From: Hyphomicrobiales bacterium
GTDB lineage: Bacteria > Pseudomonadota > Alphaproteobacteria > Rhizobiales > OSC116
NCBI GenBank assembly: GCA_002401855.1
Contig: NVUH01000015.1
Span: 10,231 to 74,230 of the forward strand
Direction: 5' to 3'
Length of the DNA stretch: 64,000 bases
Positions 1 through 64,000 of this stretch are shown here, in pieces. Made by a program: the position numbers and the translations under genes. Positions within the stretch are counted from its first letter, which is position 1. Each line of letters starts with the position of its first letter. Under the pieces are notes generated by a model. The model saw only the letters and a list, made by a program, of their open reading frames with translations. It did no database searches and was not told where the DNA came from.

Positions 1-480
1 CCACACAAGGCCAGTGATAATCGCCGACATGGCATAAGGATACAAGAAAATGGTTCTAAATGTATTTTCAAAGCGAATTTTTTGGTCCATAAAGGCGGCC
101 AAAATAAAACCCACAACCAATGAGAATACCAAAGCAAAACCCGCATAAAGCGCTAAATTTTCAAGCGATGTCAACCACCTTGTATTGCCCCAAAGCCGAT
201 CATACTGCTTTAAGCCAACCCAGCTTTTACTCACAATGCCAGTGATAATCTCAAAATTTAATTCACCATCTTTATCAATCCAAGTCGGCACTGGGATGGC
301 GGCATATTCATGCCACGTAAATAATTTCTTGGGCAGTAATCTCGAGCCAGTGAACGAATATACAAATGACCAGACCGTACAACCAACAAAAATCACCAAT
401 GCCGTCAGAACCATCGGAATGGCTGCAATTTTAGCACTCATATTTCGGAATAATTGCGTGGGACGAGAAGTTTGTTCCAT
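1..480 (-). CDS. Carbohydrate ABC transporter permease (3' part runs off the window)
   Basis: Hand translation from ATG at 480: MEQTSRPTQLFRNMSAKIAAIPMVLTALVIFVGCTVWSFVYSFT..., hydrophobic, directly downstream of the sugar-binding protein. Not in the ORF track because it is open at the edge. Confidence 0.85.
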   Translation of the reverse strand, partial: MEQTSRPTQLFRNMSAKIAAIPMVLTALVIFVGCTVWSFVYSFTGSRLLPKKLFTWHEYAAIPVPTWIDKDGELNFEIITGIVSKSWVGLKQYDRLWGNTRWLTSLENLALYAGFALVFSLVVGFILAAFMDQKIRFENTFRTIFLYPYAMSAIITGLVW

Positions 481-560
481 CTAATTTCTCTCAATCTAGA
501 TAAGGCACAAGCAAAGCTTCAGCCTTTCAACCTAGAATATATATTTTATATGAACGTTAA

Positions 561-591
561 TGTCCTACCGATGATAAGCATCGGTAGGACA
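561..591 (-). terminator. Stem-loop between the SBP and permease genes (terminator or mRNA stabiliser)
   Basis: Perfect 13-bp inverted repeat tgtcctaccgatg / catcggtaggaca. Confidence 0.65.
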
Positions 592-611
592 AATATTAAT
601 CAAACTAACGA

Positions 612-1847
612 TTAGTCTGCATCGCCAATGATTGCGGCATAACCAGCTTGAACTGTTTCAGCTGTAATGCTCATGTCATTGTAGAATTCAACCATAAGGT
701 CATTAACTTGGTTTGCAGTATCTTCAGAGAATAACTGTGTACCTGAAGGAAGAATGTTATCTTCACCACCCGCAAGAATAGCCAAACCTTGTTTCATGCA
801 ATCATTTGCAGTTGAAAGGTCGATATCACCACGGATAGGTAAAGAACCTTTTTTCAAGTTAAATTGAACTTGAACAGGTTTTGACACCATCTGTGAAGCC
901 AAACGTAATTGAGCAGCAGTAATCTCAGCATCATCATTCACTGGGAAGTAGAATGCATCACCACCTGTATCAAGCACGTCACCATAACCTAGACCAACTA
1001 GACATGTATAGTCTTCGCCAGCAGTTTGGTTAGCAACTTGGAATTCGCCTTGCGCCCAGTCACCCATAATTTGACCACCAGCTTTACCAGTAATCACAAG
1101 GTTAGTCGCTTGGTTCCAGTCAGAAACGTCTGAACCAACAGACATCTTACGAGCGTCATCAAACGCTTGGAAGATTTTTGCATATTCTGCACCACCAGCA
1201 ACTTCAGCATTTTTATCGATATTCACTGCACGCCATGCTTCTTTAGAAACCATGTTTACAGCCAACACATTAAATGCGCCTGATGTTTGCCAAGATTGTT
1301 GACCCATTGCCAAAGGCACGATGTCTTTTTCACGCAATGCAGGAGCCGCAGCTACAAATTCTTCCCAATTTGTTGGAACGTCAATGCCAGCTTCTGCATA
1401 AGCCGCATGGCTCAACCAAATCCACTGCCATGAGTGAATATTAACTGGAGCACAGTAAATTTTACCGTCTACAGTACAAGCTTCAAGCAAAGATGAAGGG
1501 TAAATAAAGTCTGCCCAACCTTCTTTTTCAGCCAGATCAGTAAGATCCACCATCAAACCAGCTTCAATAAGCTCTTCGGCTTGGCGACCAGTGTTAAATT
1601 GTGTAGCACCCATTGGCTCACCACCAATGATACGAGACACCATGATAGGCCGCGCAACACCGCCACCACCAGCAATCGCACCATCAACCCAAGTGTCACC
1701 ACCTGCGTTAAAAGCTTTCGCAAATTCAGCAACAGCAGCAGCTTCGCCGCCAGATGTCCACCAATGAGTTACTTCAAGTTCTACCGCAGACGCTGGAAGC
1801 GCTACGGATGCTGCTAAGGCTGCAGCTAATAAAAAACGACACTTCAT
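612..1847 (-). CDS. Sugar ABC transporter substrate-binding protein (glucose/mannose type)
   Basis: Signal peptide, EVTHWWTSGGE and MGDWAQGEF motifs, RBS ggagg. Confidence 0.9.
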   Translation of the reverse strand: MKCRFLLAAALAASVALPASAVELEVTHWWTSGGEAAAVAEFAKAFNAGGDTWVDGAIAGGGGVARPIMVSRIIGGEPMGATQFNTGRQAEELIEAGLMVDLTDLAEKEGWADFIYPSSLLEACTVDGKIYCAPVNIHSWQWIWLSHAAYAEAGIDVPTNWEEFVAAAPALREKDIVPLAMGQQSWQTSGAFNVLAVNMVSKEAWRAVNIDKNAEVAGGAEYAKIFQAFDDARKMSVGSDVSDWNQATNLVITGKAGGQIMGDWAQGEFQVANQTAGEDYTCLVGLGYGDVLDTGGDAFYFPVNDDAEITAAQLRLASQMVSKPVQVQFNLKKGSLPIRGDIDLSTANDCMKQGLAILAGGEDNILPSGTQLFSEDTANQVNDLMVEFYNDMSITAETVQAGYAAIIGDAD

Positions 1848-1909
1848 TATAGGTTCCTCCCACTATATTATGTATCTATGTGATATCGACATTATTTACT
1901 TTGTGTAAA

Positions 1910-1925
1910 TCTAAATCGTTACAGA
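1910..1925. promoter_or_regulatory. Degenerate LacI-type operator upstream of the SBP gene
   Basis: tctaaatcgttacaga, an imperfect CG-centred palindrome resembling the site at 2156. Confidence 0.4.
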
Positions 1926-2155
1926 TATAAAGCTAACCGAGTCCAAAAACAAAATCAATAGAATTTTTCAACACACTTATATTTTAGGGTTAATTTGAGT
2001 CAAAACAGCCTGTTTATTTTGTTAACCAATAGCATTAACCATGCGCAAATCCTTGCCTTGGCTATCTTATAACGGGTCAATCATTTCTTTCTAAAATCCA
2101 TCTCAGACATTAGTCCTATGTATAAAAAAGCTATATATCCACATTTTGGACATAA

Positions 2156-2173
2156 AACTGAAACGTTTCAGTT
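2156..2173. promoter_or_regulatory. LacI-family operator
   Basis: Perfect 18-bp palindrome aactgaaacgtttcagtt with AAACGTTT core, between the divergent SBP and LacI genes. Confidence 0.75.
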
Positions 2174-2287
2174 ATTTCTTTTAAATTGCTTTAAAATATG
2201 TCAGTTTGTCAAATATCGAATCCTTGGGTGGGATTCTCGATATGTAAACTTCATAAGAAATTTACGCTTTCGACGGTAGTATTGGGC

Positions 2288-3349
2288 ATGAAAACAAACG
2301 ATATAAATGCGTCAAATGTAGATAATTCATCTACTGAGAACACAAAAACCAAACCGAGCGGCAAAAGCAGCCGGCCGACATTAAAAGACATCGCCTATAT
2401 GACAGGCCTTGGTGTCACCACTGTATCACGCGCGCTAAGCGACGCGCCAGACATTGGCAAAGCCACCAAAGCAAGGGTGCGTTTAGTTGCCAAACAAATC
2501 GGCTATCGGCCCAATCGTGCAGGCGTGCGCCTGCGCACCGGCAAAACCAATGTCATCGCCATTATTTTAAACACTGAAGAAGAAGCCATGGGCATGGCCG
2601 CCCCAATGGTGGCGGGTATTTCAAAAGTCATTGGCAACACCAGTTATCATCTTGTGGTCACACCTTACGATTTGAACCAAGACCCCTTAGATCCAGTACG
2701 TTATGTAGTCGAAACCGCATCTGCCGATGGCGTTATCCTTTCGCGCACCAAGCCAAATGATGCCCGCATCCGCTATTTAACCGAACATAATTTCCCCTTT
2801 GTCACCCATGGCCGTACCGACATGGGCATTGATCACGCTTATTTTGATTATGACAATGAGGCCTATGCACGCAATTCAGTGTCCATATTAGCCGAGAATG
2901 GCCGCAGCCAAATCTGCCTGATCGGCCCGCCCGATACTTTCACCTATCATCGGCATTTGGTCGATGGGTTTCGCAGTGAATTGGACAAAAGAGATTTGCT
3001 CGAAATTCCCATTCATGGCGTGAGTACCGATAGCCCCCTCAATGAGATTGAAGCAGAAATTTTACGGCTCATGAAATCACGCCATCGGCCAGATGGCATT
3101 ATATGCGCCAGTGCCCAAGCAGCCATTTCAGCCACCGCCGCCGTCGAATCCGCAGGCTTTAAATTAGGTCAAGATGTCGACATCATTGCCAAAGAATCAT
3201 TCGAATTGCTCAAAAGGTTTCGTCCCGAGCTCATTGTATTCGAGGAAAATTTCCACACTGCTGGGCGTATATTGGCCGAAACCATCCTAGCCATCATCAA
3301 AGGCGAAAAACCCTCAGATCACCAAAATCTACAAAATTCAAATTACTAA
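2288..3349 (+). CDS. LacI-family transcriptional regulator
   Basis: TLKDIA...GVTTVSRAL HTH, YRPN hinge, sugar-binding domain. Start placed at ATG 2288. Confidence 0.92.
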   Translation: MKTNDINASNVDNSSTENTKTKPSGKSSRPTLKDIAYMTGLGVTTVSRALSDAPDIGKATKARVRLVAKQIGYRPNRAGVRLRTGKTNVIAIILNTEEEAMGMAAPMVAGISKVIGNTSYHLVVTPYDLNQDPLDPVRYVVETASADGVILSRTKPNDARIRYLTEHNFPFVTHGRTDMGIDHAYFDYDNEAYARNSVSILAENGRSQICLIGPPDTFTYHRHLVDGFRSELDKRDLLEIPIHGVSTDSPLNEIEAEILRLMKSRHRPDGIICASAQAAISATAAVESAGFKLGQDVDIIAKESFELLKRFRPELIVFEENFHTAGRILAETILAIIKGEKPSDHQNLQNSNY

Positions 3350-3393
3350 ATTAATTTGGACTCGAGCCAAATGGAGACCTGTCGAATTTTAAT

Positions 3394-4299
3394 TTATCTA
3401 TCTTGTTTTTCAAGCCATGCGATAATTTCACGATAAACTTCATCTTTATTAATCTCATTTAACATTTCATGACGCCCATTTTCAAACAACTTCAAGCTCA
3501 CGTTTTTTTGCCCATTGGCTTCATAAGCTTCCAATAATTTAGGCAATCCTTTGCCCATCAAGCCCACAGGGTCGCGCGTTCCGCCCAAAATAAATATCGG
3601 CACTTCGATAGAAATTTTCTTAAATCCCGATGTGCTAAATAAATCTATTAAGCTCCCCAAAAAATCCACCCATAAACCCGTGCTGCAGTCAAAACCACTC
3701 AGTGGATCAGCTATATACTTATCAACCTCACTCGCACTACGGGTTAGCCAATCACAATCAGTGCGGTTGGGTTTAAAGTTTTGATTAAAACTGCCAAACG
3801 AAAGAAATTGTAACAATTTACTACTCTTATCAAAACCCAACCGAAACCGCTCTATTCTTGCGATGGCGCGGCCAGCCCGCGATAACCAAACAGCCTGATA
3901 ATTCGATCCCGACAAAACAACACCATCAATAGCCTTAGGCTGCGTAGACAAATAAGATTGCGCAATAAACGAACCCATCGAGTGACCAAAAACAAAATAA
4001 GCCAACTCATCACCACAAACCTCATCTCGCACAATAGATATATCATTCAATAAACCCTGCCAGCCATTTTCCGCGATATATGAACCAAGTATAACACCCT
4101 CCCCAGTGCCATGCCCCCGATGGTTATGCGCCACAACCGCATAACCAGCAGCCGCCAAATTTTCCGCAAAATCTGTATAACGTAACGCATGCTCGGCCAT
4201 ACCGTGAAAAATATGAACCCAAGCTTTCGCTTGTCCATGAGGCCAAACAAACACTTCAATCTGGTGCCCATCTTCCGCAATTATGGTTTTTTTAATCAT
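3394..4299 (-). CDS. Alpha/beta hydrolase, lysophospholipase-like
   Basis: HGMAEH, HRGHG, GHSMG nucleophile elbow, RHEMLNE. Confidence 0.88.
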   Translation of the reverse strand: MIKKTIIAEDGHQIEVFVWPHGQAKAWVHIFHGMAEHALRYTDFAENLAAAGYAVVAHNHRGHGTGEGVILGSYIAENGWQGLLNDISIVRDEVCGDELAYFVFGHSMGSFIAQSYLSTQPKAIDGVVLSGSNYQAVWLSRAGRAIARIERFRLGFDKSSKLLQFLSFGSFNQNFKPNRTDCDWLTRSASEVDKYIADPLSGFDCSTGLWVDFLGSLIDLFSTSGFKKISIEVPIFILGGTRDPVGLMGKGLPKLLEAYEANGQKNVSLKLFENGRHEMLNEINKDEVYREIIAWLEKQDR

Positions 4300-4450
4300 C
4301 TATCAATCCTATTCAATATCCAGAAACCGAATTCAAGCAAAGAATCATTAAAAATAATTGTAACATCAAATCTAGCCTATATAATTAAATAATAAGGGTC
4401 GTTGAAATTTACGCCTAGCAAGCTCAAATCTTTTAAAGGCAGGCGTAACA

Positions 4451-4693
4451 ATGAGTACTGGCAACAAAAACCCTCCCAAAACACCACACTTCGACTGGCA
4501 CAAGATAACATTATCAAAAGATACAGTGATCACAAATAATTATAAGAACAGTCAAAATATCAGGTGGTTTTTCACTGCCAATTTGGGTGAAAGCTTCAAA
4601 TTCAATATCGAGTTCATGGCTTGGATAAAGGCCAATTCAGGCAAAACGCTTGGAGATGCATGTTTACAGTATCAAACGATGAAAAAAGCCTAA
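4451..4693 (+). CDS. Small DUF6434-like protein
   Basis: FDWH...TVITNNYKNSQNIR...FKFNIEFMAWIK pattern. Confidence 0.6.
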   Translation: MSTGNKNPPKTPHFDWHKITLSKDTVITNNYKNSQNIRWFFTANLGESFKFNIEFMAWIKANSGKTLGDACLQYQTMKKA

Positions 4694-4940
4694 AACACAG
4701 TCTAACTTTCATTCTAAAATGAAATATTTCACCAACAACCGCACCGCTATCTGCCCGCACACCGCATTAAACTAAAAAACACTCAAATAGAGCCTTTATT
4801 TATAACCAACAATAACAAAATTAAGATTTGCTTTGAATGAATGGTCTACTATACTCATTCGATAAACCGATTACCTGCGTCTAAATTTCAACATTTGTCT
4901 TTGACGGCAGAATAACCAGATTTAGATGGATTATAATTGA

Positions 4941-6629
4941 ATGCAATTATCAGCAATAGAAACCTTAATATATTTACCCGGCAGCGCCGCATTGCTGCTT
5001 TGGGGCGCCCGAATGGTACGAACAGGCTTTATGCGCGCCTATGGCGCTGAGCTTCGTGAAGGCTTAACAAAAAACCTATCCAATCGCTTTGTCGCCGCTT
5101 TTACGGGATTTTTTGCCGCCCTCGTCTTACAAAGCTCCACAGCCGTCGCCATGCTAACAACATCTTTTGCATCAGCGCAATTATTACCATTAGGCACAGG
5201 TCTTGCCATCATGCTCGGCGCCGATTTCGGCGCCGCCATCATTGCTCAATTATTATCCCTAAACATCAAAGCCTTATGGCCTTTATTATTGCTGATAGGC
5301 TATATTTTACATAGCATGTACGACAAAAAATTTGGCAATGGCAAGCAAATCGGCCGCATATTCTTGGGGCTAGGCTTTATACTATTATCGCTCACCCAAT
5401 TGTCGATTGTCGCCCAACAACTCGAATCCAGCAATCTATTATTAGTCATCCTGCAAACATTACAATCAGAACCAGTTTTAGCCGTTATCATTGCCGCCAT
5501 CCTCACCTATTTCACCCATTCAAGCCTTGCGGTCATTTTGTTAATTGCAGGTTTTTCAGCCGCAGGAATCATCAATAACGACCTTATCTATCCACTTGTC
5601 TTGGGTGTAAATGTCGGCGGCGCATTGCCCGCATTGATCATGAATTTAAAAGAGGCTCCAACCTCTAAACAAATTGTTTTGGGCAATTTTCTATTTCGAG
5701 TGACGGCGGCTATTTTGGGTTTGCTGGGTCAAAACTTTATAAACCCAGCTTTGTCGAATATTATGGCTTATCTAAGCCTAGGCTCGTTCATCGAGTATAC
5801 AGTGTTCGTGCATATCATGTTCAATTTGATATTATTTTTCGGCTTCATCGGGTTAATCAGCCCCATAGCAAAAATATTGCAATCCATAGTCTCTGCTGAT
5901 AACCAAAAAAGCCAAGCTTTCAAACCAAATTATTTAAAACCATCCGCACTTGAAATGCCCGAAATTGCGCTTAACCTTTCAGCCCGCGAGACTTTGCATT
6001 TAATTGATCGAGTCGAAAATATGCTTAGCCTGTCATTTGAAGCTTTAAAACAGCTTGATGAATTTAAACGCCGCGATGCCAAGGCTATAGACAAAGAAAT
6101 CATTTTATTGTCCAAAGCCATTAAGGACTATTTGGTGGCATTAACTCAACAGCAATTAGATACAAAGCAGAGCAATAGAGCCATAGAAATTATCAATTTC
6201 ACCACCAATTTAGACCATATTGGCAATGAATTGAGTAAAAACATGCTCGAGACAATTGGCCAAAAAATCAAACAAAACAAACGTTTTTCGGTTGCGGGCA
6301 TGCAAGACATTACCGATATGTACGAGTATATCCAGGTGACCTTACAATTGGCAGTTAAAGTGTTTATGGATCAAGACATCGTCAGCGCCCGCGAGCTTAT
6401 TAAACGTAAAGAGCTATTTCGCCAAACCGAATATGACAATCGCTTGCAACATTTAGCGCGGCTGAAAAAAGGTGATATCAAATCTCTAGAAACCAGTGCA
6501 TTTCACCTCGATATTCTACGAGATCTCAAACGCATTAATAGCTTCTTATCATCATCAGCCTATCCATTATTAGAAGAAGCTGGCGAGCTACAACCAAGCC
6601 GCCTAACCCCATCATTCCCTCCAAGCTGA
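4941..6629 (+). CDS. Na/Pi cotransporter family protein (YjbB-like, with PhoU-like C-terminus)
   Basis: QSSTA and HSSLA repeats, GADFG/GVNVG, C-terminal HLDILRDLKRINS. Confidence 0.9.
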   Translation: MQLSAIETLIYLPGSAALLLWGARMVRTGFMRAYGAELREGLTKNLSNRFVAAFTGFFAALVLQSSTAVAMLTTSFASAQLLPLGTGLAIMLGADFGAAIIAQLLSLNIKALWPLLLLIGYILHSMYDKKFGNGKQIGRIFLGLGFILLSLTQLSIVAQQLESSNLLLVILQTLQSEPVLAVIIAAILTYFTHSSLAVILLIAGFSAAGIINNDLIYPLVLGVNVGGALPALIMNLKEAPTSKQIVLGNFLFRVTAAILGLLGQNFINPALSNIMAYLSLGSFIEYTVFVHIMFNLILFFGFIGLISPIAKILQSIVSADNQKSQAFKPNYLKPSALEMPEIALNLSARETLHLIDRVENMLSLSFEALKQLDEFKRRDAKAIDKEIILLSKAIKDYLVALTQQQLDTKQSNRAIEIINFTTNLDHIGNELSKNMLETIGQKIKQNKRFSVAGMQDITDMYEYIQVTLQLAVKVFMDQDIVSARELIKRKELFRQTEYDNRLQHLARLKKGDIKSLETSAFHLDILRDLKRINSFLSSSAYPLLEEAGELQPSRLTPSFPPS

Positions 6630-6635
6630 ATTAAA

Positions 6636-7307
6636 TCAGCCGCTAAAAAACAGAACAAATGCAACCACACCAAAAGCCGATAAAATACATAGAAACGCCC
6701 CTATATGCTTAACTTTAAGCGTCTTTTTTTCAGCCGATTTCCTCCACCCAACAATCATCGGTGTAATTAAATTCTGCTTGAAGAATATATAATATATCGC
6801 AATCGCCAATAAATGCACAGCGATGATCAGCATCACTAAATTCGCCCCGATCGGGTGATAATAACTTGCATTGTCCAATAAAAAATCAGAGCCATAGCGA
6901 GCCAGCGGCCCTTCTAAAAATATCTCTTCATCATAATAAAACAAGCCACTAAAAACTTGAGCAATGAGAATAAACAACATAGCCATGATCGAAACAGCCG
7001 CAATCGGGCTATGCCCATAACTTGCAATATGTTCTGGGGTATTTTTCAAAGATTTTAAATAATCAACAATCGCCAACGGGCCTTTTACAAAATTTTTAAA
7101 TCTTGCGGTCTCACTGCCAAACAAACCCCAAACCAGCCTAAAAACCAGCAATCCAACAATACAATATCCAGATATAAAATGCACAGTTAAGCTATCAAAA
7201 TATTTAATCGATATAAACGAGGTCAATACAAAAAAGGTCAACAACCAATGGAATATCCTAATATAAATATCCCACACCTCAGATTTATGAGATTCTCCAT
7301 TTTTCAT
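6636..7307 (-). CDS. Cytochrome b/b6 domain membrane protein
   Basis: WDIYIRIFHW, GH.P and conserved His residues in TM helices. Confidence 0.85.
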   Translation of the reverse strand: MKNGESHKSEVWDIYIRIFHWLLTFFVLTSFISIKYFDSLTVHFISGYCIVGLLVFRLVWGLFGSETARFKNFVKGPLAIVDYLKSLKNTPEHIASYGHSPIAAVSIMAMLFILIAQVFSGLFYYDEEIFLEGPLARYGSDFLLDNASYYHPIGANLVMLIIAVHLLAIAIYYIFFKQNLITPMIVGWRKSAEKKTLKVKHIGAFLCILSAFGVVAFVLFFSG

Positions 7308-7421
7308 AATTACCTCTTAACTCGTTCAAGTATAGTTTATAATTATTATAATTTTAAATTGTAATGAAAATATATTAATGCAATATATTTATGTTCCTAT
7401 GCAAATAATCAAAGAGAAACT

Positions 7422-7844
7422 ATGAAATATTTACTCACAATGACTATAGCCGCATTATTTTCACTATCTATTGTCGCACAAGCAGATGATTTATCCGAGC
7501 GCAAAATAGTAATGAAATCACTTAATGATTATCTAAAAATACTAAATGCACAAAAAAGCGATTTTAACGCTGACATCGTCACCAAACAAGCAACCAATGT
7601 CCTAGCCGCATTCGAAAAATCTCAAAACCTATTCAAAGAAAAAGGCACCGGAGAAACCCGCGCCCTCGATACCATCTGGACAGATAAAGCTGGCTTCTCA
7701 AAAGCCCTTTCAAACAGCATCCAAGCCGCCCAAAACCTAAAATCAATCGGCGAAAATAACCAACAAAACATGTATGCCGATGGCTTCGCCCAACTAGGCC
7801 AATCCTGTGGTAGTTGCCATAGAAACTACCGCGCCCGCCGCTAA
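7422..7844 (+). CDS. Cytochrome c' (class II c-type cytochrome)
   Basis: Signal peptide, A...IW motif, C-terminal CGSCH, divergent from cytochrome b. Confidence 0.88.
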   Translation: MKYLLTMTIAALFSLSIVAQADDLSERKIVMKSLNDYLKILNAQKSDFNADIVTKQATNVLAAFEKSQNLFKEKGTGETRALDTIWTDKAGFSKALSNSIQAAQNLKSIGENNQQNMYADGFAQLGQSCGSCHRNYRARR

Positions 7845-7874
7845 ACATCCACTCGATCAATTGTTGTAATTAAC

Positions 7875-7900
7875 CTCATCGGCACTCCAGTGCCGATGAG
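7875..7900 (+). terminator. Intrinsic terminator-like hairpin
   Basis: ctcatcggcac-tcca-gtgccgatgag followed by a T-rich stretch. Confidence 0.65.
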
Positions 7901-7959
7901 TCCTGTTTTGTGCCTGATCGGTATAGTGCAATATATCATCACTCAATTTTCAACAGCTT

Positions 7960-8473
7960 ACGCCAAACCGCACCCCCAGAACGCCAATAATAAGTGGCAC
8001 AATGCCACCTCCCGTCAACAATAATGCCAACACCCCACCTGAATGTTAGCGGATAATAATCAACGAGTAGATTATTATGACAATCCCAAGAATAAACGCA
8101 GCGATACCCGTAATTTGAAAGTTTGGAATAATTGTCATAGCAAATTCACAAGCATGCCAGATATTTTCTGCATCAATTAGGTAGCCCCCAGCTACAATTG
8201 AAAATATAGCGCCATCAATAAAGCAAAACCAAATGGCAAGCCAGAGCGCGTTAATACAAATGCCCATGCAATTGAAACCACTAACACGGTAATCATTGAC
8301 ACATCACCCCCGCGGGAGATGACAACCAATGCCAACGCCATAATGCCTAAACTAGACACACTACGAATGAGAGAAAGTAAATTATTAAATGCAAAAAAAT
8401 TGAGCAAAAACAATGAAAAGCCAAACTTAAACGACATCAATTTTATTGCCTCCTCAGAAAGATGGATTTGCAT
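7960..8473 (-). pseudogene. Fragmented RbsC-type sugar ABC permease
   Basis: NLLSLIRSVSSLGIMALALVVISRGGDVS resembles the RbsC N-terminal motif; split over frames with stops; boundaries approximate. Confidence 0.5.
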
Positions 8474-8519
8474 ACTCAGAAATACCCTCTACTATCGTGA
8501 CAATGTGCGCAAAGCCGAG

Positions 8520-8594
8520 GGCGAAGGCGTAAAACGCGACAAACACGGTTATTATTGAATCACAGGCCGTGTAGATGACCAATTAAACGCATCA
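8520..8594 (+). pseudogene. Short fragment of acetyl-CoA synthetase
   Basis: GEGVKRDKHGYY*ITGRVDDQLN resembles the GDGA.RD.DGYYWITGRVDD..N motif, with Trp changed to TGA. Confidence 0.65.
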
Positions 8595-8739
8595 CCGCCT
8601 TTAAACAAGTTGCGTTAAAATGCGCCATGGTTATAGATACATTCAGCCTGTATTATTCAATAACTTAAAATCACTTAGCCCTTAGTATTAAATGTTTTTT
8701 AGGTTATTCTGGCTAATCTAGCGAAATTGAAAAGGGCTT

Positions 8740-9468
8740 ATGATGAAAAAAAATTTAGGGGCTACCCATGCATTGAGAGCGGTTTTCGCCATTAGAGATA
8801 AAATCTTAAGCGGTCAATATTCTCCTGGCGATAGGTTGGGCGAGGTGGCGATTGCCGAAGAACTTAATATTTCGCGCACTCCGGTGCGTGATGCCCTCTC
8901 GCACCTTGCGGGCGAAGGCATGCTAGAGCGCGCATCAACTGGCGGGTTTGTCATTCGTGATTTTGGTTTTGATGACATCGCCGACTCGATAGAATTACGC
9001 GGTATACTAGAAGGTACAGTAGCCAGACTGGCCGCCGAACGCGGTGCGTCCAAAGTAAGAATGAACAAGTTAGATAAAATCATATTGTCTATAGATGAGT
9101 GTTTCGACACCGAAAAATTCAAAGTAAACCGTACTTTATATGCCGAAAGAAATGCCGAATTTCATGAGGAGTTTGGCAAGCTATCAGGTAGCGAAGTGAT
9201 GGAGCGCGAACTATCCAGAGTGATGAAAATGCCCTTTGCTTCACCTTCGGCTTTCCTGTCGAACAAGAAAGAATCACGCGCATATTATTTAGAACTTTGC
9301 ACAGCCCAGCAACAGCACCGTGATATATTGTTGGCAATTGCCAAAGGCCAAGGCACCCGTGCAGAAGCCATCGCCCGCGCCCATGCCAATTTGGCCATGG
9401 TCAGTTTAGGCGAAACATTGGCAATTAACCCATTAAAATTCACCAGCCAAAACTCAAAATCCAAATGA
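8740..9468 (+). CDS. GntR-family regulator (FCD/VanR-like)
   Basis: ISRTPVRDAL wHTH, NAEFH...QQH FCD motif, PFASPSAF. Confidence 0.9.
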   Translation: MMKKNLGATHALRAVFAIRDKILSGQYSPGDRLGEVAIAEELNISRTPVRDALSHLAGEGMLERASTGGFVIRDFGFDDIADSIELRGILEGTVARLAAERGASKVRMNKLDKIILSIDECFDTEKFKVNRTLYAERNAEFHEEFGKLSGSEVMERELSRVMKMPFASPSAFLSNKKESRAYYLELCTAQQQHRDILLAIAKGQGTRAEAIARAHANLAMVSLGETLAINPLKFTSQNSKSK

Positions 9469-9487
9469 ACGGGCTTGCAGGTTTCAA

Positions 9488-10717
9488 TTAGCCCGCCATC
9501 AACGTTTTCACCTTTTCTCGAATGTCAAAATCGGCCAGCATCACCATTTCCTGTTCAATAACAACATTAGCCTCAAGCGCTTTACGCACCATGGCATAGG
9601 TTGCAGGGTCGTTTAAACTATCAACTGCAATAAGCTTTTGTTGGGCAAAGTAATAATGCGAAACCGCGCCTTCGCGTTTGCCATGTTTAACAATAACCGC
9701 GTCATACCCTCGGTTCAAACCAGCAATTTGCAATTTTATCTCAAATTGGTCAGACCAAAACCACGGTTTGGGGTTATATACAATCTCATTGCCCAAAATA
9801 TTGGCGGCGGCTATCGCACCTTGGTCATGGGCATTTTGCACCGATTCTAAACGTGTCGGCTGTTGATCGAACGGCAACGACACACAATCACCCGCCGCAT
9901 AAATATCGGCATGGCTGGTGCGGCAATATTCATCAACTATAATGCCGTTTAAAGTTTTTATACCGGCATTTTGCGCCAACTCGACATTAGCGGTAACTCC
10001 AATACCAACCACAATAAAGTCCAGCGCAATAACCTCACCACTCGACAACCGAACATCACAGGCAATGCCGTTTTCTTCAATAATCTTGAGCAATTGAGTG
10101 TTTTCTAAAATACGCACATTTTTTTGTTGATGTAAGCGGCGAAACTCATCTGATGTTTCGGCACAAGCCACACGCTTTAAAATACGATCAGCGGCCTCAA
10201 TAATGGTCACGTTAAGGCCTTTTTTGGCAGCTTCAGCAGCAGCCTCAAGGCCAATATACCCACCACCAATGACAATCAGGTTTTTATCTGCTTGCATATT
10301 ATCAATCAACCAATTGGCATCAGATAAATTTCGCATGGTTCTGACATTGGGCAAGTGCCCCCCAATATCGGCAGGTAAGCAGCGGGCAGTGGCACCAGTA
10401 GCCAGCAGCAATTTATCATAACTTTGCCAGCCGCCGCTCGCCAGTTGGAGCTGTTTTTTATCTGGGTCTATGCTCGTCACTTGGGCGTTGAGTTGCAAGC
10501 CAATACGCTGTTTTTCAAACCATTGTGCAGGCTTTAAACATAGCCGTTCTATCGGCATCACGCCCGCCATATAAGCTTTAGACAATGGTGGCCGTTGATA
10601 GGGTAGAAACCCTTCTTCAGAAATGATGACAATTTCCATGTCTGCATTCAACTGCCGCAATTTTGCAGCTGCGGCAATGGCTGCATGACTGCCGCCAATA
10701 ATTACAGTTTTAGTCAT
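9488..10717 (-). CDS. NAD(P)H:ferredoxin reductase (putidaredoxin-reductase type)
   Basis: PYQRPPLSK, GGGYIGLE, AAGDC, RLESVQNA, PWFWSDQ. Confidence 0.92.
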   Translation of the reverse strand: MTKTVIIGGSHAAIAAAAKLRQLNADMEIVIISEEGFLPYQRPPLSKAYMAGVMPIERLCLKPAQWFEKQRIGLQLNAQVTSIDPDKKQLQLASGGWQSYDKLLLATGATARCLPADIGGHLPNVRTMRNLSDANWLIDNMQADKNLIVIGGGYIGLEAAAEAAKKGLNVTIIEAADRILKRVACAETSDEFRRLHQQKNVRILENTQLLKIIEENGIACDVRLSSGEVIALDFIVVGIGVTANVELAQNAGIKTLNGIIVDEYCRTSHADIYAAGDCVSLPFDQQPTRLESVQNAHDQGAIAAANILGNEIVYNPKPWFWSDQFEIKLQIAGLNRGYDAVIVKHGKREGAVSHYYFAQQKLIAVDSLNDPATYAMVRKALEANVVIEQEMVMLADFDIREKVKTLMAG

Positions 10718-10742
10718 TTTACTTTCCGTATTCTGAATATGT

Positions 10743-11216
10743 TTATATTTTTAGAACCACATATTGATTTTCGGTTGAAACTTCAAAAACCTCTATTTTA
10801 TACGGCCCTTCGTCACGCGCCCCTTCGGCAGGCACATTAACACCACTCTCAACATCAGCTCTAGCAATGGCCTCAGCTTCACTACCGTCAGAAACACTCA
10901 CCTCAAAGCTTTTAACCCGAATGCGTTTCGGATCAATATATGATTGCCCCGTCTTTAGATCAAATTCCCATCCATGCCACGGGCAACGCACCATAGGCCG
11001 ATCACTTTGGGTGAAATATTCACCCGGCCCATGGGCATCTATAAAAGCTGCGATGCGACCATTGCACAAATTCGCGCCTTCATGCGGGCATTTACTAGTG
11101 ATGGCCGCAAACCGGTCACCCAAATTAAACACCGCAATATCTCGCCCCTCCACACTAATATGTTTGGCTTTACCTTTTGGTATTTCATGTATTTCACAAA
11201 CAACATGTTGCCCCAT
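10743..11216 (-). CDS. Rieske [2Fe-2S] ferredoxin
   Basis: CPH and CPWH motifs. Confidence 0.92.
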   Translation of the reverse strand: MGQHVVCEIHEIPKGKAKHISVEGRDIAVFNLGDRFAAITSKCPHEGANLCNGRIAAFIDAHGPGEYFTQSDRPMVRCPWHGWEFDLKTGQSYIDPKRIRVKSFEVSVSDGSEAEAIARADVESGVNVPAEGARDEGPYKIEVFEVSTENQYVVLKI

Positions 11217-11227
11217 ATCTCTCTCCT

Positions 11228-12352
11228 TTATGTAAGCCCGTAAACCGAAATGGCATTATTACGCAAAATGCCTTGTTTTAGCTCAGGCGCAATTGGCACC
11301 CGAAAGGCGCGGTCAGGGTGATCAAAATCCCAATGCGGGTAATCGGTTGAGAATAATAATTTATCATGCCCAATCCATTCAAGCAGTGGCGTCATGTGGC
11401 GCACGTTAGGCGGCTCTTCTACAGGTTGAGTGGTCAACCAAATATTGTTTTTCACATATTCAGAGGGCTTTTTCTTCACATGCGGCACTTCGTCTTTCAT
11501 CCGCTCCCACTCTCTGTCCATTCTCCACATAAGCGGCGCAAGCCACCCAAACCCACCTTCAACCACAATCAGTTTAAGCTTTGGAAAGCGCTCAAACACC
11601 CCTTCAAAAATCATCGAAACAATCACCGTTTGGGCGGGGTTTGCAAAACCGCAATGTTCTTCCATATAAAATGAGCCCCAACCGCCAGAACCATTGGCAT
11701 GAGTGCCATAACCTGCGGTATGCACCCCAATCGGCAGGCCTAAAGCTTCCGCCGCTTCATAAATTGGCCAATAGCGCATGCGGCCCATAGATTCTATCGA
11801 GCGCGGCACCATCGCAATTTGTACAAAACGCTCATCATTGGCCATACGTTCAATTTCAGCAACAGAGCTTATGGCGTCATCTTGCGCCACGGCAATGCCA
11901 CCTTTTAACCGTGTATCTTTGGACAACCATTTATCGATTTGCCAGTCATTCACCGCCGTACAAACTGCCGCACCAAGTTCTAGGTTAACCGCAGCTGGCC
12001 CAGCATTAAGCGCATGCAATAAACCAAATTCAATATTAAGCGGGTCAAGCAATTGCTCCTGCATAAATGACAAACTAGATGCTGGCGCACCGCCTTCTGG
12101 TGGGTAGCTATCTTGTCGCATACCATGGCCCATGCGCGGATAGGGCAATGCACCAACAAACGGGTTAGAGGTGCGAATGCCGTAATCTTTAACATGCTCA
12201 CGCCATCTTAACGGCATAAATTTACCCAATTCATCCTTAGTGGTGAAACCAGGGTGAATGTCACAACATACAATGCCTAATTTGCCTTCGGTCGGTGTGT
12301 ATGTGGCTGGCTTAAAACCAGTTTTAGGTTTTTCTAAGGTTGTTTCACTCAT
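11228..12352 (-). CDS. Amidohydrolase-fold protein, putative catalytic subunit of a dinuclear oxygenase (AibH2-like)
   Basis: CDIH, GVH, YMEEH, EGG, STDYPHWD; next to Rieske and reductase genes. Confidence 0.8.
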   Translation of the reverse strand: MSETTLEKPKTGFKPATYTPTEGKLGIVCCDIHPGFTTKDELGKFMPLRWREHVKDYGIRTSNPFVGALPYPRMGHGMRQDSYPPEGGAPASSLSFMQEQLLDPLNIEFGLLHALNAGPAAVNLELGAAVCTAVNDWQIDKWLSKDTRLKGGIAVAQDDAISSVAEIERMANDERFVQIAMVPRSIESMGRMRYWPIYEAAEALGLPIGVHTAGYGTHANGSGGWGSFYMEEHCGFANPAQTVIVSMIFEGVFERFPKLKLIVVEGGFGWLAPLMWRMDREWERMKDEVPHVKKKPSEYVKNNIWLTTQPVEEPPNVRHMTPLLEWIGHDKLLFSTDYPHWDFDHPDRAFRVPIAPELKQGILRNNAISVYGLT

Positions 12353-12353
12353 A

Positions 12354-13442
12354 TCACACCTTCAATCTGGGGTAAGTTGCCAATATATTATCAATGCAGA
12401 TTTTTTGCACATGTTGGGTCGGTATAGCCGCTGGCCATGCCCCCAAAACATCTTTATAATCATGCGGGTAGTCGCTAGAATAAAGCAACATATCTGCCGA
12501 CCCAATACAGTCGATAACCATTTGGCCATCGTCAGGGTTTGGCGGTGCATCAAATGGGGCGATGGTCATCCGAATGCTGCGTTCAAGAATTTTTTCAGGG
12601 CTCTCATTAATCCACGGCATTTCAACCCGCACACCGCGCCAATCTTTGGCAATCCGCCAACTCAAACCAAAATACCAAGCGACACCCGTTTCGGCCATCA
12701 CAATTTTCATGTCAGAAAACTCGGTCATCACGCCTTCGGTCAGCAAACTAGTCATTTGGCTGCCAAAACTCTGCACCCAACTAACCTGTTGTTCAACTAG
12801 ATATGATGGGTAACCCGAAGCTGTCGGTGAATGACGATAAGCACTAGCCGGGTGGATTGATAAGGCCATGCCAGCATCAGATGCGGCTTTATATATCGGC
12901 CAATACATACGTTTTCCCAACGGGTTTTCACCACCTGTAATGGCTAATATTTGCACAAAACGCGAGTCATTGGCATATTTCTGAATCTCCTCTACCGCTT
13001 TTTCTGGATATTGAAACGGCACCACCAATGAAGCGCGCAACCGCGGCTCTTTGTCCAACCATTCAGCCACAATCCATTTATTAATAGCTTGGCACATTGC
13101 GGTTGCCAAATAGGGGTCATAAATAGCCTGCGCGGCGTTAACAACGCTAACAATCGCTGCGCTCAATTGTAGCGGGTCAAGTAGGTTTTCTGCCAATTCC
13201 TTAGGGCTCTGTGCCCCGCCACCAACCGCGCCCGCACGGTTAAAATGTCGGCTCATATGCGGTGCAGATGTAAGTTCCATTTCATCAATGCCCCTATAAG
13301 GGAACATATCTTGCCAATAATCATCCAGAAAAGGCATTAAATCAGCTTGATTGGGGCTGCGAATATGCACATCGCAATCAATAGCGCCAATGCCAACAAT
13401 CGGGTTTTGATTGTCCATTATACTGTCTAATGTAGTTGTCAT
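12354..13442 (-). CDS. Amidohydrolase-fold protein, putative partner subunit (AibH1-like)
   Basis: DCDVH, SIHP, SSDYPHD; EEH replaced by EQQ; its stop is 1 nt from the paralog's start. Confidence 0.8.
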   Translation of the reverse strand: MTTTLDSIMDNQNPIVGIGAIDCDVHIRSPNQADLMPFLDDYWQDMFPYRGIDEMELTSAPHMSRHFNRAGAVGGGAQSPKELAENLLDPLQLSAAIVSVVNAAQAIYDPYLATAMCQAINKWIVAEWLDKEPRLRASLVVPFQYPEKAVEEIQKYANDSRFVQILAITGGENPLGKRMYWPIYKAASDAGMALSIHPASAYRHSPTASGYPSYLVEQQVSWVQSFGSQMTSLLTEGVMTEFSDMKIVMAETGVAWYFGLSWRIAKDWRGVRVEMPWINESPEKILERSIRMTIAPFDAPPNPDDGQMVIDCIGSADMLLYSSDYPHDYKDVLGAWPAAIPTQHVQKICIDNILATYPRLKV

Positions 13443-13470
13443 ATTATTTTCTCCACTGAGTAAAGTATGA

Positions 13471-15462
13471 TCATGAATTCATAAAAAATGCTGGCACGAA
13501 CGGTGTGTGCAAAATCTGGTCGTATAGGCCGAACAAAACCAAAGAAATGCCAGCGCAATAGATCAAAATAATCTTCCAATTAAATTTACCCCAAAAAACC
13601 ATATACACTGCTGCAAAGCCAACAATTGCGGCAAAAGTACCGATCCACGGGGTGAGCACCGCCATGACAAACATGGCAATAAATGTATTCACTTGCAGTT
13701 GGTTGGCTTTTACAAACTCAGCAAACGTACCACCAGCCGTCACGTCACCAGCTTTACGGGCAATGGCGAATTCACGCAATCGGCCCCAATCATCCACCAC
13801 CACCAACGCCACCATTATGATGCCAAAAATAGCCACGGTAATCGGGAACACTTTGGTCAACATGCTCCAGTCGACCGCCATCCAAATCGCCACTGCAAAC
13901 ACCACAAAAATGCCAATTGCCATGCCTGATGAAAGATACAAACTGTCTCTTGAAACTTCAGTATCCTCCACATCAAAGTCCGAATTTTTTTTGCGTGCCG
14001 CACGAATGGCAAAAAATAAGACACCCAATACAATCAAACCAAGCACAATAACCGTCGGGCGAGAAATCACCTCAGTGAATGTATAAGCCTGATAAGTGAT
14101 AGACAAAGCGTCTTCCATAATCGGGCCCAAAACAAAACCTAAAATTAATGGTGGCCTTGGCCAACCGCCAACCTTCATCATGTAGCCCAAAAGCCCAACG
14201 CCCAACAAAACACCCCACGTAAACATGTCAGGCGACCATAACCAAGAGCCCATAAAAATAAACATAATCACCGCAGGTACAATATAATTACCGTTAATAA
14301 ACGCCACTTTCGCCACCTGTTTGCCCCACAACATCAGCACCGCTGCGCCAATAATATTGGCAATAATAATGGTCCACACCATGCTAAACGTCACATCTAG
14401 ATTTTCGCCTAGCATGTTGCGGCCAGGAGTAAAACCATGAATGGTCAAGGCACCTAACAGAACTGCCATAGCGCCACTACCTGGAATGCCAAACGCCACA
14501 GTTGGTATGAGCGAGCCGCCCAAAACAGCATTATTGGCCGATTCTGGCGCAATCACACCACGCACATCACCTTTGCCAAATTCAGATTTGTCATCGGCAC
14601 TTTGCACCGCATGGCCATAAGCCAACCAGTCAACAACCGCAGAGCCAATGCCGGGCAACATGCCAATATATACACCTAATAATGAGCAGCGAATAACCAG
14701 CCATTTATGCTTTATAGCCAAACGAATGCCGTGCATAATACTGTCATTTTCAGCGCGCTTGTCGTCAATATGGGCGATAGCTGAACGCCGTGCGGCCAAA
14801 TCCATCATTTCAGGTATGCCAAACAGGCCAAGCACAATCGGCACCAACGGCAAACCATCAAGTAACGAAATATTACCAAACCAATAACGCGGCGAATCGC
14901 CAGCAATGGGGTAGCCAATTTGTGACAATAAAAGGCCAAGTGAAGCCGCTGCAATGCCTTTAGACACTGCATTGCCGCTCACCGCACCAACCATAATAAG
15001 CCCCAATAAAGCCAACAGAAAAAACTCAGGCGAACCAAACGCCAAAATAATAAAAATCGCAATGGGCAAAGATATGGCCATTGCCAAACCACCCAACACA
15101 CCACCAAACGCCGAGCAAGCAAACGCCGCACCAAATGCAGTTTGTGACAAGCCGCGCTTGGCCATGGCGTGGCCATCTATAACCGTAGCCTGCGAGGCTA
15201 TTGTGCCAGGAATGCCCAACATAACAGATGTGATAGTGTCACTGGTGGCAACCACCGCAAACATGCCAAGTAACATGGCCAAAGCCGCCGCTGGGTCCAT
15301 CCCAAAGGTAAACGGCAACAGCACCACCATGCCGGTCACGCCGCCTAAACCAGGCACAACACCTAGCCATAACCCAAGGGCGATTCCGCCCAATAGGTAA
15401 TAAATATTAGGAACAGAAATAATGAGTTGTAACCCATCGAAAAAAGTTTCGAGCATTTGCAA
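13471..15462 (-). CDS. tctA: Tripartite tricarboxylate transporter TctA with fused C-terminal TctB-like domain
   Basis: G..PGLGG, GIPG, GVIAPESANNA, PLILGFVLG; about 160 extra hydrophobic residues at the C-terminus. Confidence 0.85.
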   Translation of the reverse strand: MQMLETFFDGLQLIISVPNIYYLLGGIALGLWLGVVPGLGGVTGMVVLLPFTFGMDPAAALAMLLGMFAVVATSDTITSVMLGIPGTIASQATVIDGHAMAKRGLSQTAFGAAFACSAFGGVLGGLAMAISLPIAIFIILAFGSPEFFLLALLGLIMVGAVSGNAVSKGIAAASLGLLLSQIGYPIAGDSPRYWFGNISLLDGLPLVPIVLGLFGIPEMMDLAARRSAIAHIDDKRAENDSIMHGIRLAIKHKWLVIRCSLLGVYIGMLPGIGSAVVDWLAYGHAVQSADDKSEFGKGDVRGVIAPESANNAVLGGSLIPTVAFGIPGSGAMAVLLGALTIHGFTPGRNMLGENLDVTFSMVWTIIIANIIGAAVLMLWGKQVAKVAFINGNYIVPAVIMFIFMGSWLWSPDMFTWGVLLGVGLLGYMMKVGGWPRPPLILGFVLGPIMEDALSITYQAYTFTEVISRPTVIVLGLIVLGVLFFAIRAARKKNSDFDVEDTEVSRDSLYLSSGMAIGIFVVFAVAIWMAVDWSMLTKVFPITVAIFGIIMVALVVVDDWGRLREFAIARKAGDVTAGGTFAEFVKANQLQVNTFIAMFVMAVLTPWIGTFAAIVGFAAVYMVFWGKFNWKIILIYCAGISLVLFGLYDQILHTPFVPAFFMNS

Positions 15463-15485
15463 TTAGCCTAAATATACTGATAAGT

Positions 15486-15529
15486 TAAAAAAACCGCCGA
15501 TACCCCGATATAGAAATTGGGCATCGGCG
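15486..15529 (-). terminator. Intrinsic terminator-like hairpin after tctC
   Basis: cgccgat...atcggcg stem followed by a U tract on the minus strand. Confidence 0.55.
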
Positions 15530-15545
15530 CTAAGTCGTACTAGGA

Positions 15546-16649
15546 CTAACCTTTTAGACGGCCGATATAACCACGAAGGATATCTTTCATTTCCTCAGAA
15601 GTGTTCTGTACGTCATTGACTTTATCAATAATGCCTTGGCCTCTAGTTATCAGTGGAGCCGTACCAAATAATTTAGTGGCTTCCGCAATATAACCAGGGT
15701 CAGTAACCGCAGCTTCAAAACCATCACGTAATGTTTTAAGCGTATCAGCAGGCGTACCTTCTGGCGCAAAAATCAACCAAACAACAGGCTCATGATTTGT
15801 GCCGTTAAATTTAATCAAATCCCAAGCAGGGCCAGATGGCTCTTTGCCAGTTGCATTGCGATAAAATTCATCAAATGATACAGCAACATCGCCATAAGCA
15901 TCGGTTTTAATAATGCCAGTACCCGCTTCATTTGGATGTCCCAAATAGAATAATGGCAACACTTCGCCATCTTTCACCACGCCGTCTTTGAGCTGGGTGC
16001 GGAAATAGCTGGCAGTTGACATACCGGCATCAATTTCACCACGCAATAGCGCGGCATTAATTTTGGTATCACCAAAAAAACCAGATACAAATGACCATTC
16101 CATGCCCAACATATCAAACGCCGCAGCAAATGACATAGATGGCATAGATTTCACGGTGTAACCACCAAATTTAATTTTGCCTAATTTCACAAAATCTTCA
16201 GCATTTTTAACACCAGAACCAGTGTCTGTACGCACGCTAATCATTTGGCTTGTGCCACCAACCCCGCCAATAAGGCCGAGTTTTTGAAACTCAATTTGCA
16301 AAGCAGGCTCATCTAGAATACGGGTAGAGCCACTCCATGCCACATAACCCAAGGTTGTGCCGTCAGCTTTTGAATTCATAGCGGCGTGTATGCCTTTAGT
16401 CAAAGCCCCACCAGGTACAGATTGCACAACCATAGTCGGCGAACCCTCAATGGCTTTTGACCAATAATTGGCTAATATTTGCGACCCCAGGCCAGTCGAA
16501 CCACCTGGTGACGCATTATGGATAATGGTAATGGTTTTACCTGCCATAGATTCAGCCGAAGCTGATAATGGTTGCAATGCCATTAAAGCGGCAAAGCCCA
16601 CCCCTGCAAAAACCCGCGCTGTTTTGGCGAATAAATTCATATGTTTCAT
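15546..16649 (-). CDS. Divergent TctC/Bug-type periplasmic binding protein
   Basis: Signal peptide, SPGGST, VPGG, ALLRGEIDA, P.GTP motifs; upstream of tctA. Confidence 0.8.
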   Translation of the reverse strand: MKHMNLFAKTARVFAGVGFAALMALQPLSASAESMAGKTITIIHNASPGGSTGLGSQILANYWSKAIEGSPTMVVQSVPGGALTKGIHAAMNSKADGTTLGYVAWSGSTRILDEPALQIEFQKLGLIGGVGGTSQMISVRTDTGSGVKNAEDFVKLGKIKFGGYTVKSMPSMSFAAAFDMLGMEWSFVSGFFGDTKINAALLRGEIDAGMSTASYFRTQLKDGVVKDGEVLPLFYLGHPNEAGTGIIKTDAYGDVAVSFDEFYRNATGKEPSGPAWDLIKFNGTNHEPVVWLIFAPEGTPADTLKTLRDGFEAAVTDPGYIAEATKLFGTAPLITRGQGIIDKVNDVQNTSEEMKDILRGYIGRLKG

Positions 16650-16668
16650 ATAATTCCTCCCTTTAGAA

Positions 16669-17523
16669 TTGTATACAAAGTTATTTTATTCATTTACGCG
16701 ATATGGTAGTTTTTCATTGATGCAAATCAAAACGTAAGAAAATATCCCAATTTCCCTTGTGAAAATGCCAAATTTCGATAATTATACAGGCATATCCCCC
16801 TTTTTTTGAAATTACTTAGCTTCATAGATTGGCTAAACATTATCATATCACGCATAATGTATACAATATGTTGTCATATATGGCAAGTGATAACTAGACC
16901 AATTATAATTTACATATATAGCATTGATATATAAGGTAAAAAAAATTAATGTGTTTACAGATATATAACAATATGGGCAGCATATTGACCCAATACACCT
17001 ATCAAAATTGCGTATATAATGAATATTTTTAAAGAAAATAATATTTTTCGCCAAAATATATAATTTATGCTTCAATTAGCAATTGCTTAAGGTAGGTTTA
17101 CCACCAACCCATCCAATTCATCAGATGCTATTATTTGGCAGGAAAGCCGACTAGATTCAAGCCTTTCATCCTCAGCAATGTCAAGCATATCGTCTTCAAA
17201 TGGGCTGGGTTCGCCCACCGCTTCGCGCCATTCTTCAGTTATATATATATGGCATGTGGCACAAGACAAATTACCGCCGCACTCACCTACAATGTTTGGC
17301 ACTTGGTTTAAAATGGCGGCCTCCATTAAATTTGTACCATTTTCCACATCAGCAGCAATTTCATCACTTTCGGATATTTTCCAAGTTATTTTCATAATTC
17401 CACCTCCAAATTCAAGCCTATCCCCATTTAACACGATATTAAGTGTATACAATAATATTGATATTCGCATATTTAATGGGTGTCAAGTAGGATATTTGCG
17501 TATAAATACCTTATATGTATACA
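16669..17523. promoter_or_regulatory. Four TGTATACA palindromes (candidate GntR operators)
   Basis: Copies at 16670, 16858, 17444 and 17516, all upstream of tctC or the ferredoxin gene. Confidence 0.6.
17087..17395 (-). CDS. 2Fe-2S ferredoxin, putidaredoxin/adrenodoxin type
   Basis: CGGNLSCATCH and SRLSCQ; RBS ggaggt before ATG 17395. Confidence 0.92.
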   Translation of the reverse strand: MKITWKISESDEIAADVENGTNLMEAAILNQVPNIVGECGGNLSCATCHIYITEEWREAVGEPSPFEDDMLDIAEDERLESSRLSCQIIASDELDGLVVNLP

Positions 17524-18094
17524 TAGAACATCATGATAAAAATGGCTAAGCCCTATCTGGTTATTCCGAAAAACGCCTTTCTTCAGAGGCATTGCATGAC
17601 AAAGTTGAAAAATCATAAATGTCTGATTTGTTCCATAGCCAGATGCATGCGACATAACGCCTCTACGACAAATTTTACCTGTATTCCATGTGCCTTTTGT
17701 TCTAAAATTATTGTGTAAATTTAAAGGGTGAAAATGATGGAAATATTTCGATAGTAGCCATATCTATAATAGCTTATCAAATGCAGCAGAGACCATTATT
17801 ATCAGTGAAGCATGACTACGCATTCCCCCCAACAAGTTGGAGCTCAAAAGGTAGAATTACATAACCATAATTATGGATGAAGGCATTATGTGTATACGCA
17901 AAGTTAAAACCATTGACGTCCCTACAAACGCCATGCAAAGCTTTCACCCACATGGTTATCATTTAGTGATGTTTAAACTCGACCCAGTATTATTTGCTAT
18001 TGATAAAATACTTGAAGTTGAACTTCTTTTTGACAATGCCTAAAACAAAATAATTTGGCTCGCAAACACTTAACCTCACATTGGGAATAAAATA

Positions 18095-18523
18095 TTGAAT
18101 TTCAATAGAAATTTAAAATTTAAAATATTTAACACACGGTTTCACCGTGCATCCTATGTTGTGGTTATATTTATACTATTGCAAACATTTCTACCGTTTT
18201 GGGTTTCAGCGAATACCAGCAGTGAATCCCATATTGTAAATTCAGAAAACATTATAATCATTTGCTCTGGTAATGAACTAGTATATTTAGCGCTAAATAA
18301 AAATGGTGACTTTTCAAAAATTGAAGCACCTGGGGAAGCTCCCACCCAATTACAAATCATTCATTGCGATTCCTGTGTTTTCTCCGATGCCACATTTATA
18401 CCAATTGACAAACCGTTCAATTATTTACCACCCTTAGATGCACATAGGCACCCTATTCTGTCAGGAAAATCGCCTTTAAACTTACACAAATACCGCCCAC
18501 CACTTCGCGCGCCTCCTGCCTAA
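18095..18523 (+). CDS. DUF2946/CruR-like protein (CxxC and C-terminal RAPP)
   Basis: N-terminal hydrophobic segment, IICSG, HCDSC, Pro-rich tail ending LRAPPA. Confidence 0.7.
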   Translation: MNFNRNLKFKIFNTRFHRASYVVVIFILLQTFLPFWVSANTSSESHIVNSENIIIICSGNELVYLALNKNGDFSKIEAPGEAPTQLQIIHCDSCVFSDATFIPIDKPFNYLPPLDAHRHPILSGKSPLNLHKYRPPLRAPPA

Positions 18524-18680
18524 TTTAAAACACCCCAAATCATTTATCTCTATCAAAAGCCATTAAAAGGTCTCCGATACAAGATGTTGTCGAACAGTTA
18601 TTCGCATCTTATTTTTGATAAATTTCATCATAAAATTTCTAACTAACAAAGGTTGCGTGTTCTCGCGCAAGACCAAAATT

Positions 18681-19448
18681 ATGAAAATACTAATATCTTT
18701 ATTACTGCTTCTTATATCACAGACAGTACAAGCCGAAACCAAACAGCCAATGCATAATATGAATAGCCATGATATGAAAATGGATCACATCGCCAAGTCG
18801 GCCACAAACACCAAGCAAATAAATATTGCTGTTTTAATCTATGATGGCGTCGTTCTTCAAGATTTTACGGGCCCCATTGAGGTTTTTTCAAAAGCCAAGA
18901 GATTGACCAAAGGTAAGTACAACCTTTTCACAATCGCTCAAGATGATGAAGCAATCTCAACCGAAAATGGCTTTCTAAAAGTTACACCAGACTATTCATT
19001 TTCAAACATGCCTGAAGCGGATTATTTAATCATTCCAGGTGGAAGTATGCCTGTTGTTAATGAAATGATGAAAAAGCAAAACATCATCGACTTTATAAAA
19101 GCATATGACAAAAAACATACCAAAATCGTGTCTATTTGTACAGGCTCATACCTTTTGGCCAATACTGGTTTATTACAGGGTAAAAAAGCAACAACCCATT
19201 ATTTTGTTGCAGATGATTTTTCAAAATTATTTGATGACATTGAAATTATCAAGGACGTTCGATTTGTCGACGAAGGGCAATATATCACTTCTTCTGGTGT
19301 TACATCAGGGATCGATACTGCACTGTATATAGTGGGTCAAAATAGTGGGGTGAACATACAAAATATGATTTCACGCGCATTACAATATACTTTTCATGAA
19401 AAAGAAACCTGGCCTGTTGCACCAAATGGAATGAAATACAGACGGTAG
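18681..19448 (+). CDS. Secreted DJ-1/PfpI family protein (InhA-like) with Met/His-rich N-terminus
   Basis: Signal peptide MKILISLLLLLISQTVQA, MHNMNSHDMKMDH, DFTGPIEVF, PGG, SICTG, ATTH, SSGVTSGID. Confidence 0.85.
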   Translation: MKILISLLLLLISQTVQAETKQPMHNMNSHDMKMDHIAKSATNTKQINIAVLIYDGVVLQDFTGPIEVFSKAKRLTKGKYNLFTIAQDDEAISTENGFLKVTPDYSFSNMPEADYLIIPGGSMPVVNEMMKKQNIIDFIKAYDKKHTKIVSICTGSYLLANTGLLQGKKATTHYFVADDFSKLFDDIEIIKDVRFVDEGQYITSSGVTSGIDTALYIVGQNSGVNIQNMISRALQYTFHEKETWPVAPNGMKYRR

Positions 19449-19487
19449 TGTTGCAATTAAACCTAAAAAATAAATAAGACAAGCGCA

Positions 19488-19514
19488 TGACTAGTGGGCA
19501 ACGCTCGCTAGTCA
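19488..19514 (+). terminator. Hairpin downstream of the DJ-1 gene
   Basis: tgactagtgggc-aac-gctcgctagtca. Confidence 0.45.
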
Positions 19515-19628
19515 AACAAGGACAAAATATTGCTTATAAAAAACTTAATTCAAATTAACTTCTAATCTTGCCTAGCTGAAGTCCCCCATTCAAGCATGAA
19601 GTCTTATAAGTAGAACTTATTATGACAC

Positions 19629-19735
19629 CCCCCTCCCAAACAGAAAAAAAGTCCCACAATGTGAGGCTGCGTTTATTGTAATGATTGTAGTTTATTGTTA
19701 TCTGTTTGGGAGGGGGCTCACAACCTTCATAACTT
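19629..19735. repeat. 16-bp inverted repeat overlapping an att-like scar
   Basis: ccccctcccaaacaga (19629-19644) / tctgtttgggaggggg (19701-19716); internal and flanking sequence resembles 49021-49087. Confidence 0.6.
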
Positions 19736-19899
19736 ACACATCCCTTCCACCAAGGTTAGTTTTTCAAAACCACCCTTGTCAGCCGCTTTTGCAAACTGGC
19801 ATTCTACAAATGCATAATACGCATCTTTAAATTAAAATTCTAATGTCAAATAATTCCATACCTAGTGCACTTAAATGGGTGGGTTGGCATAACCGTAGA

Positions 19900-20416
19900 C
19901 GAATATTAAAGCCTAAGGCCTGCCAGCATCAGAACAAAAAGCAATAAACTCCGCGATTAAGCTTGCATCTATTGGATCAATGTACCAGTTGCCTTAGCAA
20001 AAGCACGAACCTGTACAGATGGGACTTGCTTCACGTCATGTACCACTGTATCCAAAACTCCCCATACAGCCCATTCATAACCACTAGTTGGTTCCAGAGC
20101 GACAATTTGATTTGTTGATGAACCAATTTTCTTTAATAAAGTTTGATGTTCAGATGGCGTATTGGGGATATAGAATGCCACAAAATCTATGCTGCAAAAT
20201 ACAAATATCTCATACTTACCTGTATCAAGTCGACATAATTTAAATCTCTTTCTTATGCTCCAGGGGCTTTGCCCTAATCAACTGTTCGAGTTTGAAGCAA
20301 GAGAAGGGTCGCCTGCCTAGATTACTCGGTGATACCACAAGGGGCGAACACCTTCCCAATCTAGCAGGTTGCAACACGCCAGATTGAGTCAAGATTAGCA
20401 TTTATCGAATACAAAG
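19900..20416 (-). mobile_element. IS110-family remnant: frameshifted RuvC-like (DEDD) N-terminus plus upstream non-coding end
   Basis: Across frameshifts: YV(G)LDTGK, VALEPTSGYE, QVRAFAKATG, DPIDASLIAEF; C-terminal half missing. Confidence 0.75.
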
Positions 20417-20505
20417 CGGCTATTCATATATTATCATGTGAATTTTTACATTTTAAATTCTCAGCAACACAAGATAAAATCATATACTCAAAAAAGAATA
20501 ATACG

Positions 20506-20539
20506 ACTTGACATATTTAATAATAATTATTAATTGTAT
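20506..20539 (+). promoter_or_regulatory. Putative promoter (TTGACA) with AT-rich operator-like site
   Basis: acttgacata followed by taataataattattaattgtat; near-identical elements at 37597-37650 on the minus strand. Confidence 0.5.
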
Positions 20540-20583
20540 TCCACCCCGCATAAGTTTATTTCAAATTTACTGGCGGAATCCGT

Positions 20584-21435
20584 ATGGATTACAATGACAA
20601 TCTTTTCTCTGAGAAAACGCGTTTAGTCGCCAACGAAATAGATGTTAAATATGGCGATAATAAAATTATCGACTGTCTAAATATTGAAATTCCAACGGCC
20701 AAAATAACAATATTAATTGGCGCCAACGGCTGCGGCAAATCTACCCTTCTTAAATCTATGGCGCGGGTGCTCACACCAAGTTCAGGCTCTGTCTGGTTAG
20801 ATGGTAAAGATATACATAAATCCAATACCAAACAGGTTGCAAAGAAACTTGGTTTACTGCCGCAAGGCCCTGTCGCGCCAGAAGGCCTAACTGTTAAAGA
20901 ACTCGTTAGCCAAGGCCGCTTTCCTCATCAAAGTTTACTGCGCCAGTGGAGCTCAAAAGATGAAACAGCTGTGAACAATGCAATGGCCCTTGCAAAAGTT
21001 GATATTTTTGCAGATTTACAAGTTGATGATCTATCTGGTGGCCAGCGCCAACGCTGTTGGGTCGCTATGGCAATGGCACAAGAAACAGATATCATTTTAT
21101 TGGATGAGCCAACAACCTTTTTGGATTTGAAGATACAAGTCGAGTTAATGGATCTCTTATCAACTTTAGCGCATGAAAACGGGCGGACATTGGTGGTGGT
21201 TTTACACGAGTTAAATCTTGCCGCAGCATATGCAGATAATTTAATCATGATAAAAGATGGTAAAATTGTTTTTAAAGGCGAACCAAACAAAATATTTACA
21301 AGCGATAATCTGAAATTTGTATTTGATTTAAATGCAGATATTCTTATAGACCCATCAACAAATCGGCATATTTGCATTCCAAAATACAAAAATGCAACAA
21401 GTTTCTCGCAAAGCACAGAAGGTGCTTCAACATGA
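20584..21435 (+). CDS. Fe-siderophore ABC transporter ATPase (FhuC/FecE-like)
   Basis: GANGCGKST, LSGGQRQR, LLDEPTT, VLHELN. Confidence 0.93.
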   Translation: MDYNDNLFSEKTRLVANEIDVKYGDNKIIDCLNIEIPTAKITILIGANGCGKSTLLKSMARVLTPSSGSVWLDGKDIHKSNTKQVAKKLGLLPQGPVAPEGLTVKELVSQGRFPHQSLLRQWSSKDETAVNNAMALAKVDIFADLQVDDLSGGQRQRCWVAMAMAQETDIILLDEPTTFLDLKIQVELMDLLSTLAHENGRTLVVVLHELNLAAAYADNLIMIKDGKIVFKGEPNKIFTSDNLKFVFDLNADILIDPSTNRHICIPKYKNATSFSQSTEGAST

Positions 21436-22463
21436 GTAAAGTTACCTTAGTTTCGCCTAAAGAAAAAAATAATTTTCGCAGTACTTTAAGCCTTGGCATT
21501 TTATTTGCTTTTGGGCTTTGCATAATTATGTTTGTTCTACATATTTCCATCGGAGCAAAACCATTAAGTTATTTAACAGTCATTAATTCTATTATTCATT
21601 TTGATATCCGTAATTTTGATCACGTCATTATACTAAAAGTAAGGCTACCAAGAGCAATCATTGCATTAACTGTAGGCGCAAGTTTAAGTGTTGCAGGTGC
21701 CATCATGCAAGGCGTCACTCGTAACCCACTTGCCTCTCCAAGCATTCTGGGTTTGCTAACAGGTGCATCATTTGCAATCGTAATTTCCTATGGCATGTTT
21801 GGGGTTTTCACCCCCTATTACACACCATGGATTGCAGCTTTAGGCGCGCTTCTCACTGCAATATTGGTACTCACTGTCGCTTCATTGGCTCCAGGTGGGG
21901 CAAGCCCGCTAAATCTAACACTGTCGGGGGCCGCCATTAGCGCTTTTTTAGGTGCAATCATTACAATTTTCAATCTATTGGATAGTGATAATTTCGATGA
22001 TTTGCGAGAATGGCTCACAGGTTCACTTGCTGGCAATAGTCTAGAAGTATTTTATATTATAGTTCCTTGGATCATCATCGCTATGGTAGCCGCCATTATT
22101 TTGTCTCGAAAAATTACAATTTTAGGCATGGGTGATGACGTTGCCAAAGGGTTGGGCGTAAAAACAACAGGCCTAAAAATACAATTATTAATCATTGTTG
22201 TCATGCTTACCGCAAGCTCAGTAGCCCTCGCAGGTCCCATGGGTTTTATCGGCTTAGTCATACCTCATATTGCACGCATCGTCGTTGGTTCTGACTACCG
22301 CTGGATAATCCCATATTCAGCCCTATTCGGCGCAGCATACCTTGTTGGGGTCGATATTTTAGCTCGGGTTATCATCGCCCCTCAAGAAATTTCAACCGGC
22401 ATAATCACCGCTTTATTTGGCGGTCCTCTATTTATTTATTTAATTAAAACGAGGGCTAGATGA
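21432..22463 (+). CDS. FecCD-family permease
   Basis: RLPR, QGVTRNPLASP, FIGLVIPH; ATGA overlap with the ATPase stop. Confidence 0.92.
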   Translation: MSKVTLVSPKEKNNFRSTLSLGILFAFGLCIIMFVLHISIGAKPLSYLTVINSIIHFDIRNFDHVIILKVRLPRAIIALTVGASLSVAGAIMQGVTRNPLASPSILGLLTGASFAIVISYGMFGVFTPYYTPWIAALGALLTAILVLTVASLAPGGASPLNLTLSGAAISAFLGAIITIFNLLDSDNFDDLREWLTGSLAGNSLEVFYIIVPWIIIAMVAAIILSRKITILGMGDDVAKGLGVKTTGLKIQLLIIVVMLTASSVALAGPMGFIGLVIPHIARIVVGSDYRWIIPYSALFGAAYLVGVDILARVIIAPQEISTGIITALFGGPLFIYLIKTRAR

Positions 22464-23518
22464 TGTCAAACACGCATTTCACTCTACGATTATTGAATGA
22501 AAGCATAGCCCTTAAGCTACCCAAATTCGCCCTAATAATTATCCTAATCATATGTATCATGATTGTTTTTATGATCGTTTGGAGTTTAAATATTGGCAGT
22601 TTCAACCTGTCTTTCCAAAGTGTTTACGACACTTTGAAAGGCACAGAAACAGATAAAGCTGCAAATAATGTCGTGTGGCTATTTAGGTTCCCCCGTACAT
22701 TAGCCGCCATATTGGTTGGAATAATGATGGCACTATCTGGCGCTGCTCTGCAAAACGTCACTCGTAACGGCTTGGCAGACCCTTCATTAATTGGCATTAG
22801 CCAAGGTGCGGCACTCGCAGTTGTCGCAAGCATAATTGTATTTCCTGAAATAGATATCAATTTAAGGCCATGGCTGGCTTTGGCAGGCTCTCTTATTGTT
22901 GCTGCTACAATCCAATGGTTGAGTTTTGATGATAAAGCCAGCAACTCGCTGAAACTTATTTTATTCGGCATAGGCGTATCGGCGTTTTTAAGTTCAATCA
23001 CCACCGCTATGCTAACTTATGGTGATATTTACAACGCATCATCTGCATTGGCTTGGTTGGCTGGCAGCATAAACGCAACCAACTGGTTCGACGTTAAGCT
23101 ACTCTCAATTGCCGTGCTTATATTGGTGCCACTCTTACTTATTTTAAGTCGGTTGATGGCAACCTTGCGCTTAGGCGAGATATCTGCCATCTCACTTGGT
23201 GTTCCCATAAAATTTGTTAAATATGCACTCATAAGCTTAGCTGTTGCCTTAGCTGCAATCGCCACGTCTGTTGTCGGGCCTCTTGGCTTTGTGGGCTTAG
23301 TTGCGCCTCACCTTGCCAGACTTTTAACACGTAGCAATGTTGCAATTCATTTAATTTTAACCGCATTAATAGGCGGCCTGTTGGTCTTAGTTGCAGACTT
23401 TGCAGGCAGAGCTTTGTTTGCTCCACTACAAATACCAGCAGGTATTGTCACTGAAATTATTGGCGTGCCTTTTCTTATATTTTTGCTTTTAAGCCAAAGG
23501 CGTAAATTAAATAAATGA
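22460..23518 (+). CDS. FecCD-family permease
   Basis: RFPR, RNGLADP, FVGLVAPH. Confidence 0.92.
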   Translation: MMSNTHFTLRLLNESIALKLPKFALIIILIICIMIVFMIVWSLNIGSFNLSFQSVYDTLKGTETDKAANNVVWLFRFPRTLAAILVGIMMALSGAALQNVTRNGLADPSLIGISQGAALAVVASIIVFPEIDINLRPWLALAGSLIVAATIQWLSFDDKASNSLKLILFGIGVSAFLSSITTAMLTYGDIYNASSALAWLAGSINATNWFDVKLLSIAVLILVPLLLILSRLMATLRLGEISAISLGVPIKFVKYALISLAVALAAIATSVVGPLGFVGLVAPHLARLLTRSNVAIHLILTALIGGLLVLVADFAGRALFAPLQIPAGIVTEIIGVPFLIFLLLSQRRKLNK

Positions 23519-23554
23519 CAAAATACTTTACAACTCAAACAAAATGGAAATGAG

Positions 23555-24526
23555 ATGAAAACTTCATTAATAAAAACAGCAATTGCGGTCGCGCTCACAA
23601 TTATAGTTTCTTCAGCACACGCTGTCGAAACACGTATATATTCAGATGATTTAGACAGAAAAGTCGAAATCCCCGTTCAAGCACAACGGATTGTTGCACT
23701 ACACGATGTTTTGCTAACCGTTCCTTTGATAGAGCTAGGTGTAATGCCAGTGGGTTCTATCGGGCGTTTGTCAAAAGATGGCAAACCATTCATAAGAAGT
23801 GGCATGGTGTTAACTGGCTATGATTTTGAAAATAGCGGTATTGACTTCATTGGTACTTTTGATTTGGATATTGAAAAAGTAGCTGCTCTTAAACCAGACT
23901 TAATCATTGCAACACCTAGATACGAAAAAACTTTAGCACAATTTGAAGCGCTCGCCCCTACAGTTGTTGTCAACTATAACACCCGCACGCCATTAGAAAT
24001 ATTTGAAGCGGTTGCCGACATCACAAACACTCAAGATAAATTGGCTGTATTAGAAAGACGCTACCAAAGCCAATTAGATGGCATTAGACGCATTATTGAT
24101 ACAAAAAGCATAGTCGTCAATGCGATGATGCCTAAAAAGGGTAACATAAACATTCGCTATTCAGACTTCACACTAGGTAAAGTATTACGTGATGCGGGCT
24201 TTAGGTTTCCAAAAGCTGTAGATGATCTAAAACCAGGTGGACGTGCAGACTTTAGCGTTGAAAGACTGGCTGAATTAGATGCTGATTATGTATTTGCAAC
24301 CTATAGAACAGATAAAAAACACACTCCACAAATGATAGTTGAAGAGTTTGAAGCCGTTCTTCCTAATTTCTGCGATCACCTAACAGCCTGCAAAAACAAC
24401 AATCTAATCGTCATTCCTCGTGAATTGAGCTTAAGCGTTTCATACACAGCATTGGGCATCACAGCCTACACCGTGTTGACTCATATAAGTGGCAACCCAT
24501 TTGCAGCTAAGCTTGAGAAGAAATAA
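23555..24526 (+). CDS. Fe-siderophore substrate-binding protein, paralog 1
   Basis: Signal peptide, DDLDRKVEIP, EKVAALKPDLII. Confidence 0.88.
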   Translation: MKTSLIKTAIAVALTIIVSSAHAVETRIYSDDLDRKVEIPVQAQRIVALHDVLLTVPLIELGVMPVGSIGRLSKDGKPFIRSGMVLTGYDFENSGIDFIGTFDLDIEKVAALKPDLIIATPRYEKTLAQFEALAPTVVVNYNTRTPLEIFEAVADITNTQDKLAVLERRYQSQLDGIRRIIDTKSIVVNAMMPKKGNINIRYSDFTLGKVLRDAGFRFPKAVDDLKPGGRADFSVERLAELDADYVFATYRTDKKHTPQMIVEEFEAVLPNFCDHLTACKNNNLIVIPRELSLSVSYTALGITAYTVLTHISGNPFAAKLEKK

Positions 24527-24533
24527 AACTTAA

Positions 24534-25439
24534 ATGTCCAATCTCCCCACACCATTTAGAAGTTTTACAGATGATTTAGGTCGCGTTGTGCAAATTCCAA
24601 CCACACCAAGACGCATCGCGTCACTGCACGATACTGTACTTACATTATCTCTCATCGAGTTAGGCGTATTTCCCGTTGGCAGTCACGGCAGGATATCAAA
24701 GGAAGGGGTACCGTTCATCAGAGCAAGTAAGGTATTAAACGGTTATGATTTTGACAATTGCGACATAAAATTTTTAGGCCGTAGCCCAATCGACATTGAT
24801 AAACTTATCTCTGTAAAGCCTGACCTTATTATTTCAACACTTTGGCAAAAACTACCCATTGAGCAGCTAGAAGCCATTGCTCCCACATTAATTTTAGATT
24901 TTGAAAAACACACGAGAGGAAAATTAGCAGAGATTATAGCTGATGCAACAAATACACAAAGCAGCCTAACCATTTTGAAACGTAGGTTTGAAGCACAAAT
25001 AGAACGTATTAAAGAAATTATAGATACGCAACAAATTAGTGTGAACATCATTCAACCACATAACGGAAAAATATTAGTTTTTAATTCATATTTTTCCATG
25101 GGTGAGGTTTTGCGTGATGCTGGTTTTAAATTTCCTGATGCAGTGAATGATATTCCATTGGGTGATTGCAAACTATTTGAGCCAGATGAACTTGATCAAA
25201 TAGAAGCTGATTTTGTATTTGCAACTTATAGAACTGATAAAAAACACACACCGCAATATTTGATGGATGAGTTTATTGCGATCAAAAGTGATTTTGTCGA
25301 AAGTTTTGCACCCTGTCGACAAGGCCGGCTATTATTCATCCCTAGAGAAGAAGCCAGCGGCAACTCATTTGCTGCTTTGGGAATTTGCGCCGCAACAATC
25401 TTAAACCACGTAGCGGGGCACCCTTACCCGATTATATGA
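24534..25439 (+). CDS. Fe-siderophore substrate-binding protein, paralog 2 (no signal peptide)
   Basis: DDLGRVVQIP, KPDLII; N-terminus MSNLPTPFRSFT has no hydrophobic core. Confidence 0.82.
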   Translation: MSNLPTPFRSFTDDLGRVVQIPTTPRRIASLHDTVLTLSLIELGVFPVGSHGRISKEGVPFIRASKVLNGYDFDNCDIKFLGRSPIDIDKLISVKPDLIISTLWQKLPIEQLEAIAPTLILDFEKHTRGKLAEIIADATNTQSSLTILKRRFEAQIERIKEIIDTQQISVNIIQPHNGKILVFNSYFSMGEVLRDAGFKFPDAVNDIPLGDCKLFEPDELDQIEADFVFATYRTDKKHTPQYLMDEFIAIKSDFVESFAPCRQGRLLFIPREEASGNSFAALGICAATILNHVAGHPYPII

Positions 25440-25497
25440 AATTCCGAAAATCCCCCACATAACCAAAGGCCCCACATAACCAAGAAAGAGAAGAGAA

Positions 25498-26460
25498 ATG
25501 AACATCTCAATACTAAAAGCTACCTTTGCCGCATGCGCAATCGTAGCAACTATGTTTGCACCCGCACAGGCTGCAGATACAATATCATTTACCGATGACC
25601 TAGGCAGAAAGGTAGAAATACCAACAAAGCCAACTGCCATTGTTTCAATGCACGATTCTGTGTTGACCATTCCTTTAATAGAACTGGGTGTAATACCTGC
25701 TGGCAGCCATGGCCGCGAAACAAAACAAGGCGTGCCCTTCATTAGAAGTGGCAAAGGCTTAACTGGTTATGACTTTGACAATAGCAGCATTAAATTTGTT
25801 GGTAATTACCCTGCTGATGTTGAAAAAGTCGCAGCTGTAAAACCCGATTTAATCATCACAACACCTTGGCAAAAAGCGCCTATTGACCAATTACAGGCCA
25901 TAGCACCTACCATTGTGATTGATTATAATAAACATTCTGATCAAGAAATTTTTGAATTGCTTGCAAAAATTACTGGCACAACAGAACGATTTAATGTTTT
26001 GCTTGGTAGATATGAGCAACAGATAAAACGCATCAAACGCATTATTGACACTGAAAACATTACGGTGAATGTAATACAACCCAATAAAGGTCAAATCTTA
26101 GTTTGGAACACATATGGTAATATTGGCAAAGTATTACGCGACGCGGGCTTTACGTTTCCACAAATCACAAATGACATCCCAATGGATGATATTGGCCGAT
26201 TCAGTGCCGAAAAACTACAGGACTTAGATGCTGATTATGTTTTTGCAACCTATAGAACCGATCAACTACAATCACCAAAAGACACCGTAGAAGGCTTTGA
26301 GCAGGTTGTACCTGGCTTCTGCGAGTATCTAACTGCTTGTAAAGAAGGCCGTATGCTCGTCATCCCACGTGAAGAAGCTTCTAGCAACTCATTCTTAGCA
26401 TTGAGTATTTCTGCATACACTGTGCTCACTCACATTAGTGGTCACCCATACAATAAATAA
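25498..26460 (+). CDS. Fe-siderophore substrate-binding protein, paralog 3
   Basis: Signal peptide, DDLGRKVEIP, EKVAAVKPDLII. Confidence 0.88.
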   Translation: MNISILKATFAACAIVATMFAPAQAADTISFTDDLGRKVEIPTKPTAIVSMHDSVLTIPLIELGVIPAGSHGRETKQGVPFIRSGKGLTGYDFDNSSIKFVGNYPADVEKVAAVKPDLIITTPWQKAPIDQLQAIAPTIVIDYNKHSDQEIFELLAKITGTTERFNVLLGRYEQQIKRIKRIIDTENITVNVIQPNKGQILVWNTYGNIGKVLRDAGFTFPQITNDIPMDDIGRFSAEKLQDLDADYVFATYRTDQLQSPKDTVEGFEQVVPGFCEYLTACKEGRMLVIPREEASSNSFLALSISAYTVLTHISGHPYNK

Positions 26461-26516
26461 TATTAAAACCCCCACATTATTTACCCTCACAAAACCTAAA
26501 TAAAAAGAGAAAAGTA

Positions 26517-27482
26517 ATGAATAAAATAATATTAAAAACAATTGCTGCAATTGGTTTTGCAGCAATAACATCATTTAGCTTTGCGCAAGCAAGCGACATG
26601 CGTCAAATTAAGGACGACGTAGGCAGAGATCTTCAAGTTCCAGTTTCACCGACTGCCATAGTTGCGTTACATGATTCAATGTTAACCCTTCCACTAATAG
26701 AGTTAGGTGTTTTGCCTGTGGGCTCTGATGGCCGAACAGACAAAGCAACAGGAAGAAACTTCATACGCGCTGGGAAAAGCTTAACAGGTATTGATTTTGA
26801 CAATAGCAGCATTAAATATGTATCGTCAGATTTAGAAAAAATCGCTGCGGTAAAGCCAGATCTCATTATCATTTCTACAGGCGATCAAGACATTCTGGAC
26901 AAACTTCAAGCAATTGCTCCTACATTTGTAATTGACTATGACAAACGCACTCGTATTCAAATATTTGAAATATTAGCAGAATTATCTAACACTGTAGCAA
27001 AGCTAGACACACTAAAAACTCGTTACAATCAGCAAATCCAAGACATTAAAAATGTTATTGACACCCAAAACATCACTGTCAATGTTATGCAGCCATCAAA
27101 AGGTAAAATACTCGTTTGGAACTCATATTTTAGCCTAGGTAAAGTGTTGCGTGATGCAGGCTTTAAGTTTCCTAAAATTGTAAATGAAATCAAACCTGGT
27201 GAACGCGCTCAATTTAGCGCCGAAAAACTGCAAGAACTTGACGCCGATTACATTTTTGTAACTTATCGTACCGATCGCAACCACACACCACAGAATACTG
27301 TTGCCGATTTTGAAGATGTTATTCCAAATTTCTGTAACTACCTCAAGGCTTGTCGTGAAAACCAAATGCTAGTTATGCCGCGTGAAGCCGCATCTAGCAA
27401 CTCGTTTACCGCGCTTGGTCTATCAGCATTTACGGTGCTCACACATATCAGTGGTAACCCATACAAAAAGCTTGGTAAATAA
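26517..27482 (+). CDS. Fe-siderophore substrate-binding protein, paralog 4
   Basis: Signal peptide, DDVGRDLQVP, EKIAAVKPDLII. Confidence 0.88.
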   Translation: MNKIILKTIAAIGFAAITSFSFAQASDMRQIKDDVGRDLQVPVSPTAIVALHDSMLTLPLIELGVLPVGSDGRTDKATGRNFIRAGKSLTGIDFDNSSIKYVSSDLEKIAAVKPDLIIISTGDQDILDKLQAIAPTFVIDYDKRTRIQIFEILAELSNTVAKLDTLKTRYNQQIQDIKNVIDTQNITVNVMQPSKGKILVWNSYFSLGKVLRDAGFKFPKIVNEIKPGERAQFSAEKLQELDADYIFVTYRTDRNHTPQNTVADFEDVIPNFCNYLKACRENQMLVMPREAASSNSFTALGLSAFTVLTHISGNPYKKLGK

Positions 27483-28352
27483 TTGAATAAATTAACAAAC
27501 ATAATTGCTGGCGTTCGAAAATATATTTTCGAACGCCATTCAATAAAATCTAGTGCTGGGCAACCTGTACGGATGAGGTTTTTTGAAGTTGAGGTCGTTA
27601 ACAAACAAATACTATCGCCTTCATTTATACGAATTACATTTAAAGGCGATGCCGTTAAAAATATGGTGGTACATGCACCAGATCAATGGTTGAAATTATT
27701 CATTCCTAATGAAGATGGCAGTGTAGAAAAAGTCATTGGTCATAACCAATATCTTAAATTTCCAGATAATATCAGACCACCAATGCGAACCTATACAATA
27801 AGAGAATTACGTAGCGAAATCTTGGAATTTGACATTGATTTTGTTGTGCATGGCGACGAAGGCCCTGCATCTAGGTGGGCAATTAGTGCAAAAATTCATG
27901 ATAAAATGCAAATTCGTGCACACAGCAAATCAGCAGACAAAACACCTTCGGGGTGTAAATGGTTGCCACCTTCCGATGCAGAAAACCTATATATTTTTGC
28001 AGATGAAACAGCAATGCCTGCGACACTTGCTATTATAGAGTCTTTAGCTAAGCTCAAACCACCTCCCAAACTAACTGTTTTTATCGAAGTGCCCACCGAA
28101 GAGGATATATTGACGACAGAAAAATGGGGTCAACTGAAACTAACATGGTTAGTGAGAAACTCTAACGATAAGTATGGTGAGAAATTATATGAATCATCAA
28201 AATCTATTGAACTAAGAAATTCAAAAGAAAACACCTATTTTTGGATCGCGGCCGAAAAAAATGCTGTTCGAAAAATAAAAATGCATTTCTCACAAATAAG
28301 TAATATTAACAAGAAATCTATAATGCATATAGCCTACTGGATAAATTCTTAA
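27483..28352 (+). CDS. Siderophore-interacting protein (ViuB/YqjH-type FAD reductase)
   Basis: RTYTIR, DFVVHGDEGPASRWA, DETAMPA, AAE, YW; start uncertain. Confidence 0.9.
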   Translation: MNKLTNIIAGVRKYIFERHSIKSSAGQPVRMRFFEVEVVNKQILSPSFIRITFKGDAVKNMVVHAPDQWLKLFIPNEDGSVEKVIGHNQYLKFPDNIRPPMRTYTIRELRSEILEFDIDFVVHGDEGPASRWAISAKIHDKMQIRAHSKSADKTPSGCKWLPPSDAENLYIFADETAMPATLAIIESLAKLKPPPKLTVFIEVPTEEDILTTEKWGQLKLTWLVRNSNDKYGEKLYESSKSIELRNSKENTYFWIAAEKNAVRKIKMHFSQISNINKKSIMHIAYWINS

Positions 28353-28556
28353 CATATCACTTTATTTGAACTGGCGATTTACAATAAAGGCATTCTTCAT
28401 TTGGTGCCTTAGGCTTAAATCTAGACTTATTAACCACCCATATTGTTGGACGAGATTTCATCCCTCTGAAATAAGAATATTTATTCGACGAGAGAAATGT
28501 TTAAAAATTTTAGGGGGGAGATTTACGATCTTGCCCCTTTAACCCCTGGTATTGCA

Positions 28557-28680
28557 GGGGCTGTCCTAGATAACAAATAAATAGTGAAGTGATCCTGCAA
28601 ATTCAAACAATGTGGTTAAGGTATATTCAATAAATGAGATTGGATATAAAAATGATGAAACGACGTAATTTTTCAAATTA
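28557..28680 (+). mobile_element. Orphan IS ends (IS1016-like terminal repeat and IS3-like left end)
   Basis: ggggctgtcctagataac, then tgaagtgatcctgcaaattcaaaca and an MKRRNFS start; recognised from memory of IS termini. Confidence 0.35.
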
Positions 28681-28899
28681 TGGAAGTTACCTAATGTTTT
28701 TACCCAAGGCTTTCATTTCTTCATAAATAAATTACGATAATTATTGTATCTGCTAATAAATAAGAAATTTGAACAAGAACACGTTATGACAACTACAAAA
28801 ACAAAACTGTATTATCGGTAAAAAATACTATTGGCGTTACTTCAATTTTTTTGGGGGAGAGCTTGTAAATCGACAGCCTCTATGGAACAGACTGATATA

Positions 28900-29200
28900 G
28901 TTGGACCCTTGATAAAATCTCAAGAGAAATCGGTTTGAATAAAAAAAGCTAAAGGACTTTTTCAAAGCCATATATGCCGTTCCAGTTTATAAATTTCTAC
29001 AAAATGAACGGCTAGTTTATGCACATAAGTTGCTGAAAGATGACAATCTCAGCATAATGGAAATTTCATTGGTTGTGGAATATACTAACCCTGGTCGCTT
29101 TGCACAACTCTTTAAGCAAAAATATGAGTATTTACCATCAAAATTTATAAACTTTTGGTTTAGTTATTACACGAGAATCCTGATGACTAATTTGGACTAA
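28900..29200 (+). pseudogene. AraC-family regulator remnant (HTH only)
   Basis: Hand translation with one frameshift: SREIGLNKK/KLKDFFKAIYAVPVYKFLQNERL...ISLVVEYTNPGRFAQLFKQKYEYLPSKF. Confidence 0.75.
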
Positions 29201-29707
29201 TGTGCATTTATTTTCTACCAAATATTTTTCGATTAAGTTTTGAATAATATTCCAATTATATTGATCCAGGCTTGCTCCAATTTCATCTAACAATAACAGA
29301 TCAGGTTCTACTAACAATGCGCGTAAGATATTCACTCGTTGCTTTTCACCACCAGAGAGACTGAATATGGGGCGCAACATCTGTTCAGCCAATCCAACAG
29401 TTTCCAAATAATTATCTACCATTTGACCAAATTCAATTTTATTAATGTGTGGCAATAGCATCAAATTTTCTTGTGCTGATAAATGTGGAATTAGGCGCGC
29501 TTCTTGAAATGCCAAAGCAATCTTTTTTGCATTTACTTCCACGTCGCCCGAAATGGGCTGATGCAACCCCGCGATAACACGCAAAAGCGAGGTTTTACCA
29601 CAACCGCTTGCCCCCACAAATTGCCAATTTTCTTGCAGTCCGACATTTAAATTAATGGGTTTACTTTCAACAAAAATTTGTAAATCTGTCAGTTTAATTT
29701 CAATCAA
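29138..29707 (-). CDS. ABC ATPase (NitT/TauT type, short)
   Basis: GASGCGKT, FQE.RL, LSGGEKQR, LLLLDE. Confidence 0.85.
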   Translation of the reverse strand: MIEIKLTDLQIFVESKPINLNVGLQENWQFVGASGCGKTSLLRVIAGLHQPISGDVEVNAKKIALAFQEARLIPHLSAQENLMLLPHINKIEFGQMVDNYLETVGLAEQMLRPIFSLSGGEKQRVNILRALLVEPDLLLLDEIGASLDQYNWNIIQNLIEKYLVENKCTLVQISHQDSRVITKPKVYKF

Positions 29708-30534
29708 AATGACTGCCTCTTATGTTTCGAGCTTACATCATACCTAGCCAACAATATGCTCGCAAATTTATCAAAAAGCACAACAATTAGCACCATCACA
29801 ATCAATAATGCAAATAATTTATCGGTTTGCAAATAGGTGCGGGCTGTATCAACTCGCTCACCTAAACCACTTGTTGCGGCAAATATTTCGGCCAAAATTG
29901 TTAACCGAGCGCTATTGGCAATCGCTAATCGTATGGCAGGAGATAACGCCCCCCAAAGGGACGGTAAGATAAAATGTTTGAGCCGATTGACTAAAGACAC
30001 GTTATAAAATTGAAGCATTTCATTCAAGTCATAATCAATCGTGTCAAAGCCATCGCATAAAGCCATGTAAAATATGGGTGCAATAAACACTGCCACCATA
30101 ACAATAACCATTGTTGAGCCCAACCCCAACCAAGTTATAAATAATACCACACCCACAGCTGCTGGCATGCTCGTCGTTAAAACTCTTAAGGGCGAGAACA
30201 TGTGCCGCACTATTGGAATGTTTCCAGCCAGCACCCCAAAAGAAACCCCAATAAACGCAGCGCTAAAAAAACCAAGAATGATATGAAAAAGGCTAGGCAT
30301 CAGGCTATCTAACCAAAAATTTAAGTCAAAAACATAATCTAACAACGCCCAAAACACTAAATTGGGCGAAGGAATAAGAGTGGGGTGATTGTATAATGAT
30401 AATATCCACCAAATGGAGAGTAAAACAACGCAGCCAGATAGCTTTGCTAAAAGGTTTTTATAAATAAACTGGTTGTCGTCCCGCGCCAATTCCGTGCTCC
30501 CCCAAAGTGTCTTATTCACCAAAAAATTCTTCAT
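29704..30534 (-). CDS. ABC permease (NitT/TauT type)
   Basis: LIPSP, EAA-like loop, LAE....SGLG. Confidence 0.85.
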   Translation of the reverse strand: MKNFLVNKTLWGSTELARDDNQFIYKNLLAKLSGCVVLLSIWWILSLYNHPTLIPSPNLVFWALLDYVFDLNFWLDSLMPSLFHIILGFFSAAFIGVSFGVLAGNIPIVRHMFSPLRVLTTSMPAAVGVVLFITWLGLGSTMVIVMVAVFIAPIFYMALCDGFDTIDYDLNEMLQFYNVSLVNRLKHFILPSLWGALSPAIRLAIANSARLTILAEIFAATSGLGERVDTARTYLQTDKLFALLIVMVLIVVLFDKFASILLARYDVSSKHKRQSF

Positions 30535-31471
30535 TTGGCAATTTCCCGCCTATAGACGCTGCCTCTATTGCCTCAATAACCTTAAAAAAGCCAACTAAAT
30601 CTTGCTTAGATTGGGACATTGTCGCCAATTTTCCTGATATGCCCGAAAAACTTTTGGTCAAAAGCATCTTATTGAGATTTGGAAACGCTTCAACCAATAA
30701 TGAAGCGGCTAGCTCGGGGTTGTTTTCCACACGGTTAAAAGCACTTATGTAATTTTGCTCAAAATCCGCTAAAATTTCTGCACTTAGGCCAGACATCGTC
30801 AATTGAGATGTGAATGCAACCAAGCCAACGGGGGGGCATTGCTTCAGGTCAGTAGAAACTTTCCATGCCGCGCATATGTTTAACTTCGCGCTCAACCCCT
30901 CGCCTTTCATTGCAGCAATGGTTGCCAAAGGCTCGGCTAAAAATGCGTCATCTACTTTTCCAGCCAAAAGCAATTGCATAGCTTCAATTGGGCTCTTCAC
31001 ATAAACCGTGTTTTCTGCAGTCAAACCAAGCTGTTTGGTTATTAGATCGGGCAAATCACCTTTAAACGGTACAGCCACTTTTGTTCCTTCTAATGCGGCC
31101 AGGTTTTCAATTTCTCCGCCACGCCCCAATAAAACCAAATTACCATCTAAATGATGGGCAAAAATTGTTTTTAAGTGAATGTCTTTATTGGCAAAAAGTG
31201 CTGCAGTTATGCTCGGGACAATGGCAATATCAATTTCTTGATTGATAATCAGCGCTCTTAATTGCACGGGGGATTTCCATGGTGTGAATTTTAGGTCGAT
31301 TCCCTTGTCTTTAAGTGGTTGCAATTTAACCAATTCCAACAATATGGTAGAATCCCAAATTGGCGGACCAGATAAGTTAAGTGTTTGGGCTGAGACTGAT
31401 GCGGTTAAGCTCAGCGCAGTGATTAATACCAATGATTTGCAAGCATGTTTTGCATTTTTTAAAAAACTCAT
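30512..31471 (-). CDS. ABC substrate-binding protein (NitT/TauT type)
   Basis: Signal peptide, WKSPVQLRA, VPFKGDLPDL, LAEPLAT. Confidence 0.82.
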   Translation of the reverse strand: MSFLKNAKHACKSLVLITALSLTASVSAQTLNLSGPPIWDSTILLELVKLQPLKDKGIDLKFTPWKSPVQLRALIINQEIDIAIVPSITAALFANKDIHLKTIFAHHLDGNLVLLGRGGEIENLAALEGTKVAVPFKGDLPDLITKQLGLTAENTVYVKSPIEAMQLLLAGKVDDAFLAEPLATIAAMKGEGLSAKLNICAAWKVSTDLKQCPPVGLVAFTSQLTMSGLSAEILADFEQNYISAFNRVENNPELAASLLVEAFPNLNKMLLTKSFSGISGKLATMSQSKQDLVGFFKVIEAIEAASIGGKLPNEEFFGE

Positions 31472-31491
31472 AATATTCTCCTAATTTCTAT

Positions 31492-32526
31492 TTATTTGTT
31501 GAGTGGGTTGGCCATTAAAATATCTAATTCAAACGGCCCAAATGCGGTTGGAATTGAACGACTAGAATGATGAATAAAGCCAGCTTTTAGAGCCGCTTGT
31601 TGAATATATCCCAGTTCAAAGCTGTAATTTCTATCTTTTAATGTCGGAATAAGTCGGCCGATAATATGTTGTTCGGGCGCCGTTTTCTGGTCAGTTAAGG
31701 CCTCGTGAAAACTAACAAAACAGCCGTTTTCATTTAACATATTTTTAAGTTTTTTTAAAAAACCTACCAAATCACCTTTTACAAAATATAATGACATTGA
31801 AGCCCAGATAAGATCAAAACTTTGATCGGGCAAACTCACATTATAATCCCCTGCCAACATGCTTATATTATCGATATCAGCAACATATGGCTGAATTTGC
31901 GCTGCAGCCTGAGACACATCAAATAAGCTAACATGCTTATCTGGGAACTCAGTGATAATGGCCTGTGCTAAAATGTCTGATCCCGCACCTAAATCCAATA
32001 TAGTTTTCGCTTCACTCCAATTGGGCGCGGTTTTCAAAGTCGAGAATTGCACTTCAACGGCACAAGCTTTATGAAATGCCCGCAAAGATTTGGTCGACTT
32101 ACCCCAATGTTCGGCATCAAATAAAGGCGGCTCAGCTTGCGGCGCCACACCACGCGCAAATTCGGATAACTTATCAAGTCCCGCATGACGTAATTTTGCC
32201 AATGATTTTAACGTCGGCAATAGGCAAAATTCGCTTTGTTGCGTTAGATAGGCAATGAAATTTAGCGCTGAATGATAGCATTCATTTTTGAGTTCCAACA
32301 AACCCATCGAAACCAATGCATTCAACAACCCAGCCAATTTTTCGGGCTTAAAATTAGTTTTCTCAGCAATGGTTTTACAACTCATCCCAGCTTTGCAATG
32401 TTCAAAAATCTGTTCGTCAATAGCCCACTCCAGCAGCGCATAGCGTATCGGGGCATGTAACCAATCAAATAATTGGGCTACCGCATCGACATTCTCAGTT
32501 TTGGATTTTGAAAAAGTGTGGTTCAT
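31492..32526 (-). CDS. SAM-dependent O-methyltransferase with N-terminal dimerisation domain
   Basis: LLNALVSMGLL winged helix, LDLGAGS, AGDY, FDLIWAS. Confidence 0.85.
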   Translation of the reverse strand: MNHTFSKSKTENVDAVAQLFDWLHAPIRYALLEWAIDEQIFEHCKAGMSCKTIAEKTNFKPEKLAGLLNALVSMGLLELKNECYHSALNFIAYLTQQSEFCLLPTLKSLAKLRHAGLDKLSEFARGVAPQAEPPLFDAEHWGKSTKSLRAFHKACAVEVQFSTLKTAPNWSEAKTILDLGAGSDILAQAIITEFPDKHVSLFDVSQAAAQIQPYVADIDNISMLAGDYNVSLPDQSFDLIWASMSLYFVKGDLVGFLKKLKNMLNENGCFVSFHEALTDQKTAPEQHIIGRLIPTLKDRNYSFELGYIQQAALKAGFIHHSSRSIPTAFGPFELDILMANPLNK

Positions 32527-32628
32527 TTGTTTTCTCTCTCGTTTTGCAAGAGATTAAACAAATAGCTTTATGATTGCTGTCAAATGAAGAAAGAAAAACA
32601 GCAATTGCCGAATAGAGATATTCTAATG

Positions 32629-33558
32629 TTACAGTAGAAATCTATATTGTTTGGGACTCAAATTATACATTTTGGCAAAAGCATTGGAAAAATGGCTAGA
32701 GCTGTTAAAACCATGTTCAAAAGCGATGCTGGTAATGGAATGATCGGTGGCCCTTAAAGCCTCTGCCGCACGTTGCATCCGAACATGGCGGTAATATTGA
32801 AAAATTGTCATCCCCGTTTGATGGCTGAACATCTTATTCAGCTTAACATGGTTGATACCAACCTCCTGCGCCAACTTATTCAAACTAGGCGGATTCATCA
32901 AATCATCAAGTAGTCTTACTTGAACCTGTTTAAAAATTTTATCCTCCCGATTAACATTGCCATTTTCTGAACCAATCAATTGATCCAAAACTTGGCCAAA
33001 TATTTCGAGCACCCGCCCCTCATTCTTCAACCTCTGGCCCATATTTTGACTGGGTTCTAACATGGCCGTTTGCAAAGCAAGGCTTGGAGAAAACTCTTTA
33101 TCAATTTTATTAAAATAATTGCCATTGGCGCGTAATTTTAAACCGGCAGAAAGTTCTTGCGCCAATTCAGCATAAAATTTCACCTTAAGATCCAGTTGCA
33201 ACGCCATGACAAACATTGATGAGCTTTTACCCGCAGCCTGATGTCTTACTAAATTTTGTCCTTGCGGCGTAAAAAGCCAAACATCGCCTTGTTCAACATA
33301 TATCTGGTCATGCTTGTTTTCAATACTAAAGCCAGTGCGGCCTTTAAGACCGACAACCAATAAAACAGTATTCTCAGCATGCTTAATTTTGTAGGTTTTA
33401 TCAAAAGAACTGACACAATGGCTTTTTGTTGCGGTCAATTGATGGCTTTGGCGATGTGATTGAAAATGGCTGTAATCATATATTTCAGGCAAATTAAACG
33501 CGTTGACTTCACCATTTTCTGTTGGTTGAAATTCTACAGGTCTAATTATATTTGGCAT
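32629..33558 (-). CDS. AraC-family regulator (PchR-like)
   Basis: PPSLNKLAQEVGIN..KL, IAFEHGFNSSSHFS. Confidence 0.9.
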   Translation of the reverse strand: MPNIIRPVEFQPTENGEVNAFNLPEIYDYSHFQSHRQSHQLTATKSHCVSSFDKTYKIKHAENTVLLVVGLKGRTGFSIENKHDQIYVEQGDVWLFTPQGQNLVRHQAAGKSSSMFVMALQLDLKVKFYAELAQELSAGLKLRANGNYFNKIDKEFSPSLALQTAMLEPSQNMGQRLKNEGRVLEIFGQVLDQLIGSENGNVNREDKIFKQVQVRLLDDLMNPPSLNKLAQEVGINHVKLNKMFSHQTGMTIFQYYRHVRMQRAAEALRATDHSITSIAFEHGFNSSSHFSNAFAKMYNLSPKQYRFLL

Positions 33559-33669
33559 GATTGTCTTTCAAAATAAGTGAATTAAATCTTTTCCTATATA
33601 TCATAATGTCTTTAGTTGACCACCAATAGAAATTCCCGAAATTAGGATTTAATTGAGTGAGCAAATTCA

Positions 33670-34488
33670 TTAATTCTTAAACCCGCCAATCATCGCTGAT
33701 TTTAATTCCTTCCAAAAACAATCTACATCCTCAAAGCCAGCTTCGCGCAACCATTTCAAGTCTAAATTCAAGTCACCTGCTTGCCATTTCTGTTGATGAT
33801 TGTCTTGTGCTACCTCGCTGCCTACGTCCTTTTTCTTGACAGAGGGCGTATCAATATCCATTTCAGCTTGTTCATAGGTCAAAGTCTCATCAGTCACAGA
33901 TTTCACATGCTCAATATGTCGGGCGATGTTTACCTGCCTATAATATTTTTGCAATTTTTCGGTAGAGGCTAAAGTTAAATCTATATTTATGAAACACCCC
34001 CCAATTTTGACAATATCATATATCTGTTTGAACAATTCGGCGCGTTGGTCGCGCAATCCATGCATGGCAAGCGAACTAATTACTGCATCAAATTTCTGCA
34101 CATTATCTGTGTTTAAACCACTTAGCTTCTCATGCCATTCTGGGTCTTTAAAATTTGCAAATACGCGCTGAATCCGATTTCCAAAGTTCACTTGGCGTTG
34201 TTTCAACAAATCAAGCATGGCCGCAGAGCCATCCAAACAAACCAGTTGAGCATTCGGATATCGCTCCAAAATCACCTCACTTAAGGCACCAAACCCTGCG
34301 CCCATATCGAGTATTCTAACAGGTGCATCAGCGTCAAATGGCAATAAATCTGCCAATAATTCAAATCTATATCGCCTTGCGCCTAACTCTCGGTCAGCAC
34401 GCTGTTGCCAACGTTTTACATATTCCGGCGATGCCCAGTTGTGCGGGCTTCGGTGAATGTGCGGGTTATTGGTGGGGTCTTTAGTCAT
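33670..34488 (-). CDS. Class I SAM-dependent methyltransferase
   Basis: LDMGAGFG, LDGSAAML, FDAVISSLAMH, WLREAGF. Confidence 0.88.
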   Translation of the reverse strand: MTKDPTNNPHIHRSPHNWASPEYVKRWQQRADRELGARRYRFELLADLLPFDADAPVRILDMGAGFGALSEVILERYPNAQLVCLDGSAAMLDLLKQRQVNFGNRIQRVFANFKDPEWHEKLSGLNTDNVQKFDAVISSLAMHGLRDQRAELFKQIYDIVKIGGCFINIDLTLASTEKLQKYYRQVNIARHIEHVKSVTDETLTYEQAEMDIDTPSVKKKDVGSEVAQDNHQQKWQAGDLNLDLKWLREAGFEDVDCFWKELKSAMIGGFKN

Positions 34489-34500
34489 ATCATGCCTCGT

Positions 34501-35310
34501 TCAACCGCTATAACCAGTCATATAACTGGGTTCAGCGTGTGTGTGTTTCGGTAAAATCATTAAAAATGGATGGTTAAGTTCAGGATAATCATGCCGTTTA
34601 AAACCAATCTGAAAAACCTCTTCTAACAGGCTTTCACTTAGCACTTCATCAGGCGTGCCGATGGCACGTAATTTGGCTTGGTGCATAATGGCAATTTTAT
34701 CCGCATAGGCAGCCGCAAGGTTTAAATCGTGCAACACCACAATAACGCTTGCACCGCCATTAGCCAGAGCCTTAGCCAAACGCAAAATACCGTGTTGGTG
34801 GCGCGGGTCAACATGTGAGATTGGTTCGTCTAAAAAAACCAATGGCGCCCGCTGGGCAAGAACTCGGGCTAAATTCACTCTGGCTTTCTCACCCCCAGAA
34901 AGTGTTAAATAATTTCTTTGGCTAAAACCCAGCATTTCAGTATCCGCCAAAGCAGATTTAACAATTTCTAGATCCGCAAGGCTTTCACCTTTTTTATCTA
35001 AATGTGGATTGCGACCAAATAGCACCACTTGTGATGCGTTAAACGGGAAATTCAGGTCTGAAGATTGCGGCATTACCGAGCGGGTTTGAGCTAACTGTTT
35101 GATAGAATAATCTGTTAACGCCTTACCAAATAATTTGACCCGCCCCTCGCTTGCTTCTAAATCACCACTTAATAATTTAATCAAGCAAGTCTTACCAGCG
35201 CCATTGGGGCCAATGATAGCCAACAATTCACCATGAGCAACCTTTAGGCTAACATTGTCGATTAATTTTTTATTATTTAAAATCAAACTTATATTTTGAG
35301 CTTCAAGCAT
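34501..35310 (-). CDS. hmuV: Heme/cobalamin-type ABC ATPase (HmuV-like)
   Basis: GPNGAGKT, LSGGEKARVNLARVLAQ, LDEP, LHDLNLAA. Confidence 0.8.
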   Translation of the reverse strand: MLEAQNISLILNNKKLIDNVSLKVAHGELLAIIGPNGAGKTCLIKLLSGDLEASEGRVKLFGKALTDYSIKQLAQTRSVMPQSSDLNFPFNASQVVLFGRNPHLDKKGESLADLEIVKSALADTEMLGFSQRNYLTLSGGEKARVNLARVLAQRAPLVFLDEPISHVDPRHQHGILRLAKALANGGASVIVVLHDLNLAAAYADKIAIMHQAKLRAIGTPDEVLSESLLEEVFQIGFKRHDYPELNHPFLMILPKHTHAEPSYMTGYSG

Positions 35311-36359
35311 TAAGCAACTCCACCATGATCACGCCGTGTGCGCTCAATTAAATATAAAAAGAATGGCGCCCCAACCAGTGCTGTAACCAACCCCAGAGGC
35401 AATTGCGCAGGCGACACAACCGTGCGGGCAAATAAATCTGCCAACACCAATAAAATCGCTCCGCCCATTGCCGATGCAGGTAACAACAATCTATGATCAG
35501 GCCCCAAAATAAGCCGGAACAAATGCGGTGCGACCAAACCAACAAATCCAATAACACCCGCCACAGAAACAGCCGCCCCCGTTGCGATCGAAGCCAAAGC
35601 CAAACATTGCAGCCGCGCTCTTTCCGTATCAACCCCCAGATGCCGCGCTTCAGCATCACCAAGCGCCAACAAATTAAGCGTTCGCGCATATCGCAACATA
35701 AAAATAAAACTCAAAATTATAAACGGCGCGATCACCCAGATAAACTTCCAAATAGAAGCGCTTAACGAACCCATCATCCAAAATACAATAGACCGAAGCT
35801 CCGCATCATCCGAAACAAATGATAAAAAGCTCACCACCGCCCCCATCAGCGCATTCACCGCGATACCAACCAATAATAATGTGGTAACTTCAGCTTGGCC
35901 GCCTCGCCGCGCAAAGCGATATACAAGCATTGCAGTGCCCAAACCACCAACAAATGCCATAGCAGGAAGCGTCCAGATACCCAGTGCAGTAAAGCCCAAT
36001 ACAATGGCAATGGTTGCCCCCGCCGCTGCCCCACCAGAAACACCAATAAGCCCAGGACTGGCTAACGGGTTACGAAAAACTCCTTGAATGACTGTGCCAG
36101 AAACACCTAGTGCGCCACCAATTAAAACGCCCATCACCACACGTGGTAAACGAATGGCTATCAAAACAGCATGTTCTCTCGAAGTGAATTCAATGGGTAA
36201 AGCTATACCCAGCTTACTCAACAATATAGCTATGGTTTTATCAAGTGGAATAAAAAATGCACCAATTCCCACACTGATTAAGCATATCAAAACCAACATA
36301 ACGGCAATAACGCTTAATGCAATATTGCCACTAATGTTCTTAGATTTATTTGGGTTCAT
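35310..36359 (-). CDS. hmuU: Heme/cobalamin-type ABC permease (HmuU/BtuC-like)
   Basis: IRLPR, FRNPLASPGLIGVS, FVGLVAPH, GPDHR; start placed at ATG 36359. Confidence 0.8.
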   Translation of the reverse strand: MNPNKSKNISGNIALSVIAVMLVLICLISVGIGAFFIPLDKTIAILLSKLGIALPIEFTSREHAVLIAIRLPRVVMGVLIGGALGVSGTVIQGVFRNPLASPGLIGVSGGAAAGATIAIVLGFTALGIWTLPAMAFVGGLGTAMLVYRFARRGGQAEVTTLLLVGIAVNALMGAVVSFLSFVSDDAELRSIVFWMMGSLSASIWKFIWVIAPFIILSFIFMLRYARTLNLLALGDAEARHLGVDTERARLQCLALASIATGAAVSVAGVIGFVGLVAPHLFRLILGPDHRLLLPASAMGGAILLVLADLFARTVVSPAQLPLGLVTALVGAPFFLYLIERTRRDHGGVA

Positions 36360-36411
36360 TCTATCGCCCAAAAACGGCGATAGAATGAAGCTTTTTGAGC
36401 GTATGATAAAA

Positions 36412-37440
36412 TCACTTATCATCTGCATAAAGTTTTTCAGCAAATGCTTTGGCGGCTGAAGGCAATCTCCAACTTGCACGATGAGTTTCTAAAGATGCCC
36501 ATGTTAGAAATTTCTTATTTTCACCTGCAGGAGTTTCACTAACACCAGGAATTGCAAGTATATATTGAACAGGGTCTTCATTACGATCCCAGAGTTTTTG
36601 CGGAATGACAATATAATCAGGCTTCATTGGAATGATCGCTTCAGGATCGATTTCTTTTTCACCGCTAATTTTTGCTTCTGCCCCCACATTAATGGCACCA
36701 GCCAACCGAATGACCAAATCTTCGGTTTTCATTAAACCAGTGGTACGCGTACTGCCCTCGCTATAGGGCAACATACTCATCACGCGGTAATGTTTACCAC
36801 TATCGGCAGCCAGTTTTGCAGCTGCGGCTGCATCTAAACGCATGCCTTCAATTAGCTCATGGCCTTTTTCAGGCACTTCAAGCGCTGCGGCAATTAATTC
36901 AACAAATTCTTCTAATACCCGCATGGTATATTTACCCTGCTCTTTAGCACGAGCCAATTCTGGTACAATAAGCACATCTACATCAGCGGCTTTAAGTTGT
37001 TCAAAAATACCCAAATTGCCTTCTTTTTTGGCTGCCCAATCAGGCATAATAACCAAATCTGGATTCAAGCTCAACACACCCTCAACATTGAGTGAGCTAT
37101 AAGAACCAACATCAGGTAATTTTTCAATTACTCCTTCAGGCCAGATTGCATTTTTTGTACGACCAACAACAAGATCACCCAAACCAAGGCCAAAAATAGC
37201 GTCAGAAACAGAAGGCACCAATGCAACAATACGCTTGGCGCTATTAATTGTAGTTTCATTGCCAAAACTATCCGTAACATTAAGCGGGTAGCCGCCTGCT
37301 GCTTGAACACTTGAAATGATAAAAACACTTGTAGCCAAACCAAGTGCCGCACTGCGCATCAAATTACAACTAAGCTTTTTCACATTAAAAAGAGCGTTCA
37401 ATAATATACTTTTCTTTAATTCCATCTGTTTTTGTTCCAT
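36412..37440 (-). CDS. HmuT/BtuF-like substrate-binding protein
   Basis: Signal peptide, RIVAL, LNVEGVLSLNPDLVI, P.VSETPA. Confidence 0.82.
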   Translation of the reverse strand: MEQKQMELKKSILLNALFNVKKLSCNLMRSAALGLATSVFIISSVQAAGGYPLNVTDSFGNETTINSAKRIVALVPSVSDAIFGLGLGDLVVGRTKNAIWPEGVIEKLPDVGSYSSLNVEGVLSLNPDLVIMPDWAAKKEGNLGIFEQLKAADVDVLIVPELARAKEQGKYTMRVLEEFVELIAAALEVPEKGHELIEGMRLDAAAAAKLAADSGKHYRVMSMLPYSEGSTRTTGLMKTEDLVIRLAGAINVGAEAKISGEKEIDPEAIIPMKPDYIVIPQKLWDRNEDPVQYILAIPGVSETPAGENKKFLTWASLETHRASWRLPSAAKAFAEKLYADDK

Positions 37441-37596
37441 TTTATTTCGTTCCTAGTAAATTCAAATCAATAAAGTGGTGGTGTTTTCAAAAAACTTGCC
37501 AAACGAAACATCATGTTGGATGACATTATAATATTTGTTAAATTGGTTGAATTTGCCCCACACAATTAAATGCTAAAACTGCTCAAAGCGGAGTTC

Positions 37597-37650
37597 ATGC
37601 AATTAATAATCACTATTAATATTTATTGATAAAAATTATGTATGTCAAGT
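37597..37650 (-). promoter_or_regulatory. Putative promoter (TTGACA) and operator-like site of the hmu-like operon
   Basis: acttgacata on the minus strand plus a 22-mer matching 20518-20539 at 19 of 22 positions. Confidence 0.5.
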
Positions 37651-37753
37651 AAGTATATGAATTTTATAGTTATTTTAATTATAATAATTAAAATAACTGA
37701 TTCAAGCAGGCAGTAGATGTCAATTAATTTGCCATGTTTATCAAGTCGAAGTG

Positions 37754-38536
37754 TCATAAAGATAGCTGCCCTATGAAAACAAACCTTAGCCACCACATAT
37801 CTGATGCCAATAGAACTTGTTTCGATAAGCCCATCAACTTTGTATATTTTTTCACCGTCATTGATGCTACCGAGCCAAGAACAAACAAAAATGCAAAGTC
37901 ACCCAGAGCAGGGTTTTCAATGGCCTGCAGTGAAGCCAATGGATCAACCGCAGAAATTTCAACTTTATCATCACCATAATCTTGAATAATAACGTTACAT
38001 GGCAGTATGGTTCCAATATGCGGTTCAGCGCAAAGAGCTTTATAAGCATAGTCTGGTTTACATGCACCCAAGATGGTATAAGGTCTAAAATCAACATCCA
38101 ATTTATTCCTAAACGTCACCTTAATGTCTATTGTGGTGAGAACACCAAATCCATTTTCTGCAAGAACATGCTTTACACGCTCAATAGTTTGATCAAATAC
38201 TTTTTCGGCGCCAAGGCTTTTGGTAAAATCAACAATACGAATCCCTTCTAAACTAGGGGGGCGTTGGAACGCCATACCAACGCCTAATCTCGCCCTTTCA
38301 TCAATTGCCATTTGCTCAATTGGTTGACCATTAATGCTTATCTCACCTTTAATAATCTTGAAGGGAGGAGTGCCCATAATTGATGACTATAGGCTAGATT
38401 TTCCAGAACCGTTTGGGCCAAACAAAATATGTAATTCACCATCATTAATGGTTAAGTCGATATTATGAAGCACTGGAGTTTCAGCCACACATATATCAAC
38501 ATTCTTAAATTTAAATGAATTTTCACCTTTCAACAT
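37754..38536 (-). pseudogene. Chimeric remnant: SufC-like ATPase N-terminus joined to a DUF302 domain
   Basis: GPNGSGKSSL*SSIMG (in-frame TAG 38389-38387), ERARLGVGMAFQRP, then GFGVLTTIDI...ILGAC.P...LPCNV. Confidence 0.7.
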
Positions 38537-38846
38537 GTGCATAAATTTTAGCTGCGGCAATAAGTCCTAAACCAATAAATATTCAATATTTTTCTAAAAT
38601 CTTATCTGAAATATTTTCTAAACATCACAACCACTTAATGAATATTTTAAAATTAGTCTAAAAATGGAAATTTCTAAAATTATATAACTTATTGTAATTA
38701 TTCTAATTTATAGCATTTGCAATAATATTCTTGAAGAATACTCTACATTTGAAACAGGCAGAATTATAGCCCGCTTTCGTAGAAGTAAAAAATTGCTAAC
38801 TAGCTCAATATCGAGCCAAATGGCATCGGATAAAAAGGATATTTAT

Positions 38847-39929
38847 ATGTCTAGAATAAGGTTTGGCAAATCGTTAAAAACCATATTATTGACCAGTTGC
38901 ATGCTTGCAATTCCCATGATCAATACAAGTTATGCCGAAACAATCACCTATACCGACCAAGCAGATCGTGTGGTAACGCTTGAAAAAATTCCTGAACGCA
39001 TTGCAACCATTGCAACGCCAGCAGGTTCTATGGTGGTGGCAATCTCAGGTAATGCTGATCGATTGGTCGGTACATCGCAAAATTCTAAAAATGCACTTGT
39101 AGAAGGCGTATTAAATGAATTTTTCCCTAAATTAAATGATATTTCTTCTAATATTATTGGTAAAAATGGTGATGCCAACATTGAAGAATTACTTAATTTA
39201 GAAACTGACCTAGTTTTACAGTGGGCACGCAATACCAAAAGCATCGAAGCTATGGAAGCCGCAGGCCTAAATGTTGCCGGCATGCTATATAAAAAAATAG
39301 AAATTGCTAAAACTTGGCTCACCGACATTGGTATAATTTTAAGAAACAGCCCCAAAGCTGAAGAAATATTGGCTTGGCATGATGCAGCATATAAACGCAT
39401 CACTGATAAAACCAAAAATATTGCCGATGCGGATAAACCTAGCGTACTCTACCTGCTTAGTGAAAAACGTGCCGCTGGCCCAGCAAGCCATTTTCAATTT
39501 TTCATGGACACAGCGGGTGCTAAAAACGCCATGCCGACAAAAGCAAAATTCATAGATGTCGATGCTGAAATGGTGCTTAAGGCCGACCCAGACATCATCT
39601 GGTTATTTGGCTTTAATATGAAAATGACACCAGATAAAATTTATGCCAATCCAATTTTTGCTGACTTAAAAGCCGTGCAAAACCACCGCGTTTACAAAGT
39701 TCCTGTTGGTGGTGATAGATGGGATCCACCAAACCAAGAATTTGCATTAGGTTGGGAATGGTTCACACGAACAGTTCACCCAGATCTACTTGATGGATCA
39801 ATTCGGCAGAGCATTAAAACCGCATTTCCAATGCTGTATGGCAAAACACCAACGGATGCACAAATTGATTCAATGCTAAGAGCCGAGATGAATAGAGATG
39901 GCTTAGATTACGCAAAAATAATCCGCTAA
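38847..39929 (+). CDS. Type II ABC importer substrate-binding protein (metal-chelate / MolA-like)
   Basis: Signal peptide, TDQADRVV, NIEELL...DLV, AVQNHRVY..P.G...WD.P. Confidence 0.85.
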   Translation: MSRIRFGKSLKTILLTSCMLAIPMINTSYAETITYTDQADRVVTLEKIPERIATIATPAGSMVVAISGNADRLVGTSQNSKNALVEGVLNEFFPKLNDISSNIIGKNGDANIEELLNLETDLVLQWARNTKSIEAMEAAGLNVAGMLYKKIEIAKTWLTDIGIILRNSPKAEEILAWHDAAYKRITDKTKNIADADKPSVLYLLSEKRAAGPASHFQFFMDTAGAKNAMPTKAKFIDVDAEMVLKADPDIIWLFGFNMKMTPDKIYANPIFADLKAVQNHRVYKVPVGGDRWDPPNQEFALGWEWFTRTVHPDLLDGSIRQSIKTAFPMLYGKTPTDAQIDSMLRAEMNRDGLDYAKIIR

Positions 39930-39941
39930 TTAACACTAATC

Positions 39942-39972
39942 TCGAGAGGTTTTTAAGTTTAAAACCTCTCGA
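39942..39972 (+). other. Stem-loop after the SBP gene
   Basis: tcgagaggtttt / aaaacctctcga. Confidence 0.55.
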
Positions 39973-39992
39973 AAAAAATAGAGATTAAATTT

Positions 39993-41090
39993 ATGTCTAG
40001 TCGCGACATCCCCTCCCCGCCGTCATTAACACAACGCCTAAACAATTTGTTAGGCTATTTTGGCCTTTCAAAAACCAATAATTTCACTTTGCAAATTATC
40101 ATTATGCTCAGTATTTTGACCATAACTATAATATTTGCATTATCTACAGGGCGTTATCCAATTTCCTTCGATCATGTCGTGCGCATTTTACTGTCAAATA
40201 TATTTGACATTACCCCAGACTGGAAGATAGTCGAACAAAAGGTTGTGGAATTGGTGCGTTTACCGCGCATTTTAGTGGCTGGGTTATGCGGTGCAGCACT
40301 TTCTATAAGCGGCGCAGCCTTACAAGGCATGTTCCGCAATCCGCTGGTTGGGCCGCAAATCATTGGCGTATCATCTGGCTCAGCATTCGGAGGAGTGCTA
40401 GCCATTTTATTTTTATTACCTAGTTATTTTATATCCATTTTTGCATTTATTTTTGGTGTTATTGCCCTGCTGTTCACCATGGGCATTGCCCGCGCTGGCG
40501 GTGGCAAAAATATACTTTCCTTGGTATTGGGCGGCATTGTAACCTCGGCTTTTTTCGCATCATTAGTATCTCTAGCCAAATATGCCGCCGATCCAGACGA
40601 TGCCTTGCCTACCATTGTTTATTGGCTGATGGGTTCATTCAATGAATCTAGTTATTCTGATGTTGTATATATTTTAGTGCCCATCTTAACCGCAGGTGTG
40701 TTGGTTTATAAAATGCGTCATCTGGTTAATATATTATCATTAGGTGAAGAAGAAGCGCGCTCTTTGGGGGTCAATGTCGACCGCAGCCGATGGACAATTT
40801 TGTTATCAGTGGCAGTTATGATTTCCGCCACAGTTTCAGTCAGTGGGGTCATTGGTTGGGTCGGGCTTATCATTCCGCATTTCGCACGCATGATTACGGG
40901 GCCAAACCATTCAAGGCTTATCCCTGTATCCATGTTAGCTGGCGCAACTTATATGATTTTGGTCGATACGGTTGCGCGCACAGCAAGCTATGGCGAAATT
41001 CCAATCGGCGTATTAACCGCATTACTTGGCGCTCCCATATTTGCTTGGTTACTTTATCGCACTCAACTAAAAGGCTGGAGCAATGATTAA
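39993..41090 (+). CDS. FecCD-family permease (MolB-like)
   Basis: VRLPRI, FRNPLVGP, IGWVGLIIPH. Confidence 0.9.
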   Translation: MSSRDIPSPPSLTQRLNNLLGYFGLSKTNNFTLQIIIMLSILTITIIFALSTGRYPISFDHVVRILLSNIFDITPDWKIVEQKVVELVRLPRILVAGLCGAALSISGAALQGMFRNPLVGPQIIGVSSGSAFGGVLAILFLLPSYFISIFAFIFGVIALLFTMGIARAGGGKNILSLVLGGIVTSAFFASLVSLAKYAADPDDALPTIVYWLMGSFNESSYSDVVYILVPILTAGVLVYKMRHLVNILSLGEEEARSLGVNVDRSRWTILLSVAVMISATVSVSGVIGWVGLIIPHFARMITGPNHSRLIPVSMLAGATYMILVDTVARTASYGEIPIGVLTALLGAPIFAWLLYRTQLKGWSND

Positions 41091-41814
41091 AGTCAAAAAC
41101 ATTGGCTATAAATATCCTAAAGCTAAAACATCCATTTTTGAGGGCCATAACTTTGAGTTAGAAGCTGGTGAAATCCTTGCCATTTTAGGCCCAAATGGTT
41201 CGGGAAAAACCACACTGATTAAGTCTCTACTTGGTTTATTGCCAATTTTCGAAGGTGAAATTAAGATCAATGGCGTGCGTTCTTATGTGCCACAACATAC
41301 GCTAAGCCCATTCGATTATAGCGTTACAGAAATGGTAGTAATGGGTGCTAGCGGTCAGAATGGCTTATTCGCCGAACCAACCAAGGCTGACTTCAAAAAA
41401 ACTGATGAAGCCCTAGAGCAAGTGGGCATGCTAGATTGGCGGGATGAGAGTTTTTCACACTTAAGCGGTGGCCAACGACAGATGATTTTAATCGCCAGAG
41501 CTTTGGTTTCTAGTCCAGATATCATGATATTAGATGAACCGACATCAGCACTTGATTATCGCAATCAAGACAAAGTGTTACAAACTATGAAATATGTCGC
41601 CGATCAAGGCAAGGCCGTTATATTCTCTACCCATTGCCCCTTACAAGCCTTACATGTTTCACAAAAAACCTTGTTGGTCAAAAACAACACACCAAGCATT
41701 TTCGGCCTATCCAAAGATGTTTTGAGCCAAGAGAATCTAAGCAAACTTTACCAATTACCCATAGCCAGAGGCAGGCTTGAACAATCAGAAATTATTGTGC
41801 CTCTATATAGTTAA
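41083..41814 (+). CDS. ABC ATPase (MolC-like)
   Basis: GPNGSGKTT, LSGGQRQMILIARAL, LDEPTSALD, STH.P. Confidence 0.9.
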   Translation: MIKVKNIGYKYPKAKTSIFEGHNFELEAGEILAILGPNGSGKTTLIKSLLGLLPIFEGEIKINGVRSYVPQHTLSPFDYSVTEMVVMGASGQNGLFAEPTKADFKKTDEALEQVGMLDWRDESFSHLSGGQRQMILIARALVSSPDIMILDEPTSALDYRNQDKVLQTMKYVADQGKAVIFSTHCPLQALHVSQKTLLVKNNTPSIFGLSKDVLSQENLSKLYQLPIARGRLEQSEIIVPLYS

Positions 41815-41857
41815 TTTCTGAACAATCATAAACTTAGCCAATAAATAGGAGATTAAA

Positions 41858-42310
41858 ATGAGTATTCTAAATAAATTAGCATTAGCGGGAATGGCCATAT
41901 TTTTAACCACAAGCACGGCATTTGCAGAGCCAAGGCCAACAAGCTTGTTAGATCTTTCTACTTTAGCCAGCAGTCCAGTGTTTAACGACCAAGGCACAGC
42001 AACGCCATTGGCCTTCACCGATGACAAAAAATCTGCTGTTGTGGTCATTCAATTGCCACCACATAGCAAAGCGGCGGGCGCACATGCCACTAGCGATGGC
42101 CGAGTTAGATATGCCTTTGTACTTGCAGGCACATTATATTTTGCCGACGGCGATGAAGTTGATGAGTCTAAAGAGAAAGCTTACCCAACAGGATCAATTC
42201 TGGTCATCACCTCTGGAACAAAACACTGGGTCGCGACCCGTGAAGAAGGGCTGACATTAATGCTAACCGCTCATGCACCAGAAAACCTTGCCGCCAACGC
42301 ATTGAAATAA
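41858..42310 (+). CDS. Secreted cupin-fold protein
   Basis: Signal peptide, VLAGTLYF, YPTGS, G.KHW. Confidence 0.7.
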   Translation: MSILNKLALAGMAIFLTTSTAFAEPRPTSLLDLSTLASSPVFNDQGTATPLAFTDDKKSAVVVIQLPPHSKAAGAHATSDGRVRYAFVLAGTLYFADGDEVDESKEKAYPTGSILVITSGTKHWVATREEGLTLMLTAHAPENLAANALK

Positions 42311-42312
42311 CC

Positions 42313-42768
42313 ATGCCAATATTTAAGGATATAATCATGACCACCGCTAAAAACCAAACTTACCAACCAACGACAACCCTTGATATATCTGCAATGCCAA
42401 ATAATTTGATATTCGAAGATCAAGGCATCGCAACCCCATTGGCAATCAATGAAAACAACCAACCCATCATTGTGATGTTAACATTAAAAGCCGGTTCCAA
42501 AGCCAATAATGCGCATGCAACAAGCGATGGCAGAGTGCGGTTTTTAACGGTAGTAAAAGGTACATTATATTATGCCGATGGCAATGAAGTTGATCCCGCC
42601 AAAGAAATTGCTTATCCTGCAGGCTCAACTTTACTAATTGCCTCTGGCACAAATCACTGGGTTGCTTCGCATGATGGCGACGTAACTTTCATTCTCACCG
42701 CAGTTGAAAATGAAAATTTAGCTCCCTATGTAACTGCACAACAAAATGCGGCACAAAATAATTCATAG
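42313..42768 (+). CDS. Cupin-fold protein, paralog without signal peptide
   Basis: Shares DQG.ATPLA, AHATSDGRVR, GTLY.ADG.EVD and HWVA with the preceding gene; start may be 42337. Confidence 0.7.
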   Translation: MPIFKDIIMTTAKNQTYQPTTTLDISAMPNNLIFEDQGIATPLAINENNQPIIVMLTLKAGSKANNAHATSDGRVRFLTVVKGTLYYADGNEVDPAKEIAYPAGSTLLIASGTNHWVASHDGDVTFILTAVENENLAPYVTAQQNAAQNNS

Positions 42769-42777
42769 GTGAATGTT

Positions 42778-43785
42778 ATGAAAAACAACAAATTAAACGG
42801 CTATATATATGTGTCTGCATATAACACCGAATTAGCCCATAAATTCAACACTGAAATCGATCATCTGCGGCAATTTGGCTGGAATATTAGTGAGTTCGAT
42901 ACGCAAAAACCATCAGATGATGTGATTATATTATCCCATACCCAATTTAATGCCCAAAATTCAAACTCTCCTGCATTTATCATCATTTGCGAAGATGAAA
43001 ATCTGGCCAAGCAATATAATGCCATTTCACCAGATGGCTTTGCCATTTTATCAGCGCTTGATGGCGGTAAGATTGAACAAGCCTTGGTCAATTCAATAGA
43101 TATAGAGGTCGAAATTGATAAAATAATGGTTGGTTTTAATTGGACTATGGTCACCGCAGGCGATTATTGCGGCATTGCCCGCAGCCCCTCACGCGGTACA
43201 GAAGGTGCAAGAACGGTGCGGCCAGAGGGTGGTTTTGCAGGCAGAAGCCTGAAGTCTATCGCGCAAATGTTATATTCCACAGATGCCCTATCACGTTCTG
43301 TAGGATTGGCAGCAATAAATGCGTTTTGCAACCAGCCAGATAGTGACAAACAAGCCAAATCTAGCATGGCAAGTGGATTTAGCAGCATAGAAGCACCTGG
43401 CGAAGGAGTGGTGATTATTGGCGGTTTTAGAGGCGTTACCAAACGCCTAACCGCCGCGAAAATAGTAGAGCGGGAGCCAAGAGCAGAAGATGTACCCATA
43501 GAACAAGCCGCAGAAACCATTGCCACTGCCAAAACCCTAGCAATCACAGCACAAACTCTAATGAATGGCAGCCTAGAGCCACTATTATTGGCATCACAAA
43601 ATGTTAAACGCCGCATGTTAATTGGCCCATCTACGCCCTTGTCACCTATATTATTTGACTATGGCCTTACCGATTTAAATGGCATGGCAGTATATGACCG
43701 CGAGGCCATAGAGCGCTTTATCTGCGAAACTGGTACAATGATCATGTTAGATGGCATTATGCAAAGCAAAGGCTTAACAAAATGA
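42778..43785 (+). CDS. DUF4213/DUF364 (enolase-like plus Rossmann-like) protein with N-terminal extension
   Basis: VG.NWT, SVGLAAINA, IT..TLMNGSL..LL, IGPSTPLSP.LF..G. Confidence 0.8.
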   Translation: MKNNKLNGYIYVSAYNTELAHKFNTEIDHLRQFGWNISEFDTQKPSDDVIILSHTQFNAQNSNSPAFIIICEDENLAKQYNAISPDGFAILSALDGGKIEQALVNSIDIEVEIDKIMVGFNWTMVTAGDYCGIARSPSRGTEGARTVRPEGGFAGRSLKSIAQMLYSTDALSRSVGLAAINAFCNQPDSDKQAKSSMASGFSSIEAPGEGVVIIGGFRGVTKRLTAAKIVEREPRAEDVPIEQAAETIATAKTLAITAQTLMNGSLEPLLLASQNVKRRMLIGPSTPLSPILFDYGLTDLNGMAVYDREAIERFICETGTMIMLDGIMQSKGLTK

Positions 43786-44078
43786 CCAAACTCCCCCCCA
43801 AAGCAGTTTGTTACAAAACCACTAAATTATTTACACCCGAAAATTTACCTGATGTTTTTAAAAACAATCATCACACCAAGGCAGGTGTTTGGGGTAAAAT
43901 CACCCTAAAATCTGGTCGTTTAAGGTTGCAGCGTTTTGATGTAAATGACATCAGCAATTGCATTGCCGAAGAAATATTGAACGTCGGTGAAACCGCTGTT
44001 TTTGGACCTCAAGAGCCACATGCCGTACAATTTATAAAATCCGGCGGTTTTACCATTGGCTTTCATCATATTGAGTAA
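43782..44078 (+). CDS. DUF1971 / YeaR (TehB N-terminal) cupin-like protein
   Basis: T..FT...LP......HHTKAGVWGKI....G.L, PQEPH.V. Confidence 0.82.
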   Translation: MTKLPPKAVCYKTTKLFTPENLPDVFKNNHHTKAGVWGKITLKSGRLRLQRFDVNDISNCIAEEILNVGETAVFGPQEPHAVQFIKSGGFTIGFHHIE

Positions 44079-44083
44079 AATAA

Positions 44084-44923
44084 ATGAACCAAGACATCAC
44101 AATACGAAAATTCACCAATAGTGACACAGAGAGCTGTGCAATCATCTCAAATAAACTTGGCTGGCCAATGACCGTCAATGATTGGAATTTCGCCTCGGTT
44201 CTTGGGCTAGGCACAGTGGTTGAAAAGTCTGCTGAGCTTGTTGGCGTAGGTTTCATTTGGCCGTTTAAACCTGACCATTACACGCTTGGCTTGATGATTG
44301 TTAGTTCTGACCATCAACGGCAAGGCATTGGCAAGCTCATTATGCAGCATCTACTTGATGCGGCAGGTGAGAGCCAAATACGCCTTAACGCCACTATCAA
44401 AGGTTTACCGCTCTATCGTAAATTGGGGTTCAACGATTGTGGTTTCATCCACCAACATCAAGGATATCCGACAAAAATTCAAATGCCTCCAAACGCTAAC
44501 ATCCGAACAATGACTGCAATTGACTTTGACAATATATTGATTATAGACAAAGCTGCATCTGGCTTAGATAGAAGCACAATGTTACAGCTATTAGCAAAAT
44601 TCTCTTCAGGCATAGTAATTGAAAACCAACAAGGGATTTCTGGTTTTGCTTTCTGCCGAAAATCAGGATTGGGCGAAACAATTGGTCCCGTCATTGCAAC
44701 TTCGCCTGAAGATGCACAAGACCTCATGCATTATTTTATCAATCAAGCAGAAGGCTTTTTACGGATTGATTTAGAAATCGGAGCCGATTCTTATGGTGAT
44801 TTTTTAACCAAGGCGGGGCTTCCCATGGTCAACGAAATTGTTGCCATGAAAAAACTTAAAATGGATAATCCAACCACGCCAAATTCCAATATCATCGCAT
44901 TAGTCAGCCAAGCACTTGGCTGA
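44084..44923 (+). CDS. Two-domain GNAT acetyltransferase (YitH-like)
   Basis: QRQGIGK, L.AT..G.PLYRKLGF, IGPVIA, SQALG. Confidence 0.88.
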   Translation: MNQDITIRKFTNSDTESCAIISNKLGWPMTVNDWNFASVLGLGTVVEKSAELVGVGFIWPFKPDHYTLGLMIVSSDHQRQGIGKLIMQHLLDAAGESQIRLNATIKGLPLYRKLGFNDCGFIHQHQGYPTKIQMPPNANIRTMTAIDFDNILIIDKAASGLDRSTMLQLLAKFSSGIVIENQQGISGFAFCRKSGLGETIGPVIATSPEDAQDLMHYFINQAEGFLRIDLEIGADSYGDFLTKAGLPMVNEIVAMKKLKMDNPTTPNSNIIALVSQALG

Positions 44924-45159
44924 AAAACTCCCGCTAAAATTCCTCTACTACATCTTCTTTAGAGAGCATGAAATTAAAAGCTATTTCATATATTTGTTAT
45001 TAGAATAAATATAAACTATTGTTTTTATTGGTAATATTATATATTTTCATTGATTTTATTCCCTTCTTCTCTAGATTAAACAAGTAATTCGTATTGAGTT
45101 TCAAATTATTTAAAACAAAGCCTGAATATTGTTCTAGCTAAAAACAGGAGGTCTAAAAT

Positions 45160-46164
45160 ATGAATCTACATAACATCGTTCGGTTAAAATTAACCCATAT
45201 TGTGCTTATATTTACAACTTTATTAACGGTCACTTTCTCTTTCACTACAGCCTTTGCCCATGTGAGATGGTTTGTAAAAGCCGATGATCCAAATTTAGTC
45301 AACTACCCCATTTACTCATTCACTGACCCTGAGGTGTTAATCTGGATCGCCATTGGTATATTGCTCATTGGCGCCTCTATTTTTCTGGATGGAAAACTAC
45401 CAAAAATCCCCATCATTAAAAGCAAAAGCCGACATGATATATTGGAGAGTTTACGTATATTCACCGGAATGTCATTTTTACTAACCGCTTATGGTGGCGC
45501 ATTAATTGCACCACATATGCAAGCCTATGGCGGGTTTGGTATCGCTCTGGTTTTTCTTCAAGCCCTCATTGGTATTTTACTGATTAGCAACCATTTCATC
45601 CACCATGCTGCACTCATGATGTTGGTTTTATTCATTGGGGTTATGGTTCAATTCGGGTTTATCTTTGCGTTAGAATATTCCAATGTTATTGGCATCGCAT
45701 TATTCTTTCTGTTCAACCATTTGCCTAATAAACAGCTACAAGAACGCTATAAGCCCTACTCGGTTGACGTATTGAGAATATTTACCGGCATAGCACTGGT
45801 TACCCTTGGCGTTACCGAAAAACTATATGGCTCAGCGCTCGGCCAAGCCTTCATCACCAAATATCCTTGGAATTTTATGGATATGCTCGGCTTAGAATTT
45901 TTTACCGATCAAGTTTTCGTATTATCTGCAGGTATGATGGAAGTCATCATGGGTACAATTCTAATCCTCGGAACCACCACACGCCTCAACACTCTGGTCA
46001 TATCAATCTTCATGTTAGCATCTAACACAGTGTTTTTACTGGTTAATCAAAGCGACAATGCACTCATGGAATTGGTCGGACATATGCCGATTATCGCCTC
46101 GGCTGTTATATTGCTTTTCCTTGGTTATGGTCAGCGCCTAAAAATAACCAACCTCTTTAAATAG
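45160..46164 (+). CDS. DoxX-like multi-pass membrane protein
   Basis: AHVRWF after a signal-like segment, LRIFTG repeated twice, EKL, ELVGH.P. Confidence 0.65.
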   Translation: MNLHNIVRLKLTHIVLIFTTLLTVTFSFTTAFAHVRWFVKADDPNLVNYPIYSFTDPEVLIWIAIGILLIGASIFLDGKLPKIPIIKSKSRHDILESLRIFTGMSFLLTAYGGALIAPHMQAYGGFGIALVFLQALIGILLISNHFIHHAALMMLVLFIGVMVQFGFIFALEYSNVIGIALFFLFNHLPNKQLQERYKPYSVDVLRIFTGIALVTLGVTEKLYGSALGQAFITKYPWNFMDMLGLEFFTDQVFVLSAGMMEVIMGTILILGTTTRLNTLVISIFMLASNTVFLLVNQSDNALMELVGHMPIIASAVILLFLGYGQRLKITNLFK

Positions 46165-46195
46165 TCGGTTTATACATTTATGTTGGAGGATAATA

Positions 46196-46540
46196 ATGCC
46201 CAAAGTCACTCTGCCCTACTTTATCTATTGGTCAGTCGCCTGTATCTTTATAGGCATTTTGCTTGCGGCACAAATAATTTCACCAATGCCTGTAGAGGAG
46301 AATCACTCGACATATTTTATTCATGATCATGTTTTGAAACATGATCAGATTGAAGTCGATTTAAACAACGTCCCATCAATACAAATTGAGGTGTTGGAAG
46401 ATAATATGGCGGGCTAAAATTTAATTGTAACCACTAAAAACTTCACTTTCACTCCACAGAATGTAAACCGTAAAAACATATCGAATGAAGGCCACGCACA
46501 TATTTATATTGATGGAATAAAACTAACAAGGCTCTATGCT
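46196..46540 (+). pseudogene. His-rich exported protein, interrupted and truncated
   Basis: Frame continues past TAA 46415-46417: G*NLIVTTKNFTFTPQN...EGHAHIYIDGIKLTRLY, then runs into a recombinase fragment. Confidence 0.6.
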
Positions 46541-46545
46541 CACAC

Positions 46546-46745
46546 GAACGTGGTACAGGCATTCTAAATAATGAACTCTATATTGGTAAATTGGTTTGGA
46601 ACAGACTTCGTTATCTCAAAAACCCAATACAGGATTACGTAATTCAAGATTGAACCCAAAAGAAGAATGCATTACAAAAGATGTCACTCATTTAGGCGTT
46701 GTTTCAGGTGAATTGAGGGACGCAGCTAAAGACTGCCAGAACTCA
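46546..46745 (+). pseudogene. Large serine recombinase fragment (recombinase domain)
   Basis: ERGTGILNNELYIGKLVWNRLRYLKNP / frameshift / TGLRNSRLNPKEECITKDV..L.VVS.EL.DAAK. Confidence 0.85.
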
Positions 46746-46807
46746 ATCCATTCTATCGCGTCTATGACAGCAATGTCGCTATGGTGCGCAACAGGCGCCT
46801 CATATAT

Positions 46808-48487
46808 CTATTCAGTGGCCTCACCAAATGCACGTGTGACAATCGTCAGAACATTAGATCCACCACCAGATATCAACGGTGCAAGTGTGCCCCCACCGTC
46901 AATTTGGCCAGCATCAGCGCAATCCCAAAAAGCAGATTCATTGTTATATCTTGGAGAATTTGGGTTTAGGTCATCGCGTTCACATATGCCCCAATAAGCA
47001 TTTGCCACCATATCATAACGACGATTCGCGCGGGGATCTTGAGGATTATGAATCCATCGTACAGCGCTAGAGCCTCCATTAGGGTTTGTAATTTTTTTCA
47101 GACCCACAGCTTTTCTCAATGATACATTTGGCGCCACATCAATAGGTGCAATATTAGTAAACAACAATATACCACCATTATCATCTTCATTACCTGATGA
47201 ATTGGTCAATAGTTGCCCATTAGAGCCATAAAACATACGCGAAGCTACAACTAAGATATCTTCAAAGAAAAGCGCATCAGATGGTTCATATTTACCGTTT
47301 TTGGCATTCGGTAGTTTCACAGTGACGGTTCGAGCAATATTTAAGCTATCTTTTTCAAGAATCCAAATCTCGCCACTTTTACCAATCGCATACACATAGT
47401 GCTCACCAATTGCAATCTGCACAATCATCTCAGGCAGTATAATTTCATTTTCAACAATGAAGGTGAATGGGTTTATTTTAACAACAAGACCTTCGTCACT
47501 TCCTCTGTTGCGTCGACCAGCACCAAAAATATAATTCGAATTTGCAACGAGCTTCCATAGTTCAGAACCAGGAACTAACATCACCTTTGCTCTCAAAGTG
47601 TTTTTATTAACAATCGTTATTTCAGCACGTCTTGCATTCGAAACCCAAACATCCGTATCAAACTCGACCAAACTAGTAGACCACTCGCCGAGGTCAACAG
47701 ATTGGGTTTGTGCACCAGAGCGTGCGTTAACTTTAATCAGACTACTATTGCTAGACCCACAACTCTTTGACGCGAGAATCCATAAGCTGTCGTTTGCATT
47801 ATCTCCAACCATACCGTCAACGCATTCAGTAAATGTTGTCAGCGTCGCCATATTCCCATATCTATTATGTCGAATAATTTTTTTATCCGTTGCAATAAGT
47901 GAGAATACTTCGCCGTTACGGCCAACCACAAGCTCTATTGGCAGTCGCCCGACTTTATAGGTCCTTGCTACTTCGTGCGTATTAAAATTTATCTCAGCAA
48001 CAGTTCTCTGGCCACTATCAGCCGTCCAAATATTCTTTCCGTCATAGGCAATACCTTCAAGCCATCGGCCAGTTTTAATGAGTACGGGTTCAGCATTAAT
48101 AAATGTGGGTTCAGTACTAGTTGAACTTACGGTAACTGTATTGGAAGCACCACAACCAGCATCAGGAGAGGCATCACTAGGCCTAAATCCACACTCTAAA
48201 ACACTAGTTTTTATATCAAAGAAATTTGGTTCATTTGAATTTTTAGGCAATTTTGCTTCATCACTTTTACATGCCACAACTGCATTATTAAGCGCATCCA
48301 TAATGCTAAGGCTACGTGGTTGTTTGTCGGTATTTTCTTGAAGGCAAACAACATAAAATAGCACATCGATATCCGTGGAATGTGTGACATACTGCGCATC
48401 ACGTACATCATATGCCTTTGCAGATGTAAAAAGTAAAGCCTACGAAAAAAATAAAACCAATATTTTGGCCAGTCCAATAACACGCAT
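46808..48487 (-). pseudogene. Secreted beta-propeller (YncE/Vgb-like) protein with an amber stop in its signal peptide
   Basis: EGIAYDGKNIWTADS, VGRLP, DVWVSN repeats; ATG 48487 gives MRVIGLAKILVLFFS*ALLFTSAKA in frame with the 518-aa ORF. Confidence 0.65.
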
Positions 48488-48709
48488 TTTGATATTTCCC
48501 TTGGAATTTTACCAACACATTCCCCTGTATCAGCTTTGAATGTTGGGCTAGATAAACATATCAACTTGAAAGTAACAAGTTAATTCTTAGTAAAACACAA
48601 AACAATAACCCTCTATAATATATCAACAATTACGATTGATTTTACGTTAAATATCGCAACCGAAACCACATTTCAAGTATGACAAAATCCCACTTTCGAA
48701 ATAACTAGC

Positions 48710-48937
48710 ATTCTGTCTCCAAATCCAAACTACAATAAAGACGATACCCAAAGCCACCCAATGTCTATCACTTTAGTTGGAGACTTAACAGGTATCTTGA
48801 GCATAGCCACAAACGCAAAAAAGCCACTCAATCAGAGCGGCTTGTTAATGAAGGATGTGGCGCAAGTAGCGCAGTCTAACTTTAATAGGGAATAACCTGC
48901 GTATTCGCAAGTCAAGTTGGTTACGTGGCTAGGGTTT
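48710..48937 (+). pseudogene. Large serine recombinase C-terminal fragment
   Basis: ILSP...MSITLVGDLTGILSIATNAKKP...*...SQVKLVTWLGF, resembling the GDLAGIL and QVKLVAG.GF ends of tRNA-Met-targeting recombinases. Confidence 0.7.
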
Positions 48938-49020
48938 ACCCTTTTCCTGCGCTGCTATTCGTCACCCTTCGGGCTCAGTCAGCTTACTTAGGTTAAACTC
49001 CTCACTCCATTGCCAGACAC

Positions 49021-49087
49021 AAAAAAAGCCCCACTATGTGAGGCTTATATAATTTTGGTTGCGGGGGCACGCAACTATCATAGCTTG
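49021..49087. mobile_element. att-like scar matching the tRNA-Met 3' end
   Basis: tggttgcgggggca (49056-49069) is the reverse complement of TGCCCCCGCAACCA; preceded by hairpin aaaaaaagccccactatgtgaggct. Confidence 0.65.
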
Positions 49088-49271
49088 CTTCATTCAATTC
49101 AAAACATTTTAATTGGATACCTTCAGCAAAGGAAAAATATTGTTAGCTGGCATTCCACCAGAGCGTAATTTCAAAAACAAGCAATACACTCTCATAATTC
49201 AAACAACAATTTATCTCAAAGCATTTAGCTACAGATAATCACAAAAGATTGTATCTTAAATTCTAATTTAA

Positions 49272-50900
49272 TCATGAGTTTTCACTGAGAATCATGTTAG
49301 CAGCTTTTTCTGCAATCATTGTGATTGGTGCATGTGTGTTGCCAGAAACGATGGTTGGCATAATAGAGCCATCGACAACCCTTAAGCCTGATATACCGTG
49401 TACTTTTAAACGATCATTTACAACAGCCATATCATCACTGCCCATTTTTACAGTGCCGACAGGGTGAAATATGGTTGTAGCGATATCACCTGCAGCTTTT
49501 GCTAAGTCGAGATCACTGAGAATTTCTTTTCCTGGTTTAATTTCTCGAGGAGAAAATTGTTGCATTTTTTGAGTTGCCATTAGTTTTCTCGCATGGCGAA
49601 TGCTATCAGCAGCTACTTGTTTATCATTTTCTGTCGACAAATAATTGGGACTAATTGCAGGAGAGGTGCGGTAATCATTCTCTGTAATGTGGCAACTACC
49701 ACGGCTTTCGGGTCGTAAGTTGCAAACAGAAACCGTTATGGCGGGGAATGAGTGTAGTGGCTCGCCAAATTTTTCTAATGAAAGTGGCTGTGCGTGATAC
49801 TCAATATTAGCTGTTTCAAATTCAGGCGATGATTTTGTAAAAATTCCTAGCTGGCTGGGTGCCATAGCCATCGGGCCTGAGCGGCTAAATAAATATTTGG
49901 CCGCAATAGACATTTTACCAAACCAACTGGCTTGCATATCATTTAAAGTTTGAGCACCAGTTATTTTGAAAATAGTTCGAATTTGCAAATGATCTTGTAG
50001 ATTTTCTCCAACACCTTTTAGCTCATGGACTACATCAATACCGCAGCTTTTTAATAAAGTTGCAGAACCAATACCTGAAAGTTGTAAAATTTGTGGTGAG
50101 CCGATAGCACCTGCGGATAAAACAACCTCTTTATTTGCCTTAGCAAATGCAGCTTTACCTTTTACCACCAATTCAACACCAACAACTCTTAAGCCTTTGA
50201 AGATTAAACATTTCACTTGAGCATGTGTGAGTACACGCAAATTAGGCCTATTTTTAGCGGGTTTGATAAATGCTTTTCTTGAATTCCAGCGGATACCGTT
50301 ATTCTGGTTCACGGAGAAATATCCAGAACCCTCGTTATCACCACAGTTAAAATCATCTATTTTCGCAATATCAATTTCTTCTGCGGCATCACGAATGGCA
50401 TCCAATATAGGCCAAGAAAGCCTTTGCTTTTGAACAAATAACTCGCCTTTGTCACTATGAAACTCGTCATTTTTTTCATAATGGCGCTCTGATTTTTTAA
50501 AATATGGCAGAACATCATTCCATGCCCATCCTTGGTTGCCAAAATCAGCCCATTTATCATAATCCTGAGACTGGCCGCGCATATATATCATGCCATTTAT
50601 AGACGATGAACCGCCCAAGACCCGCCCACGAGGATAATTGAGGGAACGACCATTTAAACCTTCTTCATTTTGGGTTTGATAGCACCAGTCAGTTTTTGGA
50701 TTGCCCATGCAATATAGATAACCTACAGGAATATGAATCCAAAGCTTGTTATCGCTACCGCCAGCTTCCAACAAAAGTACCTTATTTTTTGGGTTTTCAC
50801 TCAGCCTGTTGGCAAGTACGCAACCTGCAGAACCAGCCCCCACAATTATATAATCATAATTGCCGAAATCTTGTTTAATTCCATCAGTCATTTTGTTCAA
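49272..50900 (-). CDS. GMC-family FAD oxidoreductase (choline dehydrogenase-like)
   Basis: [37 protein letters not shown]. Confidence 0.92.
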
Positions 50901-50937
50901 TTTTCTTTCTTGGAATAAATATCAATTTTATATGTTG

Positions 50938-52302
50938 TTAGCCATAAGCAATTGAAGGTAGCCACGTAACGATTTTGGGGAAATAATAAATCAAAGCTAA
51001 ACCAACTAATTGCAGCATAATAAAAGGCAAAACACCTCTGTATATATGCGATACTTTTATCTCTGGCGGACAAACTCCTTTTATATAAAATAGTGCAAAC
51101 CCAACAGGCGGCGTTAAAAAAGAAGTTTGCAAGCAAACCGCAAATAAGATTGTAAACCACACCACATCAAACCCTAAGCTTTGAACAACGGGTGCTACAA
51201 GTGGTAAAATAATCAAAGTGATTTCTACCCAGTCTAAGAAGAACCCAAGCAAAAAAACCACGAATAAAATGGTCAGTAAAATACCATCAGGCCCAAATGG
51301 CAGCCCAATTAGTGCGTTTTTAATAACTTCATCGCCGCCAAGCCCGCGTAACACGACAGAAAATGCCGTTGCTCCCACAAAAATTGCAAAAATAAACGAC
51401 GCTGTTTTGGTGGTCGCTATCACTGTATCTTGCATGACTTTGAAGCTTAAGCGCCCGTTTATAGCGGCCAGTATAATCGCACCAGCGGCACCAACGCCAG
51501 AAGCTTCGGTTGGGGTGGCTATACCTGCAAAAATGGAGCCGAGCACCATTAGAATTAACCCTAAAGTCGGGATAACAGCCTTGAATATTTCCCAAAACAA
51601 TGCGGCATCTACTTTAACATGATCTTTTGATGCTGGTGCCACACTTGGTTTTATCGCGGCTAATACAAGAACATAAGTGACATACATTGCGCCAAGCATT
51701 AACCCCGGAAACAAAGCACCCATAAATAAATCGCCAACAGATGCATCTGGTGTTGCCAATCTATCTGCCATTAAGACCAACATGATTGAAGGCGGTATTA
51801 ATATCCCCAATGTACCCGTCGCGCAGGCGGTTCCAACGGCCAATTCTTTAGAATAATTATTTTTCATCATTACCGGGATAGACAATACGCCAAGTAGTAC
51901 GACTGATGCGCCAATAATACCTGTTGTAGCTGCCAACAGCATCCCAATTACAATAACTGTAACAGCATGCCCGCCTCTTATACCGCCAAACAATTTAACA
52001 ATATTGGACATTAGTTTTTCGGCGATGCCAGATTGATCTAACATTATGCCCATAAAGATAAACATAGGCAAAGCGACTAGGGTGTCGCTACCGACTAAGT
52101 CCCATATTCGTTCAGGAATAAGCCCAAGTGAGCTTCCCCAATCGAACCATAAGTCCACACCAAAATAATCAACAGAGATAATGCCAATCACAGTCCAAAT
52201 AACGGATGTACCAGCCAGCACCCAAGCAACAGGGAAACCAGTAAAAAGCAGCATTCCAAATGTTAGGAAAATGCCAATTACAAAAATTACGGAAATATCC
52301 AT
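50938..52302 (-). CDS. dctM: TRAP transporter large permease
   Basis: GTLGILIPPS, ATPTEA, SFLTPPVG. Confidence 0.92.
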   Translation of the reverse strand: MDISVIFVIGIFLTFGMLLFTGFPVAWVLAGTSVIWTVIGIISVDYFGVDLWFDWGSSLGLIPERIWDLVGSDTLVALPMFIFMGIMLDQSGIAEKLMSNIVKLFGGIRGGHAVTVIVIGMLLAATTGIIGASVVLLGVLSIPVMMKNNYSKELAVGTACATGTLGILIPPSIMLVLMADRLATPDASVGDLFMGALFPGLMLGAMYVTYVLVLAAIKPSVAPASKDHVKVDAALFWEIFKAVIPTLGLILMVLGSIFAGIATPTEASGVGAAGAIILAAINGRLSFKVMQDTVIATTKTASFIFAIFVGATAFSVVLRGLGGDEVIKNALIGLPFGPDGILLTILFVVFLLGFFLDWVEITLIILPLVAPVVQSLGFDVVWFTILFAVCLQTSFLTPPVGFALFYIKGVCPPEIKVSHIYRGVLPFIMLQLVGLALIYYFPKIVTWLPSIAYG

Positions 52303-52304
52303 TT

Positions 52305-52919
52305 TTATATACTCTTATTTACATTATTATTTTTATTTGGTTTTTTTGAGAACAACAAAACAGACACTCTAATCAGTCTTGCGCTAGCGGCCATAATTAA
52401 TAACACCATAGAGAATGGCAAAACAGATTTTAAAATCCACCTAAATGGCAAGCCGTTAGGTGATTGTGAGGTTTCGTTTTGTGAGAGTGAGGACATTGCA
52501 TATGGCACCATTTCCCATAATGAAATCAGTAGAAACGGTAACAATAAAAGCAGAATTCCAAATAATTCCACTTTAGCTTGCGATCTAATGGATAGATTTT
52601 CATGAATAATATCAACTCTGACATGATCATCATGAACAATCGTATATGACAAACCAACGAGCCAAGCCGCGCCAACTAAATGCCACTGTATTTCTTCTAG
52701 CATGACCGTTCCCAGCCCAAAGACATATCTAGCAGCAACAGTGCATATTATGACTCCGACGGCAACTAGCCAAAGCCATGAACAAACATAACCAATTTTA
52801 TCAATTATGTTTTCTAAAAAATCTGAAATCGCCGTACGAGGTAACTCAGTATGATGATTTAGATCGTGATCTAATTCTGTCAATCCTAGTTGTGCAGGAT
52901 CAAGAACTGTTTTGGGCAT
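52305..52919 (-). CDS. dctQ: TRAP transporter small permease
   Basis: EIQWHL, HVRVDI, S.SP.GLP.RW. Confidence 0.9.
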   Translation of the reverse strand: MPKTVLDPAQLGLTELDHDLNHHTELPRTAISDFLENIIDKIGYVCSWLWLVAVGVIICTVAARYVFGLGTVMLEEIQWHLVGAAWLVGLSYTIVHDDHVRVDIIHENLSIRSQAKVELFGILLLLLPFLLISLWEMVPYAMSSLSQNETSQSPNGLPFRWILKSVLPFSMVLLIMAASARLIRVSVLLFSKKPNKNNNVNKSI

Positions 52920-52970
52920 AAACCCCTCCTGAAGATTATCTCATACGGTGATTAAGTGAGTTAATTTTAA

Positions 52971-54038
52971 TTATTTCATTAACTTGGTCGGTAGATATGC
53001 CCGCTCATCCCATAAAACATAAGATTTTAGGAATGCTTTTTGTGAGTCATGAACACGTTTGAAATCAGCATCAGAAGCAGATTCTTCGGCCAATACTTCT
53101 TCGGTGATGGTTTTAAGCTTGAAAAGAATGTCTTCCGGAATTTGGGCAACATTAATGCCTTCTTCAATTAACTCAGCCAAAACAGCACCATTTTTATATT
53201 CGCCTTCAGCCAAGCCCATTAACACACCAGCCGTACAACTTGATACCACAAGAGCTTTTTGTTGTTCTGTTGCGGCTTTCCACTGATCGCCATTAATCAG
53301 CATATATTGTGCCGTAAATGGTTGATGCCACCCAGGGAATAGATTGTTTTTGACAATTTGATTAAAGCCTAGAATTTTATCAATAGCTGGCATGGAAAAT
53401 TCGGTCGCATCAATTGTACCTTTTTCTAATGCTTGGAACAAATCACCACCAGGCATCATGGTAACAGAAGCGCCTAGCTTTTGAAGAACTTTACCGCCAA
53501 GGCCCGCGAAGCGAATTTTTAAGCCTTTATAGTCTTCTAGTGTTTTAATTGGTTTTTTATACCAACCAGCGGTTTCTGGGCCAATAAGACCACATAGTTG
53601 CGCATGAATGTTAAAGCCTTTATTCTTATAGACTTCTTGCAACATTTCATCGCCACCACCATAGTAATACCAACCTGCAAATGCGGCGGGTTTTAGCCCA
53701 AAAGGTACGGCTGCAAATAATGGAACGGCAGGAACTTTACCTTGGTCATAACCAATCCAAGTGTAGCCAGCACCAACTTTACCATCTGATACGGCTTGTA
53801 AAATTTCAAAAGGTGGTACCAATGTTTTGGGCTCATAAATTTTTATTTTTATTGAACCACCGCTAGATACATTTAATTTATCTGCGACCCAAGCGGCTGG
53901 AGAACCAAGCCCTGGCAATTTGGTTGAAAATGCAACAGGCATCTTCCAACGTATATCTTCTGCTTGTGTTGGTGCAGACATAGCAAAACTAGCGGAAACA
54001 ATAGTCGCCGACAGAATTAGATTTTTGAATAGTTTCAT
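52971..54038 (-). CDS. dctP: TRAP substrate-binding protein (TakP-like)
   Basis: Signal peptide, VPFG, GWY.KPI, GLKIR, ALEKGTIDATEF, PGWHQP; start placed at ATG 54038. Confidence 0.9.
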   Translation of the reverse strand: MKLFKNLILSATIVSASFAMSAPTQAEDIRWKMPVAFSTKLPGLGSPAAWVADKLNVSSGGSIKIKIYEPKTLVPPFEILQAVSDGKVGAGYTWIGYDQGKVPAVPLFAAVPFGLKPAAFAGWYYYGGGDEMLQEVYKNKGFNIHAQLCGLIGPETAGWYKKPIKTLEDYKGLKIRFAGLGGKVLQKLGASVTMMPGGDLFQALEKGTIDATEFSMPAIDKILGFNQIVKNNLFPGWHQPFTAQYMLINGDQWKAATEQQKALVVSSCTAGVLMGLAEGEYKNGAVLAELIEEGINVAQIPEDILFKLKTITEEVLAEESASDADFKRVHDSQKAFLKSYVLWDERAYLPTKLMK

Positions 54039-54347
54039 TATTATACTCCCTTTATAAATCAAAACCGTTCGATTGTTATTAAATGAAAAAACCACTTTTT
54101 AAATTTGCGAAAGCAACTGCCCAAACATATTGGCAACAAAAGCCAACTGACAATAAAGGGCATAATTTTATATGGCACAGCCATGTGTGCAAATACCTCC
54201 CTTGTCAATTTTCGCTCAAATAAGTGATTATTTTTTACTTTTTTTATCGAACAATTTGATCGTATTCGAATATTATAATCGATAAAATGATTGTTTTTGC
54301 AGTTGGTTGTGCTATTTTGCACACTAAAATTGTTGAAATGGGGTTGT

Positions 54348-55262
54348 ATGAATATTGATAAGTTGAATTGGAATGATTTGCGTTATTTTTTAGAAGTCTC
54401 TAGAAAAGGTCGTTTATTATCAGCTTCTAAAGCTTTAGGGGTTAATCATACAACCGTTGCAAGGCGCATTAATGCACTCGAAGAATCATTGCAAATCAAG
54501 CTATTTGAGCAAGATGAGTATGGTTTTCACTTAACCACCATGGCTGAAAAAATACTGCCTTTGGCGCAACAGATTGAAGATTTGACTGAACTAACCAAAG
54601 AACGTGTGCAGCTTTCTGGTCAAACTTTATCTGGCAACTTGCGCATTGGTGCACCTGATGGGTTTGGCAATTCTTTTTTTGCAGATAAAATTTGCCAATT
54701 TACAAAAAACAATCCTGACATTATAATTAAATTAGTAGCTGTTCCTTCGAATCACGATCTTATAAAACGAGAAGTTGATTTAACCATATCGTTAGAACCA
54801 ATCATTCGAAAAGATTTATTATGCAAAAAACTAACAGATTATAGGCTGTTTCTTTACACTTCAAAGAAATATATAGAAAATAATAATGTAGATTTAGAGA
54901 GTTTAGCCGATATTGAAAAACAGCCTTTTACGAGCTATATATCTGATTTACTATATACTGAACAACTGAATTTTAATCATCTAATATCAAAAAAATTGAA
55001 TAATTGTTTTCAGGCCTCTACAATTATGTCTCAATATCAATTTATTCTTAGTGGTGGTGGATTTGGTGTATTGCCTTTTTATATGGCCAATAATGACGAG
55101 CAATTTATCAAAGTTTTGCCAAATAAATTTTCATTTATAAGAACTTATTGGCTAGTCATACCCGTCGAATTGAACCGCTTGGCCAGCGTTCGTGGTGTTG
55201 AAAAATTGATCAATCAATTAATGGTGGAATATAAAAATCTATTTCTTCCAAATACAAAATAA
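54348..55262 (+). CDS. LysR-family regulator
   Basis: WNDLRYFL, NHTTVARRI..LE, LRIGAPDGFG; divergent from the TRAP operon. Confidence 0.92.
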   Translation: MNIDKLNWNDLRYFLEVSRKGRLLSASKALGVNHTTVARRINALEESLQIKLFEQDEYGFHLTTMAEKILPLAQQIEDLTELTKERVQLSGQTLSGNLRIGAPDGFGNSFFADKICQFTKNNPDIIIKLVAVPSNHDLIKREVDLTISLEPIIRKDLLCKKLTDYRLFLYTSKKYIENNNVDLESLADIEKQPFTSYISDLLYTEQLNFNHLISKKLNNCFQASTIMSQYQFILSGGGFGVLPFYMANNDEQFIKVLPNKFSFIRTYWLVIPVELNRLASVRGVEKLINQLMVEYKNLFLPNTK

Positions 55263-55404
55263 ATTAATTTCGATACGAAGTGTGAAGTAACAGCTGACTT
55301 TATTTTGCTGCTGTGTTGTGTGTCTCTGTTCACCTAAAAAATGCATATAGCTTAAAGCAATATACATAACACCAGATTCAAACAAATGCTCGGAGCATAA
55401 ATAA

Positions 55405-56541
55405 TTACAGGAAACTTGAAGGAAATAAAATTCTTCCATCCATAATGCGGCGTTGAGTGCGAAAAGTAGTGACCGAACGGGCGAATGGGCCAGTTTCATT
55501 CATTTCAACGTCTGCCTGTACCGACAACACGCCCGAAGGATTACCTATACGCACGTCTGAGGCGCTCGTTACAAGATCATTAACTAATGTACCCTTAATT
55601 CTTGCAGCAACTGCCAAACACATTGCGCCTGTAAGTGTAATCGCTCGATGAAAATTACCCATAGAGACAAGCCTAACCGAAAGATCAAACTCATCCTTAT
55701 CATAAGCCGTTCCCCCCAATGCATCAAAACTTTGTGATGGTGATATTATCGCAATTTTGGGGTTGGATAAAATAGCTTCTTCAGTTGTAGCAGACATGCC
55801 CATTGCAACAGAAGCAGAGCGGCGAATAATTTCTAACCGCTCCATAAGCGCTGTATCACGATCTAGTTCAGCTGGTGTTTCAATGCCCTTAATGCCGACA
55901 TCTTGTGCCCGAACAAACACTATTGGATTAGAAGCGTCAACCAATGACACTTTAATCACACCCATACCATCTATCTGTAATTTATCATACACCTTGCCTG
56001 ATGGTAAAAGCTGTCCCGTTACCGCTCCGCCAGGGTTAATAAAATCAAGGCTAATCTTTGCTCCGCTGCCTGATACACCAGGAATTGAGAAATCACCTTG
56101 CTCTACGGCCGCGCCATCCACAACCTCAAAGTTTGCATGAAAAATTTTGTTTGTATTGGTATTATATACTCTGACTGTCGACATTCCATCTTTAGCCACA
56201 ACCATACCCTCATCTATCGCAAATGGCCCCACCGCAGAAGACATATTACCGCACATACCACCATAATCGGCCACAGGCTCATCAACCGATATCTGTATAA
56301 AGGTGTAATCAACATCCGCATCATCACGCGATGAAGGCTCTACAATCACAATTTTTGATAATGATGACAAGCCACCACCCATGCCATTAAGCTGTCGTCC
56401 ATAAACATCAGGACTGCCCATCGCATATAAAAATATACGGTCACGTATTTTTTTATCTTTCGGTAAGTCAGCTGCATTGAATAAAATGGCTTTTGATGTT
56501 CCACCACGGTAAAAAGCTGCTCTAATTCCGATATTAGTCAT
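55405..56541 (-). CDS. prpF: PrpF-family (methyl)aconitate isomerase
   Basis: RGGTSK, GMGGG.SSLSK, CGNMSSAVGPFA, NPSG. Confidence 0.88.
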   Translation of the reverse strand: MTNIGIRAAFYRGGTSKAILFNAADLPKDKKIRDRIFLYAMGSPDVYGRQLNGMGGGLSSLSKIVIVEPSSRDDADVDYTFIQISVDEPVADYGGMCGNMSSAVGPFAIDEGMVVAKDGMSTVRVYNTNTNKIFHANFEVVDGAAVEQGDFSIPGVSGSGAKISLDFINPGGAVTGQLLPSGKVYDKLQIDGMGVIKVSLVDASNPIVFVRAQDVGIKGIETPAELDRDTALMERLEIIRRSASVAMGMSATTEEAILSNPKIAIISPSQSFDALGGTAYDKDEFDLSVRLVSMGNFHRAITLTGAMCLAVAARIKGTLVNDLVTSASDVRIGNPSGVLSVQADVEMNETGPFARSVTTFRTQRRIMDGRILFPSSFL

Positions 56542-59128
56542 TATTTACTTCTTTCATGATAGTGCGGAATGACCGAGGTAAAAGCCCGCCATGGTCAAAA
56601 GTTTCTCGCTCAGCATCATTATAAAGCCGAAGATCCAATGCAACAGTTTTCGATAAGCCATCTTGATAATGAATAACCATTTCCGCTTTTTTTAGATCAT
56701 CTGACAATTCAACATCATATGTTTCACTGCCATTAAGCTTTAAGCTATGACGAGTAACACCCGCTAAAAAACATAGTGGCGCTATACCCATATTAATCAA
56801 ATTAGACCTATGAATTCGCTCGAAGCTTTCAGCCACGACAGCTTTAACCCCAGCAAGCCAAGGTGCTTTTGCAGCTGTATCTCGAGATGAACCGCAACCA
56901 TATTCTTTACCAGCAATGATAACAAGCATTTGCCCACGTTGTTGATAGTAACTAATGGCTTCAAAAATAGACACTTCAATACCATCAGGATAAGTTTTTG
57001 TCCACGATCCTTCTTTATCTGGCGTCATTTCATTCTTCAAGCGATAATTGGCAAAGGTAGAACGGATAACCACCTCGGAACACCCTCTTCTTGTTCCAAA
57101 TGTATTAAAATCTCTTGGTTCAATATTTTGCTCAAGTAAAAATTTACCAGCCTCAGAATCAGGCGTTATCATACCAGAAGGCGAAATATGATCCGTCGTA
57201 ATACTATCCCCCAACATTACCAATGGCCGAAGGGCTTTGAACGACCTTATTTTTGGATTCTCTATGCTAATATCTTTAACAAATGGCGGGAATGTTACAT
57301 AATTTGAAGGCGACCATTGATAACGTTCCTCTTTAACGGTCAACTCATTCCAATGTTGATTAACCTGACCAATAGCCTTGTAATTAGCAATAAAATCATC
57401 CGCTAAAACATATTCATTTATGATAGAATCAACCTCATCCGCCTTTGGCCAAATATCAGTCAACATCACAGGGCTACCATCTAGCTTCAGCCCCAAAGGC
57501 TCAGTTGTAATATCTTTTAAAATTGTCCCCATCAACGCATATGCGATTACTAATGGCGGAGAGGCCAATATATTTCTGGATGCCAAAGGGTGTATCCGAC
57601 CCGAAAAATTTCGATTCCCAGATAACACCGCAACACCTTTGATATCATGGTCTTTAATGGTTTGCTCATAATCAGATTGCAATGCTCCTGACATGCCGCC
57701 ACATGTCCCACATGAAAAAGCTGCAACGTTAAACCCTAATTCATCCAAATATTTTTGCAAACCACTCTGTTTAAGATAATGAGCAGTAACTCTTGAACCA
57801 GGTAATAATGATGTTTTAACAAACGGCTTTACATTAAGACCATTAATAACCGCATTTTTGGCTAATAAACCTGCAATAACCATATTGCGAGGGTTAGCCG
57901 TATTTGTGCAACTGGTTACTGACGCAATAATAACATCACCATCGCCAATATCACCACCGACCCCGTTTACAGCAACACGCCTTGCCGTTTTCTTTTCTTC
58001 AGCTAGCGCTAACTTATTGGATACCAAGTTCAAATCTACGCGCTGTTCTGGCCTTACTGGCCCCGATACTGAGCGACCTATTGAACTCAAATCAATAGTA
58101 ACAACTTCATCATATTCAACTTTATTGGCAGTCATATCAACAAACATATTTTGTTGTTTCGCATAAGCCTCAACAAGTTTAATATGCTCACTATCTCGCC
58201 CAGTTTCAGCTAGATAACGAAGCACATTTGCATCAATTGGGCAAAAAACACAGGTCGATCCATATTCAGGCGACATATTGGCAATCGTTGCGCGATCAGC
58301 AACACCAAGTTTAGAATAACCCGAACCAAACATTTCAACAAATTTATCAACAACCCCATGAGCGCGAAGCTTTTCAGTCACCACAAATGCAATATCCGTT
58401 GTAGTGATGTCATTCGATGGCACACCTATCATTTCTAAACCAACCACTTTGGGCACATTAACCGATGATGCCTCGCCCAACATAATGGCTTCAGCCTCAA
58501 GCCCACCAATGCCCCATCCCAATACTCCAAGGCCGTTTATCATTGTAGTGTGACTGTCTGTACCTAAATTGGTATCAGGTATCAATAGTGATTTATCTTC
58601 GTTAGATATGGTCACAGTTTTACCAAAAAATTCCAAATTAATTTGATGCATAATGCCACCACCCGGTGGCACAACACGCAAATTAGGAAACCGCGCCTCG
58701 CAAGCTTTTATGAATGCAAACCGTTCTAGATTCACTTCAAATTCACGATCAATATTTTTAGTTAGTGCAAATTTTTCTGCCCAATAATTTACGGTCATAG
58801 AATGATCTATCACCAGATCAACTGGCAAACTCATATCTATTAAGCTTGGGTCTCTCCCATGTTCTTCCAGCTTACTACGCATCGCCATCATATCAACCAA
58901 CAAGGCCAAGCCTAACATATCTTGCAGTAAAAGCCTTGCTGGCCTGAAAGGCACGGTCGCGCCATTTCTAGCCGCAACATCATTTGCCGCTATACCATTA
59001 TCTGAATGTCTGGCAGCATTCTCTGCCATCACTCGCAAACTATAGGGCAAACTATGAAGTGATGTTTCAATAAGTGCAGCATAATTTACCGCCTTATACG
59101 AAGTATTTTCAATATCTAGATAAAGCAT
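56534..59128 (-). CDS. Aconitase A / AcnD-family Fe-S hydratase
   Basis: VIDHS, GTDSHT, NMSPEYG, SCTNT, CGTC, SGNRNF, TTDHISP, GSSRD. Confidence 0.92.
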   Translation of the reverse strand: MLYLDIENTSYKAVNYAALIETSLHSLPYSLRVMAENAARHSDNGIAANDVAARNGATVPFRPARLLLQDMLGLALLVDMMAMRSKLEEHGRDPSLIDMSLPVDLVIDHSMTVNYWAEKFALTKNIDREFEVNLERFAFIKACEARFPNLRVVPPGGGIMHQINLEFFGKTVTISNEDKSLLIPDTNLGTDSHTTMINGLGVLGWGIGGLEAEAIMLGEASSVNVPKVVGLEMIGVPSNDITTTDIAFVVTEKLRAHGVVDKFVEMFGSGYSKLGVADRATIANMSPEYGSTCVFCPIDANVLRYLAETGRDSEHIKLVEAYAKQQNMFVDMTANKVEYDEVVTIDLSSIGRSVSGPVRPEQRVDLNLVSNKLALAEEKKTARRVAVNGVGGDIGDGDVIIASVTSCTNTANPRNMVIAGLLAKNAVINGLNVKPFVKTSLLPGSRVTAHYLKQSGLQKYLDELGFNVAAFSCGTCGGMSGALQSDYEQTIKDHDIKGVAVLSGNRNFSGRIHPLASRNILASPPLVIAYALMGTILKDITTEPLGLKLDGSPVMLTDIWPKADEVDSIINEYVLADDFIANYKAIGQVNQHWNELTVKEERYQWSPSNYVTFPPFVKDISIENPKIRSFKALRPLVMLGDSITTDHISPSGMITPDSEAGKFLLEQNIEPRDFNTFGTRRGCSEVVIRSTFANYRLKNEMTPDKEGSWTKTYPDGIEVSIFEAISYYQQRGQMLVIIAGKEYGCGSSRDTAAKAPWLAGVKAVVAESFERIHRSNLINMGIAPLCFLAGVTRHSLKLNGSETYDVELSDDLKKAEMVIHYQDGLSKTVALDLRLYNDAERETFDHGGLLPRSFRTIMKEVNND

Positions 59129-59163
59129 TCAATATCTCTTTATTCATTGATAGGCTCGTAAGA

Positions 59164-60108
59164 CTATTTTTCACCGACATGAGGTAAAACTGTTTTCTTA
59201 ATCCGAGAATCCAATGCTTCGTAATCGAAATAACGGATTGTATCATACAATTCGGCTCTAGTTTGCATATCTGGAAGCGCAGCTTTGGCGGAACCATCTT
59301 GCATTAATGTCTCATAAAAACTTTCAACTGCTTTAGCTGCAATTCGCATTGATGATACAGGCCAAATCACCATATCAACACCAAGCTTAATAAATTCATC
59401 TGAGTTCATTTGCGGGGTGCGCCCAAACTCAGTCATGTTACCAAATATTGGCACGGACAGCGCCTCAGAAAATTTCCGAAAATCTTCTGGTGATGGCAAT
59501 GCTTCAGGAAAAACAATATCCGCACCTGCCTCAACATATAATTTCGCCCGTTCAATTGCAGCATCAATCCCTTCTGAAGCAGCAGCATCGGTTCGAGCAA
59601 TAATCACTAGATGGCTCCGAGCCTGTCTAGCCGCAGCTATTTTGGCAGCCATATCTTCGGGCGTTGCCAGTTTCTTGCCATTAAGATGACCGCATTTTTT
59701 AGGTAAAATTTGGTCTTCTAATTGTATTGCGGCAGCTCCAGCATCTTCCAACTCATGTATGAGCCGCATGACATTGATCGCCTCGCCATATCCTGTATCG
59801 CCATCCACAACCAAAGGCAAACCACTTGCCCGTGTAATCGCTCTTGTTCTATCCACTAACTCACCCATGGTTAGCACACCAAGATCTGGCAAACCCAGAG
59901 AAGCGGTCAGAGCTGCGCCAGACAAATATATTGCCTTAAAACCCGCTTTTCGAGCAAGTAAGGCCGCCATTGGATCATGCGCACCAGCAATCATCAGAAA
60001 ATTACTTTCATATAAACTACGGAACTTGTCGCCCATATTATTTGTGTTTTTTTTCTCCAACCAAAGTGGTTCTGGTTTTTCATTTTCCATAATAATATCC
60101 TTGTTCAT
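59164..60108 (-). CDS. prpB: 2-methylisocitrate lyase
   Basis: YLSGA, D.DTGYG, EDQ..PKKCGH, ARTDA, NMTEFG.TP, MQTR.ELY. Confidence 0.9.
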   Translation of the reverse strand: MNKDIIMENEKPEPLWLEKKNTNNMGDKFRSLYESNFLMIAGAHDPMAALLARKAGFKAIYLSGAALTASLGLPDLGVLTMGELVDRTRAITRASGLPLVVDGDTGYGEAINVMRLIHELEDAGAAAIQLEDQILPKKCGHLNGKKLATPEDMAAKIAAARQARSHLVIIARTDAAASEGIDAAIERAKLYVEAGADIVFPEALPSPEDFRKFSEALSVPIFGNMTEFGRTPQMNSDEFIKLGVDMVIWPVSSMRIAAKAVESFYETLMQDGSAKAALPDMQTRAELYDTIRYFDYEALDSRIKKTVLPHVGEK

Positions 60109-60188
60109 ATTTGTGATTGACTTCAGCTTTTCGGCATATTCACGATGTCAATAATCATCGTGAATATATTGTTTTGGGTGAGATAACG

Positions 60189-61706
60189 CTACTTAACGTC
60201 TAATGTAGGTTTTTTGACTTTAAACCAGCGGTTTAATAAAGCTGGTATGACAATAACGGCTAGCGCACAAACATAAAGAATGATGCTTTTCCAATTATTA
60301 AATAAAATGCTCCAATCACCTGCTGAAATCGATAAAGCACGGCGTAAATTATCTTCAAGTAAACCACCCAATACAAAGCCCAGAATGACTGGTGCTAACG
60401 GGAAATCAAGCTTGCGCAATATCCAGCCAAAAATACCTAAAATAATGATTAAATATAGATCAAACGGATTGCTAACAATTGAATAGACACCGATAAATGC
60501 CAATACTGCAATAATTGGTGTTAAATAATGCTGAGGCACAGTTAACATTCTAGAGAATATGCCAACCATCGGCAGGTTGATAACCAAAAGAGCAATATTA
60601 CCAACATACATCGAAGCAATCAAACCCCATGCAATTTCAGGCCGCTGCATAAACATCATCGGGCCAGGTTGCACATTAAATAAAAGCAATGCACCGAGTA
60701 AAATTGCAGTCGTACCCGAACCTGGTATACCCAGCGTTAGCATTGGTACCATCGCACCACCAGCGGCAGCATTATTTGCAGCTTCCGGGGCAGCAAGGCC
60801 CCGAATATCACCTTTACCAAATTCACCAGCATCAGAACCTGCAAAGCGTTTTTCAAACCCATAAGCCACTGCTGATGCAACTGATGCGCCCGTACCAGGT
60901 AAAATACCAATGAAAAAACCAATGATTGAACAACGTAAAATTGTCCATTTTGTTTTTGCTAAATCCGACATTCGAACGAATGAATTATCTATAGGCAACG
61001 CCTTTAGTTTACCTGAAACCTGTTGTTCAACTAAATAGAACAACTCCGCCATCCCAAAAAGTCCAATAACAACCACTAGAAAATCTATGCCAGCCAAAAG
61101 ATCTGGCACGTCAAATGTATAACGCGGAATACCTGTATTGGCATCAATACCCATGGTTGCCAACATCAAACCAATGAGCGCACCCATAAACGTTTTCCAT
61201 GCATTTTTACCAACCAATGAAGCTAGCGAAGCAAAAGCAAAAACCATCAATGCAACATAATCAGAAGGCGAGAAAGTAACGGCAATTTTAGCGAGTGAAG
61301 GGCCAAAAAGTGACATCAAAATAACTGCGAAAGTACCACCTATAAATGAAGCTATAGCCGATAACGACAATGCCCGCCCCGCTTCACCACGCCGCGCCAT
61401 TGGATTGCCATCTAGCGTCGTCATCACCGCACCAGCATCGCCTGGTACATTTAACAAAATCGAAGATATTCTGCCACCATATTCAGCGCCATAATATATA
61501 CCCGCTAGTAAAATCAGCGCGCTTTCTGCTGGCAGCCCTAAACTGTAGGCGATCGGCAAAAGAATAGCGACGCCATTTATTGGGCCTATACCCGGTAACG
61601 CGCCGATCAGCGTTCCAGCAAAACAACCAATAAGCACAAGCATAATATTAAAAGGTAATAGCGCAACACCAAAACCAGTACTTAAACCAGAAAGAACTTC
61701 TTGCAT
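60189..61706 (-). CDS. tctA: Tripartite tricarboxylate transporter large subunit
   Basis: GALPGIGP, EYGGRISSILLNVPGD, APEAANNA, LGIPGSGTTA. Confidence 0.93.
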   Translation of the reverse strand: MQEVLSGLSTGFGVALLPFNIMLVLIGCFAGTLIGALPGIGPINGVAILLPIAYSLGLPAESALILLAGIYYGAEYGGRISSILLNVPGDAGAVMTTLDGNPMARRGEAGRALSLSAIASFIGGTFAVILMSLFGPSLAKIAVTFSPSDYVALMVFAFASLASLVGKNAWKTFMGALIGLMLATMGIDANTGIPRYTFDVPDLLAGIDFLVVVIGLFGMAELFYLVEQQVSGKLKALPIDNSFVRMSDLAKTKWTILRCSIIGFFIGILPGTGASVASAVAYGFEKRFAGSDAGEFGKGDIRGLAAPEAANNAAAGGAMVPMLTLGIPGSGTTAILLGALLLFNVQPGPMMFMQRPEIAWGLIASMYVGNIALLVINLPMVGIFSRMLTVPQHYLTPIIAVLAFIGVYSIVSNPFDLYLIIILGIFGWILRKLDFPLAPVILGFVLGGLLEDNLRRALSISAGDWSILFNNWKSIILYVCALAVIVIPALLNRWFKVKKPTLDVK

Positions 61707-61717
61707 AATTTTATCTC

Positions 61718-62158
61718 TTACAATTTTGGAAAAGGTCCACTTGGGAGGTTAAGCCCCAAAAGACCAGTACAAATTAAATAACCTAACACCCCAAGAGTCA
61801 CCCCAAAAACAGCTGCTTGTAACCAAGTTGCTTGTAAAAGGCGCGACATAAATGTTGTAAATATTACGGTGGCGATAATAAAACCAAGCGGTTCATATAG
61901 CTCTGCATATGCAAATAATAGCACCGTAACAATCGCAAGCTTAATCCAGGTAGGTCTCTTCGTGTCGAAGCTTTCGACATCAGGTTTCCACATTAGAATG
62001 AGCAAGCTAATAACCGACAAAATACATAGTATTTGCGGCCAGCTTTCTGGGCCTAACGGATCATATTGAAAAGGTGCTTTAATAATAGTGAATGCGATGT
62101 AGCCATAACATATCGTCACTAAAAGTAATATTCCTGCAAATACTCTATCGACCATCAT
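61718..62158 (-). CDS. tctB: Tripartite tricarboxylate transporter small subunit
   Basis: YDPLGP..WP, EPLGF, L.LP.G. Confidence 0.9.
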   Translation of the reverse strand: MMVDRVFAGILLLVTICYGYIAFTIIKAPFQYDPLGPESWPQILCILSVISLLILMWKPDVESFDTKRPTWIKLAIVTVLLFAYAELYEPLGFIIATVIFTTFMSRLLQATWLQAAVFGVTLGVLGYLICTGLLGLNLPSGPFPKL

Positions 62159-62183
62159 AACCTCCCTAAAGATATTTGATCAC

Positions 62184-62214
62184 AAAAAGGCCCAGATAAT
62201 CGTCTATCTGGGCC
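62184..62214 (-). terminator. Hairpin with U tract after tctC
   Basis: ggcccagata / tatctgggcc followed by a U run on the minus strand. Confidence 0.6.
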
Positions 62215-62221
62215 CCAATAT

Positions 62222-63193
62222 TTATTGTTCAATCAAACCAGCTTCAATGGCAATTCCTCGTAATTTAACGATTAGCTCTTTGACTTTTTTATCCATGTCT
62301 GCACCATGCAATTCCAATGGCATTAAGCCTTTTTCCTTACGAATTTTCTTAAATTCGTCAGTTTTGTATGACTCAGCAAAAGCAGTAGCCCATGTTTGAA
62401 AATCTTCTTCTGGTACATCATTGCCCATATAAAAGCCGCGCATGATGGTCCATTCTGCGTCATAGCCCAATTCTATCGCTGTAGGAAACACGTCAAATGG
62501 AGCTGGTAAGCGTTCGCCAGACATAACAGCAAGTACACGCATAGTGCCTGCTTCGAGATGCGGTGCCATTTCACCAACATCACCCATATACACTTCGATC
62601 GAGCCACCAAGTAGAGCAGAAATCGCTTCACCACCGCCATCAAATGCTACATAACGCATATCACGTGGGTCAGAACCTACTGATTTTAGCAATAGAGCAC
62701 CTTTCATCCAATCCTGTGAACCAACAGAACCACCAGCTCCAACAACAATTTTACCTGGGTCAGTTTTAAAATCATCCATAAGATCGCTCAGTGTTTGATA
62801 CTTGCTTTTCACAGGTACAATTACCGCGCCAAAATCTGCGCCAGCTGTAGCGACAAATCTCACATCGTTTTCATCAAATTTTCCAAATTTTCCAGTAGCG
62901 ATATTCAATAAAGAACCACTTGAGAAAGCAACAATTGCATTTGAATCGCTTGTACGCTTGGTGTTAAATAAGTTAAAAGCCACGGCGCCAATACCACCAG
63001 GCATATAAATAACTTGTATAGGATCTTCAAACTGGCCCTTAAGCCCCATTTGAGCAATTCGACATGTCAAATCAAAGCCACCACCTGGTCTTGCCGGCGC
63101 AATGCACTCTGGTGAAGTGATTTCTGCAGAAGCAGAATTAGCAACACCCAAACAGGACGCAGCAACTAGCATTTTAAATATCATTGACTTCAT
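62222..63193 (-). CDS. tctC: Tripartite tricarboxylate transporter binding protein
   Basis: ECIAPA.PGGGFDLTC, MPGGIGAVA, GSQDWMK, FDGGGE. Confidence 0.92.
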   Translation of the reverse strand: MKSMIFKMLVAASCLGVANSASAEITSPECIAPARPGGGFDLTCRIAQMGLKGQFEDPIQVIYMPGGIGAVAFNLFNTKRTSDSNAIVAFSSGSLLNIATGKFGKFDENDVRFVATAGADFGAVIVPVKSKYQTLSDLMDDFKTDPGKIVVGAGGSVGSQDWMKGALLLKSVGSDPRDMRYVAFDGGGEAISALLGGSIEVYMGDVGEMAPHLEAGTMRVLAVMSGERLPAPFDVFPTAIELGYDAEWTIMRGFYMGNDVPEEDFQTWATAFAESYKTDEFKKIRKEKGLMPLELHGADMDKKVKELIVKLRGIAIEAGLIEQ

Positions 63194-63224
63194 TTTAGTT
63201 CTCCCTAAGACTATTTTGTTAATG

Positions 63225-63237
63225 ATTGTAGTACAAT
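63225..63237. promoter_or_regulatory. Candidate GntR operator
   Basis: Palindrome attgta-g-tacaat about 30 bp upstream of tctC, downstream of a minus-strand TTGACT. Confidence 0.55.
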
Positions 63238-63475
63238 ATTAATTTAGGCAAACCAAGTCAACCCCCAAAATTTATTTTGTAATAAATCTAATTTTCCCAG
63301 ATAGGTCAAAACATGATGCAGAGAGATTATTTTTAAAGCATCGCTTGCTTATCAGCACACCAACAACAAGACACACAGCAACACAACGCCAACAAGCATT
63401 ACGCAAGCAAACAACTCGCCCACACGAAACCCAATAAAAGCAAGGGTTGCAGCTGTGTATTAAATAAAATCAGTT

Positions 63476-64000
63476 TTATTTTTCGCTTTTAACAAGAAGC
63501 TGATCTTCAAGAGATGCCCAACTATTGTTAATATGACGACGCATAAGCAAGCTAGCAACCTCAGCATCACCAGCCACAATCGCATCAATAATACGCTCAT
63601 GTTCCGCCAATGCAAACCGACCTCGCCCCATAATACGCTCATGCTTTACCCTTAAAAGTGAAATTTGCGGGTATAATTCACCAGTTAAAAATTGCAAAAT
63701 AACAGGATTGTATGACAATTTAGCGATTACAATATGAAAATCTCGATCTTCGTCACTTTGTAAATATGCACCAGTAGGATGAACAGCAACTTGTTGAGTG
63801 TGTTCTTGCAATAAGGCACGAAGTTTATGCGCCGCATCAGGATTTATCGCTGCTGCAGCAAGATATGCAGCTTCAGCCTCAAGAGCAGCTCTTACTTGAT
63901 AAAGTGCACGGGCATCCTCTAAATCAATCACCCGAACTTTTGCACCACTATGAGGCACTAAAGTAACAATTCCTGCTTCTGCTAAGAGACTAAGTGCTGC
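63476..64000 (-). CDS. GntR-family regulator (FCD domain; 5' end outside the window)
   Basis: L..LAEAG.V...PHSGA.V, R.ALE, D.DFH, EH..II.AI..GD. Confidence 0.88.
   Translation of the reverse strand, partial: AALSLLAEAGIVTLVPHSGAKVRVIDLEDARALYQVRAALEAEAAYLAAAAINPDAAHKLRALLQEHTQQVAVHPTGAYLQSDEDRDFHIVIAKLSYNPVILQFLTGELYPQISLLRVKHERIMGRGRFALAEHERIIDAIVAGDAEVASLLMRRHINNSWASLEDQLLVKSEK

Follow-up and report, generated by a model that had tools for sequence, protein, structure and literature searches.

Do two adjacent hydrolase-like genes in this DNA encode hydrolases, and if not, on what does their product act? The genes, here called A and B, would be labelled amidohydrolases by automatic annotation. 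They belong to a cluster in the window, the whole 64-kb stretch analyzed. An ORF and profile check of the window confirmed the order and strands first described for positions 8740-17395: a minus-strand run fdx - tctC - tctA/B - A - B - Rieske - reductase, with a convergent GntR gene. Intergenic gaps from the reductase gene through the binding protein (SBP) gene are 1-83 bp, and the gap between the SBP and fdx genes is 437 bp. Most likely, the pair encodes a metal-dependent oxygenase of two subunits, for which the cluster supplies an electron chain and an uptake system. The family (AROs, about 17,000 sequences; AibH1H2GF) and the Rieske-neighbor logic are already in print (Liu 2024, PMC10811679; Liu 2026, PMC13154177). 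New here is the context: the type of regulator and the operator boxes link the cluster to ligM-type aromatic O-demethylation, and this regulatory link narrows the likely substrate.

Table 1. Genes of the cluster and candidate operator boxes, in window coordinates.
Feature	Position	Strand	Basis or remark
GntR/FCD repressor, Atu1419 (VanR-group) family	8740..9468	+	convergent with operon; Pfam, PDB 6z74
NAD(P)H:ferredoxin reductase, FAD, HcaD/BphA4-like	9488..10717	-	Pyr_redox_2, Reductase_C
Small Rieske [2Fe-2S] ferredoxin, AibG/SfbR-like, putative electron donor	10743..11216	-	Rieske Pfam, CxH/CxxH
B, AibH2-like ARO subunit, probably catalytic; predicted dinuclear Mn/Fe or Fe2 site	11228..12352	-	PF04909, 6m1w_B
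A, AibH1-like partner, probably non-catalytic; mononuclear site	12354..13442	-	amidohydrolase fold, 6m2i_A
TTT membrane component, TctA with C-terminal TctB-like extension, 663 aa	13471..15462	-	Pfam
Divergent TctC/Bug-type periplasmic binding protein, N-terminal hydrophobic leader	15546..16649	-	BugE match, structural neighbors
Two candidate operator boxes TGTATACA, upstream of SBP gene	16670-16677, 16858-16865		motif match
[2Fe-2S] ferredoxin	17087..17395	-	Fer2, cysteine spacing
Two candidate operator boxes TGTATACA, upstream of ferredoxin gene	17444-17451, 17516-17523		motif match

B is a PF04909 protein (E 1.1e-49, Pfam). Its best solved match is AibH2 (PDB 6m1w_B, E 9e-87), to which it is about 41% identical (145/353 aligned columns, hand count). 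AibH2 is part of AibH1H2-AibG-AibF, which in Rhodococcus wratislaviensis is reported to act as a 2-aminoisobutyrate monooxygenase (Hibi 2021, PMC7782822; Powell 2023, PMC10401708; AibH1H2 structures PDB 6M1W, 8FUL-8FUO). SfbO (8sm6) and three further candidate AROs (8sm7-8sm9) match B at E 5.7e-66 to 4.7e-60, extending the range from AibH2 to 9e-87 to 4.7e-60. Matches to other enzymes of the superfamily are far weaker (LigW 1.6e-19, PtmU3 2.5e-16, DitZ 1e-10, ACMSD 1.6e-8), and B does not cluster with the LigW/ACMSD decarboxylases.

All motifs named in the sequence-only reading are found in B: D31-I-H33, H211, E231-E232-H233, E265 and D337-Y-P-H340. Mapped by hand onto the AibH2 numbering in the available text of Hibi 2021, B keeps all six dinuclear ligands (D31, H33, H211, E265, D337, H340) and the second-sphere D342, a set identical to that of AibH2. 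These residues are invariant in 36 homologues. The EEH motif is present as claimed, but Hibi 2021 does not count it among the metal ligands of AibH2, with which B shares E231-x-H233; in our model of the A/B complex it is located at the interface.

B contains both published ARO signature motifs, D-I-H and D-Y-P-H-W-D-F. The D-x-H and D-x-P-H-x-D motifs are reported to be missing from every characterized hydrolase and decarboxylase of the fold (Liu 2026, PMC13154177). Like SfbO and other homomeric low-potential AROs (Liu 2024, PMC10811679; Liu 2026, PMC13154177; PDB 8SM6-8SM9), B combines the PF04909 fold and these motifs with an adjacent Rieske ferredoxin gene, a hydrophobic gamma1 (I32) and aromatic gamma4 (W341) and gamma5 (F343). 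A low-potential, manganese-using cofactor is predicted from these three positions, the published metal prediction additionally needing gamma2. The solved structures of the SfbO-type enzymes each contain one kind of chain, without an AibH1-like partner, and in B the sulfonate-binding R232 and R235 of SfbO are replaced by H233 and F236. PtmU3, earlier named as a relative, and DitZ are high-potential, diiron AROs. They share the superfamily and the type of ligand set, but are much more distant from B than AibH2 is. Their gamma1 is hydrophilic, they usually lack a Rieske partner, and their substrates are diterpenoids.

A also has the amidohydrolase fold (E 1.6e-27, Pfam) and matches AibH1 (PDB 6m2i_A, E 1.5e-61). 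It keeps D24, H26, H197, E251, D324 and H327. In its D-Y-P-H-D-Y segment, no D or E is found two residues past the His. A therefore lacks the acidic residue required for a second metal, and its residues specify a mononuclear site only, as in AibH1. E217-Q-Q219 indeed takes the place of the EEH of B. The two genes are adjacent in 80/80 genome loci. Three runs of structure prediction, proposed earlier as a check, gave a heteromer with an ipSAE of 0.92, whereas none of three controls exceeded 0.00; the high score may come from likeness to the solved AibH1H2 structure. The runs share at least 93% of contacts, with partner pLDDT of at least 91; the mark was reached by 58/80 solved complexes and 2/110 mismatched pairs. 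The model predicts that A and B associate.

The reductase contains Pyr_redox_2 (E 7.9e-67) and Reductase_C (E 8e-22) domains (Pfam), and matches the NCBIfam HcaD-like family at E 2.7e-90, under the equivalog cut-off. Its gene is 25 bp from that of the Rieske ferredoxin (Rieske Pfam E 7.9e-16), which carries the cluster motifs C43-x-H45 and C78-x-x-H81. A Rieske homologue occurs within 68/80 related loci (row count) and 78/89 further loci. The additional ferredoxin (Fer2 E 1.1e-7) has an ORF at 17087-17470; its probable start at M26 gives the same end as the earlier reading. The spacing of its cysteines C64, C70, C73 and C111 (ORF numbering), C-x5-C-x2-C-x37-C, is presumably of the adrenodoxin/putidaredoxin type. 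It is conserved with the cluster in G004, a genome of the host genus (71% over 102 aa), and absent from the L001, L096 and Neorhizobium loci. The AibH2 and AibH1 matches, the full ligand set in B, and the Rieske and reductase genes in the operon support the AibH1H2-like oxygenase first proposed. The cluster very probably encodes an ARO monooxygenase.

The uptake system was first read as a TTT transporter pointing to a carboxylate. The transporter is genuine, but divergent. Its TctA part scores 392.6 bits (Pfam), and counterparts are 71% identical in L001, 87% in G004 and 55% in L096. The C-terminal TctB-like part is weak (26.5 bits, below the 29.1 cut-off), and the binding protein reaches only 20.9 bits against the TctC cut-off of 27. 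Its Atlas structural neighbors are TctC/Bug clusters (TM 0.73-0.87), and its best solved match is BugE (2dvz, E 4e-6), which we take to be glutamate-bound. A carboxylate is therefore a plausible but only putative substrate.

The regulator suggests a link to aromatic metabolism. The GntR protein (Pfam GntR E 8.1e-17, FCD E 1.4e-12) matches Atu1419 (PDB 6z74) at E 9.8e-61, with the second-best PDB match at 1.4e-13, and is about 50% identical to it (hand count). Hand mapping from the 6z74 alignment indicated conservation of the DNA-reading residues (E35, R46, T47, R50) and the Zn site (N138, H142, H193, H215). In Agrobacterium fabrum, Atu1419 is reported to be a GntR/FCD repressor of the VanR group whose targets are atu1418-1419 and atu1420, the latter encoding a LigM-type demethylase; its operator is ATGTATACAT, in two copies 190 bp apart, and its effector is N5,N10-methylene-THF, not aromatic intermediates (PMC7797058). 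The window GntR is 58% identical to GntR2, linked to ligM on C15. It is a paralogue, and its effector may differ.

All four TGTATACA sites of the window are located at 16670-17523, around the ferredoxin gene, against 1.07 expected in the entire 64 kb. The core is identical to that within the ATGTATACAT operator of Atu1419, and the boxes upstream of the SBP gene are 188 bp apart, close to the published spacing. Their 10-mers match the operator at 8/10 and 9/10, and the 10-mer at 17515-17524 matches perfectly. In G004, 4/4 sites are at the cluster, with boxes 3581 and 3781 matching the SBP-upstream pair and 3025 and 3098 the ferredoxin-upstream pair; its ligM locus carries three. Sites also occupy the GntR-SBP spacer in L001 (3/3 GTATAC sites) and the GntR-ligM region in L096 (3/3). 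The host genome has 19 sites in total. At least nine of them fall in this cluster or in lig clusters, and one of these separates ligI (4d8l, E 5.3e-106) from a LigB-family gene. Only two places have sites paired within 300 bp: this cluster, with two such pairs, and C15:10919/11021, which is flanked by ligAB and GntR2-ligM, ligM encoding a vanillate O-demethylase. The cluster thus probably belongs to a methoxy-aromatic/C1-folate regulon. In contrast to Atu1419, the putative targets here are the ARO operon, the TTT transporter and the ferredoxin rather than a folate-dependent demethylase.

Related loci show a similar association. B falls in a 10-member clade (support 0.998). Where neighbors in this clade are informative, they encode LigM, a PcaD-like hydrolase and a LigB-type dioxygenase; three of the loci (L096, L002, L059) have an adjacent LigM equivalog. 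ligM is present in 5/5 clade genomes tested (G000, G004, G341, G342, G344) and absent from G343, the one out-of-clade genome tested; LigM is over cut-off in 7/301 background genomes of the host's class. Within the host genus, the cluster and ligM are both present in G000 and G004, and neither was found in G001, G002, G003, G005 or G007. G000 and G004 are closely related to each other; in all, co-occurrence is seen in only about four lineages. Next to the window cluster there is neither ligM nor a downstream catabolic gene, and no aromatic gene lies near the L001 cluster.

We propose, with a probability of about 0.55 for the whole explanation, that the cluster encodes a heteromeric ARO for an imported aromatic carboxylate under Atu1419-type regulation. 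The binding protein and fused TctA/TctB-like permease would import the carboxylate. NAD(P)H electrons would pass from the FAD reductase through the Rieske ferredoxin, and possibly also the extra ferredoxin, to the dinuclear site of B, held in a heteromer with non-catalytic A. The reduced cofactor would activate O2 and hydroxylate a substrate C-H bond. The repressor would bind the ATGTATACAT-type boxes, which flank the ferredoxin gene and precede the SBP gene. Elsewhere in the genome, boxes of this kind together with a paralogous repressor would control ligM, for a tetrahydrofolate-dependent vanillate/3-O-methylgallate O-demethylase, and ligAB. We therefore infer a methyl- or methoxy-substituted lignin-derived substrate, and that the cluster serves breakdown of methoxylated lignin-derived aromatic acids. 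The reaction would be methyl C-H hydroxylation, giving O-demethylation and formaldehyde from a methoxy substrate. Aryl O-demethylation specifically is a tentative suggestion. In clade members L003 and L005, no Rieske gene adjoins the pair; instead, a gene for a GMC alcohol oxidoreductase sits immediately upstream of A-B, an arrangement that suits a stable alcohol product better than O-demethylation.

The same type of enzyme could instead act on a small non-aromatic carboxylate, for instance an amino acid of the alpha,alpha-dialkyl or N-methyl type, or a comparable polar acid. The ligM link would then reflect only shared methylene-THF sensing or regulator paralogy. The reported folate effector of Atu1419 makes the regulon link fit any methyl donor feeding C1-folate equally well; formaldehyde from N-demethylation would enter the same pool. 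AibH1H2, the only characterized heteromeric relative, acts on 2-aminoisobutyrate in the available reports, and the shared E231-x-H233 and the BugE match point the same way. More distant family members adjoin LIV-type amino-acid ABC transporters, amidases, alcohol dehydrogenases and GNAT genes, and the transporters at Neorhizobium loci are PotD/Fbp-type ABC systems, which would be atypical for the uptake of aromatic acids. Against this, the clade's informative neighbors are aromatic genes, LigM is rare in the class yet found in every clade genome tested, the host's other close box pair is at ligAB-ligM, and no gene for amino-acid catabolism occurs in the window cluster. We consider a non-aromatic substrate possible, but less likely.

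A true orthologue of AibH1H2GF, converting Aib to alpha-methyl-D-serine, is very improbable. The best solved matches, the H1-H2-Rieske gene order, the NADH-linked reductase and the predicted heteromer are all shared with that system. However, B and AibH2 have only about 41% identity, and the cluster has an extra stand-alone ferredoxin, no aibD1, aibE, aibC, aibA or aibT-type genes, and a lignin-aromatic context rather than amino-acid catabolism. In the Rhodococcus system, AibF is an FMN/[2Fe-2S] reductase, uptake is by an amino-acid permease and the regulator is LysR, whereas an FAD-only HcaD-like reductase, a TTT system and an Atu1419-type GntR are found here. Least credible is that A and B are ordinary non-redox hydrolases, hydratases or decarboxylases of the LigI/LigJ/LigW/ACMSD kind beside unrelated redox genes: the seven further PF04909 genes of the host, of which one or more encode a LigI, its lig-type pathways and the automatic label would suit this, but the signature motifs, the weak LigW and ACMSD matches, the conserved A/B and Rieske neighborhood and the tight gene spacing argue against it.

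If the O-demethylase version of the aromatic carboxylate reading is right, the cluster has the same physiological role as known aryl O-demethylases. LigM and DesA are folate-dependent, and VanAB and LigX are Rieske-type multicomponent enzymes. The host genome yielded no VanA_C domain. The cluster shares the NADH-reductase-ferredoxin-oxygenase layout of the Rieske type, but differs completely from these enzymes in catalytic fold and cofactor: a TIM-barrel dinuclear Mn/Fe site is predicted in place of a Rieske/mononuclear-iron center or a GcvT-like folate enzyme. A precedent for a demethylase-type outcome exists in SfbO, whose C-H hydroxylation leads to dealkylation (Liu 2024, PMC10811679; Liu 2026, PMC13154177).

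The gene list, gene order and strands proposed for this region in the sequence-only reading match our annotation exactly. All residue motifs that it quoted are present in the products of A and B, the AibH1-like and AibH2-like subunit genes, both of the amidohydrolase fold. The genes from the reductase through the TctC-like binding protein are separated by gaps of 1–83 bp; the gap from B to the Rieske gene downstream of it is 11 bp. A spacer of 437 bp lies between the binding protein and ferredoxin genes. Scans found 26 promoter-like sites (29.0 expected) and 13 terminator-like sites (13.2 expected), indicating no enrichment of either.

Genes of the hydroxylase cluster, in window positions
Feature	Position	Strand	Remarks
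GntR/FCD regulator (GntR)	8740-9468	+	convergent with the minus-strand run
FAD reductase	9488-10717	-	FAD-only, HcaD/BphA4-like
Rieske ferredoxin	10743-11216	-	C43-x-H45 and C78-x-x-H81
Amidohydrolase-fold B	11228-12352	-	PF04909, E = 1.1e-49, 170.1 bits
Amidohydrolase-fold A	12354-13442	-	best solved match AibH1
TctA with weak TctB-like C-terminus, 663 aa	13471-15462	-	PF01970, 392.6 bits
Divergent TctC-like binding protein	15546-16649	-	matches BugE; below Pfam TctC threshold
[2Fe-2S] ferredoxin	17087-17395	-	counted from probable start M26

Against all solved structures, the best match of B is AibH2 (6m1w_B, E = 9e-87) and that of A is AibH1 (6m2i_A, E = 1.5e-61). Metal ligands were assigned by mapping the alignments by hand onto the numbering of Hibi 2021. 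B retains the six AibH2 ligands, D31, H33, H211, E265, D337 and H340. D31-I32-H33 forms an N-terminal D-x-H motif aligned with D25/H27 of AibH2. H211 and E265 align with AibH2 H211, the histidine after strand 5, and E265, the bridging glutamate. The C-terminal D-x-P-H-x-[D/E] motif reads D337-Y-P-H340-W-D342. D342 is a second-sphere residue, and mutation of its equivalent was reported to impair AibH2 (Powell 2023, PMC10401708). The ligands, W341 and D342 are invariant across 36 homologues. A retains the mononuclear set of AibH1 alone, D24, H26, H197, E251 and D324, together with H327. Across 36 A homologues, conservation is complete at D24, H26, D324 and H327 and reaches at least 90% at H197 and E251. 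The motif in A reads D-Y-P-H327-D-Y (D-Y-P-H-W-Q in most homologues). There is no acidic residue two positions past the histidine, so A does not carry the acidic mark of dinuclear sites.

According to the available text of Liu 2026 (PMC13154177), amidohydrolase-related dinuclear oxygenases (AROs) have the PF04909 TIM-barrel fold and are defined by two motifs: an N-terminal D-x-H, which gives metal site 1 two ligands, and a C-terminal D-x-P-H-x-[D/E] with about 200 or more residues ahead of it. The same paper reports both motifs as missing from those hydrolases and decarboxylases of this fold that have been characterised. B has both motifs with this spacing. The dinuclear site predicted in the sequence-only reading is supported by the complete AibH2 ligand set, and B does not cluster with the LigW/ACMSD decarboxylases, its matches to LigW (1.6e-19) and ACMSD (1.6e-8) being far weaker than that to AibH2. 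PtmU3 (2.5e-16) and DitZ (1e-10) are also weaker matches. The two motifs and the weak E-values argue against B being a non-redox PF04909 decarboxylase or hydrolase of the LigW, ACMSD, LigI or LigJ type. Genes of this family are routinely called ‘amidohydrolase’. The A-B pair is a concrete counter-case; despite such labels, it is almost certainly an oxygenase.

A low-potential, manganese-dependent ARO class is described as having a hydrophobic γ1 residue, a hydrophilic γ2 residue at the end of β-strand 2, aromatic γ4 and γ5 residues, and a Rieske neighbor (Liu 2026, PMC13154177). In B, γ1 is I32, which is hydrophobic, and γ4 and γ5 are the aromatic W341 and F343. Matches of B to AibH2, SfbO (8sm6) and the candidate AROs 8sm7–8sm9 have E-values from 9e-87 to 4.7e-60. 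Because of these residue types, the Rieske neighbor and the E-values, B is predicted to belong with the low-potential, manganese-using class; this metal prediction is partial, being drawn from three of the four residue positions (γ1, γ4 and γ5). An SfbO-like sulfonate substrate is unlikely, since B lacks R232 and R235 of SfbO. The published Y280 was set aside because its number disagreed with our count along the alignment.

A model of the A/B complex, built from two alignments, one per subunit, gave an ipSAE of 0.92 in three runs, compared with 0.00 for the best of 3 controls. Contacts agree between the runs to at least 93%, and the pLDDT of the partner is no lower than 91. The ipSAE mark that the model passes is also cleared by 58 out of 80 solved complexes; among mismatched pairs, 2 of 110 clear it. 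Since the AibH1H2 structure is already solved, this pass may mirror likeness to it rather than binding. The modeled interface takes in residues 218–246 of B, including the E231-E232-H233 loop, and residues 341–342, so A would contact loops beside the active site of B.

The arrangement resembles the AibH1H2 type, in which the catalytic H2-like gene also adjoins an H1-like paralogue. B is ~41% identical to AibH2 by hand count. Both systems encode a Rieske ferredoxin and an NAD(P)H reductase, although the reductase class differs from that of AibF. None of the aibD1/E/C/A/T catabolic genes is found in or beside the cluster. AibH1H2GF was described in 2021, and similar gene sets were noted in other genomes (Hibi 2021, PMC7782822). 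Both the ARO name and the strategy based on Rieske neighbors were introduced in 2024 (Liu 2024, PMC10811679), and a motif census reported in 2026 covers ~17,000 AROs and advises re-annotation (Liu 2026, PMC13154177). The kind of enzyme is already known, and the novelty is its context. In the literature searched, no ARO is placed in lignin-aromatic catabolism, and the published candidate lists (~3,300 and ~17,000) may already hold this clade. In the available text of Liu 2026 (PMC13154177), lignin appears only within references on LigI and LigJ. A search for amidohydrolase, Rieske protein and LigM demethylase together returned one review, which mentions decarboxylases alone. Neither an ARO operon linked to a tripartite tricarboxylate transporter (TTT) nor Atu1419-type regulation of an oxygenase was found in the literature searched. 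Only one heteromeric ARO type, AibH1H2, has a known substrate. A second one with a testable substrate hypothesis would illuminate the role of the silent H1 subunit and the evolution of substrate range.

The transporter components are divergent. The TctB-like C-terminal part of the TctA protein scores 26.5 bits against a Pfam threshold of 29.1. The binding protein scores 20.9 bits against the Pfam TctC threshold of 27 and matches BugE (E = 4e-6); its fold neighbors in the Atlas are TctC/Bug clusters, with TM-scores of 0.73–0.87. TTT genes are shared only with the locus of a Rhodobacterales isolate (L001), the genus relative G004 and, in part, the A-B locus L096. The window also contains a canonical TTT (TctA 505 aa, TctC 323 aa) at 55405–63193, in contrast to the fused 663-aa TctA/TctB-like protein and divergent binding protein of the hydroxylase cluster. 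It lies beside a methylcitrate-cycle-like set encoding PrpF, an 864-aa aconitase and a PEP-mutase/isocitrate-lyase-family protein.

The extra ferredoxin has a cysteine spacing of C-x5-C-x2-C-x37-C, presumably of the adrenodoxin/putidaredoxin type. It is retained in G004, the only other genome of the genus with the cluster, and is absent from L001, L096 and the Neorhizobium loci. At L001, the region downstream of the Rieske gene (11986–14564) encodes, in place of the HcaD-like reductase, an ORF resembling UGSC-family (seleno)proteins (52 bits, cut-off 125) and a thioredoxin-reductase-like flavoprotein. The two may form an alternative reductase module.

The regulator matches the structure of Atu1419 (6z74) with an E-value of 9.8e-61; the next best is 1.4e-13. 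Hand mapping indicated that it keeps the DNA-reading residues E35, R46, T47 and R50 (E34, R45, T46 and R49 in Atu1419) and the zinc-site residues N138, H142, H193 and H215 (N137, H141, H192 and H214). Its best NCBIfam hit, a phosphonate-associated regulator (84 bits, cut-off 271.5), is superseded by this far stronger match. In Agrobacterium fabrum, Atu1419 is described as repressing the LigM-type demethylase gene atu1420 and the MetF-like atu1418, with N5,N10-methylene-tetrahydrofolate as effector (PMC7797058). Its experimentally mapped operator is 5'-ATGTATACAT-3', present in two copies 190 bp apart, and degenerate copies matching at 8 of 10 positions are bound as well (PMC7797058).

The same operator motif is found in the cluster. 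Alignment of the spacers between the ferredoxin and binding protein genes of the host and G004 revealed two conserved TGTATACA palindromes within diverged AT-rich DNA. All four TGTATACA sites in the 64-kb window fall at 16670–17523, in the two promoter regions of the cluster. Two are upstream of the binding protein gene, 188 bp apart compared with 190 bp in the Atu1419 system, and two are upstream of the ferredoxin gene. The expectation for the whole window is 1.07, and 4 of 100 shuffles gave four sites anywhere. Compared with ATGTATACAT, one window box is a perfect 10-mer, one matches at 9 of 10 positions and two at 8 of 10. These four sites recur in G004 (0 of 200 shuffles). At L001, all three GTATAC sites are inside the spacer between the regulator and binding protein genes (0 of 100 shuffles). 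These predicted boxes would carry an experimentally defined operator into a distant host and add a target operon that is new to the regulator family.

The boxes also point to aromatic catabolism. The 3.08-Mb host genome contains 19 TGTATACA sites. Pairs less than 300 bp apart occur only in this cluster (two pairs) and at C15:10919/11021 on another host contig, the divergent promoter between an α/β-hydrolase–LigA–LigB operon and GntR2, a paralogue 58% identical to the cluster regulator. Past GntR2 lies one more box, followed by genes for a LigM equivalog (680 bits against a cut-off of 580), a TRAP transporter and an aldehyde dehydrogenase. Boxes are also present close to a LigM/DesA-like gene (C15) and in the interval that separates a LigB-family gene from ligI (4d8l, E = 5.3e-106) on C50. 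The arrangement of box, regulator and ligM repeats in G004, the genome of L001, one Neorhizobium genome and L096.

Ten more single TGTATACA boxes are found beyond the hydroxylase and lig clusters, at positions including C37:90295, C45:76586, C42:44093, C6:107741, C40:16619 and C1:117227. Several are intergenic, with AT-rich flanks like those of the cluster sites. Genes near these predicted boxes could be further members of the regulon.

A and B are adjacent at all 80 genome loci and all 89 further loci that we collected, and a Rieske homologue is present at 68 and 78 of these, respectively. All named loci are alphaproteobacterial. The surroundings vary. Neighborhood clustering of the first 80 loci, based on greedy ORF calling that also took antisense ORFs in high-GC loci, found no family besides A, B and the Rieske protein common to more than 21 loci. 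The contexts include LIV-type ABC transporters, ABC exporters, alcohol dehydrogenase, GNAT, HlyD, LysR, CinA, acyl-CoA dehydrogenase and amidase. The nearest relatives of B are in G004 (84% identity), L001 (68%), Neorhizobium (58–61%) and two metagenome contigs (55–60%). In a FastTree LG+gamma tree of 174 B-type sequences with 4 A-type sequences as outgroup, B and its closest relatives form a 10-member clade (support 0.998). Duplicates or unrelated fetches (L081–L084, L086, L094, L095 and loci above L175) were left out.

Members of this clade co-occur with ligM. A LigM equivalog adjoins A-B in L096 and in two Neorhizobium loci, L002 and L059; these LigMs are 74–91% identical to one another, score 631–682 bits and match 5x1i (E = 2.7e-179). 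At L096, genes for a LigB-class dioxygenase and for a hydrolase resembling PcaD are present too. LigM is found in all five clade genomes tested and is absent from one Bradyrhizobium genome, the only genome outside the clade tested in this way. Within the host's class, 7 of 301 genomes have a LigM above the cut-off, and none of the five class genomes with a distant B homologue (48% identity or less) is among these seven. Within the genus, both the cluster and ligM are present in the host and G004, and neither was found in five relatives of 91–99% completeness (G001, G002, G003, G005 and G007). Because the lineages are few and partly related, this is an association, not proof.

The cluster is patchy in its distribution, present in 2 of 8 genus genomes and in none of 33 other families of the order. 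Its GC content of 0.44–0.47 exceeds that of the flanks (0.36–0.39), but the whole genome is at 0.44, and horizontal transfer argued from GC was rejected. Habitat contigs at 88–99% likeness cover 28, 26 and 30 of 30 bins for X2, X4 and X5 (plastisphere) and 29 for X3 (wood). These matches were taken solely as presence of close relatives, with X1, a possible source sample, excluded. Among the listed RNA runs, none contained this stretch.

The Neorhizobium loci L002 (8837–13751), L004 and L059 contain a tandem duplication, A-B-A'-B'-Rieske. A LysR gene and genes for PotD/Fbp-type binding proteins flank the duplication, and ligM is the final gene of a divergent ABC-transporter operon.

The ARO catalytic subunit, its H1-type partner, the Rieske protein, reductase and ferredoxin, the TTT-type importer and the Atu1419-type operators are the sequence-based ground for a proposed mechanism. 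The importer would bring in a carboxylate. Electrons would pass from NAD(P)H through the FAD reductase and the Rieske ferredoxin to the Mn/Fe (or Fe2) site of B, which would activate O2 and hydroxylate a C-H bond of the imported substrate. Evidence from the regulon and from co-occurrence suggests that the substrate is an aromatic acid bearing a methyl or methoxy group, placed upstream of vanillate, 3-O-methylgallate or protocatechuate. If a methoxy methyl group were hydroxylated, an unstable hemiacetal would form, leading to O-demethylation and release of formaldehyde. The formaldehyde could feed the methylene-tetrahydrofolate pool, which the Atu1419 family senses.

Several observations weigh on this reading. 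The folate effector would fit N-methyl substrates as well. Two loci, L003 and L005 (the latter from Neorhizobium), encode a GMC alcohol oxidoreductase immediately upstream of A-B, suggesting that the product there is a stable alcohol, which counts against O-demethylation. So does the hydroxylase cluster itself, which has no aromatic gene. We tentatively assign a probability of about 0.3 to the cluster encoding a new aryl O-demethylase (or aryl-methyl hydroxylase) for lignin-derived acids, a folate-independent, O2-dependent, heteromeric Mn/Fe enzyme of the amidohydrolase fold with its own TTT importer, induced via a methylene-tetrahydrofolate-sensing, Atu1419-type repressor. If it is an aryl O-demethylase, it could serve as an overflow or alternative route once the folate-dependent LigM/DesA enzymes load the C1-folate pool, and its formaldehyde could feed the inducer pool in a feed-forward loop. 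If the methoxy-aromatic link holds, this would give lignin-aromatic catabolism a third chemistry for demethylation or hydroxylation, distinct in mechanism from the folate-dependent and Rieske/P450 types. It would be relevant to lignin valorization and to biocatalysts that use a Mn/Fe cofactor for selective C-H oxidation.

The host genome is dense in lignin-type aromatic genes, located at C15:8900–23000, C24:5500–9600, C50:35900–41000 and C22:11300–14900. The set comprises the LigM equivalog, the LigM/DesA-like gene, five LigB-family dioxygenases, LigA, LigI and seven further PF04909 genes. A chemoreceptor gene accompanies the TRAP transporter and aldehyde dehydrogenase genes beside ligM. The host genome yielded no VanA-type Rieske demethylase domain, and the remainder of the 64-kb window no aromatic-catabolic gene. 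The host assembly contains no 16S gene.

Synteny with G007 stops at ~7935, just past a strong terminator-like hairpin at 7875–7900. In the relatives, the right flank falls on different contigs, and no clean insertion site is definable. The cluster edges (7935–8740 and 17524–18615) contain small ORFs without a family match, of 93 aa at 8192–8473 and 142 aa at 18095–18523. Further along the window, FecCD/BtuC-type ABC importers of the iron-siderophore, heme or B12 type are encoded at 20584–28352 and 34501–41090, at least three systems in all; an AraC regulator and two genes resembling SAM methyltransferases lie between them. The stretch 49272–55262 encodes a GMC oxidoreductase alongside a TRAP transporter (DctP, DctM), with a LysR regulator in divergent orientation. 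This GMC gene is 32 kb from the hydroxylase cluster; the one in L005 is directly upstream of A-B. A repeat of ~100 bp occurs at 19628–19735 and 49013–49098. Both copies match G007:C59:175–281 with 71–75% identity, which points to a short repeat dispersed in the genus.
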